This document shows, piece after piece, positions 1-64,000 of a DNA stretch of 64,000 bases. Source of the DNA: Octopus bimaculoides (taxonomy: Eukaryota); the NCBI RefSeq assembly GCF_001194135.2, contig NC_068983.1, forward strand, positions 149,390,828 to 149,454,827, in the 5' to 3' direction. The notes under the pieces were generated by a model that did no database searches, was not told the DNA's origin, and saw only the letters and a list, made by a program, of their open reading frames with translations. Each line of letters begins with the position of its first letter. The stretch's first letter is position 1. A program made the translations under genes and the position numbers.

Positions 1-145
1 TTAATAAAATATGGGAAAAGCTGGAGATGAATGTTTTGAAAACATTCTGAACTATCTTTCAGAATGGTTTACTTTTCAATGAAATGTCATTTTGTTATTT
101 TTCATGTTTTTATTCAATTAATCTGCAATTTTCTTCTTGTATTAG

Positions 146-353
146 ATGGATAACCCACCCTCCATTTACAGCAAGTAGCGAGCATCTCGTTTTTTACCTG
201 TGTGCTAAATTTGACTACTTACGACTAACACGGGCGCATGTGCAAATTTGTGACATGCACACTTCCAGAACTCGGATCCACACTTCTCCAGTAGTGCCAA
301 ATTTTGAAACTGAGTTTGCACCCCAGAAGCAAATTTTGTTCCCGGGCCACTGA
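146..353 (+). CDS. Probable terminal coding exon of an upstream gene, product unidentified (..WITHPPFTASSEHLVFYLCAKFDYLRLTRAHVQICD...QKQILFPGH*)
   Basis: Long pyrimidine tract ending ttcttcttgtattAG at 144-145. Only one frame stays open, to TGA at 351-353. Locally higher GC, followed by (CT)n and AT-rich UTR-like sequence. No protein family recognised. Confidence 0.45.
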
Positions 354-494
354 CCTTTGTATACAACACTATGCCTTGGCATTCCTTCTTTCCCTTCTCT
401 GTGAATGTTGCCATCTCCTCCACCAATCACCTGAAACTCCAATCACTATAACTCCTCCTCCTGCATCCCATATTTCAATTTTCTTTCTCATTCA

Positions 495-496
<2 letters not shown>

Positions 497-560
<64 letters not shown>
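497..560. repeat. (CT)n microsatellite
   Basis: Perfect dinucleotide run. Confidence 0.98.
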
Positions 561-562
<2 letters not shown>

Positions 563-678
563 TATATATCTTTTGTGACAAATGGCTCATCTAAGGGGCC
601 AACACAGAATGCACATTATATACTTAGATACATGTAATATTTTTAATTAATATAATGATTTAATTTTTAAAAATGTAA

Positions 679-880
679 AGTGGGTGAGCTGGCAGAATCA
701 TTAGCATGCCAGTCAGAATGCTTAGCAGCATTTCGTCCATCTTTATGTTCTGAGTTTAAATTCCATCAAGGTCAACTTTAACCGTTCATCCTTTTGGGGT
801 CAATAAAATAAGTACCAGTTGAGCACTGGGTTGATGTAATAAACTTGCCCCTTGTACCAAAATTTGATACCAATTTTAAA
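679..880 (+). mobile_element. tRNA-derived SINE with Meta-domain-like body
   Basis: GGTGAGCTGGCAGAATCATTAGC head; GGTCAACTTT..TTCATCCTTTTGGGGTCAATAAAATAAGTACCAG core, repeated many times in the window. Confidence 0.8.
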
Positions 881-1723
881 AAATGTAAATGTTGCTTCAT
901 TTAGTGAGTCTATTTTGGTTTCACCAACATTTTAATGTTTGGATTTAAATTACTAAAAATAGCAAAAGAATTCTTCAAATTCAGTCAGTCATGACTTAAT
1001 TTTGTTTGGTTTTTTTTTTTTTGTCAGTTTTGGGGATGAAAGCATTAACTCACATATGTTTATTATTTCAAAATGTCTGATGTAACTCTGGACAAATTTT
1101 CTTAGCTTTGAAAAATGTTCACAAAGCAATAATGATCAATAGAAATTGTGTTAACAGTATTTGAAATTGAGAGAGGCTCAATAATGACTTTGTTTCAAGT
1201 TAAGTTTCATTTGTATGTTACTAAGCATTTTTATGTTTTTATTCTTATCTATTTTTTGACTAAGTGAAAATGAATTTATAAAAACAAGTATGGAATCTTC
1301 TTTGTTAGTAAAATTGTGAACATGACTTGCAATAATCTGGGTTTGTTTTCATTTTCAACATATTTTGTAGAATTACTATTGTCACTTTAAAAGTGCAGAA
1401 ACTGGTTCAAATTTTCATTTTCTAGCTGAAAAGTTTGAATTTCATCTGGAATGCATTGATATCATTTACTAAACTAGGAAACAATTTTGCTCTTGTCCTA
1501 CAATTAGATCATTTGGCTGAATAGTTACATAATCTAAAAATGCTAAATCAAATAGCCAGTTATTATCACTTATTCTACAGGCAGCTTATTTTTCCCTTCT
1601 AGGAAATTTCAAACAGTATTTTTCAGTTTCCTAAATTTACCCTGAACCCATCCTCTTGAAACCCAGCATGCTTCACAATGGAGGACAAGATGAACATATT
1701 CCAAATCTAATATTTTGCAGTTT

Positions 1724-1937
1724 CAAGGTGGTGAGCTGACACTCGTTACCACACCAGATAGAATGCTTAGCAGCATTTTGTCCATCTTTACATTCTGAGT
1801 TCAAATTCTGCCGAGGTCAACTTTGCCTTTCATTTTTTCAGGTTGATAAAATAAGTACCAGTTGAGTAGTGGTGTCAATGTAATTGACGTACCCAACTCC
1901 CCTGAAATTACTAGCCTTGTGCTAAAGTTTGAAACCA
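1724..1937 (+). mobile_element. tRNA-derived SINE, Meta-like family
   Basis: Same head and core as 679-880 (TTCTGAGTTCAAATTCTGCCGAGGTCAACTTTGCCTTTCAT...ATAAGTACCAGTTG). Confidence 0.85.
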
Positions 1938-2077
1938 ATATTTTGCAATTTCTCTGAATTCTTATCTATTTAAAGTTCTTGCTCTAATTTTATTTATACT
2001 TTTCCCAAGCATTCACATAATATGCTGCAAGTTTGAAGTTTTTCTGCACAGTGTATAATGCAGCAATACTTTGGTAC

Positions 2078-2870
2078 CTCGGTTGCCAAACTTTTTCAAA
2101 ATTTTCATCCTATGGACCCCCACCCCAAAATGAAAACATCAGAGAAGACAAAAAAAGCAAAATGATCTTGTATAAAGTAATATTTCATGAGATAAAATTT
2201 TACTGATAAAATAAAAATTTCAACGAGAGGGGTGTCATCCAGTTTATTGCAAGCCTTTACTTTAATTGCGAGTAAAGTTGCAAAAACCGTCTTACATTCG
2301 TATGTTGTTGTGAATGGAACAATGAATTTGAGGGTTAATTTGGCAATATCTGGATAGGACTGCGTCATTTCAGTCCAGAACTCACTGCGACACATGTTAC
2401 GGAAGGCGCTTTTTGCACTTCTGTCATTCAGCAAGTCAATGAACTATTCTTGGATGACATAATCTTCTGACGGAAAGTCAACAACAGATTGCAAAGGGAT
2501 TGGTGATGAAATGGTAAACTTTTTCAAAGTTTTGTAAGTCAGGGAAGTATCTTTGAACTTCAGTATAAACAATTAAGACATGCTGTTTCATTATGTCGAG
2601 GATGTCAGCATCAACTCAAATGCCATCTTCATCAAAGAAAGTATTGAGGTTTGGAAATGGTGCAAAATTCTCACATTCCAGTTTAGAATGCTACAAATGG
2701 AGCTTCATTTTAAATGTAGTCATTTTTTCATGACAGTGGACTTCAGGGTCAAATGACTTGAACAATTATGGCCATTCCCCTCAAACATTCTCTTTTGAAT
2801 CGCACATTATGAACTACTTCTTCAATTGGTTTTCTAGTGTCCTGTCAAGCCAACCATTTCTGCTCTGAGA
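2078..2870 (-). mobile_element. hAT (Charlie/SPIN-like) transposase remnant, C-terminal part with dimerisation domain
   Basis: Minus-strand translation FW..M..YP.IA..LKF.VPF.TTYEC...F..L..IK.K..N.LD and KM..FK.KL.L...NF..FP.L...YFP...I.NPF, with stops. hAT-type terminus GGTTGCCAAACTTTTT near 2081. Confidence 0.85.
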
Positions 2871-2894
2871 TTAAAAACTAGTTAAATTAAACCT

Positions 2895-3232
2895 TCTGGG
2901 TTCAGTCTCATTGCATGGCACTCTGGGCAAGTGTTTTAACTACAGCCTCAGGCCAACCAAAGCCATGTGAGTGGATTTGGTAGGCGGAAACTGAAAGACA
3001 CCCATTGTATATATATATATGTCTGTGCATGTGTGTGTCTTTGTGTCTGTGTTTATCTGCCATCACCACTCAACAACTGGTGTTGGTTTGTGTCTGTCCC
3101 TGCAACTTAGCAGTTTGGCAAAGGAGATCAGCAAAATAAGTACCAGGTTTGAAAAAAGTACTGGGGTTCATTTGTTTGACTGGATTTCTTCAAGGTGGTG
3201 CCCTAGCATGACTGAAACAAGTAAAAGTTATT
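2895..3232 (+). mobile_element. tRNA-derived SINE with CORE-like segment and internal TG/TA microsatellite (octopus OK/OR-type)
   Basis: GGCACTCTGGGCAAGTG..GGCCAACCAAAGCC..GTGGATTTGGTAG..GGAAACTGAAAG, tail TGACTGAAACAAGTAAAAG. Confidence 0.85.
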
Positions 3233-3244
3233 TTAGTCTCACAG

Positions 3245-3362
3245 TGAAAGATTGTTTTTCATACACTGTTCACTTTCTTGACTTTTGTACTTACTTCTAT
3301 GTACTTTACATGCATCTTTGATGAGTTGTAGTGCACCTGAGCACTATACACAATAAACCTAT
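3245..3362 (+). mobile_element. 3' tail fragment of a CR1/L2-group LINE
   Basis: Reverse complement of the tail at 45893-46010 and 40170-40290 (GATGAGTTGTAGTGCACCTGAGCACTATACACAATAA). Confidence 0.65.
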
Positions 3363-3635
3363 TGTAAACCTTTGTGAATTCTTATACTTTCTTATCTTTG
3401 TTACAACTTCATTTCATTATCGTTTGCAGTTGAGTCAGGTACTCAGTACAAAAGCATTTTCAGATTACCTTCTTAGCACTTCTGCAAACAGATGTCAGTT
3501 ATATAGTGCTCCCACTTTTTAAACTGGTGATTTGAACTTACTCCTGGTATTTATCTATATTACATAGATGTGTCAGTGCTATTTAAGTACCTTGGGGAGC
3601 TATGATTCTCATATCTATATGGTTTAGATTCTTTT

Positions 3636-4030
3636 ATTTTTTACTTGTTTCAATCATTAGACTGTGGCCATGCTGGGGCACTGTCTCGAAGAATTTTACT
3701 TGAATGAATTAACCCCAGTACTTATTTTTATAAAGCCTGGTTTATTCTATCGGTCTCTTTTGCTGAACTGATAAGTCATTAGGACATAAACACACCAACA
3801 CCAGTTGTCACATAGTAGTGGGGGACAAACACAGACACAAAGACACACACATAAACACATACACATATACGACAGGCTTCTTTCAGTTTCTATCTACGAA
3901 ATCCACTCTCTAGGCTTTTGTGTGCCCAAGCTCTAGTAGATGACACTTGCCTGAGGCACCATGCAGTGGGACTGAACCCAGAACCATGTAGTTGGGAAGC
4001 AAGCTTCTTACCACAAAGCCACGCCTGTGT
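3636..4030 (-). mobile_element. CORE-like tRNA SINE, near full length
   Basis: Reverse complement of the family at 2895, including head (GTGGTAAGAAGCTTGCTTCCCAAC..GGTTCAGTCCCACTG). Confidence 0.9.
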
Positions 4031-4825
4031 TGTTTCCAAAACTTAATTAACTTGTCAGTTTTTTTGTTGTACTCTTTCGTTAATTATTTATCTTCAGTCT
4101 GTAGCATCAAGTCAGAGCTTATCCTGGTTGCTATGGTGTACAAGTGATCAATAGCACAATACTCCCCCACCTGAAACAAATGCCAGTTTATTATTTATAA
4201 CAAATTACAGAAACCTTATGTTATATTGTAATCGCAAGAAATGTGACAGTGTTTAGTTTACATATGGCATAAGCTACTTTTAAAACAACAATTAATATTT
4301 AATTTCTGTCGAGATTTATCTACCTGTATACTAATATCTGTTGTAACTGCTTCTCAGATTTAGTACTAGCAAATTAGTTTGTTTTTTTTTTTAATTTTTT
4401 TTTAATCTGAACTTAACTGAATAGCTTTGTTTATATTCATGTAAATGAGCTGATTAGTTTAGCATGCACCTGAAATAAGGTTAAAAGCTTAAGCTTAGTT
4501 AATCTTTATTATCATAGTTGTTGTTATTTTTTTCTATGATTGAAAATGTATGAAAATTGTAATCTCTTTAATTAACATTAATATATATAATTGCTCTGAG
4601 TATTTTAATCTAGCATATTATGACATAAAAGTATATTGCTTCAGTTAATAATTGATGTTTAGAGTCCGGTTTTAATTAAGCAATCTTAATGAATATTTCA
4701 AGTCTTGATTTCTTGGAAGTTTTATATCATTGTCATTGCAATAAAACTAAGATTCCATGTACCAATTTTTCCCCTTTTTTTTTTTTTTTAATTTTTTTTT
4801 TTTTTGAGTGAACAAAATCATATTG

Positions 4826-5290
4826 ACAGGCTACAGACATAGCTGTATGATTAAGAAGTTCACTTCATAATCAATTGGTTCCTGGTTTTATCTTGCTGCA
4901 TAGCACCTTAAGCAAGTATCCCCCCTTCTCATCTTTGAGCTGAATAAAACTTGGAGTAAAATTTGGTAGATGGAAGGTTTAGGGAAGCCTATAGAGTATG
5001 TGTGTACACACACACACACACACACACACCTCTAAATTGATTCTCAAAAGTGTTTAGCAATGTACTATGGTCATTTTGTCTATCATACTTATTGTGTGTG
5101 TATGTCATGTATATAGAAGAATTGATGTGTCAAACAAAAGTATCTTATGCTATCTCATTCCACTACCCATGTCCATTTTGGCTTTCTTTCTTCCTTTCTT
5201 TCTTTTGTACTTATTTGAAAAAATAAGTACCAGAAAAAGTACTTGGGTTGATAAAATCGACTAAAACCCTTGAAACCAGTGCCTTAATCA
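4826..5290 (+). mobile_element. CORE-like tRNA SINE, degraded
   Basis: Degenerate head, CORE-like segment, (CA)n and AATAAGTAC..AAGTACTTGGGTTGAT tail. Confidence 0.65.
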
Positions 5291-6167
5291 AGGGCATTTA
5301 TGAAATGAATTCAACAGAAGTTGAAATCTTACAATGATTCTTTACTGTTTACTCTAAGAGACATGTCATTGAGTAATTAAATAACTTCCAACCTATTTGA
5401 TTACTGAATTATAAATGAATGAAATATTAATCTTAATTTAGCACAAGACTTTTAAGTTATGAGTGAATGGGAAGCTTTACAGTTGATCTGAGAGAAGATT
5501 AATTATTCCATCCCGATTACTCATACTAAGTATTTAATAATACGTTTTGGGAACTTTGTTATTGGTAGCTCTGTAAGAAGGAATTGGTATTCAAACCATC
5601 AGATTTCAAAAGTTAATTGTAATTTTATCAAATCAGTCTCAAAAATTTTTAGCTACAGAATTTAATTGATGAAATTTCAATGGTTTTTAATTAATGTTTT
5701 TTAGCATGTGTTAAGGATTGTGTTAAATAGATTATCACAATTCCATTAAATCACACCCTAAAAGTTTTTTTAGCTTCAAAAGTTCAACTAATGAATTTAA
5801 AAAAAAAAAAAAATCATCCCTTTCCAAGAACAGTAAATTTGGATAAATTTTCTGAAACAACAAATTTGATTTTTTGACTTCTATAATGTTAACATGATTA
5901 TATCTACAAACAAAAGTACATATGCATACACATCTTGTCTTTCAGTATATAGGAAAAATTCCTTCTGAATCAGCTAACATCTATTAGATATAGTCTGAAC
6001 ATTTACATATTTAGTACTGATATTTTAGCTACTAAATTTTGTTCCTTCTATATTTTGTAACCAGCAATATAACTGAAGTTTAGTAAATTATAGTTTGTTT
6101 GAGTTCAGCTGCCTCTGGCACTATACTGGGGACCTGGTAAAGTTACTTAAATCTTTTTACCAGTGTA

Positions 6168-6518
6168 CGTCGTCGTCGTCGTTTAACGTCTGCTTTCCAT
6201 GCTAGCATGGGTTGGACGATTTGACTGAGGACTGGTGAAACCAGATGGCTACACCAGGCTCCAATCTGATTTGGCAGAGTTTCTACAGCTGGATGCCCTT
6301 CCTAACGCCAACCACTCAGAGAGTGTAGTGGGTGCTTTTACGTGTCACCCGCACGAAGGCCAGTCAGGCGGTACTGGCAACGGCCACGCTCATCTCGCTC
6401 GAGAAACCTCATGTGTCACCCACACAAGAGCCAGCCCAGGGGCACCGGCAACGATCCCGCTCGAAAATCCTACATAAAACCCCACACAAGAGCCAGCTCA
6501 GGGGCACTGGCAACGATC
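6168..6518 (-). mobile_element. Young RTE-tailed non-autonomous element (RTE 3' end derivative), (GAC)n tail
   Basis: Minus strand GGTTGGCGTTAGGAAGGGCATCCAGC...CCATGCTAGCATGGAAAGCAGACGTTAAACGACGACG; modular internal repeats. Confidence 0.9.
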
Positions 6519-6598
6519 ATTTTAAATAGACAGTTCACTGCTTTGAGTAACGGATGCATTGTCTAAGTGTTATGTGTAAAGTTCATATCTTTCTTCAG

Positions 6599-6682
6599 GT
6601 TCCAGAGAAAGCAGTTGAAAACAACTTAAAGTATTCTCTTGAATCTATTTCAAAAAGACAATCTCCAGTGATGTCTCAATAA
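6599..6682 (+). other. Possible exon start (VPEKAVENNLKYSLESISKRQSPVMSQ*)
   Basis: Good acceptor atctttcttcAG at 6597-6598; 27 codons open; no other support. Confidence 0.2.
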
Positions 6683-6939
6683 CCCAAAACAGTCACAGGA
6701 CATAACCTACATATATGTAATGATATAATGGACAAGTGGTTAAATTTCTAGATTACTGATTTTCTATCCCTACCCTAAAAATGTAGCAATTCTACTATCT
6801 GCAAAGCACTATACTCTTCATGTGTCTATTTATCTCAATTGACTTGGTTGAAAAATTATTACTTTTCTAATTGTATAGTTAGGGTAGCCATTTATAAAAT
6901 AAAACATCTGCAGCAAAGCAATTTTACTAAATTTGTCAG

Positions 6940-7145
6940 AACCATCTGTGTATGTGTGTCCTGGTGTTGGTTTGTTTACACCTCAGTAACTTAGTAGTTC
7001 AACAAAAGAAATCAATAGAATAAGAACCAGGCCTTAAAAATATGTACTAATGTATTAGGGTTGGTTCATTCAGCTAAAACCCTTCAAAGTGGTACCCCAA
7101 CATTGCTGCAGTCAAATGACTGGAACAAGTAAAAGATAAAAGATA
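6940..7145 (+). mobile_element. CORE-like SINE, 3' half
   Basis: GGTGTTGGTTTGTTTAC..AATAAGAACCAGGC..CAGTCAAATGACTGGAACAAGTAAAAGATAAAAG. Confidence 0.75.
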
Positions 7146-8159
7146 AATCTTAGAGTAATAAAATGCCAAGTTAACACATAAGGTTTGAACCAAAAAAGCA
7201 TATGCTTTCAAATGTTTTTCAGCAAGTTAAAATTCTGGTGCTGTTACCACTGTGCTAACCTGTCCTAATCCACTTGAATCTAAACTGTGGAAAATAGATG
7301 TTTTCATTCTGTCTGCACTCCTCAGCTAAGGCTTTCAATTAGATAACTAGATTTATTTACATTATACATATTTTAGGTATTCTGATCTATGCTGTGTTCT
7401 GCATAAATATGCACCAGATGAAAATCTGTTTGAGAGCATAAAATAAGATTGAATAATGTAGTTATATGCTGAAGTCATTTTGTAGAAGTGAAATTTAGGT
7501 CATGAATTCCTATCTAGTTGCTTCAGCTTACAAGCTATAAAAAACACAACCATAATGAATGACTCACAAGACACTATTCCTTTAAAATAATAAATAATGT
7601 TCCAGAAAATCAGCTTATATCTCATAAAGTCAGTGTTTGAGTTACTGGCAAGTGATGGCTCAAGAAAACACTGGCCAAAACTGAAGTGTGTTGCTTAAAG
7701 CCATTGAATATAGTAATTTCTTTGGATATACTGGCTGCAAAAAAACTGACCTCCTATCAAAGAATTGTTTTCATTCGCTAGGTTTTTTTTTTTTTATATT
7801 TGTCCTTTGCAGTTCTACCGATTTTCCTAATTTTGATTTTTTTTTTTGCCATACCAAAAAACCCTAAACAAAGGAGTTTCTACCTTAGCAATCTCCAGTC
7901 TTTTCTCATTGTGACCCATCAGTTATCTTCCATGACAGTTTTTAAATATTTATTTAAATATAATTCTCCAGAAATACCATGACTGCAATCCAAGTAAAAC
8001 CAGTAAAAAAAAAATAAGAGTAGTGTGCAATTGGCTCTTTTCTTGGGGAAATAATCCTCAGCTTTTGTCATAAATGTGGGTTATTCATGAACATTTTATA
8101 TTTTGTCACATATTTCAAAAGATGAGGTTTTGTCTTCATGACTAATAGGTTGGGAATTG

Positions 8160-8580
8160 CTGCTCTACATGTTCACTTGACATGCTAGAAATAACAGCCA
8201 AATCTCACTCAAAAGTGCATTGTAACCATCTTAAAGAAAGAATACAGATAATGTAGTACTACATATTCATAAAAACGATGGATGTCATAATTGAAATACC
8301 TTTAACCCTTTAGCATTTGAACTGACCCATATCCAACCCAAATATTCTATATGTTTTATGTTAAAACCAGCCAGATCAAACCTCTCACACCTGCCCTACA
8401 ACATCATTCTAAAAATAAACAATCACATCATTGAAATCTCAAAACCACAAGTTAATGCATGATTAATACAAAACAATGTGAAGAAATAAGCATTCTATTT
8501 GACAGAGTAATCTGAACGCGAAAGGGTTAATTATTAGTCAGCTCAGTTAGGGCTATCCTGAGGTGAAACAACTACAACCA
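8160..8580 (+). mobile_element. Unclassified interspersed family ('family D', AAC-tailed), interrupted by a piggyBac-type MITE
   Basis: CTTGACATGCTAGAAATAACAGCCAAATCTC...CAGCTCAGTTAGGGCT..TGAGGTGAAACAAC, shared with roughly ten other loci in the window. Confidence 0.6.
8302..8530. mobile_element. piggyBac-type MITE
   Basis: TTAA at 8302-8305 and 8527-8530; terminal inverted repeats CCCTTT(A/C)GC(A/G)TT. Confidence 0.85.
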
Positions 8581-9056
8581 GTCTTCACGGGAGAGTTGTG
8601 ATAAAAAAAAATCAACCCCCAGTGAATTATAGGCATTTATTTAATCATCTTCATGGGAATGAAAGGTAAAGTTAGTTATGTTGACTTTGTGAGGTAAGAT
8701 TAAACACTGTGAAGTATTTAGTCATATACTGTGCCATTTCTGCCAAATTGCTGCCCTCATTCTTGCTAATATTTGACTAGTAGCTACTTGACTAATAGGA
8801 TTTACTGCACTTCTTAGATATATTTCAGTCTGTTCATCATATTAATTCATGCCTCAGTTACCTATTGCAGCTCATTGTGTTTTTAATTATTGCATCAATC
8901 AATTAGAAGGTGAGGGATAAAAATTAGAAAGCTATATCTATTGAAAGTAGGATCAACAAGAAATAATTAAGAGACTGTCATTTTTAAATTACTTCTTTGA
9001 TACTTCTGCACTTGAATGAACTAGATTTTTATTATCGCAATATTATAACTTTCTAA

Positions 9057-9200
9057 TTTAGACACAAGGCCAACAGTTTTGGCAGGAAAGGGGTTAGTCA
9101 ATATAACCAACTCCATTACTTGACTGTGTTTTATTTTATTAATCCCGAAAGAATGAAAAAGCAAAGTTGACCTTGCTAAGATTTGAGCTCAGGTTGTAAA
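9057..9200 (-). mobile_element. Meta-like SINE, 3' part
   Basis: ACAAGGCC..GTCAAT..TTTATTAATCCCGAAAGAATGAAA..AAAGTTGACCTTG. Confidence 0.7.
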
Positions 9201-9399
9201 GAGCCCAAAGAAATAATGAAAGGCATTTTTTTAGGATGTTCTTATGACTCTGTCAGCTTTCTCCCATATATTTTACCATTACGACTGATTATTCTCTTTG
9301 AAAAGAAAAGTATGTATGTATGCACACTCACACAGACACTCACATGCATGCGCACACACACACACGCACACACACATGCATGCATGCACTACTCCCCAC

Positions 9400-9590
9400 C
9401 TCAGTAGAGGGATCTTGCCTCGTAGGTTACTTCATGACCTTGCTGGTGTTGGTACCATGTAAAAAGCATTCAGCACACTGTAAATTGAGTGGCATTTGGA
9501 AGGACATCCAACCATAGAAACAATGTCAAAGCTGGCTGTAGATCTTGGTGTAGTCCAGCTCACTAGTTCCTGTCAAACCATCCAATACAC
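9400..9590 (+). mobile_element. Older RTE-tailed element
   Basis: GTAAAAAGCATTCAGCACACTGT..GTGGCATTTGGAAGGACATCC..TGTCAAACCATCCAA. Confidence 0.65.
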
Positions 9591-9602
9591 ACACACACAT
9601 AT

Positions 9603-9921
9603 ATCATCATCATCATCATCATCGTTTAACGTGCGCTTTCCATGCTAGCATGGGTTGGACGATTTGACTGAGGACTGGTGAAACCGGATGGCTACACCAG
9701 GCTCCAATCTAATTTGGCAGATTTTCTACAGCTGGATGCCCTTCCTAACGCCAACCACTCAGAGAGTGTAGTGGGTGCTTTTACGTGTCACCCGCACGAA
9801 AACAGCCACGCTCGAAATGGTGTCTTTTATGTGCCACCCGCACAAGAGCCAGTCCAGGGGCACTGGCAACGATCTCGCTCGAAAACCCTACAAGGCCAGT
9901 CAGGCGGTACTGGCAACGGTC
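9603..9921 (-). mobile_element. Young RTE-tailed element running into an assembly gap
   Basis: (CAT)n GTTTAACGTG..CCATGCTAGCATGGG..GGATGCCCTTCCTAACGCCAACC. Confidence 0.92.
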
Positions 9922-10565
9922 NNNNNNNNNNNNNNNNNNNNNNNNNNNNNNNNNNNNNNNNNNNNNNNNNNNNNNNNNNNNNNNNNNNNNNNNNNNNNNN
10001 NNNNNNNNNNNNNNNNNNNNNNNNNNNNNNNNNNNNNNNNNNNNNNNNNNNNNNNNNNNNNNNNNNNNNNNNNNNNNNNNNNNNNNNNNNNNNNNNNNNN
10101 NNNNNNNNNNNNNNNNNNNNNNNNNNNNNNNNNNNNNNNNNNNNNNNNNNNNNNNNNNNNNNNNNNNNNNNNNNNNNNNNNNNNNNNNNNNNNNNNNNNN
10201 NNNNNNNNNNNNNNNNNNNNNNNNNNNNNNNNNNNNNNNNNNNNNNNNNNNNNNNNNNNNNNNNNNNNNNNNNNNNNNNNNNNNNNNNNNNNNNNNNNNN
10301 NNNNNNNNNNNNNNNNNNNNNNNNNNNNNNNNNNNNNNNNNNNNNNNNNNNNNNNNNNNNNNNNNNNNNNNNNNNNNNNNNNNNNNNNNNNNNNNNNNNN
10401 NNNNNNNNNNNNNNNNNNNNNNNNNNNNNNNNNNNNNNNNNNNNNNNNNNNNNNNNNNNNNNNNNNNNNNNNNNNNNNNNNNNNNNNNNNNNNNNNNNNN
10501 NNNNNNNNNNNNNNNNNNNNNNNNNNNNNNNNNNNNNNNNNNNNNNNNNNNNNNNNNNNNNNNNA
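9922..10565. other. Assembly gap (N run)
   Basis: Ns. Further gaps at 12303-12594, about 30658-30686, 37008-37017, 41419-41492 and 57326-57372, all in young repeats or microsatellites. Confidence 1.
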
Positions 10566-10624
10566 AAATATATTGCATACTGCTACTTCATTACTGATGA
10601 ACTAATACCAAAGAACTTCATATA

Positions 10625-10810
10625 GGTGCAGCATTATGTGCTTAAGAAGTTCACCTCACAATTGCATAGTTCCTAGTTCAATCCCACCGGAAGGTGCTTA
10701 GTGAAATGTCTTCAACTCACTTTGGGCTGACTAATATTTTGTAAATGAAATTTGAGAGGCAAAAACTGTGCAGCAGCCTATAGTGTGTGTGTGTGTGTGT
10801 GTGTGTGTGC
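10625..10810 (+). mobile_element. CORE-like SINE, 5' half, degraded
   Basis: GGTGCAGCAT..GTGCTTAAGAAGTTCAC..GTTCAATCCCAC..GTCTTC..GGGCTGAC..GAAATTTG, then (TG)n. Confidence 0.6.
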
Positions 10811-11029
10811 TTTACTTGTATCAAATTGCATCTCTTTGTCAAATTTTAATAGAGATCAATATAGTACCAATCTGGATTGAACTGTTGAGGAACTAACTAT
10901 TGGTGGTTTCCTTTGTTATGTAGTGATGTGAAGATATACTGGGGTTGCTTCCCCTTACATTTATTTGTTAAAATTTGCGTTAGTTTTACAAGCTAATGAG
11001 ATGTTTCTTTATTATAATAATGTTCTAAA

Positions 11030-11475
11030 GTGGTGCAATGATAAAGATGATAGCATACCAAACTGTGTGACTGAGTGACTTTGATATTTAATTTTGTTTC
11101 TTTACATTTTGAGTTCAAATCTTGCTGCATCAATTTAGTTTTCATCATCTGTATTTGTTGCTCAAATCCCCTTATATTCTGAGTTCCAATCCTGCTGATG
11201 TTGACTGGCTTTTATTGAAGTCAGCAAAACAGATAATGAGTACTATAGTTGAATAAACCAATTGTACCCTCATATCCCAAATTGGAAACCTTCTACCAAA
11301 TTTAGAAATCATTATTTCTAGAGCAGTGCTTTGAGGCACTTCTTTACATTCTGTGTTAAATTCCTACCAAGGGCAACTTTGCCTTTCATTCTTTCAAGAT
11401 TGTATTGGGGTTGATGTTACAGACTTGCCCCCTCCCTCAAAATTACTGTCCTTGTGCCTAAATTTAAAAAAATAT
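11030..11475 (+). mobile_element. Cluster of degraded Meta-like SINE fragments
   Basis: Three TTCTGAGTTCAAAT-type motifs, GGGCAACTTTGCCTTTCATTC and CCTTGTGCCTA tail. Confidence 0.6.
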
Positions 11476-12160
11476 TTTTGCAGTAAAAAATGCAAGAATG
11501 GCAGTGCATTTGATTAAATGTTTCACAGTGTTTATTTTCATGTGTTCATAATTGAAGTTCAAATCCCTTTGGAATAATAAAATACTAATGATATTTTGGA
11601 ATGAAATTTATCAGCTATGCTCCTCTCCTATGAAAAAATTGCTTTGTACTCATCAAAAGAATTCAGTAATAATGATTTGTTACTCAGGAATAAAGGCTCA
11701 GATTTTTAGGTGAAGAGAAGTGAGGCAACCATACTGTTTTGTACCTTTCCCAATATCATTAGTGACCTATGAGATGTGATTTGCTCTGAACTGAAACTGG
11801 ATTAGTTGACCAAGATTTTACTGCACCAAAATTCAATCTTGTTTTCTGTGTGAGATGATTCATTCATCAGTTATTAGAAGGAAAGTTATTTCTTAGGAAC
11901 TATAGAATTCTTTTACATGACATGTAAACTGTTAATGATATTTTTATGCCAAATATGAACAATAAAGAAAATCATTACATATGAAGTAAAAAGTGGAAGG
12001 AATACTGAGAATAGTCACTTAGGAAGGATCAAGGAAGTTGGACACCCTAAATGACCTCAACTCTAGACAACAGTATTATTGAACTGCAGGAAAAACTGAA
12101 GATTTATTCATCAGTGCCTACTTTTCATAAAATTCTCTGAAATAGAAAGTGATAAATATG

Positions 12161-12302
12161 TTTGAGCGTGGCCGTTGCCAGTACCGCCTGACTGGCTCCT
12201 GTAGGATTTTCGAGCGAGATCGTTGCCAGTGCCCCTGGACTGGCTTGTGCGGGTGGCACATAAAAGACACCATTTCGAGCGTGGCCGTTTTCGTGCGGGT
12301 GA
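12161..12302 (+). mobile_element. Young RTE-tailed element running into a gap
   Basis: Near-identical by eye to the reverse complement of 9785-9921. Confidence 0.9.
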
Positions 12303-13125
12303 NNNNNNNNNNNNNNNNNNNNNNNNNNNNNNNNNNNNNNNNNNNNNNNNNNNNNNNNNNNNNNNNNNNNNNNNNNNNNNNNNNNNNNNNNNNNNNNNNN
12401 NNNNNNNNNNNNNNNNNNNNNNNNNNNNNNNNNNNNNNNNNNNNNNNNNNNNNNNNNNNNNNNNNNNNNNNNNNNNNNNNNNNNNNNNNNNNNNNNNNNN
12501 NNNNNNNNNNNNNNNNNNNNNNNNNNNNNNNNNNNNNNNNNNNNNNNNNNNNNNNNNNNNNNNNNNNNNNNNNNNNNNNNNNNNNNNNNNNNNNGTTTAA
12601 TTTCAGTTGATTAAAAGTTACTTTTGGTTCACTACATTATGTAACTATTATATTTTTCATGCAGAAGGCAACCCTAAGAAATTGTGTTTATGAAATTCTG
12701 CTTGACTTTTTTTGGTAGCAAGCAGGACAGGCCTCACAGTGATCTACATCGACAGTCAAAACTAGCTCTCATAATGGCTAAATGTTATCAATCGCATAGA
12801 AAATGGACTCTCTGCCTTCTTTGCACTTCTATAACCACCCAAGTAATTATATTTCATACCTATCCAACTTAATTTCTATTGTTAGTTGCTTAAAAAAGTA
12901 GCCCTAGTGCCATAGCATAGTGTAAATGCAGAAGTAAATTTACACACAGGAAAAAGCACTCAGACTTTTGTTTCCAGGTGTCATTGTATTATTTGAAAAG
13001 CTTGTAACTGCTGGACCAAGATGGCATACTAGTCAACTGTTTTCTACATTATCCTTTCTGAATCCTCACCACATTAGTTGATTGTAAGATTGCATTGAGT
13101 GAACATCTCTAGCCTTTTCTGCAAG

Positions 13126-13672
13126 ATGACTTACTCAATAGCAGAAAGAGTGGAAATTGAGGAAAGCATATATGAGAACAAGTTCTGCTAAGCAAACATG
13201 TGAAATTTTTGAAGTCAGGTTTCCAAGCAAAGACTTACTGACAAAAAGAATGATACAAATGTTGGTTGAGAACTGGTGTACTATGGGGTCAGTGCACAGT
13301 TCTCCAAGACTAATAAATCCTACAGTTCAAATGCCAGAAGTTATTCAGTACAAGGATTACTCAAAGACCAAAGAAGTCAACACATAAGTTGGCACAGTAG
13401 TCTCACATAAGCAGGAGGTTATGCCAATGAGTGTTGAGAAGTCTAATGTTTAAGCTATGTCATTTCACATGTGTACATCCAATTAGAAGTGGATGACAAG
13501 AGCAAACAAGTAAATTACTGCACGTGGCTTCTGAATAGCAGTTATGAGCAGTCAAAATTAGACTATGACACTTGCAAATGAAAGGCTGGGTGCTTTTTCA
13601 TGTGTGTAAATTTATTTCTGTATTAACACTATGCTATCAAACCCGGGTTACTTTTTCATGGATCACCCTGTA
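13126..13672 (+). mobile_element. Tc1/mariner-superfamily transposase remnant (N-terminal HTH, DUF4817-like) with right TIR
   Basis: MTYSIAERVEI..YMRT.SAKQTCEIFEVRFP...IQMLVE.W...GSV..SPR; second HTH (STHKLAQ..HISR) after a frameshift; ends CACCCTG|TA at 13664-13672. Confidence 0.8.
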
Positions 13673-13899
13673 TAATCAGTAACATGTAGTCCTTTAGTGG
13701 TTGGAAACAAAGTATACAGCTCTAACTTTTGTCAAACACTAAATAATTAGATTATTTCATCAAAAGATGAAACCGCATAAATAATTATTTTTCTTTCATG
13801 TTGATGTTGCAAAAAAGAGAATGTTTTAAAGAAATATTAGTGATTACTTAGTTTTTAAAAACGCTTCCTTAGCAATCATAACATTTACTCAGTAATAAT

Positions 13900-14090
13900 T
13901 GTTTCTAACAGAGGCACATTGCTGGAGATTTGGATGGAATAAGTATGGTCAGTTATGTCGACCCTAGTACTTAACTGATATTTTATTCTATCAACCCTGG
14001 TGGGATGAAAGGCAAATTGCAAGATTTGAACTCAGAATGAAAAGAGCTGGAACACATACCAGAAGGTCTAGCACCAAACTACGCCTTAGT
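13900..14090 (-). mobile_element. Meta-like SINE, degraded
   Basis: GTCGACCCTAGTAC..TTTTATT..ATCAACCC..GGGATGAAAGGCAAA..TTTGAACTCAGAA. Confidence 0.7.
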
Positions 14091-14772
14091 TTAATTTTCA
14101 ATTAAAAAAAAAATATATTAATAATACTTTCTGTATTGGCACAGATTAGTAGTCGTATTTGATGAAAGATAAAAGTTTATTTCTGTGCATGGTTTGGAGT
14201 CAGAAAATATCTCACAGTGGGCACAGTTATGAGTTATAAATGATTTGAAGTCAGGATACGAAGAGACGAAACTAAAATAGTGTATAATAATTGAGTGTGG
14301 CATTACCAATTCACTATCTCACAATATAATAATAATAATAATAATAAGGTACAGATTTTTTTTTCATAGTGAAGCAACCTCAGATCTTAGACATAACTCG
14401 ACATTTTATACCCAATCCCACTTTCCAACTTCGTTTGCTTATAACTTTCTTGACAATCCTCTTTTTTAAGGAAATTTTGCAGATACGGTTTCGAGGATGT
14501 AGATCACAATAATGTTAGTGAATATTTTCAATCAGTTCATTTTTAGATTCTGAAAGAAAAAGAAATCTATACCCTTTTAACTTATTCAATAACTTGCACG
14601 TCGTTGTTGCACAGCATAAAGTCATTGAAAAAAAAAAAAATTCCCGAATTTTCCAGTACAGCTGGAAAATATTCAAAGCATTAAGGAACTAGTCAACTAC
14701 AATACAGATCAAATATATTCTGGACGATACTCTATCATCTTATCTGAATGATATCATTATGATGTATGCACC

Positions 14773-14790
14773 ATGAGCAAGTTAAAAAAG
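14773..14790 (+). CDS. Possible first coding mini-exon end, MSKLKK
   Basis: CACCATG start context, in-frame upstream stop, AAG|GTACGA donor at 14791. Confidence 0.25.
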
Positions 14791-15995
14791 GTACGAACAT
14801 CTTTTCTTTCTGACGCACCATCACTACTACGCAAAAGAAAATTAAATTGAAAGAAAGTTTTCTTTTCACCAGCATCCACGGAAAAGATATCTGCAAAAAT
14901 TCATTAACTATACGCATTAGTAAGAAAGTTGAGGAAACAGAGTTGGTGGGAAGCATTAAACTGTAATTATGCCTAGTATTTATTTCATCAAGCGCTGAAG
15001 TTTGACTGGGTGGGTTGTAAAACCCAAAGATGTTAATAAATAACAATTATTATTGTTTTCCACACAAGCATGCGATGTGATATATATATATATATATAAA
15101 TGAGATAAAATGATAAGTTCTGTGAAGTGATCGAAACCAAATGATGGACTACTCGGTGATGGTTTGTTTAGTCTTCTGCTTACTCTATGAACATATTGAA
15201 GTGTTTTGATGGAGAAACGACTTGTTTTGATGGTCGTTGGCAGATGTGTCAGTGACTGGTCAGACAGACAGACATACAAACAGCTAGGCGGACATGCAGG
15301 TTGGCTGGCGAGCTGGCTGCTCCTGCTCGTTCTGCAATTTCTAGTGACTGTTTATACATTTTAATATCTTTTACGGTTTTTTTTGTCTTCACATTTTCTT
15401 TAATTTGGGAGAGGTCTCCTCGGCAATCATGATGGCGGAATCTATTGGGTTATCCAGCTATGCAATAGAATTTGACACAGATATTGACGGTTTTTATCAA
15501 TTTTTTTCATTTTACATTTTTTTAAAAATAATTTCCTTTTAAACTTTACTTTCTTTTTCTTGCATGATCATCATTCCGAACACTTTCGACTACGTCATCG
15601 CTACAATATTAACTTCGACGTGTTTTTATGTTCTTGGTGATAAAAATGGAGTTAACGACCCGGTTTCGATTTCCCAACTGGAGCCGCTTTATTCATGTTG
15701 CTAATGCTCGAAAGAAAGACATGAGCTTCGTAAATTTATATTTCTTCATATCTTGTAACTCTCAAGACTTGTGAAAAAAAAATCTACTGTCCCTGGAGAA
15801 TGCACTTTATTTTACTTGTCTAGGCATCATAATGATCAAAATACTACTGTTACTTTCGTTATTATTTGTGTTCAAGTTATGAATCATACTTTTTTTACAT
15901 TTATATGATGAAAGTAATTTATTTTATTGTAAATTGCATTGCTACATAGTTAACAGAAGTATAGTGGTTACTATACACACACGAATGTATTGATA

Positions 15996-15998
<3 letters not shown>

Positions 15999-16066
<68 letters not shown>
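15999..16066. repeat. (AT)n microsatellite
   Basis: Perfect run. Confidence 0.98.
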
Positions 16067-16073
<7 letters not shown>

Positions 16074-16169
16074 ATGTGTGTAATTATGTTTATAATTATA
16101 TATATATATGTGCATTTGCTATGCACCTTAGAGATTATACTATACTGCTACGAAGTTGTTTATTCTTAT

Positions 16170-16233
16170 GATGCTTCCGGCAAATATCAGCTGATTTCGA
16201 TTTTCAATGTCTCGCATCTAGTAAAATATCTCC
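16170..16233 (+). other. Candidate non-coding first exon (start approximate)
   Basis: Begins at an ETS motif; TCC|GTAAGA donor at 16234. Confidence 0.3.
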
Positions 16234-16666
16234 GTAAGATTTTTTGATTCAGTTTGGGAATACCGAAGCCATTTCTCTCTCTCTCTCTTCCGGTAGTGCA
16301 CCTCCTAAGCACATGTTCGTTTATGTATTACACCCCTCTCACTACATTTATGTTTACATACACGTTTCGATTCAGCAAATTTAGCAAGCCTCTGTAATCG
16401 TGATGTGTTTGTTTGTAACGAATCTTGTTTCGGTCATTAAGCTAAAGCTTTATTTTGTGTGTATGTGTTATTGATTTTTCCTCTTTCCTTTTTGGTTATT
16501 ATATTAAACCTATGTTTATGGTTTTATACCTATTACATCCCGATTGTGATTTACATATTTAACAAGTATGGTTATAGAAATCTATTAATATGCATGAAAC
16601 AAATATAATATTTATGTGATGTAGACACCAGTATCTTTCAGTGAAAATGATGTACTCTTGTTGTAG

Positions 16667-16751
16667 TAAGCCGAGAGAAATACTAAATCGATCTTTCTCT
16701 TTCATTGCACTCTCCAAACAACCTTGCATCATCGTGGAATGCGGATGATGT
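16667..16751 (+). other. Candidate 5'UTR exon ending in ATG CGG ATG ATG T
   Basis: ctcttgttgtAG acceptor at 16665-16666; TGT|GTAAGT donor at 16752; all three frames contain stops. Confidence 0.45.
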
Positions 16752-16859
16752 GTAAGTTGAATGTTCGTTTGTACATAATACTCGGACATTTTTTTTTTTC
16801 ATTGGGATAACCCATTGATAAATTTATATTTTGTGAATTAACTGCTGCTGCAGAACTGG

Positions 16860-16860
<1 letters not shown>

Positions 16861-16912
<52 letters not shown>
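16861..16912. repeat. (TA)n microsatellite
   Basis: Perfect run. Confidence 0.98.
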
Positions 16913-16914
<2 letters not shown>

Positions 16915-17904
16915 AATATACAAAAATATAGGCTATGTTGAAGAGAAAGTAGGCTACTTTCTAAAAGATGTCAGAAACGTCATGTCTGTCCCAACAGAAA
17001 CTTAAAAAGTTATTGATTAGTTAAAACTTTATAACTGGGTGTAAACTCAAGTTCACTAATAACATAATATTATGTTCCTTTGTGAATCCTGCTCAAAGTT
17101 TTCAGTGCATTATAAACATATAGCGTATGTGTACACACAGGATGAAAGGGGAAACTAATCCCCTGACACGTTTGGCCAATAATTTTTAATGGCTAATAAA
17201 AACCTATGAGTTATAAGCAGTAAATAATATTGTCACTTTCTTTACATTAGGGCTGGAAAATTGTCTCATTATAATGATTTCCTTGCGATTGAAAGAAATG
17301 CTAACCAATTCAAAGAATATAAAGAACAAATAATGAACCGACTGTTTCATTACCAATTGATTTTAGGACTACTCCTTTAATTAGATACTATTCAAATTTC
17401 ATTTTCTGTGATAATTAAAAATAGTAATGTTTAAATATGTACAGTGGGCAGATGTGTGTTCTACTCTAGCTTCAGGTGACCATTACTTTGTGAGTAGAAT
17501 TTGGTAAAAATTTCACACATATACATAATGTAAGTGTATCTGTATCTTTTTATGTTGTATCCCACTATGTTCTCTAACTTAAAAGTTTTGTAAATAGAAA
17601 TCTATAAAATAAGTACTTGACTGAAACAGTTCTGACGTTGATATGATCACCTAAACACCATGAATATGATGCCCTAGCACAGGTCCAGTGGTTGAAACCA
17701 GTAAAAGGATATGTATACATGTTCACATACATTGCAATATTCATAATATGTGAGTCGAAATCATTGTCATTTGCTTTATTGATTCAGCACAACATATACA
17801 TGAACTCGAATCAATCACACTTATTGATGCAAGCATTATCATCTAGCAATAAAATAAAATGAAAACCTTACGAAGCATAACATCAATCCACAAGTTAATG
17901 AGGG

Positions 17905-18117
17905 TGCCTCAATGCAGTCAGTCAACCTGCCAGAAATAACTACCAAATCTCCTTCAAAACAACTATACTGTTTTATGAAAGTAAGGATACATTAGATTAT
18001 GTATTAGTCATAGATACACAAAGCCTGACTAACAGAAAAGATAGCATGGTTACCATTGGAACACGTTTTGATTGTGTGTTTGCTTGATCAGAGCTGACCT
18101 GTCATTAAATATCAATG
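17905..18117 (+). mobile_element. Family D copy (others near 18570-18745 -, 25600-25780 -, 26230-26425 +, 31090-31290 +, 32030-32440 +, 32540-32730 +, 44230-44350 +, 53160-53345 -, 58380-58570 +)
   Basis: Shared AACCTGC(C/T)AGAAATA(A/G)C..CCAAATCT..GATACATT(A/G)GAT..TTGATCA..GCTGACCTG..AACAAC. Confidence 0.65.
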
Positions 18118-18749
18118 AGGAATATCAATCCAACACATGTAAACACAGGGCTAGGGTGAATAAAAATTCTGGATATTTAATTGCTAATTAAAATTGTAAT
18201 ATCACACTTCTTTGCTGCAGATCATTCCCATTGAAAAAGAATTCTTGCTTAAGAGAATTTCACCAGTTAAATCATACTTTATGTAATCTTAATTTCATTG
18301 TGTCATGGTGAGGCATAATGAGCTTAGATGTGTGAGACAATGTCCAGATGAGCCTGTGTGTCAACAGTGTCTAAAATGATGTAGCTGTACTTGTCTTCAG
18401 AGGAGAAAAAGTATTCATAGACAAGTATTACTAAATATTATGCTGGCTAACCAATCTTATTGTGTGTGTGTGTGTGTGTAATCCAAGTCTCAATGGTTTC
18501 GTCCTCATTTGTCATCAGCTTACAAAAAACGAATATACTACTTGGTGACAAATAGACTGAACCTTTCCATTTTAACCTCAGATAAACTGATTGAGTAGAT
18601 CTATCATTAACAGCCTTCCAACTATAGCCATCATATCTTTTTAGAAGTGTATTGGGCTACATTATCCATTGTATCCTTTTTTTTCTTCCCCTAAGGTAGT
18701 ACGATGTGAATTAAAGATGATTTGACTACTATTTCTATCAGGTTTAACA

Positions 18750-19397
18750 ACCACGTGATGTGTATGGACGAGAACAGCTGTGTAAAGAGTGCCGATCTCT
18801 AACTGTGGGGGGAACCTGTGGTAGAGGTAGACTCAAGAAGACGTGGGAGGAGGTGGTGAAGCATGAATTTCAAACTTTGGACCTCACAGAGGCAATGACT
18901 AGTGACCAAGATCATTTACGAAATGCTGTGCTTCAGAAGACCAGTTTAGCCAAGTGAAATCGTAGTTGTGGCCGATGCTGGTGTCACATAACTGGTACCC
19001 ATGCTAGTAGTACATAAAGAGCACCTTTCAAGCTTTGAGCCTCACAGAGACAAGGTGGCTAATGCTGGTGGCACATGAAAAGCTCCTTTCAAATGTTGGG
19101 TCTCACAGAGGCAATGACCTAGACCTTTGGCATTATGTTGTCCTTGAGAAGAAGACCCATCAAGTCAAGTAAAATCACAGTTGTGACAGATACCATGTCA
19201 TGTAAATGGCACCCATGCCAGTGGCACGTAAAAGCACCCATTACACTCTCGGAATGGTTGGCATTAGAAAGGGCATCCAGCCGTAGAAACCATTTCAAAT
19301 GAGACTGGAGTCTGGTGCAGCCTTCCAGCTTGCCAGCCCTGGTCAAACCGTCCAACCCATGCCAGCATGGACAACGGATGCTAAATGATGATGATGA
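18750..19397 (+). mobile_element. RTE LINE 3' end (ORF2 C-terminus, 3'UTR, (GAT)n tail)
   Basis: HVMCMDENSCVKECRSLTVGGTCGRGRLKKTWEEVVK..AMTSD..RNAVL fits the RTE GRP.KTW motif; tail CCCATGCCAGCATGG..AAATGATGATG. Confidence 0.88.
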
Positions 19398-19494
19398 TAG
19401 ATTAAATAGTAAGTTATTTGTTAGGGTTCACTGAGGCTCAGTATATATCTTCAAACCCACATTTTTAAACTCTATTGTTAAAGCAGTTCATTAC

Positions 19495-19875
19495 TGACTG
19501 AGACCTTTGGAAATGTGCTGTGCGTGAGAAGACCCGGCAAGCCAAGTAAGATCGTTGCCAGTGCCCCTGGACTGGTTCTTGTGCGGGTGGCACATGAGAT
19601 GCACCATTTTGAGCGTGGCCGTTGCCAGTGCCCCTGGACTGGCTTGTGCGGGTGGCACATAAAAGACACCATTTCGAGCGTGGCCGTTTTCGTGCGGGTG
19701 ACACGTAAAAGCACCCACTACACTCTCTGAGTGGTTGGCGTTAGGAAGGGCATCCAGCTGTAGAAACTCTGCCAAATTAGACTGGAGCCTGGTGTTGCCA
19801 TCCGGTTTCACCAGTCCTCAGTCAAATCGTCCAACCCATGCTAGCATGGAAGGCGGACGTTAAACGATGATGATT
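19495..19875 (+). mobile_element. Young RTE deletion derivative (ORF2 end fused to modular 3'UTR)
   Basis: 5' part matches the reverse complement of 35725-35770; three internal modules; (GAT)n tail. Confidence 0.92.
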
Positions 19876-21204
19876 ACAGATGTCCATAAAAGTGAGTTAC
19901 AAAATAGCAATAGTGGGTGCACAAATGATGCAGTATACTTGTACACTGATTTGGAACCAAAATATAAATTGTATAATAAATAGTGCAATCATCTGAAAAT
20001 TGAAAATTGAATTTGATGAATTTATTTACTTAAAGAAGTAATTAAGTAACAAAAAAAATGCTGTTAGCACTGCAATGAGGAGAGAATAGCATAATTTCTA
20101 GAATCTGAAATGACTGGAATGAGATTCGGGAACTGCTGGTTGTTGACAAGTATGTGTGATACTGTGTGCCAGTGAAACTTGAGCTGTGAAGTCAAAAGAC
20201 ATGCAGGAGTGAAAAGAAATGAGTTAAATCATTGTGCAATGCAAACTTGATATCAATTTAGCACAGATTTTGAGGGAGTGCCTACATACCCCAAGTATTA
20301 ACCCATGTTTTTAAAAGTAATGATGAAAATGGTATGGAAATGTAATGGGTATGAACAATATATCTAGAAGAAGAGTATACAAAGTGAGATAGAGCTAAAG
20401 ATTAATAGTCAAGTCCTCTAGATTGAAATGCACAGGCAAAGAATGTGCTCACAAATTAAGCTTCATATCTAGATAAAGAAAGTAATGGTAAACTGTTGCA
20501 TTGTATCCATTACTGAAAAATTCTATCAATGTTTCACTCAGAGAATAGACTCAATGATTAAGTTAAGCCTTATTCAACTTACTTGCTGTATATATGACTG
20601 AGCTTCTATTGCTAGTTATTCAAATAGACTTCTTTTGTTCACTGTCCATGTGTTCATACCAAATTCTGAAGCTTAATAAAAATTGATATGACAAGAATAT
20701 CAGTGTGCTAAAACTAAACCTATATAGAATTAAGTTATTCTTTCATGAACTAAAAGAACTCATAAGACCAGTTCTTATTCTGTTTTTTTTTTTTTTCTAT
20801 TGTAATGTTAAGACAACTTCAACCTTCATTCTGTATAGTAGTAAGATATTGCTAGTTAATTTCTGTAAATTGTAAAATCTTTTCAGATCGTTGCAGTAAA
20901 ATATAATTACAAAACTTATACAACATATGAAAACAAAAATCCTAACTGCAGGATACAAATTCATCATGCAAGTTTTAGGAATTTGTTGCTGTTCATACTC
21001 AAGTTTTCATATTTACAATTTCTGTTTCTGGAGTTTCATAAGAAATCAGTTGACTTAAGTTGGTTTTGTCAAATGTAAACTGACAGTGGTCAGGTAGAAA
21101 CAAAGATCTGATGAATATTTGTCAACACTTCTGTATGACAAATGTATAAAATGGGAATTATAAGATGACATACAATAAAAAAGAAAAGAAATCATGACTA
21201 GATG

Positions 21205-23760
21205 GCTATTGGAATACATGTTTTATGTTGGGTTGAGCAGTTTGACAGGAACTAATGGGTTCAAAGACTGCTTTGTATCCCACAATCTACTTTAGCATGG
21301 TTTCTACAGTTGGATACCCTTCCTAACATCAACCACTTTACAGCATTTACTGGGTGCTTTTTTCATTCCACTAACACTAGTGAGATTGTCATGTAGCTTG
21401 CAAGACTATGAACCCAGACAGAGAAAGAGGCGGATTTATGCTAGAAGTATGAGATAAGGAGCCAGAGCAGAAATGATTTCTTGCTGTAGAGGGATTAAAT
21501 GGCTACTCACTATTTAGAAGAGAAATGGGTGATTGAAGTGGGGGTGAGAAAGAGATAAAAATAGTGATGATAAGGAGTTTGTGTTGACCCTCAAGCTATG
21601 AGGTGAGTAGAAGTGAATGGAGGTAAAAGAGCCAGGAATGTGGGTTGATAGCAAGAATGTATGGGAGTGTGAGAGATAGGGAATGAGTGAGGCAACAAAT
21701 ATAACGAATGAAGAACTAGTGTTGAGTGGATGCTGAGTTAAAGAGGCAGGGAAGAGTAGGCAACAACTTTAGAGGTTTGATATGGCTGAAGGGCGGATGT
21801 AGTGAATGGTGGGTAAGGAGTGAAGTGTGGCAGAAAAATAATGCTGATACACTGTAGACAGGGGAAAGATGAGAGATGATGAGTGGTTGGCTAAGTTGTA
21901 AGGGTGTGGGGATGAGAGAAAGAGGCAGGTATAATGCATGGAGGGAGTGAAAAACATGGTGGCAGAATAGTGAATGTAGTGGGGGGGGGAGCAATATAAA
22001 ATGTAGGTGGAGAGGACAGTATTAGGGATAAGGGATGAATATCAAGGGAAATGGTTCTGAGTAGTGAGAAGGGTTTAATGGTATTGAGGAAATGCTGCAG
22101 TTAGAGAGATAATGGGGATAAAATTGAGCAAATGGCTCACTTGTGCATATATGTACATATGCACACACACACAGCTCTTCTAGAACTTAGTTTCACTGAG
22201 TTGGACAGGTCTTCTCAAGAACTATTTATCATCAGCCATCCAAATCCTTTGCTATCTCCTCCGTGAGGTTCAAGATCCTGAGATTAGCCTTCACCAATTT
22301 GTCTCATGTCTTCTTGGGTCTCTCTCTCTCTCTCTCTCTCTTCTACAAACTCCGTCCACATTGAGATCAATACTTCTTTATATAGTTATTGTCAGCCATA
22401 TGAACCACATGTCCATACCAGTGCAGTCCTTTTCTGGCATACTACATTTGATTCCTGTTATGCCCAGTTTTTCTTTCGGCACATTTGTACTATATTGTTC
22501 ATGCACACTTACATTGTACATCCAATGGAATATACTCACTTCTTGTCTTTCCAATCTTCTCAAATCCTCTGCATTCAAGGCATATGTCACACTACAATGC
22601 AGCATTACAGTTCAAACATAAGTGTTTTACAATCTGTTCTTCACTCTGAGGGAAAAGACCTTTATTACCAGCTGTGGTAAAAGCTCCCTGAACTTATTTC
22701 AGCCTGTTCTTACCCTTGCTACTATACTTTTGGAGCAACCATCTCCCCTGTTAATTATGTCTCCTGGGTAACCAAAGTTATTGATTTCTTCTCGCATGTC
22801 ATTCAGGTATTCAAGAGAATCTATTTCCAGTGTGCTCATAATATGTATTGCTCCAGTGGATGACACATAAGTTTACTTTCTCTGTTAGCCTGTAATTCTA
22901 CTACACCTCTCATGTATCCTTAGCTTACATTGGGTACAGCTTTTGGAGTTTATACCTACTTCTTTCCTGCTTATCAAGCAAGACCATTTCCCAGAAGATA
23001 TCAAGGTCCTGTCGTCTTTCCTACTTAGTCTTTACTAAGTTTATTTGGAAACCTCTTGCATCAAGGTTTGTCTTCCATGCCTAAAATTTCCTCTCTTATT
23101 CCACTATAAATTTATCTTTGAGAGCTTAAATCATCAATATATAGGAGCTCTCGTGGCCAATCTCACTCTGTGATGGCCTGCCAGACTATGATGAATAGGA
23201 GAGGACTGAACTTTGATGAACTACCTTCTCAGTAAATTTGTCACTGAAATTGTTGCTGATTCTCACTTTACTTTCTGCATCTTTGTATACAGTTTGCACA
23301 GCCACCACAAGTTATTTGTCTATACCTAGCTTCCTCAGTGACCACCAAATTACTGAATGTGGTCCCCTGTCAAATGCCTTCGCCAAAGCAATGAAAGCCA
23401 GAAATAGTGGTTTATTCTTAACCGAGTATTTCTCCTGCAGCTGCCTCACTAGGAAGATTGCATCTATGGTACCTCTTTTGGGCATGAAGCCAAACTACAT
23501 CTCATTTAGGTCTACTCTGTCTCAGACTATGACTCTCTGTGACCATCATAATCTGATCCATTTGTTTGATTCCTTTGAGTATGCCTTCATTCCAAGTACA
23601 CTTATTGCCAATGGCATTGTGGTGCTCCTTTACACATTGTTTCACAATCCTGAACACTTCATGTTTCTGATCCTCAGATTGTTGGACATATGCAAATTTC
23701 TTCCTTCATGTGCAATTATTTTTTTCTTTTCTTTTTTTTTCTGTAAATCTCTACATAGCG
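21205..23760 (-). mobile_element. Degraded RTE LINE (RT domain about 22900-23760, C-terminus about 22200-22700, purine-rich spacer, tail about 21205-21400)
   Basis: Minus translation FGFMPKRGTIDAIFLVRQLQEKY..KNKPLFLAF..LAKAFDR.P..VIWWSLRKLG, VHQSSVLSP and RPKKT; many stops. Confidence 0.85.
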
Positions 23761-24666
23761 TACCATATGTGGCTTATATTTGGCTAAATTGATGAAACAT
23801 CAACCAAAGTGTGCATTCCATACTTGTGTGTTCGTGGCCAGTGCAATTACTTCTCAACATGACTTTGTCAAACCTTTTGTGAAATAAGTACCAAGTTTGG
23901 TATCAACTTACAGACTGTAAACAGCAAGAGCTCTGTATAACTAACAAGTATTTCTTTATCTTACTGTGTGAAATTTTTGAGTGTTGGTTGGAGAGGTATG
24001 AATGAACTTTGCCTCACTGACTTGCCCTAGATACACTATACTGAATACAAAGTCTTCAAGAGCAGCCCTTATGACTCAGTGGGGCTATTAGACTCCTATT
24101 ACTTATTGTCATTTGATACAATGATTTAACAGGTATTCGCTCCTTTAAATGAGTAATTTCCATTTACAATCTTTATTTATGGAATTGGCATTGATAAAAA
24201 TAACTAAAATGAGTGCTAGCTATGATTCAGTTCTCATTGTAAGTTATCTATAATTATGACCCAATTATGTAGGTGCTTATTTTCAACAGCTTGGCTGTAA
24301 TTAATCATATTCACTCAGCAACAGTTAATTTTCATGATTTTGTTGTTTTTCTTTTCACTGGAATCTGTCATCATTTCAAAAAGATTACCACCATTGGCTT
24401 GGGACATTTCAACCTAAATATACAAGAACTGTTAATATAAATGCTGTTGTTATTTAAGATGAGGAATATGCATAAGTTTATGCAACAGTCTACTTATGGG
24501 TAAATTCCTCTTAACCTTATTTAACTTTTACTGGCTGACCATACTGTTTTTGGATTTATTTATATATCTCATTACAAATAGTTAAACAAATATGAAACTC
24601 CAAATTAATTAATGTTTCAAATAAGAGTTGCTTAACACTTGAAATGTTGTTCTTCAGTTCTAGAGA

Positions 24667-24765
24667 ATGTCAGATTTCATTGGTCCCATCACATTTGTTG
24701 CTGCATATATTATCTTCATTGCTTTTGTTACTTCCATTATTGTCATTGTCATTTTATATACCTAA
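24667..24765 (+). CDS. Candidate 32-aa single-pass membrane micropeptide, MSDFIGPITFVAAYIIFIAFVTSIIVIVILYT
   Basis: gttgttcttcAG acceptor at 24656-24657, ATG nine bases later, uninterrupted hydrophobic helix, TAA at 24763-24765. Confidence 0.25.
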   Translation: MSDFIGPITFVAAYIIFIAFVTSIIVIVILYT

Positions 24766-25255
24766 TTTGTTTTCTTTTCTATTATTGAAAGTTTTTTTAT
24801 GTTACGGGTTCTTCATATTTTTCAAATCAAGTGACATTTGCTCTAAGAATATTATTTTCTGAGATTAACATTGCCTTACTGAGTTTGTGTGTCACAACCA
24901 AACACTTGGTTGCTTCATTCTTCTGTGTTAAAGAACAGTATTCAGTGAGCTGACTGAGACAAAACTGGAATAACGCTGTGGTCCTGTGTTAGTTACCATT
25001 AACAAACTGTGGCACATCGAAGTGAGATGGTCAAATGGATTAGGTATTGGATTACCAGTTCATTTTGTTTTGTTGCTGGGTAGATTTTATTTTTGTCAGT
25101 TTACTTACATATCAGAAATAAGTACCAGATTTTTTAATAAAAGATCAATATCACTAATCACATATTTATACATACTTAAGATAATATAAGTTGAAGTAAT
25201 TGACTAATTATTGCACCAGTAGATTGAATAAATAAATATTCTTGCCGGTAGTATG

Positions 25256-25568
25256 TGGAAAACACCATTCGAGCGAGGGTGTTGCCAGTGCCGCTGGACT
25301 GGCTCCTGTGCAGGTGACACGTAAAAACACCATTTGAGCATGGCCGTTGCCAGTACTGCCTGACTGGCCCTCGTGCCGGTGGCATGTAAAAGCACCCACT
25401 ACACTCTCGGAGTGGTTGACGTTAGGAAGGGCATCCAGCTGTAGAAACTCTGCCAGATCAGATTGGAGCCTGGTGCAGCCATCTGGCTCACCAGTCCCAG
25501 TCAAACCGTCAAACCCATGCCAGCATGGAAAGCAGACATTAAACGATGATGATGATGATGATGATGAT
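25256..25568 (+). mobile_element. RTE-tailed element (CCATGCCAGCATGG subfamily)
   Basis: Two internal modules, GGTTGACGTTAGGAAGGGCATCC, (GAT)n tail. Confidence 0.9.
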
Positions 25569-26028
25569 AACTTCTGATATACTGTTAAATGTTGTTCTAG
25601 TTATCATTTACCATTAGCTCAGCTCCGATTGAGAAAAGCTTGGACCAAAGGTATTCTAGCTGTGACTATCTTTTAACATATTAAAATGTCACTGATGAAT
25701 GTCTTTTTCTTTTTTAAGACATTAGGGTATGGTATGAAAAAATCTACTGCTGTTTCTACCAAGTTGGGCAGCCATTTAGTGATTCCCTCATTGGTTTGTA
25801 ATTTTAGTGATTGATCAGATGCCAGTGGCATGGAAGTAGCTCATAAAACCTTTGAAAACAATCCAAAACTCACCACATTGGCTTTACTACTCTTCTGTCT
25901 CATCTGGGCTTATGTTGTCCACACTGTTTCATTAGATGATATGAATTGTTAGCAGTTAATGTTATACAGTGTGGTCAGTAAACACTAGTGCTCCATTGAT
26001 ACTTGCATAGTTGTATTATAGGTGTACT

Positions 26029-26089
26029 CTATAGAGGGTGTGCTCTGGTAGTGATGTTACAATCAGTACCAGAGCACACCTTTTGATAG
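26029..26089 (+). ncRNA. Pre-miRNA-sized hairpin (or a collapsed MITE relic)
   Basis: GGTGTGCTCTGGTA (26037-26050) pairs perfectly with TACCAGAGCACACC (26067-26080); extra TGAT/ATCA and outer stem; 6-nt loop. Confidence 0.3.
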
Positions 26090-26718
26090 AAATTCCAAAT
26101 TGTTTCTTAAGTTTTCTGTAAACTAAATTTACAATAACATTCCATTTTGTTTTTATCATGTAGTTTATTGGGTTTATCTTTTAGAGATAAACTTAAATGC
26201 AGAAACCTTTTCTGACACAATAAAGGAAGTCTCTAAGCTGTTAATCAACCCACTGGAGGTAGCAGCTAAATCTTTGAGATACCGGATACTGCTGTCTTAA
26301 AAGAAAAGTACTTATTGTATAATTTAATCTTGGATATAGAAAAAAAATCCTGGATGGTTATATTTGGGACATCTTTGATCATAGGTCTGCTTGATTAAAG
26401 CCAACCTGAAGCTAAATAAACAACTAGCCTTTTCTTTATGGTTGCAGACATTATTTGCCTTTTAATAGAGTTGAATGACAAGAAGGATTTGTTTAGCTAT
26501 ATATGACTAATGTTACTTATATCCTGAAGTCTTTGTTTTAAGTACATTCACAGGGTTCGAATGTCAAAACATTTTATTTATTTTACAAATATGCTTCCAA
26601 ACCTTCATAACTGATATTTTTTAAGAGGGGAAAAAAAACTTAAATAAATACTGAGATTGGAATGATTTACACATACTGAAATATTGCAATGAAAAGTAAT
26701 ATTAAAATAAAAAAATTA

Positions 26719-28510
26719 CCATCATCTAATGTCCGCTTTCCATGCTGGCATGGGTTAGACGGTTTAACTGGAACTAGTAAGCCAGAGAGCTGCACCAGGT
26801 TTCAATCTGATTTGGCATGGTTTCTACAACCGGATGCCCTTACTAACGCCAGCCACTATAAGAGTGTAATAGGTGCTTTTTACATGCCATTGGCATGACA
26901 CTGACAATGGCCATAACTACGATTCCACTTGGCCTGATGAGTCTTCTCAAGCACAGCATATCACCAAAGGTCTTCGTCACTTGTTATCGCCTCTGTGAGG
27001 CTCAGCATTCAAAGGTTGTGCTTCACCACCTCGCCACTGTGAGGCCCAACATTCAAAGATCATACTACAGACAACAGCCATAATTATGATTTCACGGGTG
27101 CCATTTACATGACAATGGCCAAAATTACGATTTCACAGATGCCATTTACATGACACCAGCAATGGCCATGAATACTATTTCACTTGGCTTGATGAGTCTT
27201 CTCAAGCACAGCATATTGCCAGTGGTCTTGGTCACTTGTCGCTGCCTCCATGAGGCCCAACATTCAAAGATTATGCTTCACCACCTCGTCCCATGTCTCT
27301 TTATGCAGCTGTCCTCATCCATATGTGTCACATGACCATACCAGCACATTCGTCTCTCTTGCACATCACATCTGATGCCTCTTGTGCCCAGTTTTCAAAA
27401 CACAAGACACTTACACTCTGTCACACATGCACACTGTCATGGCAATCCAGCGAAGCATTCTGGCTTCATTTCTTTCAAGCCTTTGCATGTCCTCTGTGGT
27501 CACAGCCCACATTGCACTGCCATGGAACGTGGATGCTGTGTTCGCACAGTCATCATACAGTCTGCTTTTCATTCTAAGAGAGAGGCTGTTTGTTATCAAC
27601 AGAGGTAGAATCTCTCTGAACTTTGCTCAGTCTATTCTTATTCTAGCAGCTACACTCTCAGAGCATTCACCTCCACTGCTAACTTGTTCACCTAGATAAT
27701 AGAAGCTATCAATTATTTCTAGGTATCCCCCTGGCATTTGATGGAGTCTATTTTCTGTACATTTCTAGTGTTTATTGTACCTGTACACAAAGAGTATTTT
27801 CCTTGTTAACCTTCCTCTGATATTGCTGCACCTCTTATGTGCCCATTGCTTGCACCAGATACACTTTATGGAGTTTGTACCTACACCTTTTCTACATATT
27901 GAGTAGGGCCATCTACCTGAAGGGATTTGTGATTTGTCTTATTCACTAAGACTTTAGTTTTTGCTAAATTAATTCTAAGGCCCTTTCATTCTAGCTAGAC
28001 CTTGCTTCCACACCTGAAATTTTGTCTCCAGTTCTGATGATGATTCAGTTTTAAGAACAAGGTCATCAGGATAGAGGAGCTCCCAGGCGCAGTTTGACTT
28101 AAATTCCTGTCTGAGGACTGCTCCTTGATGTACCCCTACTTGTCCCCTGAGGGGTCTGAGGACTTATCCTTAGTGTACCCCTACTTATACCCTGAATTCA
28201 TTGCTATGCTCGTTGCCAACCCTCACTTTAATGACAGCATCCCTGTACATGGCTTGTACAGCTTTCACCAACCACTCTTTTATCCCTAGTTTCCACATTG
28301 ACCACTAGATAAGAGAGCAGGGAAACCTGTCAAAGGCTTTCTCTATGTCAACAAAAGTCAAATACAGAGGTTTATTTTTGGCTAGGTACTTACTCAGACA
28401 CACCGTATCTACATTACATGTATCCCTAATTTTTTTCAAGATGGTAGAGTATAATACAAGGGAAGCTCTCTGGTATATCTTGTCAAGTCTACTTTTTGCA
28501 ATCTGTGTCA
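26719..28510 (-). mobile_element. Degraded RTE LINE, 3' portion with duplicated ORF2/UTR junction
   Basis: YLAKNKPLYLTFVDIEKAFDR and AMWAVTTEDMQRLERNEARMLRW; duplicated block at about 26895-27035 and 27150-27290; tail at 26719. Confidence 0.85.
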
Positions 28511-28980
28511 CTGAAGCAACCAATTTAAATAGATGTTTTTAGTGATAACCATTGTTTTTGTATTGTGAAGTAGGCTGTCCTGAAAGTTTGGATTTAAAAC
28601 ATGTGGTCAGATGGAGATTTGAACAGAATCAAGTTGCCAGGAGGCTGTAAATTCCCTTGCTGGATTATTTTTTATTCTTTTGCTAACATCATTTAACACT
28701 ACAAAAATAGAATGCTTGCAGTTTTGTAGAAATTTAACTGATATGATAAATTTTTGTGTAATGTTTAAAGATTTTACTCCCCTTTTCCTGCGCAAATTGT
28801 ATTGCTAGACAATCTATTGAAATATTATTTTTACCCAATGTATAAATACTATTGTTACAATATTTTCATCCATTTTAAGGATATTTGAATACAATTGGTG
28901 GAGATTTGATTGGATGAGTGATTATATAGAAGTTCATTTATAAATAAAGAGACAAAATGGACAAAATGTATGTAGGAAAA

Positions 28981-29078
28981 GGAGCCTGGTGTTGCCATCC
29001 GGTTTCACCAGTCCTCAGTCAAATCGTCCAACCCATGCTAGCATGGAAAGTGGACGTTAAACGATGATGATGATGATG
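28981..29078 (+). mobile_element. 5'-truncated young RTE tail with 7-nt TSD
   Basis: GAAAAGG at 28976-28982 and 29078-29084. Confidence 0.9.
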
Positions 29079-29279
29079 AAAAGGCAAGAAGATTGGGTTG
29101 ATGACTAACAGGCTGTATATCAATAAATCCTGTTTCAAATGGACTTTGAAGTCAGTGGTTGTGGTGGCAGTTTAAATTGAATGAATACAATAAGTAGGCC
29201 TGAAGTGTACAAGCAATATACTGTTGTCATGGTTACATAACTAACTACCTGTGTCATACATTTGCAGAAATTAAATTCC

Positions 29280-29501
29280 TTTCTCTCGCTCTTACTTCCT
29301 GTTTCTGTTGTGCCTGTAATTCAAAGGGTCAGCCTCGTCAAACTGTGTCACGCTGAATATGCCCGAGAACTACGTTAAGGGTACACGTGTCTGTGGAGTG
29401 CTTAGCCACTTGCATGTTAATTTCACGAGCAGGCTGTTCCGTTGATCAGATCGACTGGAACTCTCGATGTCATAAGCAATGGAGTGCAAACAACAACAAC
29501 A
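29280..29501 (+). mobile_element. 5'-truncated tRNA SINE, same family as 56356-56747, (AAC)n tail
   Basis: High similarity to the reverse complement of 56356-56575. Confidence 0.88.
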
Positions 29502-29704
29502 AGTTCATAACATTAAGAAAATGAGAGACATGAGGAAAATTTGGTGTCAATTTTATGCATTTAGGTAAACTGATTGCCCAATATCTTGTCTATTTAGTTA
29601 TTTCATTTCTACATACTTGGAGTATATAATTAAACTTTTTCATAGCCCCTTAAATACATTAAAATTTTTCTCATTGGCTCACTTAGCTAGCATGAAATTT
29701 ATTG

Positions 29705-30020
29705 TCTTCATCAGCATCATTTAACATCCACTTTCCATGCTGGTATGGGTTGGATGGTTTGACTGGAACTGGTAAGCCAAGGAGCTGCACCAGCTTCAGT
29801 CTGATTTTGTATGGTTTCTATGACTGGATGCCCTCCCTAACACCAACCACTCCAAGAGTGCAATGGGTGCTTTTACGTGCTACCAGCATAACACCAGCAA
29901 TGGCCACAACTACAATTTCACTTGGTTTGACAAGTTTTCTCAGCACAGCATCACCAAAGACCTCAGTCACTTGTCCATCGCCTCCGTGAGGCCCAACATG
30001 CAAAAGATCATACTACTGCC
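29705..30020 (-). mobile_element. Older RTE 3' end
   Basis: CATTTAACATCC..CCATGCTGGTATGGG..GGATGCCCTCCCTAACACCAACC, then the ORF2 terminus. Confidence 0.8.
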
Positions 30021-30232
30021 ATTAGTAATCTTCCGCTATTGTTTCACCCACTAAAGTCATTACCTATAGTCTATTGACCTGTCGAAACATCAATGAACAA
30101 TCCATGTTTATGCTGTGATCCACAAGACAATTACAATATAACAGCACTATAAGTTGGTGAAACACCATTTATTCAATACTAGTAGAGATACCCAGCATTG
30201 CTTGGGATTAAAATGGCATAGTTTGTTATTGT

Positions 30233-30995
30233 TTTACATGTTTCAGTTATGTGACTGTAGCCATGCTGCAGCACTGTCTTTAGTCGAACAAATCGACCCC
30301 AGGATTTATTCTTTGTAAGCCTAGTACTTGTTCTATCAGTGTATTTTGCCGAACTGCTAAATTATGGGGATGTAAACACAGCAACATTGGTTGTCAAATG
30401 ATGGTGGGGTATGAACACAGGCACACACAAAAATATATACACATATTCACGAAATCCACTCACAAGGCTTCAGTTGGACTGTAGCTGTAGTATATCTAAT
30501 ATATATACATACATACATATATATGTGTGTGTGTGTGTATATATGTGTATGTATATGTGTTTGTGTGTGTGTATATATATGTATGTGTGTATGTATATGT
30601 GTATATGTGTGTGTGTATGTGTATATGTATGTATATATATATATATATATATATATANNNNNNNNNNNNNNNNNNNNNNNNNNNNNTATATATCTGTGTA
30701 TGTATATATATGTGTGTGTATATATGTATGTATATATATGTGTGTGTATATATGTATATATATATATGTTTGCATATATATGTGTGTGTGTGTGTATATA
30801 TATGCTCATTTACAATCATCACATGATATCCAGACAAGATACACACAGACACATATACGACAGGCTACTTTCGGTTTCCATCTAACAAATCCACTCACAA
30901 GGCTTGAGACCCTAGTAGAAGACACTTGCCCAAGGTGTTAAACAGTAGGACTGAACCCAAAACCAAGCTTCTTAACTACATAGCCATACCTGAAC
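30233..30995 (-). mobile_element. CORE-like SINE with expanded internal TA/TG compound microsatellite
   Basis: Tail at 30233-30410, microsatellite about 30495-30805, CORE-like segment and head at 30850-30995. Confidence 0.85.
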
Positions 30996-32085
30996 CTATT
31001 CTGGATTTATATTGTTGATCTAGTTTCTTAAAAGGCAATAAGGGACGATATCAGTGTTCTGTGGATTATAACCAACTTGTTAATAAGAGCTAAGATTGAG
31101 AGCTTCTATGTGGTCACTCCACCTGTTATAGCAGCCAAATCTTTCTCAGAATCAAATCCTATCATCTTAATAAATGAAGAACACATTAGATCATATAGTC
31201 TTGGCTACATTATGCCTGAATATAAAAATGGGTGGGTCAGAGCTTGAATGCTCTGCTTGATCAGTGTTGATGTGAGACTGAACAATAACAGATTGTCAAC
31301 TTGTTGAACAAGATTCTATGAGAAGAATAGCTTAAGGTACTGGAACTTGTAGAGACCACTCTGACATATTGACATAGATACATTATGCTAGTTTCTGTAA
31401 TACTCCAGTTAGAAATGCACTGAACCATATAAAATGTTAATTTGACATTCTATAGCTTCTCTTTTAAAATAAGTATAGAATATGAATGTTGAAAGTGACT
31501 GAAAACTATAACAGACAATTATATACAAGCATTTTCTGGTTATAGCCAATGTTATTTTCTTTAACTTAATTATTAGTGTCATATATCTGTTAGCTGTTGG
31601 TGTACCATTGAAGACTATGTTTATGCAGTGTATCTAGGACACTAGCTCATCTGAGCCTATCCCTCTCCACGCTAACAAATTATTTATCAAGTTTATAATA
31701 CTATACTCCCCCGCAATACATATTTTATCCTATTGACTTAATTAATTACATTCACTCCAAATAATATCAATCCCTAAAAAGTATTTCCTTCTTATTTCAC
31801 TCCATTTTATATTTTCCTTATTTTATTACTTCTTCTAAGTGTTTCATCTGCTTGCTTATCTATCAGTCTTGCCAAAGAAGTCAACACACAACATGCATCC
31901 TATAATTTATTATATGATGGATATATAACATCTTATACATGATAAGCTGCGTGATACAACATTTGCAAGATACATCTTGGTTAGCCATTATTTAGCTCAC
32001 CCTAACAATTTTACCTTTATAAAACAATGAAGTCACTTAGCCTACTAGAAATAGCAACTAAATCTTCCTCAGATTACACTATACT

Positions 32086-32356
32086 CATCATCATCATCGT
32101 TTAATGTCCGCTTTCCATGCTAGCATGGGTTGGACGATCTGACTGAGGACTGGTGAAACCAGATGGCTACACCAGGCTCCAATCTGATTTGGCAGAGTTT
32201 CTACAGCTGGATGGCCTTCCTAACGCCAACCACTCCGAGAGTGAAGTGGATGCTTTTACATGCCACTGACACGAAGGCCAGTCAAGCGCTACTGGCAACG
32301 GCCACGCTCAAAATGGTGTATTTTATGTGCCACCCACACAAGAGCCAGTCCAGAAG
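32086..32356 (-). mobile_element. Young RTE-tailed element inserted into a family D copy
   Basis: (CAT)n GTTTAATGTCCGC..CCATGCTAGCATGG; family D sequence on both sides. Confidence 0.9.
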
Positions 32357-32968
32357 CACTGTTGTTATATAGATATACAAAAGAAAAAATGTAATGCTTT
32401 TTGATCATAGATCTGCTTAGGCAGAGCCGACTTAGATTCAACAACAATAACATATCTTACTACTGGGTTTTGCAGCTGTAAAATGACATGACACTTGCTG
32501 TCGTAACTATTCCTTGATTGGAACCAATAGGGGAGCCTCTGTATGGTTGCTCTATCCTTTAGAAATAGCAGCCACATCTTCAAATCATGCCCTGCTGTAT
32601 TAAAAAAATAAGAGCACATTGGATTAATGTCCAAGATACACTACACAATAGCAGACATGATGGTTAAGGGTGAAATGCCTTCATCATAGGTATGTTTGAT
32701 GAGGGTTGACCTGAAATTGGACAACCACAGTTACTGCAGTCCAATTTATCAGTATCTGCTGTTTATGTTCATACTTTCTGATAGATTTAGTCATCCTGTG
32801 TAGCATGATATGATTTTCACCACTTAGGTTTACAGTCATATAAGTCAGTTTGTGTCTTGTATGTCTACATTTGATAAACTGTGTTTGGAATAGGTGTGAT
32901 ACTTATATTTACATTTTGGCTGCACACTGATTAGAAAGCATTTTGTTTCTAATTATTTTTAATTTTAG

Positions 32969-32999
32969 GTGTTGAAGTTTTTTTATTGTCATGTTTCTG
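32969..32999 (+). other. Candidate 31-nt micro-exon
   Basis: attatttttaattttAG acceptor; CTG|GTAAAT donor at 33000. Confidence 0.35.
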
Positions 33000-33349
33000 G
33001 TAAATATTTTCTTAGATAGCAGAAATTGCAATTTTTCTGTTAAATATTAATTGATAAGTTTTCATTAGGAACCTCCACTCAAAAAATAACTGATTCGAAA
33101 ATTGAGTCAAGTACAATTATTAGAAACCAACTCAAATCAGACTGGAACCAGCATGCCAGCTTCAGTCAAACTGTCCAACCCATGCCAGCATGTAAAATGG
33201 GCATTAAAGGATCATCATCATCAAAGAAGCTAGTGATGGAAGTTTTGCAGAGCTGTACAGAATGGCACAAGACAGACATGGATGAAAGGCCACAAAGGCT
33301 CAATTATTTTAACCCTCCATCTGGAGAGAGAGAGAGAGATTGAGAAAGA

Positions 33350-33840
33350 GGCAGAGGTGAAAATGTTCCATTCATTAGTTCTTTTATCCATCCAGCTTGT
33401 TCTGAGAATGAGTCTAAAACACCATTGTTCAAATGCTTCAATTTCCCTTTTATCAATTTTCTTTATAATCCAGCATTCAGCTCCATAGGTAGCTATTCTG
33501 AACAGTAATGAATTGAGGAGTCGCTTTTTATTTGCAAGGAGATGACTTTATTCTTTCATATGTTGTTCTGTGATATCATGATATTCTTGGCTATGTTAAG
33601 TCTTCTCTTGATTCTGTCATTGTAGTCATTAGTAATAAGAGTACCAAGATACACAAATTCTTTTATATCTTCAATATTTTCATTGTTTATTTTTATGCAG
33701 TTTTGTTCATTGTTGTGCTTTTAGCTATTTTCACTACGTTCATTTTGGGGGGAGCTTAGATGAAGTCCAACTTGAGTACTTGCATCATTTCTCTATTAAC
33801 TAAGTCCTGTAGTGTTTGCATGCTTCCAGTGTTTGCATTG
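33350..33840 (-). mobile_element. RTE (BovB-like) ORF2 fragment
   Basis: KKRLLNSLLFRIATYGAECWIIKKIDKREIEAFEQWCFRLILRTSW..TNE. Confidence 0.85.
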
Positions 33841-34669
33841 TCTCCATACTTCAGACTTGTGATGACCTCGCCCTAAAATTTAAAGTCTTTGTGCCTAATC
33901 AAAAGAAACCAAATATAATTTTTAAGTAAATTATATTAAAAACTTATTATATTTGATTTTTTTTTTTTTTTAATCACCTGATAGGCTCATGAAGGTTCTC
34001 CAATCATCCAATGTAGTGCTAAGTTTATCCGATTTATTTTGAAACCCTTCATTGAGTGTCTGACAATTGCACACAACACAATGGCTTTAGAAAAACACAT
34101 ATTCATGAGATGTCTACTGCTATTAGACATAGTATTAGACAACCTGAACTGACCTACTTTACTTCCATGTGCTGTTTTTTTGTTGTTTTTTTTTTATTAT
34201 GATTCTACTAATGCTTGTCACTTCTGAAAGACAGTCAGAAAAATAACAAAAAAATAATGTTAAAATATACTCATTTACATCTTTGAATAAGGGGAAAATG
34301 AAATAGCTAACTTTGTGGCAAACCAACCTCTTATGCTACAATTATATAACCAGAAACAGATAATTAACAAAATCAAATTATAAATGTATTGAGTTACTGT
34401 TTGTGCTTTAAACCTTTATTATAATAATACATTTATGGTACTAAGAATTATCACACCCTACAAACAATGCTATAATTGTAGTATATATTAGATTGCCTGC
34501 ATTAAAACAAATTGTATAATATTCAGTAAAGTGGATGGTTTATATGTGGAGTGTACATGCCAAGAAATTTGAAAAATTTCAATTTTGCTCTTCACAAATT
34601 TCATATGCAAGATTTGTGTTTGGTTATACAATATCATGCTAATTTCTTTTAAATATTCACAGGTTTCTC

Positions 34670-35160
34670 TCCATGTCACCATTAAACCTTTATAAACCTA
34701 TAACATTCCTTTCTCTCCATCTCCCACTCTCCTTTCACAGTCTTGTGAATTTACCCACCCACTCACCCTATCCATTCCCTGGTCCATTTCACTATATACA
34801 CCTCCCCGTAACTTGGGTGTATGCCCCATCACATATTCACCATTTTATGTCTCATTTCTTTACACACTCTCTTTCTCTCTCTCTCTCTCTCTCTTCTCTC
34901 TCCAACTGCTGTATCTCCTCTACTTATCACCTGGTAATATTACTCTCCACTAAGCTGAGGGGTCTTGTCCTGCAACTTACTTGGTAACCTGCAACTTACT
35001 TGTTGGTGCCATGTAAAAAGCACCCTGTACACTCTGTAAAGTGGTTGGCATTTGGAAGGGCATCTAGCTGTAGAAATATGCCAAAGCAGACAGCAGAACT
35101 TGATGCAGTTTTCTGACTTAGCGTGGATGGAGGACATCAAATGATGGATGATGATGAATG
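34670..35160 (+). mobile_element. Older RTE-tailed element with pyrimidine-rich 5' segment
   Basis: GTAAAAAGCACCCTGTACACTCTGTAAAGTGGTTGGCATTTGGAAGGGCATC..GATGATG. Confidence 0.7.
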
Positions 35161-35346
35161 TCCTCATATATACTTCATATAGTCTATCTCAAACACAAGT
35201 GAAAGCTGACTGACTATAGAATTTCTAATGCAGACACAAGGTCACAGTCTTGTGGGAGGGATATTGTAGTTATAGTGACTTAAGCACTTATTTTATTGGC
35301 TGTTGATGGAGGAAGAGCAAAGTTGACTTCAGTAGTATTTGGACTT

Positions 35347-36020
35347 AGGCGGTACTGGCAACGGCCACGCTCAAAATGGTGTATTTTATGCGCAACTTGC
35401 ACTGGAGCCAGTCCAGCGGCACTGGCAATGATCTCGCTCGAATGTCTTTACACGTGTCACCAGCACAAGTGCCAGGAAGGCAACACTGGGCACAGGTGCC
35501 ATCACAATTTCGCTTTTGCTTGCCCCAACAGGTCTTCGCAAGCTGAGTTTCGTGTCCAATGAAGGAGACGATGTGGGCATGGGTGCCAGTCAACGAATTT
35601 AGTTCGATTTCGATGTCACTTGGTTCAACAGGTCTTCACAAGCGGAGTTTAGTTTCCAATGAAGGAAGGTACGCATAAGTGGGCTGGCTACACCGCTGGC
35701 AGAGGCCTTGGATTTAGGTCTCACTTGGCTTGCCGGGTCTTCTCACACACAGCATATTTCCAAAGGTCTCGGTTAGAAGTCATGGCCTCGGTGAGGCCCA
35801 ATGTTTGAAGGTCGTACCTCACCACCTCATCCCAGGTCTTCCTGGGCCTACCTCTTCCACAGGTTCCCTCAACTGCTAGGGTGTGGCACTTTTTCACACA
35901 GCTATCCTAATCCATTCTCGCCACATGACCATACCAGCGCAATCATCTCTCTTGCACACCACAACTGATCCTTCTTAGGTCCAACTTTTCTCTCAAGGTA
36001 CTTACGCTCTGTCGAGTGTG
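35347..36020 (-). mobile_element. Young RTE LINE fragment (ORF2 C-terminus plus long 3'UTR, tail missing)
   Basis: REKLDLRRISCGVQER..LRWYGHV..GRGRPRKTWDEVVRYDLQTLGLTEAMTS; high GC and retained CpGs. Confidence 0.9.
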
Positions 36021-36059
36021 CACATTGACATTACACGGATAGGCACATGGGTAATATGA

Positions 36060-36430
36060 ATAGACAAGCACACATACACACACATATATGCAAATGAAGA
36101 CTAAAACACATGACCATATACACACGCACTTCACTTCACACAAGGACACATATGAAGACACACATCCACACATAGAGATACACATCCACACATACAGACA
36201 CTGTACATCGTCAACAAAAACCCATACACAGATACACTCAGACATGCACACACAAGGAGACAGAGGTACACACACTCACACACATGCAAACACATAAAAA
36301 CACAAACGCATGAATATGCAGAATACATACATACACAAACACATGAATATGCAGAATACACACATACATACATACATGCATACATACATGTGTATATGCA
36401 CACACACACTGAATCACAAACATGTGCACA
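36060..36430. repeat. Degenerate ACAT/ACAC compound microsatellite
   Basis: Low-complexity CA-rich tract. Confidence 0.85.
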
Positions 36431-37030
36431 AACAAAAAGAACACAGCTTGGATAACGGAAAGAGTCAACAACTATTGAAATGGTTGCAAGACACAACGAA
36501 AATTTTAGAAAAATAAATAAGTAAATGAGTGGAAATTTTACCGGTGAGTGTGTTAATTCATAAGGCACTAAAAAAGAATGACTCTCCCCAAACAAATTAG
36601 AATTTAATATTTTTCATTAAAACTGTTCCAAGTTAACCTGATAATTAGTTATTGCTAGACACAAGTGCATTGCTTTAAAAGTCTTTTTAAAGCTTTCTGG
36701 TTAAGAAGTTTGCTTCTCCACTCAGGGGTTCCAAGTGTCATACAGCGCCCATTTTTTGGAATGAAATTTGGCAGATAAGTTGGTCAGGTTTTGTGTGTGT
36801 GTATTAGTGTAAAATGGTATTTCAAGTTGCGTCCCTTTGCATGCAACCGAAAATGCATGCCTCAGAACAGTAGAAATTTTTACTTTCAATTTGGAAAGAG
36901 TTATTCCCCATACATCATCTTTCAACATTTTTTTAGTAAACTTTTGCAAAAATCTTGCGATATTCAGTATTTTTATAAACTTTTCTCTCTCTCTCTCTCT
37001 CTCTCTCNNNNNNNNNNCTCTCACACACAC

Positions 37031-37072
<42 letters not shown>

Positions 37073-37089
37073 ACACACACTCTCTCTCA

Positions 37090-38280
37090 AAACCTCCCAA
37101 TTTTCCAATCTTTAGAAACATTGCAGCGTGTCCCACTCCCACAAAGCGTTACTCCACTGAATCTATAATCTAGCTTCCTATCGTATTTTCAACATCTCAA
37201 ACGTGATGAAAACAGCCATTAGCAGGTGGTCTTCTCCAACACCTTGAATCTCTTTAATGACCACAGCTTTTGTGAAGCCATATCTATAGGAAACCTACTC
37301 TCCTGATCTGCTCACAAGTGGGTTTCTGCCCTCAAGAAATTTGGTGCAAAATCTTATTGCCTTTGAAATCAGCAAATCTATTGAGTATGTCTGGTATGTA
37401 AATCCCCAAGTAAAACTGGCTGTATTGGATTACTGTATTGGATTACTGGCTTCGTATTAGATTGCAGCATGAGCTGATGGATCTCTTTTTAACCTACGTT
37501 CTATTAACTATGTTCTGCCACAAGATTTCAAGTTTGTCTCCATGTTTTGTATACATCAGTGACCTGCTTGTTGGTATCTTCAGCAATGCCTATTTCTAAG
37601 ATTCTACTCTTTGTTGCTCTTTAACCTTTTGCACACAAGTGTCATTCTCCTGCAATCTATTTAGATATTTCATACTGAAACTATACTGGCTCCACAAACA
37701 AAGTTTAGAAAAACATTCTCTTATAGAATATCAATCTTGTCTTTTTCAACAATACAAAGGCACAATTACTTTAAATATCAAGAAAGCATTATTGACCCGT
37801 CACCCCCACCTTAAACATGAACAACACACAACTGGAACCTTCAAGTTCATTAGAAATGCTTGGCTTCACCATCACCAAGGATCCCTCTTGGTGAGTGAAA
37901 ATACTTCAATACCACCAACTAATCCTATACAAAGCTCAGTTCATGTTGTGAGAGCCACAGTGGTGTATTGCTCAAATATCTTGGAAATGTTGCTGCTATT
38001 TACCTGTCTTACACCATGCAAAGAAAAGCCACTGATTGGTAGATACTGAGTCATTCACCAACAAACTCCAACTGCTGCTCCATGGGAAATTTTGTCTTTA
38101 ACGCCACTGCAATATTAGCTTCTTCTTAGAATTGACTGGTCTAATATCATCTCCACTCAAGCATTTCTGACTCATCTCATTCCTTTCCCACTCCTTCAGG
38201 CCATACTAACCATTACACCTAGTTCATCTTCTCCAGAACTTTGACTCTTTGGAATCCCTTCTCTACATACGCTTTTCAAC
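37090..38280 (+). mobile_element. Heavily degraded CR1/L2-group LINE RT and C-terminal remnant
   Basis: IAFEISKS..VW....KL (VALDISKAFDRVWH-like), SSLEMLGFTITKD.SW, QLILYKAQ..VR....YCSNI, RT..LWNP motifs. Confidence 0.65.
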
Positions 38281-39097
38281 TGTTAGTGTATTGCATAATT
38301 TTTTAGCTGAATTTTGTACCTTATTTCATCATTTCAAATGAGATTAAATGGTGATAATGATGATATATAACATGATACATTGTAGAAGAGTAATGTTAAC
38401 CATGTTGAGAACACACAAGAACTGTTATATTCAGTTTCATTAATTTCTGAATGATATCTTATGAAGTGTTAAAAATTTTCATCAAGCTTACAACTTGGAA
38501 CTTGGTCGCACACTCAATCCCACAGCAGTTATGTGTAAGTGTTCAAGTCACAGAAGTGTGGCACTTTTTGACATCTCACAGGATATGAGTAGAATCCATT
38601 CTACTCATCTATAATTTTGTGTGTGTATGTGTGCACAACTTTGTGTTTATGTATTTGGATGTAGATGAATGGAAAGGAAAAAAAGAATTACATTTTTTCG
38701 TGAAAGTATGCACATTTACAAGGTCGCTTAATTTGGAGTAAGGGCTTTTGTAATCTGATATTCTATCTATTTCTAAATTCTAATCTTTGTAGTGGGAGCA
38801 ACAGCTATTTTTCCAAAACCGGGAATACTAAAATAAATGATTACTTTTGAATGTCAAAATGATTGGTAGCACATGTACTTCATTGTTTGCAAAATTCTCA
38901 TAGAAACTGGTATAACCACGTGATTTCTTTGTATATATTTTCTGTAATGTGCTAGAACTTTATCTTAACAAAATCTCCAAAAAGAGGTATAGTAACCATT
39001 ACAGGTACTGTGAGTAGTCTTGGGTTTGGAGGATTGATTTTTCACTTCCCTTTCATCTACTGAACTTTGTTTTTAATTGTGTCTCTGTGTGTGTATG

Positions 39098-39138
<41 letters not shown>

Positions 39139-39264
39139 TGACACACACTATTGATATATTTAGCATATGGCTGTCATATTTCTAATCTTATTATATGTAT
39201 ATCTTGAAAATTTTATTTATTAAAACAATCATCATTAACTGACTGTCTTTTTCATCTTTTGTAG

Positions 39265-39304
39265 GTAAGTATTTTCACAAGTAATATTTCCTACAACTAC
39301 TCAG
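39265..39304 (+). other. Recursive-splice site (AG|GTAAGT) with 40-nt RS-type exon ending CAG|GTAAGA
   Basis: Branch-like TTAACTGAC at about 39235-39243, tract tgtctttttcatcttttgt, AG at 39263-39264 abutting GTAAGT; second strong donor at 39305. Confidence 0.6.
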
Positions 39305-41262
39305 GTAAGATACATGTTGTATATCTTAATATAATGATTAAATTGATCTTCAGGAAATTGTTTATTTATCTTCTTTATTTAAGTTAATAAAATATTTTAA
39401 TGATTAACTTTACATTTCAAAGGCAAAATTGAAATTTTGTGTGTGTATGTGTGTAGGTTTATGTGCATACATTTTGAAAATCCAACAAGTAAATTATAAA
39501 GGTGTTAATTTCTGTAATGTAACTTTATCTGTTATAATCAGATCTTTTTTTATTGGGGAAATTTAAAGAATAGTCAAAGATTTATATATTAATTTTATAA
39601 ACAAATTGTTATTGAATGAAATATTTTACTATAATAATATTTATTTCAGTAAATATACTATCAGTAAATCAACATACTCTTGGGGACGAAAGGTGTTACA
39701 TTGAAGATACATAAAAAGAAAGTGGTGTTCGATCTATATTCAGCCAAATTAGAAGGGAAAATACAGTAATTAAAAAAAGTAATCACAAAAATATGCATAA
39801 TCTTTTACTGGTTCCAGTCAGTGATTTGTAGCCATTGTATGGTATTATTATATGATACAATTTTAATTATTCTCTCAATTCTTAACTGTAAAAAAAATTG
39901 TCCTTTTTTTTTTCCTGTAGCAGACTTTGGAGTTCACTACTTTTAATTCAATCAATCAGATTTTAAATACTTTTTATTACTCAATTTATTTTTATTGTAC
40001 TAATTATGAAATTTTTTAAATACGTCTTTCATTTTACAAACTTTTTTATTTGTAAAAACTATCTAGCTATTATTTATTTGTTTTGAATTATAAAATGTAT
40101 TGGGCTCATTTAAGATACAGGAATACATACTTATAAGAATATATTCATGCATATTAATGTACATATAATATAATGAACTTATTGTGTACAACACTCAGGT
40201 GCACTACAACTCACCAGAAACAGTAACCAAAATTTCATGAACAGTACATAGAATATACACAGGAAGAGAACAGTGATAAAGTCTTTAAAAAAATATGTAT
40301 ATAACAATATCTACAAACCAATTGGACACATTTAACTCTTTGCTTGGTGTATCCTCAAAATTTATGCTGTAACACTCCTTTCAGCTTGGTGTATTGATAC
40401 TTTTTTTTTTTTTGTTAGTTATAAACTATATTCTTTTAGCTAGTTACATGGTTTGATAATGATAGCATAGTTTTCAAATTAAGGAAGATCTCAAAGCCTC
40501 CAATTTCCACTCTCTTACAACGCTGGGACATCTCATTCAATTATCCAAAGAGATTTTAAATGGCTATTATCTGTTTTCATTAGTCTGTTTGCATATTGCT
40601 TTTGTCTCAATGTGACATGAATAATGTTTCTGATGATGATGATTTTGTCAATGGTAGTGGTTGTTGCTGTTGTTTTGGAAGTGATGGACACAGAGATTAC
40701 TTCATACAATAAAAACCTTAGTAAATATTTCTTTAATTAGTATTCAAAATAATCATGAAAAATCGTAATTCTTTCCAATTAAAACTGCTGGCATCACTCA
40801 TCAGTGTATCGCCAGTAAAGTCAGTTGAAAATACCTAGCTCCAAATCTTTTTATGGTTCTATCTGGAGGAAAGGTCTGTGCCCATGTCTTTAGCAGGTCC
40901 TCCAAGTCTAATGCAATTGATTGTCTCTTTGATCTGTAACTAAAAGTTAATGATTTCAGAAAAAACAAGGGCAGAGAAGGAATTCTTGACAATCGATGTT
41001 CTGTAAAGTAATGATTAAACTTTGGGATTTGTGGAGGGCACAATATGGCTGATGAAAGGAGGAGGGACAAGTGAGTCAGTTTGACTTGGATAGAGATGGT
41101 ACAAGACCAGCTCGATCAAAGGAATAGAAGCCACTGAAGTAATGAAGAGTTAGAGAGTGTTGATGGGCAACTTCATACTAATCAGTTGAATGACCATACA
41201 AAGTTATATATTTTAATGAAATGTTTACCATTGAATATTTTACAATATACACAGATATATAT

Positions 41263-41418
41263 CATCATCATCATCATCATCGTTTAACGTCCGCTTTCCA
41301 TGCTAGCATGGGTTGGACGATTTGACTGAGGACTGGTGAAACCGGATGGCAACACCAGGCTCCAGTCTGATTTGGCAGAGTTTCTACAGCTGGATGCCCT
41401 TCCTAACGCCAACCACTC
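41263..41418 (-). mobile_element. Young RTE tail running into a gap
   Basis: (CAT)n GTTTAACGTCCGCTTTCCATGCTAGCATGGG. Confidence 0.92.
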
Positions 41419-42589
41419 NNNNNNNNNNNNNNNNNNNNNNNNNNNNNNNNNNNNNNNNNNNNNNNNNNNNNNNNNNNNNNNNNNNNNNNNNNATATATAT
41501 ATATATATATAATCTAAATAAGAAAACAAAGAAAGACTTTAGCACATTTTACAATTATTTCTGTACCAATTCTGCTTTCAACATCAGTTCATACAAAAGT
41601 TCTGACTGAAATTTTGCATAATATTTACAGTTTTAAACATTAGAGTGACACTTCCTCAGACCTAGGGCCTGGGAACAGACAGTGCACTTGCACCCTCTAA
41701 AATTTTGTTGGGGTGCAAAATTCAATATTGCACCCTCTACTTACCTTTCTCAGGATTAGAAAATAGTGTTTAAAAATTGATCTGTAAAAAATTAGTTGAA
41801 GTTAGGTTTCTTCTCAAAATAAGAACATTAATAAAAAGAAAATCCCACCAAATCCCTAGAAAGATATATTACTGAACTAAAGCATCTTCAACATTAAAAT
41901 TAACATTCTATATATATAACAACTGTGGCCACTCTCTCAATACTAGAACATTTGATGACCTATTAAACTTCACAATCAAGTGCCCTTCACAGTGTAGCTA
42001 TCCATTTCCTCTGAATACCATAATTGACCCATCATCATCATTGCTATCATGTTCTACTGCTACTACCCTTACCACAACTAAACAATAGCAACAACAAGAT
42101 CAGCATTGTAAGTCACTCATCAATACTGTAACAATTGATGACCTATTAAACAACACAGTCTCTAGCTCTTCTCCACACTCAGGACACTGAAATTCTTCTC
42201 AGAATAACACAAGAGATCCATCATCTCCATCATCATCCTCTTCTACTGTATCATTACCACAATTACTATTCCAATTCGTGAAGAATCACTCCTTTCTTCT
42301 CCCACTGTCCCCCTCAATCTGAGTGTATACCTGACAGCTCCATGATAAATCTGCCAACTGTAAATAAAAGAAAATTATGAACACACAAAACTCTCCAAAA
42401 TATGCTGCTATTCTTAGCATGAGAGACTATGCATACACAGTGACTGTAACTTTACCCATTTACCTGGGACAAGATGCACAATTCCTACAAGCAATACCAA
42501 CCAACGCCAAACCACACATCTTACAACACCACCGTCACCACCACCACCACCACCACCACTAAATGCTAAATCACACTTAATAGTTTCTA

Positions 42590-42769
42590 CACGTAAAAGC
42601 ACCCACTACACTCTCGGAGTGGTTGGTGTTAGGAAGGGCATCCAGCTGTAGAAACTCTGCCAAATCAGATTGGAGACTGGTGTAGCCATCTGGATCACCA
42701 GTCCTCAGTCAAATCGTCCAACCCATGCTAGCATGGAAAGGGGACGTTAAACGATGATGATGATGATGA
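42590..42769 (+). mobile_element. Young 5'-truncated RTE tail
   Basis: GGTTGGTGTTAGGAAGGGCATCC..CCATGCTAGCATGG..(GAT)n. Confidence 0.92.
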
Positions 42770-43094
42770 CACATGTAACCCGGAATCCTAAAATCTATTG
42801 CTATCCCCAACCCAAAAGATTAAGTCTGATGTGTGACTGTCCCTTCACTCATCTTCCAGGGTTTCAATGCACTAGTAAAAACATGACACCAAACCACCAA
42901 ATCCACAGTAGAAACATCCCTTAAAGTGACAGTGTTGGTCCAGACTTTCATTGGAACCCAAAAGTCACCCATATATTTCCTGGGTACAATAGTAAAATCA
43001 ACAGCTGCAAACCATATAACTAGAACCATATTCAACAGTGCAACCATACCAACTCCAGACAACAACCCCTCCCAAAAGAAGAAAATTCTTTTTT

Positions 43095-43490
43095 AGCAAT
43101 GCTGGTATAGGTTGGTTGGATGGTTTGACAAGCTGACAAGGCCAGGAGCCACACCAGATTCCATTGTCTGTTTTGGCATGGTTCTACAACTGAATGCCCT
43201 TCCACTTTACAGAGTTCACTGGGTGCTTTTTATGTGGTACCAGTGCTTTTTAACATGGCACCAACTCCAGTGATTTTTACATGGTGCCAGTACCAGTGCT
43301 TCTTATGTGGCACCAGTACCAGTGCTTTTTACATGGCACCAGTACTGAGAGGGCCACCAAGTACTTTACACAACAAAAACCTCTTGACTGAGAGTGGGGG
43401 AGTAATAGTTTTGAGTGGATGGGGATTTGTGCCATTTGAGAGACTTAGGGTATAGAAGGGACAGAGATAGGTGTCTTACTGTAGAGTAGA
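43095..43490 (-). mobile_element. Older RTE-tailed element containing a 20-27-nt minisatellite (43223-43345)
   Basis: Five units of about GTGCTTTTTACATGGCACCAGTACCA. Confidence 0.75.
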
Positions 43491-44187
43491 GAGAGAGACT
43501 TAGATTGTATGTACTAACTAGTGATACATTATTGTTGCTCTAGAAATACTTTTCTAAATGCCTTTGTAAATGCTTGCTGTACACAGATATTTAGGATACA
43601 GAACTAATTTGAGTTTACATGTCACTGTACTTTAATATGGCAGCGGCATGAAAATATCTAACAGTAGTGGTTCTGTATAGAAAATAATAAGATTAGTGTC
43701 TACTTCTAGTAATGATAGCAACACTTCAATAAAGATAGTGCAGAAGTCTATTCAAAGCCCTCTCTGTGTATAATCATTCTATCTATTTCACATTTTCCAC
43801 TTTATAAAACTGTTATTTAAATATATATCAAGAGTCGTGACAGACAGATAGTATCAGCAATTGGAAAATCAATGGAAACATTCCTCAGTTCAATTGAAAG
43901 ATCGGCTGAGATGCAACCAAAGCTAAATATATGACATATATTTTAAAGAATTGTGTACAAGTTTACATTATTATAATACTTGACAGAATCTATTTTAAAA
44001 GCCAGTATATTCCACTGGAGTTTCACTTGGTTGATGCTTAACCTGAGTTTCTGTGAGATAAATCCCTCTGTCCAGATAAGAAACTTATATATCACAATTG
44101 TTCACATCATCTGGCACCTAACTTCCTTGGCAAAGCATGTTAAAGTAATAGAATGGTGAAGCTTGCCCAAAGATATCAAGCATTAGA

Positions 44188-44231
<44 letters not shown>

Positions 44232-44509
44232 ATGATCATTCAGTACACTGGAAATAACAGCCAGTTCCTTCTTAAATCACATTTCTGTCTTTGAAAGGAT
44301 ACCCACATTGAATAATGTAGTACTGATTATACTGTGAATTTACATATTATCAGAAACAAAACATACATAACTGATTCTCATTGTTCTAATTAGTTGGGGT
44401 TTTTTTTTTTTTTCATATATACATTGTGTTTCAACATATGACAGATGCTACAAATTTAAATAAGTCAATGAGCTTATTTTAATTTATTTATTGTATCATC
44501 ATCATTATT

Positions 44510-45280
44510 CTTCCAGCTCTTTATATTCTGAGTTCAAATGCTGTCAAGGTTGACTTTATCTTCCATCTTTTCAAAATCAGTAAATCAACTTCTTGCTGAG
44601 CACTGAGGTCAATGTAATCAACTTCCACCCCATTTCAAAACTGCTGGCCTTGTGCCAAAAATTAGTAAGAATTATCATTATTATTATGCTCACAACAGAT
44701 TAGACTGTTGGAAAATAAAAATTCCTAACATGGGGCTACAAGTAACCTTAGATGCTAAGAACCCTCCTAATTATCTTAGCCGTCCCTAATAATACTGTTC
44801 TCTGGAGCTGTACTAAACTGGGTTTATTATTGTTATTACTATCATCATCATCATCATAGCTAGCTGGAAAAATCATTTGTGCATTGGACAAAATGTTTAG
44901 TGAACTTTTTCTTTTGACTCTTTGCATTCTGAGTTCAAATTCTGCTGAGGTCAACTTTGCTTTTCATCCTTTCAAGATTGATAAAATACATGCCAGTTGA
45001 GCATTGCAGTTAGTGTAATTGATTATCCTCCTGTTGCAAAATTTCAGACCATGTGCTTATAGTAGAAAGAATTATTATTAGTAGTAGTGTTGAATGACAG
45101 AATTAGTAGAATGGCATACAAAACTCTTTACATTCAGAGCTCAAATCCAAATGAGGTTGACTTCATATTTCATTTTTGAGGATTTTATAAAATAAGCACC
45201 AGTCAAGTACTGTGGTTAATATAATCAACTGTTTACTACTATAAATGTGTTGTCATGTGTCTATGTTATGAATCATAATT
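44510..45280 (+). mobile_element. Three Meta-like SINE copies with an interposed R4 tail
   Basis: TTCTGAGTTCAAAT..GGTCAACTTTGC..TTCATCCTTTC cores near 44525, 44925 and 45135. Confidence 0.75.
44690..44826 (-). mobile_element. 3' end of an R4/Dong-like LINE
   Basis: KPSLVQLQRTVLLGTAKIIRRVLSI* plus 3'UTR; matches 49380-49525. Confidence 0.85.
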
Positions 45281-45660
45281 ATTATAGTATATATGTATGT
45301 ATTTCTAAAGTTGAGGATAATATTTAATGACATTGATGAGATTTTAATGGCCTCTTCATAAAAAGTTTACAAGTAGTATGTTCATTTCTAAACAAATTAT
45401 TTGCTTTAACATTATTTTTTTTTCTTTACTCATCAAGAAAAAACAATTTCTTGCTGTTAAAACATATTACTTGACGAAGTTATTTATTTACAAGTTCAGA
45501 TAGAGAAATAATATTGGCAAGTATTTAAGAGAAAGTTGACTATGTTTGTTTGAATATATGCATGGATTACATATACTGGGTGAAATGATGCTCTGTGTTG
45601 GTGACAGAGAAAGACAGAAGAATTACTTATATAATAGTAATAATAATGATAATAATAATC

Positions 45661-45870
45661 CTTTCTACTATAGGCACAAGGCCTGAAATTTTGTAGAGAG
45701 GGGAGTAGTCAATCATATCAATCCCGGTGTTTCATTGGTACTTAATTTACCGACCCCAAAAGGATGAAAGCAAAGTTGACCTCGGTGAAATTTGAACTCA
45801 GAATGTAGCGACAGGTGAAATGCCTAGGCATTTCACCCAGCATGCTAATGATTCTACCAGCTTGCCGCCT
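45661..45870 (-). mobile_element. Relatively intact Meta-like tRNA SINE between (AAT)n tracts
   Basis: Minus strand GGCGGCAAGCTGGTAGAATCATTAGC...GGCCTTGTGCCTATAGTAGAAAG. Confidence 0.9.
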
Positions 45871-45892
45871 TAATAATAATAATAATAATAAT

Positions 45893-46670
45893 AATGAACT
45901 TATTGCATACAGTGCATGGATGTACTACAACTCATCTGAAAAAGAAGTAACCAAAACTGCATGAACAGTACATAGAATATGCACAGGGAGTGAACAGTGT
46001 ATAAGTCTTAATAAAAAAATAAATAAAACAGAAGAAACGGTGGGGGGCATCGGGTGTACTGTTGGCAGATTTTAGGAAGCTCGAAAGTTTTGTAGGCTGT
46101 AGTGTCCTGACAGCTAACAACTGATGCAGGTAGTTTATTCCTGTGAAAAAATGTTTCCGAAAGTCATGGGTGTTGTGTTGTTTTTCTATTTTGTAAGCAT
46201 GTCCACAAGTGTTAGACTTATGGAATTCAAAAAGGTGCCCAAGATTGTTGTTGGAAAGATGGTGGATAATCTTGTGCGTGTGTACCTAGTCAGTTGCCAG
46301 ACATCGGAACTTTAATGTGTCCATACCCAGAGAAGCAAGATGTTTGGAGTATTGTAGATGCTTGATGGCAAGTATTTACTTGGTTGCCCGTTTCTGAACA
46401 GTTTTCAGGAGATTGATTCGCTGAGCAAGAGAGGGGTTCCAGACTAGTGATGCAAACTCTAAGTGTGGGTGTACTATAGTCATTTACAGTTTTAAATAGA
46501 TACCTGGAGAGCAGCTGACAAAGGTGTTATGCTAAGACACCCTCAGTCTTCTTGTACAATCTTAGAGATGTGTTTTGTCCAATAATACCCACATCACATT
46601 CACTAACAGACTTCCTCGAGTCATTTGTGTGGCACAGAATTGAAGGTTTTTGCAAAGTGACTTTCCTTAA
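45893..46670 (-). mobile_element. CR1/L2-group LINE 3' fragment with internal deletion
   Basis: HPHLEFASLVWNP..INLLKTVQKRATK..L.SLGMDTLKFR..KIIH..TCGHAYKIEK..DFRKHFF..NKLPASVV; FAKTFNSVPH near 46640. Confidence 0.85.
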
Positions 46671-46939
46671 TATCCTTTATTTAAAAATTATCATAAGTGA
46701 GACCCATGGAAATTTCATACTTTATAAATGTTCGTATGTCTATTTAGATCAATCTTGATAACAATGTTTTATTATTATAAAGATTTTGACTGTCTTCAAT
46801 CCCATTCCATAGTTAAGATTGTTTAAAGCATAAAGCTCAAACTTGTGTCTCTTTGATTTAGTTACATAGTTGTTAATAATAATAATAAAAATAAGTGTTA
46901 CTTTGATGGCATGCACTGCTCTCTCACTCAATAATGATG

Positions 46940-49525
46940 ATGATAATAAAGGAAGCTGCTAGAAATGACTAGCAAAGTAGATTCTGTTATCAGTAGGATA
47001 GATACTAAAAATATAGGAGACACTAACTTATTGATTTATGCAGGAGGAGTAATAGTCACCAGAAGATCAGATATCTCACAGGGAAAGATTAAAAAAGAGC
47101 AAATGAGGAGAAGGAGAATTCAAAATAACATGAAGTAAGACAATATCTGATTAGAATAGAAACCTGGAAGTTAGGAAACACAAGATGCAAATCTTCCTTC
47201 AAGAAAAGATACTTAGTCAAAGAGAAAGGATTTGGGACAGTAATAGAAGAGTTGAAACAGCATATCATAGCAGTAGCAGGCAAGCTCTCCAGTTATCAGA
47301 AAAGAATAGATCAGTATCAACAGAATAGATTATTTAGACCAGAGGAGATTTTATAACCAAATAAATAGTGGAGAATTAAGAACTGAAGATGAGAAACCTA
47401 ATGCAGAAGAAGCTAGGAAGTTCTGGAGTAATATTTTGGATAAGCCTGTAAACCATAATGGAGATACAGTATGGTTAAAGAAGGTGAGGGAAGGAGTAGT
47501 GAGTGAGAAGCAACCAGATCTAAGATTAACTAGTGCATTAATGAGTAAAGTGTTAGGGAAAATGTCAAATTGGAAGGGCCCAGGACCAGATTTAATCCAA
47601 GGGTACTGGCTAAAGAAATTCAGTAGTTTACATGGGAGGCTGAGGGAACAACTTCAGGATTGCCTTAATGGAGAAATAATACCAGATTGGATGACTAGAG
47701 GGAGCACAATACAAATTATGAAAGATAAGAGCAAGGGTAGTACAGCTAGCAACTAAAGACCAATCCCTTGCTTATCATTAGTGTGGAAGCTGTTGACAGG
47801 AATGCTTTGACAACCAGAATTTACTATCAGAAGAGCAGAAAGGCTGCAAGAAGAAGGCTAGAGGAACACATCATCTATTATATATAGACAAAGCAATTCT
47901 AAATGAAGTAAAAGCTAGAAAGAAAAATCTAACAACAGCATGGATAGATTATAGGAAAGCCTATGACATGATCCCACACTCATGGATAAGTGAATGTTTG
48001 AGTATATTCAGTATAGCAGACAACACAAGAGAATTAGCTGTAGCATGAAGAAATGGAAAGTAAATCTCTACTTGGGTGACACACTCTTTGGGAAAGTTAA
48101 ATCAAAAGAGGAATTTTCCAGGGGGACTCATCCCCTTTAATATTTGTCTTATGTTTGGTCCCCCTCAGTTTAGTATTAAGGAAGGCAAAGGCAGGGTATC
48201 AGTTCAGAAATAGTAAGGGAAAATTAACCATTTGCTCCACATGGATGATCTGAAGCTTTTTAGTAAGAATTAAAGAGATAGATTCCTTAATGCAGACTGG
48301 GATTTGGCATAGATAAGTGTGAAATATTAGTTATGAGAAGGGAACAAGTAGCCAACAGTGAAGGCATCCAATTACCAGATCGCCAGACATTAAAATCATT
48401 GAAAGGAGAAGAGATTTATAAGTATCTAGGAGTATTAGAATCTGACAGAGTACTAACAATGGAAATGAAAATTGAGAAGGAGTACCTCATAAGGATAAGG
48501 AAGCTAATGACGTCAAAGCTAAATGGTTCGAATCTAGTGAAGGCTGTAAATACTTGGGCAGTATCATTACTTAGATACTCAGCAGCTTTTGTAGAATGGA
48601 CAAAAACTGAATTAGCAAAGTTAGACAGAACTAGGAAGGATTTCAATATGAATGGAGGACTCCACCCAAAGGCAGGAGTAGCAAGAGTATACCTACCCAA
48701 AAAGAAAGGCCAGAAAACCAAGAACCCAAATGAAGTTAAAAACCAGAAAAAAGAACTGAAATTATCTGACAGGCAGGAGAAGGTGAGCATGGTAGATTCC
48801 CAAAGATAGTTGCAGTAAATAGTACTGAGAAAGGAAAGCTGAAGAGGGAGACAGAAAATTTATTAGTAGCTGCACAAGATCAAGCATTAAAGACTAATTG
48901 GATAAAAACCAAGATAGATTCCTAATGTAGATTATAAAGCATTACTTATATAGTAGATGAATGTAGCATGCCGGCACAGAAATAATACAAGAAAAGACAT
49001 GACAATCTAGGAAGAGCAATCCATTGGGAGCTTTGTAACATACTGATAAATGGTATGAACATGAACCTAGTAAAGTACTAGAAAGTAAGAAATACAAGAT
49101 GTTGTGGGACTTTAACATTCAGACTGACAGTAATAGAAGCTAGAAGGTCTGATTTGGTAGTAGTAGATAAAGAGAATAGAAAGTTGCAAATGACTACAGT
49201 CCCAAATGATGAAAAAATTAATATGAGAGGTATAGAAAAAAAATAGCAAAGTGCCAGGACCTAGCTATTGAATTACAGAGATTATGGAAAGTGCAGGTAA
49301 ATTGTATCCCAGTAGTTATAGGTGCACTGAGAACTATCCCTAAAGATCTGAACAGATGGATAGAGGAAATAGGCATAAAACCCAGTCTAGTACAGCTCCA
49401 GAAAACAGTGTTATTAGGGACAGTTAGAATACTTAGGGAGTTTCTTGACATCTAAGGTTACTTGCTGTAGCCCAATGTTAGGATTCTTTTCTTTTCCAAC
49501 AACCTAATCTGTTGAGTGTATATGA
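46940..49525 (+). mobile_element. R4/Dong-clade non-LTR retrotransposon (RT plus restriction-like endonuclease), 5'-truncated and pseudogenised
   Basis: NWKGPGPDLIQGYWLKKF, WIDYRKAYDMIPHSW, FQGDS.SPL, HMDDLKLF, KYLGVLE, AVNTWAVSLLRYSA, LWDFNIQTD..ARRSDLVVVDK, IPVVIGAL.TIPK, LQKTVLLGT; flanked by AAT-rich tracts. Confidence 0.92.
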
Positions 49526-50967
49526 AAATAATAATAATGTCATAAAAGTAATATAAGATATTTACAAAGGGCACCAAGAGGGCCCTGAATAGCAAAACCA
49601 ATGTAGCAGTGGACAAAAAGCAGTTCCCTATTTACTTATATTTCTATATTCTGAGTTCAAGTCTTGCCAAGATTGACTTTAGCTTCCTAGATTGATGAAA
49701 TATGCAACAGTTCAGTACAGGGAACATCTTAATCAACTGTATCATTCCTCAAAATTTTGTGAACTTAAGTTAAAAAATTCTTCCTGTTATTATTTGATGT
49801 TTTATTTGCTTTGGATGGAAACAGGATTGTGTTAAGCAACTACATTTTTTTAGCATCGGTGGAAACGTTATATGTTATTAATACTTATGAAAATCTTATA
49901 TTTATGATATTAATGTCATAGAGATCCACCTAGTTAGTTTGATTTTATCGGTTACAAGAATTTTTAAAAAATCAATTAGAAATAGTTGTTTATATTTTTT
50001 TTCATAAACTGTGAAAATTACTATTGAATGACTGACTTTCTTTAAACATCTAGAATTTATTTGTATGAATAGCTTCTCTGTGTTCACAGCTAAACACTGC
50101 TAGCATTGTACTTCTGCTAACAGAAACGATACTTAGGTTTACATTATTTCTTAGCTAACTTTTGAAATCTCACCTTCAGCTTGTCCTCATCCCATACTGT
50201 TCACCCCCAGCCCCAAACCTAACCTGTGTCTTTGCTAGCAACTTGATATTTGATATTTCAAAACTACACTCACCTTGTAACTTAATAAAAGAAAAAATTC
50301 TGTTGTAATACTGATTCTCTACTTTCTTTTCTTTTATCTTGCATTTTTTATCTTATTTTTGTGAATTATTTTTTAATGTTTCCTTTTTTTTTGTTGTTGT
50401 TGTTGTTGTTGATGACTCATTATAAATATTTATGAATAAAATAACTAAATGGAGCTCATTGAATGTCATTTACTTTTAATTCTGACCTTTTTATTCGGTG
50501 TAAGCGTCCCATTTCTTTGCGCCCTGATAGTCATCCTCCTACTTCTTCACACCCTTTATAGTTATTGGCCAGGCCAGTGGCTAAGTATTGTACTGCCACA
50601 CTCCTCCTATTCTCAAATTGTCAACAGACTTGAGTTTCATTCTTTATTTTTTATTTTAACATTAGCAGTTTGCTGCTTTCCAGTGAAAGTTTCAAAACCA
50701 TTTTAATTCCACTTGATGACTAATAGCACAGCTGTGTGAAGCTAGACAATTGCAGACCAGTGCATGCAGAAGACCACCTTTATTCTCTGCAGTTTCACCA
50801 CTCATACTGTCAGTTGTCAACACTCTGAGCCAGTAGAGATTTTAATTTGGGAGAACATTGAAAACAAAGCAGACAAGAGCCACAGTTAGCATACAGAAAA
50901 ACTAGAAGCTATTTTCGTTTTGATTTTGTTTTTTTTTTTTATGCTCCTAGATTTATTCCTCTTACAG

Positions 50968-51085
50968 ATTTGTTGCAAAATATTGCAACTTTAAAATCAA
51001 TTTTAATGCATTTCCCAAACAGACCTTCTCGATTTTTTAAAGGTGCAATGAATGATGAGGAAGAATACATGCTTTTGTTTGGTGG
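50968..51085 (+). CDS. Candidate exon (x)LLQNIATLKSILMHFPNRPSRFFKGAMNDEEEYMLLFG; product unknown
   Basis: Long T tract and ttcctcttacAG acceptor; only one frame open; donors G|GTGGGT (51082) or GG|GTAATT (51086); ATGs at 51006 and 51048. Confidence 0.45.
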
Positions 51086-52149
51086 GTAATTTTTATTTAT
51101 TTTTTTTTCTTCTCGCTCTCTCTGGTTCAGCAATTTACTATATTTCTGTTACTTTCCTCTTTCTTTCAAACTGCATGACTACCTCAGTATAATATTATTT
51201 TTACTACCATAAAGTTTCTAGAATAATAAATCTAATTACTGCTATAGTAATCTACTGCTTTTTTATGTAGACATTTTTGTTTTATTTAACAACTTAGATT
51301 TTCTTTCACATTTTTTGGTTTAAAAAAAATCTAATCCACAACAATATTAAAGTTTACATGTTATTGAATAGTAAATTTAAGTTACAAGTAAATTGAGTTA
51401 TGACTATGTTTTGTGAAATATCTCTATCTCTGAAGAGTTTTAGTATCTCTACAATAAAAGGAGTGTCGGTTTCTAAAAGCTTTTCAAGATTGACTGAAAT
51501 TTGTGTAGCAATTTGTTTTCCTCTGTTTATGAGGCTTGTTCTCTAAAAAATGTGGTTCCCACAGAGAAACGAAAATATTTCTATTTCTTAATCAACAACA
51601 AATAATTATAATAATGTATTAGTGTTTCTTTTATGACCCTTGATATGTAGATAAAAATGTGCATTTAAAAAAAGAAATTTTTTAATGGTTCATTCGTTTC
51701 ATCACTTAAATGGTATAACAGCAAACAATAAATAATTAACTTTGTTAAAAAGCCACAAATTTGTGGTGAGGGTGTCTAATCAATGTGACCAATTTCAACG
51801 TATGACTGGTATTCAACCCTGGAGAGATGAAAAATTTGGACTTTGAATGTAAAAATATGGAATGAAATGCTGTTAAACCTTTAGTTCGTGTTTTACTGTT
51901 TTTGCCAACTCACTAATCCTGGAATAATACTAATAGCAATAATGATTTCTTACATAGATAGAAGACAACTTTACTTTAGGATAAGTGTAACTTGTGGAAC
52001 TGAACTTAATGTACTTCTGGTCGTCCTTTATCAACCCATAGACAATGAAGGACAAAATAAACTTTGGATACTGCAAAAGAGCTAATCTGAACCTTTACTG
52101 ACTCTAACTATCCTTAATGCTTCCATAATAACAATTTATAGTATAGCTA

Positions 52150-52350
52150 CAAGGCTCCAAACTTCCAGGAGGCTGTAGCTAGTTAGATTGACCCCCAGTA
52201 TATGACTGGTGCTTTTTTTTTTTAGCATTCTCAAAAGAGCAAAAGGTAAAGTTGACCTGAGTAGGATTTGAACTCTGAAGATTTGAGTGCCTAAGTACAC
52301 ATGTGATTTTGCCTACTGCTCCACAGTTTCTACTGTTTATTTGCCCCTCT
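52150..52350 (-). mobile_element. Meta-like SINE, degraded (another near 51750-51880)
   Basis: ACAAGGC..GATTGACCCCCAGTA..AAAGGTAAAGTTGACC..GATTTGAACTC. Confidence 0.65.
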
Positions 52351-53449
52351 CATTATAATAATGATAAAGAAAACCTTTTATTTTAATACTGCTTTCTTTT
52401 TTTAAGCACTATATCAGTATTTTCAAGGAAGTTGGTATGGGTAATAAGAACAAAGTCCAGTGAATTATTTATACTTATATTATTGGCATCAACCAAGTCT
52501 GCTCTACATTTTCATTTATAATAAAAATTATCTATGTAATATATAATTTATTCATTAGTCATCTTTTCTCTTTCTTGTCCGATACTTCAAAATTAACTTT
52601 ATCTTTGTAATACTTTTTATCATTATTCAAATACACCAATACTATTATTTATGAATTATTGGTTTGTATTGCTTGTCATGGCAACCCTATTATGGCTGTG
52701 GTGTTTAGTTGTCAGTGTACGTTGTGCAAAATAGGTCTCCAGCCATAACAATAGCTATACACATTTTTGGCTCGTGCAAACTTTTCTAAGGCCAATCATG
52801 TTAACGTACAATTTTCCCACTGATTTTATAATAAAATGCTTTCAAATATCTATAAGAGCAATAAGTGGGAAATGTTCTAAATGTTTTCTGTTTCTGTCTT
52901 TTTTTTATTTTCTGTTTTATATTTCTTGATGTTAATGAATTTGAAAAAATATCAACAAATCAAATAAAGAATTATACTTCTTGGTATGTCAATAGGTGTG
53001 ACGTTATTTTATATGCCTCAATTCTCCTACTAGATTTTCTGTGAAAGTTATCTGAAAAGATATGGTGCTGCACAACCAAAATCTGGTTAATGTCTCATCT
53101 CCTTCGTGCTGGATAAAAATATATATAAAAACTTTCCTGCTTTCTGTATCATTGGTCATAAAGGATGTTGTTGATTAGGTCCATGTCAGCTCTGATCCAG
53201 TTGACTTAAGATCAAAGATCAGGCATGATCATCTTTTTTTCAAGCATATTCTATCGAGGACTATCTTATCTAACATGGCTTTCCTTTTTAAGATGGTTTA
53301 ATGAACATTTGGCTGCTATTTCTTTAGATTGAATGACCACATAGACAAGCCCTCACCTTTTTAGTAATGCTCCACAAAGGACTAAGAACTTCACAGTCAC
53401 GCTTTTTCATTATTATTTATAGTAAGGAAGTGGGACAGTGCTCAAAGCC

Positions 53450-54440
53450 CTTTCAGGTCCACCCAGATTGATGAAATTGACAACTAATGTTAGCCAATAT
53501 TCTTGACATCATCATTTTACATTTGCTTTCCATTTTGGTATGGATCCGATGGGTTGTCATAACAGCTTTCTTCTTCAGTACTGCATGTTGCTGATTATCT
53601 TGGTCTTTTGTCATTCTCTTTGCAAGGTATAACCTCCTGAGATCCATCTTCACCACTTCATCCCGTGTTTTCCTAGGTCTTCCAGATCTACAGATCCCAT
53701 CAACTTTGAAAATCCTGCACTTATTTATACAGCTGCCATCCTCTATATGCATCAAATGCCCATACCAGTGCAATCTTTACTCTCATACTCTACATCTGGT
53801 TTATCTTATACTTAATTTTTTTACAGCTCATTTATTTTGATTTATGTACACTAACATTACATATCCAATGGAACATTTCTCACTCTATGTCTTTTTAGTC
53901 TTCACAAATTCTCTGCATTCAGGGCTTATATCTCACTCCCATACAGCATTGCAATTCATGCATAAACATCATTCAATCTGCCTTTCACTCTGAGAGAAAA
54001 TCCTTTGCAGCCAGCTGTAGTTACAGCTTCCTGAACTTTTTCCAATCCTGGTTACTCTACTTTCTGGACACTCACCTCCATTGCTAATTCTGTCATCTAC
54101 ATAAGCTTTTAGGGAATCATTTGGGCAGTTGAGAAAATCTGTTTCCTGTGTACTTTAGTACTTACTGTCCTCTGTGCATCTGCTGCATGCAAAAACTTAC
54201 TTTCCTTGTTAGCCTGCTTATGATTTTACATTTTGTACCACTCTGTTTTACATTGGGAACATTATATGCAATTTCAACCTACTCTTTATGTATGTGCTTA
54301 GTGATCATGGCCATTTCCCTGGTGGTATCAAAATCCTATCTTCTTTCCTACATCCTATCCTTTAGTATTTGCTAAGTTTACTTTGGAGGTCTCTCAATTT
54401 AAGGTCTAATTACCCTGTAAAAATTTTTTGGATGCTGCAT
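53450..54440 (-). mobile_element. Degraded RTE ORF2 C-terminal fragment
   Basis: HWYGHLMHIED....KC..F.VDG....GRPRKT.DEVVK.DL. Confidence 0.85.
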
Positions 54441-55261
54441 TGTACTCCTTTTTCCTATATTAATTTTAGTGTGACTTATTTTGTTGCAGCTACATTTTGA
54501 CTAACATGCTACACCTGTCAATCCACATCTCAGCACCTAAACAGTTCCCACATTTTAAATATATAAAGAAGAAAAATAAATTAGTACCAAATATATTGCT
54601 TCAATTTTTTTTTTTTTTTGTGTGTGTGTAACTGTGCAACTTTTATCCAAGTTTGTTCTTCCTGTTTCAGGAAATTATTTTCCACATTCCTCAAAATTGT
54701 AACTGAATCTGACATCTCTCCTTCTACATAATACACCCAAACAGCTATACATTGTGCATGGTTTTTGTTTATCTTGTACTAAAATATAAAAAATAAAAGT
54801 GCTCAGTACAACTTTCTTGAACGTATCTAGAGTCTTATATATGTTAATTCACATGAGATAAACAGGGATAACACAACTCAGTCACTATTTCATTTGGTCA
54901 CTTGACCTACACCTGCAATAAGATGGTTCTAGATGATGTAATCTGTACAGATTATAAGTTGTCCTCCATTATACATAAGTAGAGAATACTTTCTTAAATT
55001 CTTAAGAAAGAATTTGGGCATATGTTGGCTAATCAAAATTAATGTGTTTTTTTTTTTAATTGAAGAAATAAGAAAAAAATTTTTTTCTTTTAAACTTTTG
55101 AAGAAGAAATTTAGAAATTTTTTTAAACAAATACGTGGAAAGTTCGTTGTGGTCCTTAAAACTGTTATTTCAACTTTGGGGGGAAAAAAGGAAACACTTT
55201 CATTAACCTGAAATGAATTCATGAACATAACTCTCTTTTTTATCATTGATGTTTGTATTCT

Positions 55262-55635
55262 TTTTATTGAAATCGTCCAACCCATGCTAGCATGGAAGGC
55301 GGACATTAAACGATGATGATGATGATGATGATGATACATTTACTTAAAACAATTATAAAAACAATAAAGACAGTAAGAAAGGGAAAAAAATGTTCATACA
55401 TTCATTTCACATTAATGAAAGTGGTTTATTTTTCTCTAATGTTGAAATATATGCATGCATACATATACACACATACATACGTTCTCAGAGTGGTTGGCAT
55501 TAGGAAGTGCATCCAGCCATAGAAACCTTGCCAAATCAGATTGGAATCTGGTGCAGCCCCCTGGCTTATCAGTTTTCAGTTAATCCGTCTAACCCATGCC
55601 AGCATGGAAAGCAGACGTTAAACGGTGATGATGAT
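55262..55635 (+). mobile_element. Two 5'-truncated RTE tails (55262-55335 and 55480-55635)
   Basis: CCAACCCATGCTAGCATGG..(GAT)n; GGTTGGCATTAGGAAG..CCCATGCCAGCATGG. Confidence 0.85.
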
Positions 55636-55671
55636 ACATGTATGCATGCATGCAAACATACATTACATAAA

Positions 55672-55850
55672 TGTGTAGGTAAAGGCATGGCTATGTGGTT
55701 GAGAAGTTTGCTTCTTAACCATATGGTCTGGAGTTCAGTTCTGCTGGGTTTATCAATACTTTGTGAGTGAATTTCGTAGACAGAAACCGTACAAAGCCCA
55801 TGGCGTATGTGTGTCTGTGTGTGCTTAAAGCTGGACAAGTCAGTACAAGA
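55672..55850 (+). mobile_element. CORE-like SINE, 5' part
   Basis: GGCATGGCTATGTGGTTGAGAAGTTTGCTT..GTTCAGTTC..GTGAGTGAATTTCGTAGACAGAAAC. Confidence 0.7.
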
Positions 55851-56355
55851 GAGACATGTAATGAACAGTTACACATTTATCTTTATCTGTTAACCTCTCT
55901 GTTATCTCCTTCTCTTACTACTGTCATTGTTCTTTTTATCTTAAATATATGTATCTTTACCACCATACAGTGATAAAATAATTATAGTTGGATTATGTAT
56001 GTGTAGACATCTTTCATCTAATGTAGTCCTGTTGTCTATGGCAGCGATTCAACATGTGAAGATGTAAATAAAGTATCTTTCTTGAGAAAGCAAGGAAAAA
56101 TTGGCTTGTAGAAGGACATCATGCTATAGATTCCTTCCTCGGGAGTACTGTTCAACCAAGCTCTATGGAAAAAGTCAACAGAAGAAACAATTGTGGTAGT
56201 GATGTTGATGATATATGCATACATTTTGTTTTGTGGTACAGAAATAACTTTAAAATACACCCCTGTAATAGAAATGCATAGTGTAAACCATGTTAGTATA
56301 CAAGATAAACAGGGTTACATATGACAATCACACATGTATGTACACACATACCTAT

Positions 56356-56747
56356 TGTTGGCACTCCTTCGCTTACGACGTCGAGGGTTCCAGTTGATCA
56401 GATCAACGGAACAGCCTGCTCGTGAAATTAACGTGCAAGTGGCTGAGCACTCCACAGACACGTGTACCCTTAACTTAGTTCTCGTAGATATTCAGCGTGA
56501 CACAGTGTGACAAGGCTGACCCTTTGAATTACAGGCACAACAGAAACAGGAAGTAAGAGTGAGAGAAAGTTGTGGTGAAAGAGTACAGCAGGGTTTGCCA
56601 CCACCCCCTGCCGGAGCCTCGTGGAGCTTTTAGGTGTTTTCACTCAATAAACACTCACAACGCCCGGTCTGGGAATCGAAACCGTGATCCTATGACCGCG
56701 AGTCCACTGCCCTGACCACTGCCCTGACCACTGGGCCATTGCGCCTC
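56356..56747 (-). mobile_element. Full-length young tRNA-derived SINE with 13-nt TSD
   Basis: Minus head GTGGAGGCGCAATGGCCCAGTGG..GGTTTCGATTCC (A/B boxes); CACACATACCTAT at 56343-56355 and 56748-56760. Confidence 0.95.
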
Positions 56748-59700
56748 CACACATACCTATATGCAAGCATATACATGCATACTTATACACACACTAAGTT
56801 ACATTCTTCAATAAAGTATATTTCAATTATGAACTTATAACTTTAACTTTCTTTTCTAGTTGTTTCTCAGATACTAATTTAAATTCAGTTAAAAATATTG
56901 ATGCTGATTTCGTTTTTCCCTACCCCTTATTTTAAAGATTTTAGTGACCTGACTGTATTAACACTGATAATCAGTTAATATTATTGCTATTGCAGTGTAC
57001 TTGATGTTGTTTATTATTCTTTTAATGAAATGAACTCAATTTACTTACCAAGTTGTCTTTTGTGATGGACATATTTTTACTATTTTACCATATATAAGTG
57101 TTTATGTGTAGGGGAGATGGTGAGAGAAAAACATTACCTTAAAACTAGTATGATTAAATTAAAGCTGAATGAGACCTAATAAATTCCAAAATTCCAAATT
57201 CTTTGGTTTGCCAGTTTTGTATTCTCTCTCTCTCTCTTTCTCTTTCTCTCTCTCTCTCTCTCTCTCAATGAATGTAACTCCTTTGCTCTATTATAGTTTT
57301 CCTATTCTGTAAATTTCCACTATATNNNNNNNNNNNNNNNNNNNNNNNNNNNNNNNNNNNNNNNNNNNNNNNTATATATATATATATATATATATATTGT
57401 TTTGTCTCCCCCTACTAAGCTCTTCTTACATTCGTATTTTAATCAAAATTTCCTTCTTTTTTTTTTGTGTTTTTGTTTTGTTTTGATGATATGGGTTAGT
57501 TAGGTATCAAATTACTGTTGCATTGTTGTGGACAATCTTCAGGTGTACTTATGACATGTTTCTGGCAATATCTGTTAATTCTTCCAAATTCTTTCTTATA
57601 AGTAACTGCTTTTTTGCCAGTAAAAATATAAATTGCCTAAACCTCTCAGAGCAACAATTCATTTCCACCTCACCTTTCTTTTCTTCTTAGAATATGAAGA
57701 CATAAAAGGGAGAAGTGATAACTGTCTCATTCAACTATATACATTATTTCATAGCCCTCAGTATTTTCCCAGCACTTTAGTTTTTAGTTTTTTAGTTTTT
57801 CTGCCTATTTATTTATCTATTTTGCATTTCTTCCAGAAAAGTTTAGATAATACATGGTGATTTTGATATAAATGCTATTTTAAAAGAGAATAATTTGATA
57901 ATGTAATGTAGTGCATGTGGATGACAGTGACTAGTTTTCACATAGTTAATAGAAATGGCAAGCAATAGATAATGACAAAGTAAAATGCTAATAATATGAG
58001 AGGAAGGTTCTGCCAGACATATGTAATACAATGCACAAGGAAAAGTATCCAACAGTTTGCTATTTTCAAAAACACTTTATTACTTTTTGGTTATATAGTT
58101 AGTGAGAATGCAAATACATAGAAAGTATGAAATATTGTATGGAGTATTTGTTTTGTAATGATACCACTTCAATAAAGAAGTTAGCTAAATTATTTTACAT
58201 TATTATCTCTATTTGTTCATTTATTTATTGCTAACATTGTTTTGCTTTATTCAATTTTTCCTACCTCTAAATCAAATATAAAGTAAGTGATGTGTCTATT
58301 ATCAATTAGACAGATTGAGATGAGCAGATCAATATGCTTTGCATAGGATCACAACACAAACCAGGAACTTTTTTTATACTTGTTTGAGCTGATCAGTGTA
58401 GCAACTAAATCTCCCTCATCAAATTCTTGTCTTCAAAATGGGGACAACAATGGTTTAAGCTCTAAATCTTTTTGTAACAGGCCTCGCTATAAAAACAGAA
58501 TGGTTGCAGTTGGAATACCAGTTAAGCAATGCTGACTTGGATTACTCAACAACGAGATGGTTTCAACAAAACAACTTGTGACCACCTTGTATAATCCAGT
58601 GCTTTACCCAACAATAATTGTCTGACAGATATTTATACATGCCAAATAGACTGAAGCAAATAGAGTAATGTGCACATATTTTATTGTCTATAGCAAGATT
58701 TGAACTTGTGACCTTTGCTTATGGTGTCATATGTATGGCATTTGAGTGATTTGAATGTTGCACAACTTACCCAAATGTCCTGAATTTGAAATCACATTGA
58801 GGAAGACACCGAAGTTTAAAGTACATATTACAACTGGTTCATAGAAAATATTGAAAATTGTTGTAAAACAGCTAAAACAAAACTGGAATGATTGATTCTA
58901 TAAAGAGGCAAAAATATTATGTAATATATCTGGCTGAATCATGAAATAAAGTGAAGAAATTACCAGCAATCGAGTTCTCAGTTGTAGACAAGGTAAATTA
59001 GCAGACAAAAAGAAATTAACTATGTGTTTGCTTCAAAAAAGAAACTACAAGTACAGTATTCTTTGAAGAGCAAAGATGAAACCATTCATCCAAATAATGA
59101 CTGTAACAAGTAGATTGTAAAGGGTAAGATATTTTGGAATGGTTATTCATTCTACAGACTAATGCCATGTAAACAGTCAGTTGAGTGACTTTATATGATT
59201 CAGGTATTCAGCAGTAAATGTTGAGGAAGGAGAATTGAATGTTTAACTAATGACATAACTGGGTAATAAAACTGCATTGCAGACTATTCTGTTTACCATT
59301 GGAGTGTAAGAAGACTTCTTCCTTCTTTTTCAGCTATGTACCAAACAAAAATATTGCTAAGAATTATTATCATTGATATATTTTATACTCACACTCTTTT
59401 TCATTCACTTTTACTTTGTTGTTTTAATCCATGTGTAAACCTTATATCTTGTATTATTTGTAGTGACTAAATATTTTAGAATTCCAGTCGAGCATTTCAA
59501 TTCTAATTTGCATTACTAAAGTTAATCGTGCTCCCCCCCCCCCCCATAGTTTTCTAATGGTAGATTTTACCAGTCAGAATAGAATTTAATTTAGAATAGT
59601 TTTATTGATTGGGTTGTTAATATCATCTTCTGAAATGCCAGTAATATTGTCTCAGAATTATCTACTATAACTATTATTATGAAATATGTAAGAACCCAGA

Positions 59701-59976
59701 AACTGATATCCAAATGTGAAAATACAATGACTAATGAACTAATTAATCTTATTTACCACCACAGGGAAATAGTAAAATGTGGCTTTCATAAAGGTTCAGT
59801 AATCAGTGTAGAAAAATAAATAGCTTGACTAATCGCAGTCCCCTTATTTAACTGAAGGTTCTTATATCTGATATAAAATGATCTATCATATCAGTTTAAA
59901 CTTGTTAATCAATAATTTTGTGATATTTCATATACTTTAGATAAAAGAACCAGCTTAACATAATTGAAATGTTTGT

Positions 59977-60012
<36 letters not shown>

Positions 60013-62282
60013 AAGTGAGAGGGAGAGAAAGAGGAATGATTGACTATAATTTTAAGTTTTGTAAATTACTTTGCAAAAGTGTTTATATTTAAAAATCTTT
60101 TTTCATATTTATTTTCCTATATTTTAAATCAAATATTTTGAAGCTAGATGCTATTTATGAGAACAAAGTTTGTTATAAAGATCATGAATTACTTTTCTAT
60201 TGGAAGATGATAAATGCAAGTTGAGCTATATGCCCTTCACTCAGTGCACAAACACATCCGCTGTTTTCCTGGATGAACTAAGAACCAGTTACCTTCAATC
60301 TTCTATTATGTTCAACAAGAGACTTTTTATTTGATGTCATAGTATTTCACTACATTTGAAATATTGGCAAATTTTCAAGCATACCTGGTTATTAGGAATC
60401 ACATTCTATATGTTGCTCAACCATTCTTAACAACCACTTTACTATCTTCAGATGCTTACAAAACTTGCACAGATTTCTTGGGAGAATAGATTATTTATCC
60501 TTTATTTAGAAATTCACATATCGGTAGAATGCTGGATAAGATATTTTACAGTATTTTTCTATACACGATGTTGTTATCATCCTTTCAGCTTGTTAAAACT
60601 ATTTGTAATAATCTTGTATTGATTCAATAAACTATAGATCCTGTTCTTTCCAAAAGAAATTTAGAGTAATATAAATCTACTCATCTGGTTACAATGTTGT
60701 AGTTTCTATACAAAATGTCTAATTATCTCCCTTATACTGTTTCTTTAAATACAATAAAGTGCTAGGGAAAATAACTGTCGATGATTTGATTAAACCTTAT
60801 ATAAACGTTATTGGAGATATTTTTTTGCTCAGTGTTTTTCGAAAGCTGCGGTCTATAATTATATATTTTAATTGGGAATACGCAGCTCCTCAAACCACAG
60901 GGACAAGCACACACACACACACACACGAATACGATCCTTTCCCTTTACAGATATAAAAGCTCTTCTATACTGGTAACTGAATATGGCAAGGCATTTTGTG
61001 TGCCACCCACCATGTTTATAACCCAATACCTCATACATTTTCATGGACAACGACATGATTTTATCCATCCAAGTATGTTTATTTCAAGTGATGTTTTTAT
61101 GGTTGGTTGTCCTATACGTGTCAGCTATATGTCTATTAAAATCTAATAGCTGTCATTGTAGAAAAGAATTAGAGCCTCTGTTTTGTTTTAAAAGGGAATT
61201 ATTATATGATTCTGAAATCTTTATAAAATAAAACATTAAATTTTATTTTTTACACTGTCATAGGTTTGGTGTAATAACTCAACTGCATCAACTCACACAC
61301 ACATGCAACTTTCAGATATATTAACTGTAGTTTATCGAATGAAGTGTCATATCTCAATGATATGCTGTTAGATGGTGTGTGGTTGCATAAACTCATACCA
61401 TTTCTAATAGGTATTTGGATAATTTATAAGCTCTTTTCATAGAAACCTATTTTGAACCACTGAAGATATTTGTTGTGTTCTGGTTATTTATTTATGTTTC
61501 TTTTTTTTTAATGTTATAGATAGAAATGTTTTTGATATTTTTATTTATCAACCAGTAATAACATTATAGAACATTAGTTTTACTAAGCAATGTGTCATCC
61601 TGAGATTTCTTATAATCTTTGAAAAATAACTAGAAAACAGTATAAATGTGTTCTTATTTTGATGAGTGTTCTAATAGTTTTTGTGATCATTCTGTACCAA
61701 CTTATCTTAGTAATTGTCAGATTGTACTGTATTGATGAGGTCTGATAATACCAAAACATGTCTGGAATTATCACTGTACTGCCTATAATCATACTCATTC
61801 CATACTGCATTCTATTTTGAATTACTTCAAATACAAGGATTATTTCTTTCTCTTGACATGAGTTAGTTATTAGGATATTTTTTTTCTCTTTAGTTCTAGT
61901 AATAAATTTAATACATTAAAATTTCACTTGCTTTAGAAAATATTAATTTATTTATTTGGCAAATAATTTGTAATGTTCAGTGTACAAAAAATGTTTTGAT
62001 ACTTGAGCTTAAAATGGGTGTGTATGTTTTAAGAGCAGCTTCTTAAACTTTGCAGTATCATGCAGTTTTTGTTTTTTCATTCTAAAAACCTTCTATGTCA
62101 AGCACCTATTTTTTATTTACATATTCTTTGAATATTCTCATCTTATTTTTTGGTCTTGACCTTAACTATACTGATCTCATGTTTTTCATATCTCTCTCAT
62201 TTGGTATGACCTAGTCTCCATTGTGGTCCTTCTCTTTTGAATGATTATATTGATAATATGCATAAATGTGATATCTTTTCAG

Positions 62283-62343
62283 TCACATCCCATTCATGCA
62301 TAAAGAAAGGTCCACATACACACACTCTTTTACTGAAGGCAAG
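62283..62343 (+). CDS. Candidate 61-nt exon (x)HIPFMHKERSTYTHSFTEGK
   Basis: atatcttttcAG acceptor at 62281-62282; AAG|GTATGT donor at 62344; two frames open. Confidence 0.45.
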
Positions 62344-64000
62344 GTATGTGTATATGTGTGTGATTGAATACCTTGGCATGACTATAACCTGAAAGTTGGA
62401 ATCAATAGCAGAATGCATATTTTCATCAGTAGTTTAGTGTTTTTTTAATACTGACATGAACTGGATACAATACAACATATCACCATTGGAATTGATCATT
62501 TGTGATTTCATTTGTGAGCCCTAGATCTTCTTCAGAGGTTACTCTGAAACTTTTGTTCTTACTATGTGTTACTATTTCATGCTGCGTACACTGACCATTC
62601 ACATCACACCTCTCAGTGACTTCTACATTTCTTTTCTACTATCATAAGTGCAAGTGGACCAGTATCATTTTGGACATCTTTTTTTTCTATGACAACACAC
62701 TACCTTGCAATAATGTCTTTCATCCTCATAGCATTAACAGATATATATAATTGATATCTTCCTACCTAGTTTCTTGGTATTTCTCTTTCATATCTCATTT
62801 CCACAGCTTCTTGGTGTGTTGTTTAGCCCTTATAGTCCTATCTACTGTATTACTGTTTCATTATGATACCTATTACATGGGGGTATTGCTTCATACAGAG
62901 AACAGTAGGTTATCACTTAAAAATGCTAACCAAAATGATGTTATCTCACACAGTTTTGGAAATTTTGCCTAACAGAAAGATCTTATAACTCTCATTCTTT
63001 TATTCATCATTTGTTACCATATCATCCTCATTTTGAACCTAAATACACTTACTACTGAGTTATATTAAGCGACATATGCATCACCAAAGAGCTATATAGA
63101 TATCACAGCTACCTATCCTTGTTGCCTAATTGGCTCTCATATTCACAAATGATTACAACTTGCTGGCTTAAGTACTTATGCTTTATCATTGGTCTATTCT
63201 GCGTGTCCCTGAGTGTAATTTTCAGTTACTTAGTGCGCCTATATGTAAATGCATGTAGATTGCTAATGTATATAGGGAAGTTTCTGTACATTGGCAAGTG
63301 TCTAGTTTCCTTACATTGTTGAAATGAAATACTTTCATGAACAAAACCTGCAATGGACTTACTAGAGCATAAATATCAACTGTTTGATATTATGAAAGCT
63401 AGAATAAGCTTCATTATATTTCATCTATTACACAGATGTTAAGAAATACCTTGAATATACAAGAACATGTTGTGAAAACCCTTCCTCAAATCACACAAAA
63501 TTCAACAGTGTAAATGTTCATATATGTGTAAACTGATGTCCTCATTTCTTTAGATATTATGAGGAAACAAATGAATTTGCTCCAAATGTCAAATTAAGGT
63601 GTGGGCCAATAGAATTAGTTCGCTAGAAATTTTTCAATTATGTTGGACCCACATATCTAGGCACAAAAAGACTCTGTGTGGATATGTATATTCATATACA
63701 CCTACTATTTTTCAAGCTTTCTTTTTAGACATCCTATTTGTCATTCAAATAACTTTAACTCAGTATAACTTTCATATTTATATGTGCATTTTCTTTAATA
63801 TTAATATTTCCTAAAAGCAACTGCTATGATAGCTTATGTTGGTTATTTACAATTGAACAGGTTTTTGTGGTTCGTTATATTCATAAAATACAGTGTGTAA
63901 AGCAACATAAATTCTAAATACATACTAAAGTAATACTGGGATTTAAATGTGGGTTATTTATTTGTGTTTTCCTGTGAAATGGTTTCTTTCTTGTTCTAAC

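What the first reader, a model, noticed from the sequence alone, without database searches (positions are those of the whole stretch)
39230..39310. Recursive-splicing 'ratchet point' with an RS-exon, deep in a long intron
Seen: branch-like TTAACTGAC, a long pyrimidine tract, then TAG|GTAAGT (acceptor fused to a perfect donor), and 40 nt later a second strong donor CAG|GTAAGA. It is the only such acceptor-donor fusion with a proper tract that I found on the + strand. Established: Drosophila ratchet points and vertebrate RS-exons in long neural genes have this architecture, with the reconstituted donor competing with the downstream donor and the outcome depending on the upstream exon or promoter. 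Inference: a cephalopod gene with multiple first exons may use recursive splicing as an inclusion switch. Only frame 0 is open (VSIFTSNISYNYS), and 40 nt would shift the frame.
Basis: partly seen in the sequence, partly recalled or inferred. Interest (0 to 1): 0.75.

Follow-up and report, generated by a model that had tools for sequence, protein, structure and literature searches.

The report
Candidate recursive splice site, untested
The described splice acceptor fused to a perfect splice donor, with a second donor 40 bases later, is really there and is rarer than chance predicts, but with no gene, transcript or related genome to compare it remains a sequence-only candidate for stepwise ("recursive") intron removal.

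Summary
On the + strand there is a branch-point-like CTGAC (A at 39242), a pyrimidine tract (39244-39261), TAG|GTAAGT (junction 39264|39265), a 40-nt segment and CAG|GTAAGA (donor at 39305). It is the only such fusion on either strand of the window.

An acceptor and donor pair this strong is not unusual: 29-40% of simulated strands contain one. The direct fusion to GTAAGT is unusual, at about 0.03-0.07 expected per window. Adding the second donor and the branch motif brings the expectation to about 1e-4 to 3e-3, with thresholds chosen after the fact.

Every sequence-level criterion of a fly or vertebrate recursive splice site with a cryptic RS-exon is met. Everything that would make it real could not be tested:
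- No exon of any gene was found on either strand in 64 kb.
- The organism was not identified, so "cephalopod" and "multiple first exons" are unsupported.
- Strand evidence is weak (T>A skew only).
- No RNA data or orthologous sequence was available.

My estimates are about 0.4 for a used recursive-type site, about 0.4 for a chance pseudo-exon and about 0.15 for an ordinary expressed or poison micro-exon. If real, it is a new member of a known kind. Interest is modest.

The parts
39235..39243 (+). Branch-point-like TTAACTGAC. CTGAC has its branch A at 39242, 22 nt upstream of the acceptor G; the overlapping TTAAC has its A at 39238, 26 nt upstream.
   Evidence: A CTRAY motif at 18-40 nt occurs in only 12% of equally strong decoy acceptors.
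39244..39261 (+). Polypyrimidine tract TGTCTTTTTCATCTTTTG (15 of 18 pyrimidines), with no AG between branch motif and acceptor.
   Evidence: Acceptor score is 11.3 bits; 10 AGs on + and 6 on - score as high or higher.
39262..39264 (+). Acceptor TAG. The junction lies at 39264|39265.
39265..39270 (+). GTAAGT, the donor half-site fused to the acceptor (putative ratchet-point donor, completed by the end of whichever exon is spliced onto 39265).
   Evidence: The +1..+6 partial score is 8.7 bits against 7.2 for the downstream GTAAGA.
39265..39304 (+). 40-nt putative cryptic RS-exon. Its length is not a multiple of 3, and there are stop codons in two of three frames.
   Evidence: There is no second copy in the window, and no protein match for its read-through peptide.
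39302..39310 (+). CAG|GTAAGA, the second strong donor that would define the RS-exon.
   Evidence: It scores 11.4 bits, sixth best of 3534 GT on the + strand.
39259..39296 (+). Predicted local hairpin (39259-39273 pairs with 39283-39296) that buries the acceptor AG and the GTAAGT. Relevance is uncertain.
   Evidence: Free energy is -11.7 kcal/mol for the 58-nt piece (39255-39312) folded on its own, z = -2.5 against mononucleotide shuffles.
39078..39147 (+). UG-rich stretch followed by a (CA)n microsatellite, starting about 120 nt upstream of the acceptor. It is predicted to pair with the (UG)n tract at 39438-39465.
   Evidence: The long-range helix has 23 bp (39118-39147 with 39438-39465); the 421-nt fold has z = -2.55.
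39436..39465 (+). (TG)n-like tract about 130 nt downstream of the second donor, the complementary partner of the upstream (CA)n.

Best explanation
If the + strand is transcribed here as part of a long intron, the element most likely acts as a recursive splice site of the fly/vertebrate type. Inferred steps: (1) The spliceosome recognises 39265-39304 by exon definition, using the branch A at 39242, the pyrimidine tract and the TAG acceptor on one side and the CAG|GTAAGA donor at 39305 on the other. (2) The upstream exon is ligated to 39265, removing the first part of the intron as its own lariat. (3) That ligation places an exon end (typically xAG) in front of GTAAGT and so creates a full-consensus donor at the new junction. 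(4) This regenerated donor competes with the donor at 39305. If it wins, the 40-nt segment leaves with the rest of the intron and no trace remains in the mRNA. If it loses, the 40 nt stay in and shift the frame or introduce a stop codon. Only the presence, strength and spacing of the signals are shown here. Every step of use is inferred.
For: All signals are present at optimal spacing. This is the only acceptor-donor fusion in 128 kb of strand sequence. The fusion is expected 0.03-0.07 times per window by decoys and simulation. With the second donor (about 0.02-0.035) and the branch motif (0.12) the joint expectation is about 1e-4 to 3e-3. The architecture matches the published definition: tandem acceptor|donor, cryptic RS-exon of about 50 nt, exon content generally out of frame, and a ratchet donor usually stronger than the RS-exon donor (PMC8605326). 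Most fly sites have a further donor less than 100 nt downstream (PMC6224609), and recursive acceptors are very strong (PMC6110457). Here the exon is 40 nt and out of frame, with stops in 2 of 3 frames, and GTAAGT scores 8.7 against 7.2 bits for GTAAGA over +1..+6. The segment is unique sequence, not one of the window's repeats. No coding exon was detected within 64 kb, which is compatible with a very long intron. T>A skew on the + strand in 13 of 16 bins is weakly consistent with + being a sense strand.
Against: There is no evidence that the + strand, or either strand, is transcribed. An exon-free 64 kb fits intergenic DNA equally well. An acceptor+donor pair this strong arises in 29-40% of simulated strands. 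The thresholds are post hoc, and a genome of gigabase size would hold tens to about a hundred chance copies of the full constellation and one to a few thousand of the bare fusion. GC skew is opposite to the vertebrate sense-strand pattern, and SINE copies show no orientation bias (7 against 7). The acceptor is good but not outstanding: 16 AGs in the window score as high or higher. The second donor is nearly as strong as the ratchet donor, so efficient skipping is not assured. Recursive splicing has not been reported outside insects and vertebrates in the literature searched. Conservation was untestable.
Confidence: 0.4

Rival explanations
1. It is a chance pseudo-exon: a fortuitous constellation of splice-site-like motifs in AT-rich, T-rich non-coding DNA (intergenic, or intronic on the wrong strand) that is never or only negligibly used.
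For: No gene, exon or transcript evidence was found in 64 kb. The window holds 206 acceptor+donor pairs at moderate thresholds, and pairs as strong as this one appear in 29-40% of simulated strands. The bare fusion is expected in 3-7% of windows, so a reader scanning many windows will meet such sites. Stops and a length that is not a multiple of 3 are what random AT-rich sequence gives. The strand-bias evidence is contradictory.
Against: The joint occurrence of the branch consensus at -22, an AG-free tract, a perfect GTAAGT fused to the AG and a near-perfect donor at +40 has an expectation of only about 1e-4 to 3e-3 per window. It is the single best site on both strands and lies in unique sequence.
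Confidence: 0.4
2. It is a genuine expressed 40-nt exon (an alternative, poison or UTR micro-exon, or an exon of a non-coding RNA). Its GTAAGT start is either incidental or makes it an 'annotated RS-exon' whose recursive donor is normally repressed, for example by the exon junction complex.
For: The acceptor and donor are strong and at micro-exon spacing. [quoted passage not shown] Ubx m1/m2 are 51-nt expressed RS-exons (PMC8605326). One frame is open.
Against: 40 nt is not frame-preserving, and two frames carry stops. No protein in the 5.8-billion-sequence database matched the read-through peptide or neighbouring ORFs, although 13 residues are too few to be detected. No other exon of such a gene was found in the window. 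A full GTAAGT at an exon start is rare by my own estimate (below 1e-3 of exons).
Confidence: 0.15
3. It is a U1-binding decoy or cryptic terminal-exon module. Two strong U1 sites just upstream of an AATAAA (about 39388) would suppress use of the acceptor plus poly(A) signal as a premature last exon. Alternatively, the flanking UG/CA repeats would mark a repressed cryptic exon.
For: There are two donors of at least 10 bits within 40 nt, an AATAAA about 85 nt downstream, and UG-rich tracts on both sides with predicted pairing of the CA and UG repeats.
Against: AATAAA/ATTAAA occur about every 500 nt on this strand, and (CA)n repeats are common in the window, so both are expected by chance. No transcript evidence exists.
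Confidence: 0.05

Closest known systems
Drosophila intronic ratchet points with cryptic RS-exons (Ubx, kuz, Bx; Hatton 1998, Burnette 2005, Duff 2015, Joseph 2018/2021; PMC8605326, PMC6110457)
   Same: It shares a tandem acceptor|donor around AG|GT with a strong tract and a GTAAGT donor. It also has a short (about 50 nt, here 40 nt) out-of-frame cryptic exon bounded by a second donor less than 100 nt downstream, and a ratchet donor at least as strong as the exon donor over +1..+6.
   Different: Fly sites are defined by saw-tooth RNA coverage, junction reads and ultraconservation inside introns that are mostly longer than 40 kb. None of these is known here. The fly consensus acceptor is usually a longer uninterrupted T-run ending in CAG, whereas here the tract is interrupted and ends in TAG. 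The organism is not an insect as far as can be told, and it is unidentified.
Vertebrate recursive splicing with RS-exons in long neural genes (CADM1/2, ANK3, NTM and others; Sibley 2015, as summarised in PMC6224609)
   Same: It shows the same RS-exon definition, in which an exon starts with a partial donor motif, and the same competition between the reconstituted donor and the RS-exon donor. Inclusion would be deleterious through a frameshift or stop.
   Different: Vertebrate cases lie in introns longer than 100 kb of identified genes, and inclusion depends on the identity of the upstream exon. Here neither the gene nor any upstream exon is known, so the proposed promoter-dependent switch is pure speculation.
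Intronic pseudo-exons (decoy splice-site pairs)
   Same: It is a short segment flanked by good acceptor and donor motifs in repeat-rich non-coding DNA with no coding potential. Such pairs are abundant in the window (206).
   Different: Ordinary pseudo-exons do not begin with a perfect GTAAGT fused to the acceptor. That feature is expected only 0.03-0.07 times per window.

Membership tests
Intronic recursive splice site (ratchet point) with cryptic RS-exon | [quoted passage not shown] | tested here: met
   TAG|GTAAGT lies at 39262-39270. The tract has 15 of 18 pyrimidines, CTGAC has its A at -22, and no AG intervenes. The acceptor scores 11.3 bits, in the top 0.3% of AGs on the strand.
Intronic recursive splice site (ratchet point) with cryptic RS-exon | A further donor less than 100 nt downstream that defines a short cryptic exon (about 50 nt) | tested here: met
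   CAG|GTAAGA lies at +40 nt and scores 11.4 bits. The criterion is taken from PMC8605326 and PMC6224609.
Intronic recursive splice site (ratchet point) with cryptic RS-exon | The ratchet-point donor is stronger than the RS-exon donor, so that the exon is skipped | tested here: inconclusive
   Over +1..+6, GTAAGT scores 8.7 bits against 7.2 for GTAAGA. Positions -3..-1 of the ratchet donor come from the unknown upstream exon, and the margin is small.
Intronic recursive splice site (ratchet point) with cryptic RS-exon | Exon content is non-coding: out of frame or carrying stop codons | tested here: met
   The exon is 40 nt, with TAA stops in frames 1 and 2. This discriminates weakly, because random AT-rich sequence behaves the same way.
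Intronic recursive splice site (ratchet point) with cryptic RS-exon | Lies inside a long intron of a gene transcribed on the same strand | tested here: inconclusive
   No exon was found on either strand. Pfam scans of 438 stop-free segments gave only transposon-type or weak hits. Eighty-four splice-flanked candidate exon peptides had no near-exact database match. Strand skews are contradictory.
Intronic recursive splice site (ratchet point) with cryptic RS-exon | Strong evolutionary conservation of the AG|GTAAGT core (and of the downstream donor) against poorly conserved flanks | not testable with these tools
   No eukaryotic genome collection is available. Exact-match scans of metagenome and prokaryotic genome contigs found nothing, and no ORF near the site has a database relative.
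Intronic recursive splice site (ratchet point) with cryptic RS-exon | RNA evidence: saw-tooth intronic coverage, junction reads from the upstream exon to the site, and segment lariats | not testable with these tools
   No RNA-seq data are accessible.
Expressed cassette micro-exon / annotated RS-exon | Frame-preserving length or coding continuity with the flanking exons | tested here: not met
   40 nt is not a multiple of 3, only one frame is open, and no flanking exons were found.
Expressed cassette micro-exon / annotated RS-exon | Presence in mature mRNA | not testable with these tools
   There are no transcript data, and the 13-residue peptide is too short for the protein searches.

The most novel reading that the evidence does not exclude
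The site is a working recursive splice site in a non-insect, non-vertebrate animal (putatively a cephalopod). Its 40-nt RS-exon would act as a poison-exon switch whose inclusion depends on which upstream exon or promoter is used. The local hairpin over AG|GTAAGT and the pairing of the flanking (CA)n and (UG)n repeats would tune the choice between the two donors.
Probability: 0.08. Interest if true: 0.55.

Novelty: new member of a known kind. Interest (0 to 1): 0.3.

Why it matters
Recursive splicing is documented in insects and vertebrates. The literature searched here holds no report from molluscs or other lophotrochozoans. A validated site would suggest that stepwise removal of very long introns through cryptic RS-exons is widespread among bilaterians rather than confined to insects and vertebrates. 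That would be relevant to animals whose neural genes carry very large introns. As it stands, this is one motif-level candidate without a host gene. Its practical value is as a precise, cheap target for a junction-read and conservation check once the window is placed in its genome.

Tried and rejected
1. Host-gene search by Pfam on all 438 stop-free segments of at least 45 aa on both strands. This gave only RVT_1, a DUF4817 helix-turn-helix, C1_1/PHD-like zinc-finger hits and noise. No cadherin or other host-gene domain appeared, so nothing supports 'multiple first exons'.

2. Protein database search with ORFs within about 700 nt of the site and with 84 splice-flanked, non-repeat candidate exons. 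Neither gave a hit. The concatenated queries probably recover only near-exact matches, so these negatives are weak.

3. Organism identification through the LINE reverse transcriptase and one encoding contig. The best relatives are 45-58% identical, mostly unnamed ENA contigs, and the organism remains unidentified.

4. The 149-aa ORF 37600-38046 upstream on the same strand. It has no homolog among 1.84 billion representatives. By eye it overlaps a degenerate LINE tail.

5. A U1 snRNA pseudogene on the - strand, considered because ATACTTACCT is the complement of the donor. It was rejected: there are no Rfam hits in the window.

6. Repeat membership of the site. No second copy exists in the window apart from the (CA)n repeat.

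7. Strand inference from SINE orientation (7 against 7) and from counts of 5'ss-like and poly(A)-signal motifs. These were uninformative beyond the T>A compositional skew.

8. Exact-match scans for host-derived copies in metagenome and prokaryotic genome contigs. Nothing was found.

9. tRNA-derived SINE heads by ARAGORN. None were found.

Full report
**Observation**

The + strand reads ...CATCATTAACTGACTGTCTTTTTCATCTTTTGTAG|GTAAGTATTTTCACAAGTAATATTTCCTACAACTACTCAG|GTAAGATAC.... The elements sit as follows:

| Element | Coordinates |
|---|---|
| TTAACTGAC | 39235-39243 |
| Branch A of CTGAC | 39242, 22 nt before the acceptor G |
| Pyrimidine tract | 39244-39261 |
| TAG acceptor | 39262-39264 |
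| GTAAGT | 39265-39270 |
| CAG\|GTAAGA | 39302-39310 |

The second donor begins exactly 40 nt after the first. No AG lies between the branch motif and the acceptor. Only frame 0 of the 40-mer is open (VSIFTSNISYNYS), and frames 1 and 2 hit TAA. That includes uniqueness: AGGTAAGT occurs once on each strand, and the - strand copy (41746) has no pyrimidine tract. Under relaxed criteria the site is still the only one on the + strand, with one weak analogue on the - strand at 4170.

**Is it more than chance?**

I scored splice sites with generic metazoan weight matrices written from memory, so the bit values are approximate.

- The acceptor scores 11.3 bits. Ten AGs on + and six on - do as well or better.
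- The two donors score 10.4 and 11.4 bits. Twelve GT on + and seventeen on - reach 10.
- The pair 39265/39305 is the best acceptor+donor pair of 206 in the window. This is not remarkable, because 29-40% of Markov-simulated 64-kb strands contain a pair at least as strong.

What is unusual is the direct fusion to GTAAGT.

- Simulations give 0.012-0.035 such sites per strand.
- Counting the 90 permutations of GTAAGT behind the real strong acceptors of both strands gives 0.033-0.067 per hexamer.
- A donor of at least 10 bits within 20-150 nt adds a factor of about 0.02-0.035. This factor is my own arithmetic from the donor counts (12 and 17 sites of at least 10 bits on the two strands, times 131 positions, divided by 64,000). 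One search simulated the joint event directly and gave about 0.0025 per strand.
- A CTRAY branch motif at 18-40 nt adds a factor of 0.12.

The joint expectation is roughly 1e-4 to 3e-3 per window. All cut-offs were chosen after seeing the site. A gigabase-scale genome would still hold tens to about a hundred chance copies of the whole constellation and one to a few thousand bare fusions.

**Surroundings**

The window is AT-rich (GC about 0.34). It has six N gaps, so it comes from a draft assembly, and it is dense in repeats.

- A SINE-like family has 14 further copies or fragments, seven in each orientation relative to the reference copy at 6170-6518.
- A frameshifted LINE reverse transcriptase lies at about 47120-49070 on +.
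- Several further stop-free segments on the - strand look by eye like reverse-transcriptase fragments.

The site itself lies in unique sequence, and no other copy exists in the window. It sits between a (CA)n microsatellite (39096-39147) and a (TG)n tract (39436-39465).

I looked for a host gene in four ways.

- Pfam on all 438 stop-free segments of at least 45 aa on both strands gave only transposon-type or marginal hits.
- ORFs within 700 nt of the site had no relatives.
- Eighty-four splice-flanked, non-repeat candidate exon peptides had no match. This search probably only detects near-identical proteins.
- The longest nearby + strand ORF (37600-38046) has no homolog among 1.84 billion representatives.

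Rfam and ARAGORN found nothing. The window therefore contains no recognisable exon. It is either part of a very long intron or intergenic. Nothing supports 'multiple first exons'.

The organism could not be identified. The LINE's best relatives are 45-58% identical, mostly unnamed ENA contigs, and the named ones are from a shrimp, a coral and a jellyfish.

**Strand**

The + strand has T>A in 13 of 16 4-kb bins. (T-A)/(T+A) is +0.04 to +0.05 in non-repeat sequence. There are four times more T8 than A8 runs and fewer AATAAA (72 against 113). From my own knowledge, vertebrate sense-strand introns show T>A together with G>C. Here G<C, and SINE orientation is balanced. This is at most weak support for + being a sense strand.

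**Comparison with known recursive sites**

Joseph et al. (PMC8605326) define fly ratchet points as:

- tandem acceptor|donor pairs in long introns;
- carrying a short cryptic RS-exon (about 50 nt) with a downstream donor;
- with a ratchet donor usually stronger than the RS-exon donor;
- and with ultraconserved core motifs.

Blazquez et al. (PMC6224609) note that most fly sites have a further donor less than 100 nt downstream. They also count 197 efficient intronic sites in flies against 10 in humans. Pai et al. (PMC6110457) find the sites in most fly introns longer than 40 kb, with very strong acceptors.

The present site meets every criterion that sequence alone can test: the fusion, a strong acceptor with branch point, a 40-nt out-of-frame exon and a donor at +40. 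GTAAGT is slightly stronger than GTAAGA over +1..+6 (8.7 against 7.2 bits). The criteria that actually establish recursive splicing were untestable: a long same-strand intron, conservation, saw-tooth coverage, junction reads and lariats.

**Weighing**

The chance density of the full constellation is about 1e-3 per window. A real-site density would range from about 1e-3 per window (human-like) to more than 0.1 (fly-like), averaged over genome and strand. Comparing the two gives a posterior near one half that the spliceosome uses this element.

I split this as about 0.4 for a cryptic recursive site and about 0.15 for an expressed or poison micro-exon. About 0.4 remains for a chance pseudo-exon and 0.05 for other readings.

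**Side observations**

- RNA folding predicts that the (CA)n and (UG)n tracts pair over 23 bp and loop out about 290 nt containing the element (z = -2.55).
- A 14-bp local hairpin (39259-39273 with 39283-39296) is predicted to bury the acceptor AG and the GTAAGT (-11.7 kcal/mol, z = -2.5).

Both predictions are modestly better than shuffles and could be coincidental, given how common these microsatellites are in the window.

**Verdict**

If true, this is a new member of a known kind in a lineage where it has not been described. Interest is modest until the window is placed in its genome and RNA data are examined.

Noticed in passing
window 39096-39147 and 39436-39465 (+): A (CA)n microsatellite upstream and a (TG)n tract downstream flank the putative exon at about 120-130 nt on each side. 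They are predicted to pair over 23 bp and loop out about 290 nt (fold z = -2.55). UG-rich tracts on both sides recall repressed cryptic exons, but these repeats are common in the window.
   Followed up: partly
window 39259-39296 (+): A predicted 14-bp hairpin encloses the acceptor AG and the GTAAGT donor half-site (-11.7 kcal/mol, z = -2.5 against mononucleotide shuffles). It could modulate donor choice or be coincidental.
   Followed up: partly
window 6170-6518, 9613-9892, 19221-19397, 19550-19873, 25268-25555, 26727-26880, 28981-29073, 29717-29888, 32088-32359, 35005-35090, 35347-35442, 41271-41418, 42589-42763, 55483-55624: This is a SINE-like repeat family: a reference copy at 6170-6518 plus 14 further copies or fragments at 73-95% identity to it. 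Seven lie in each orientation relative to the reference, and the copies at 41271 and 42589 are 94-95% identical to it. No tRNA-like head was detected by ARAGORN or Rfam.
   Followed up: partly
window about 47120-49070 (+): A degenerate LINE reverse-transcriptase ORF is broken into at least three frames. Its best database relatives are only 45-58% identical, mostly unnamed ENA contigs, and the named ones come from Penaeus, Acropora and Rhopilema. It did not identify the source organism.
   Followed up: yes
window 23315-23494 (-), 27414-28538 (-), 33233-33547 (-), 35724-35906 (-), 53456-53776 (-), 18748-18954 (+), 37850-37895 (+): These are further reverse-transcriptase or LINE-tail-like fragments, recognised by eye from translations. 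One zinc-finger-like segment (probably 27768-27938, -) gives weak C1_1/PHD Pfam hits. They were not confirmed individually.
   Followed up: no
window 1-64000: There is a strand asymmetry: T>A on the + strand in 13 of 16 4-kb bins, T8 runs 117 against A8 runs 30, and AATAAA 72 on + against 113 on -. G is slightly below C. The exception is 40-52 kb, which holds the + oriented LINE.
   Followed up: partly
window 50273 (-) and 4170 (-): Two weaker acceptor-donor fusions lie on the - strand. One is TTACAAG|GTGAGT, with an AG 8 nt upstream of the acceptor. The other is TTTCAG|GTGGGG, with a donor 159 nt downstream. Neither meets the criteria used for the main site.
   Followed up: partly
window 9922-10564, 12303-12594, 30658-30686, 37008-37017, 41419-41492, 57326-57372: Six runs of N (10-643 bases) show that the window comes from a gapped draft scaffold. 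The site lies in an uninterrupted 4.4-kb stretch between two gaps.
   Followed up: no
window 37600-38046 (+): A 149-codon stop-free stretch lies 1.2 kb upstream of the site on the same strand. It has no homolog in 1.84 billion representative proteins. In another frame it overlaps an 'LGFTITKDPSW'-type LINE tail motif, so it is probably transposon debris.
   Followed up: yes
window 1-23035, one member of alignment A2 (probably 13142-13384, +): There is a weak DUF4817 helix-turn-helix hit (E = 1.5e-4), which suggests a DNA-transposon remnant. The member that matched was not pinned down.
   Followed up: no
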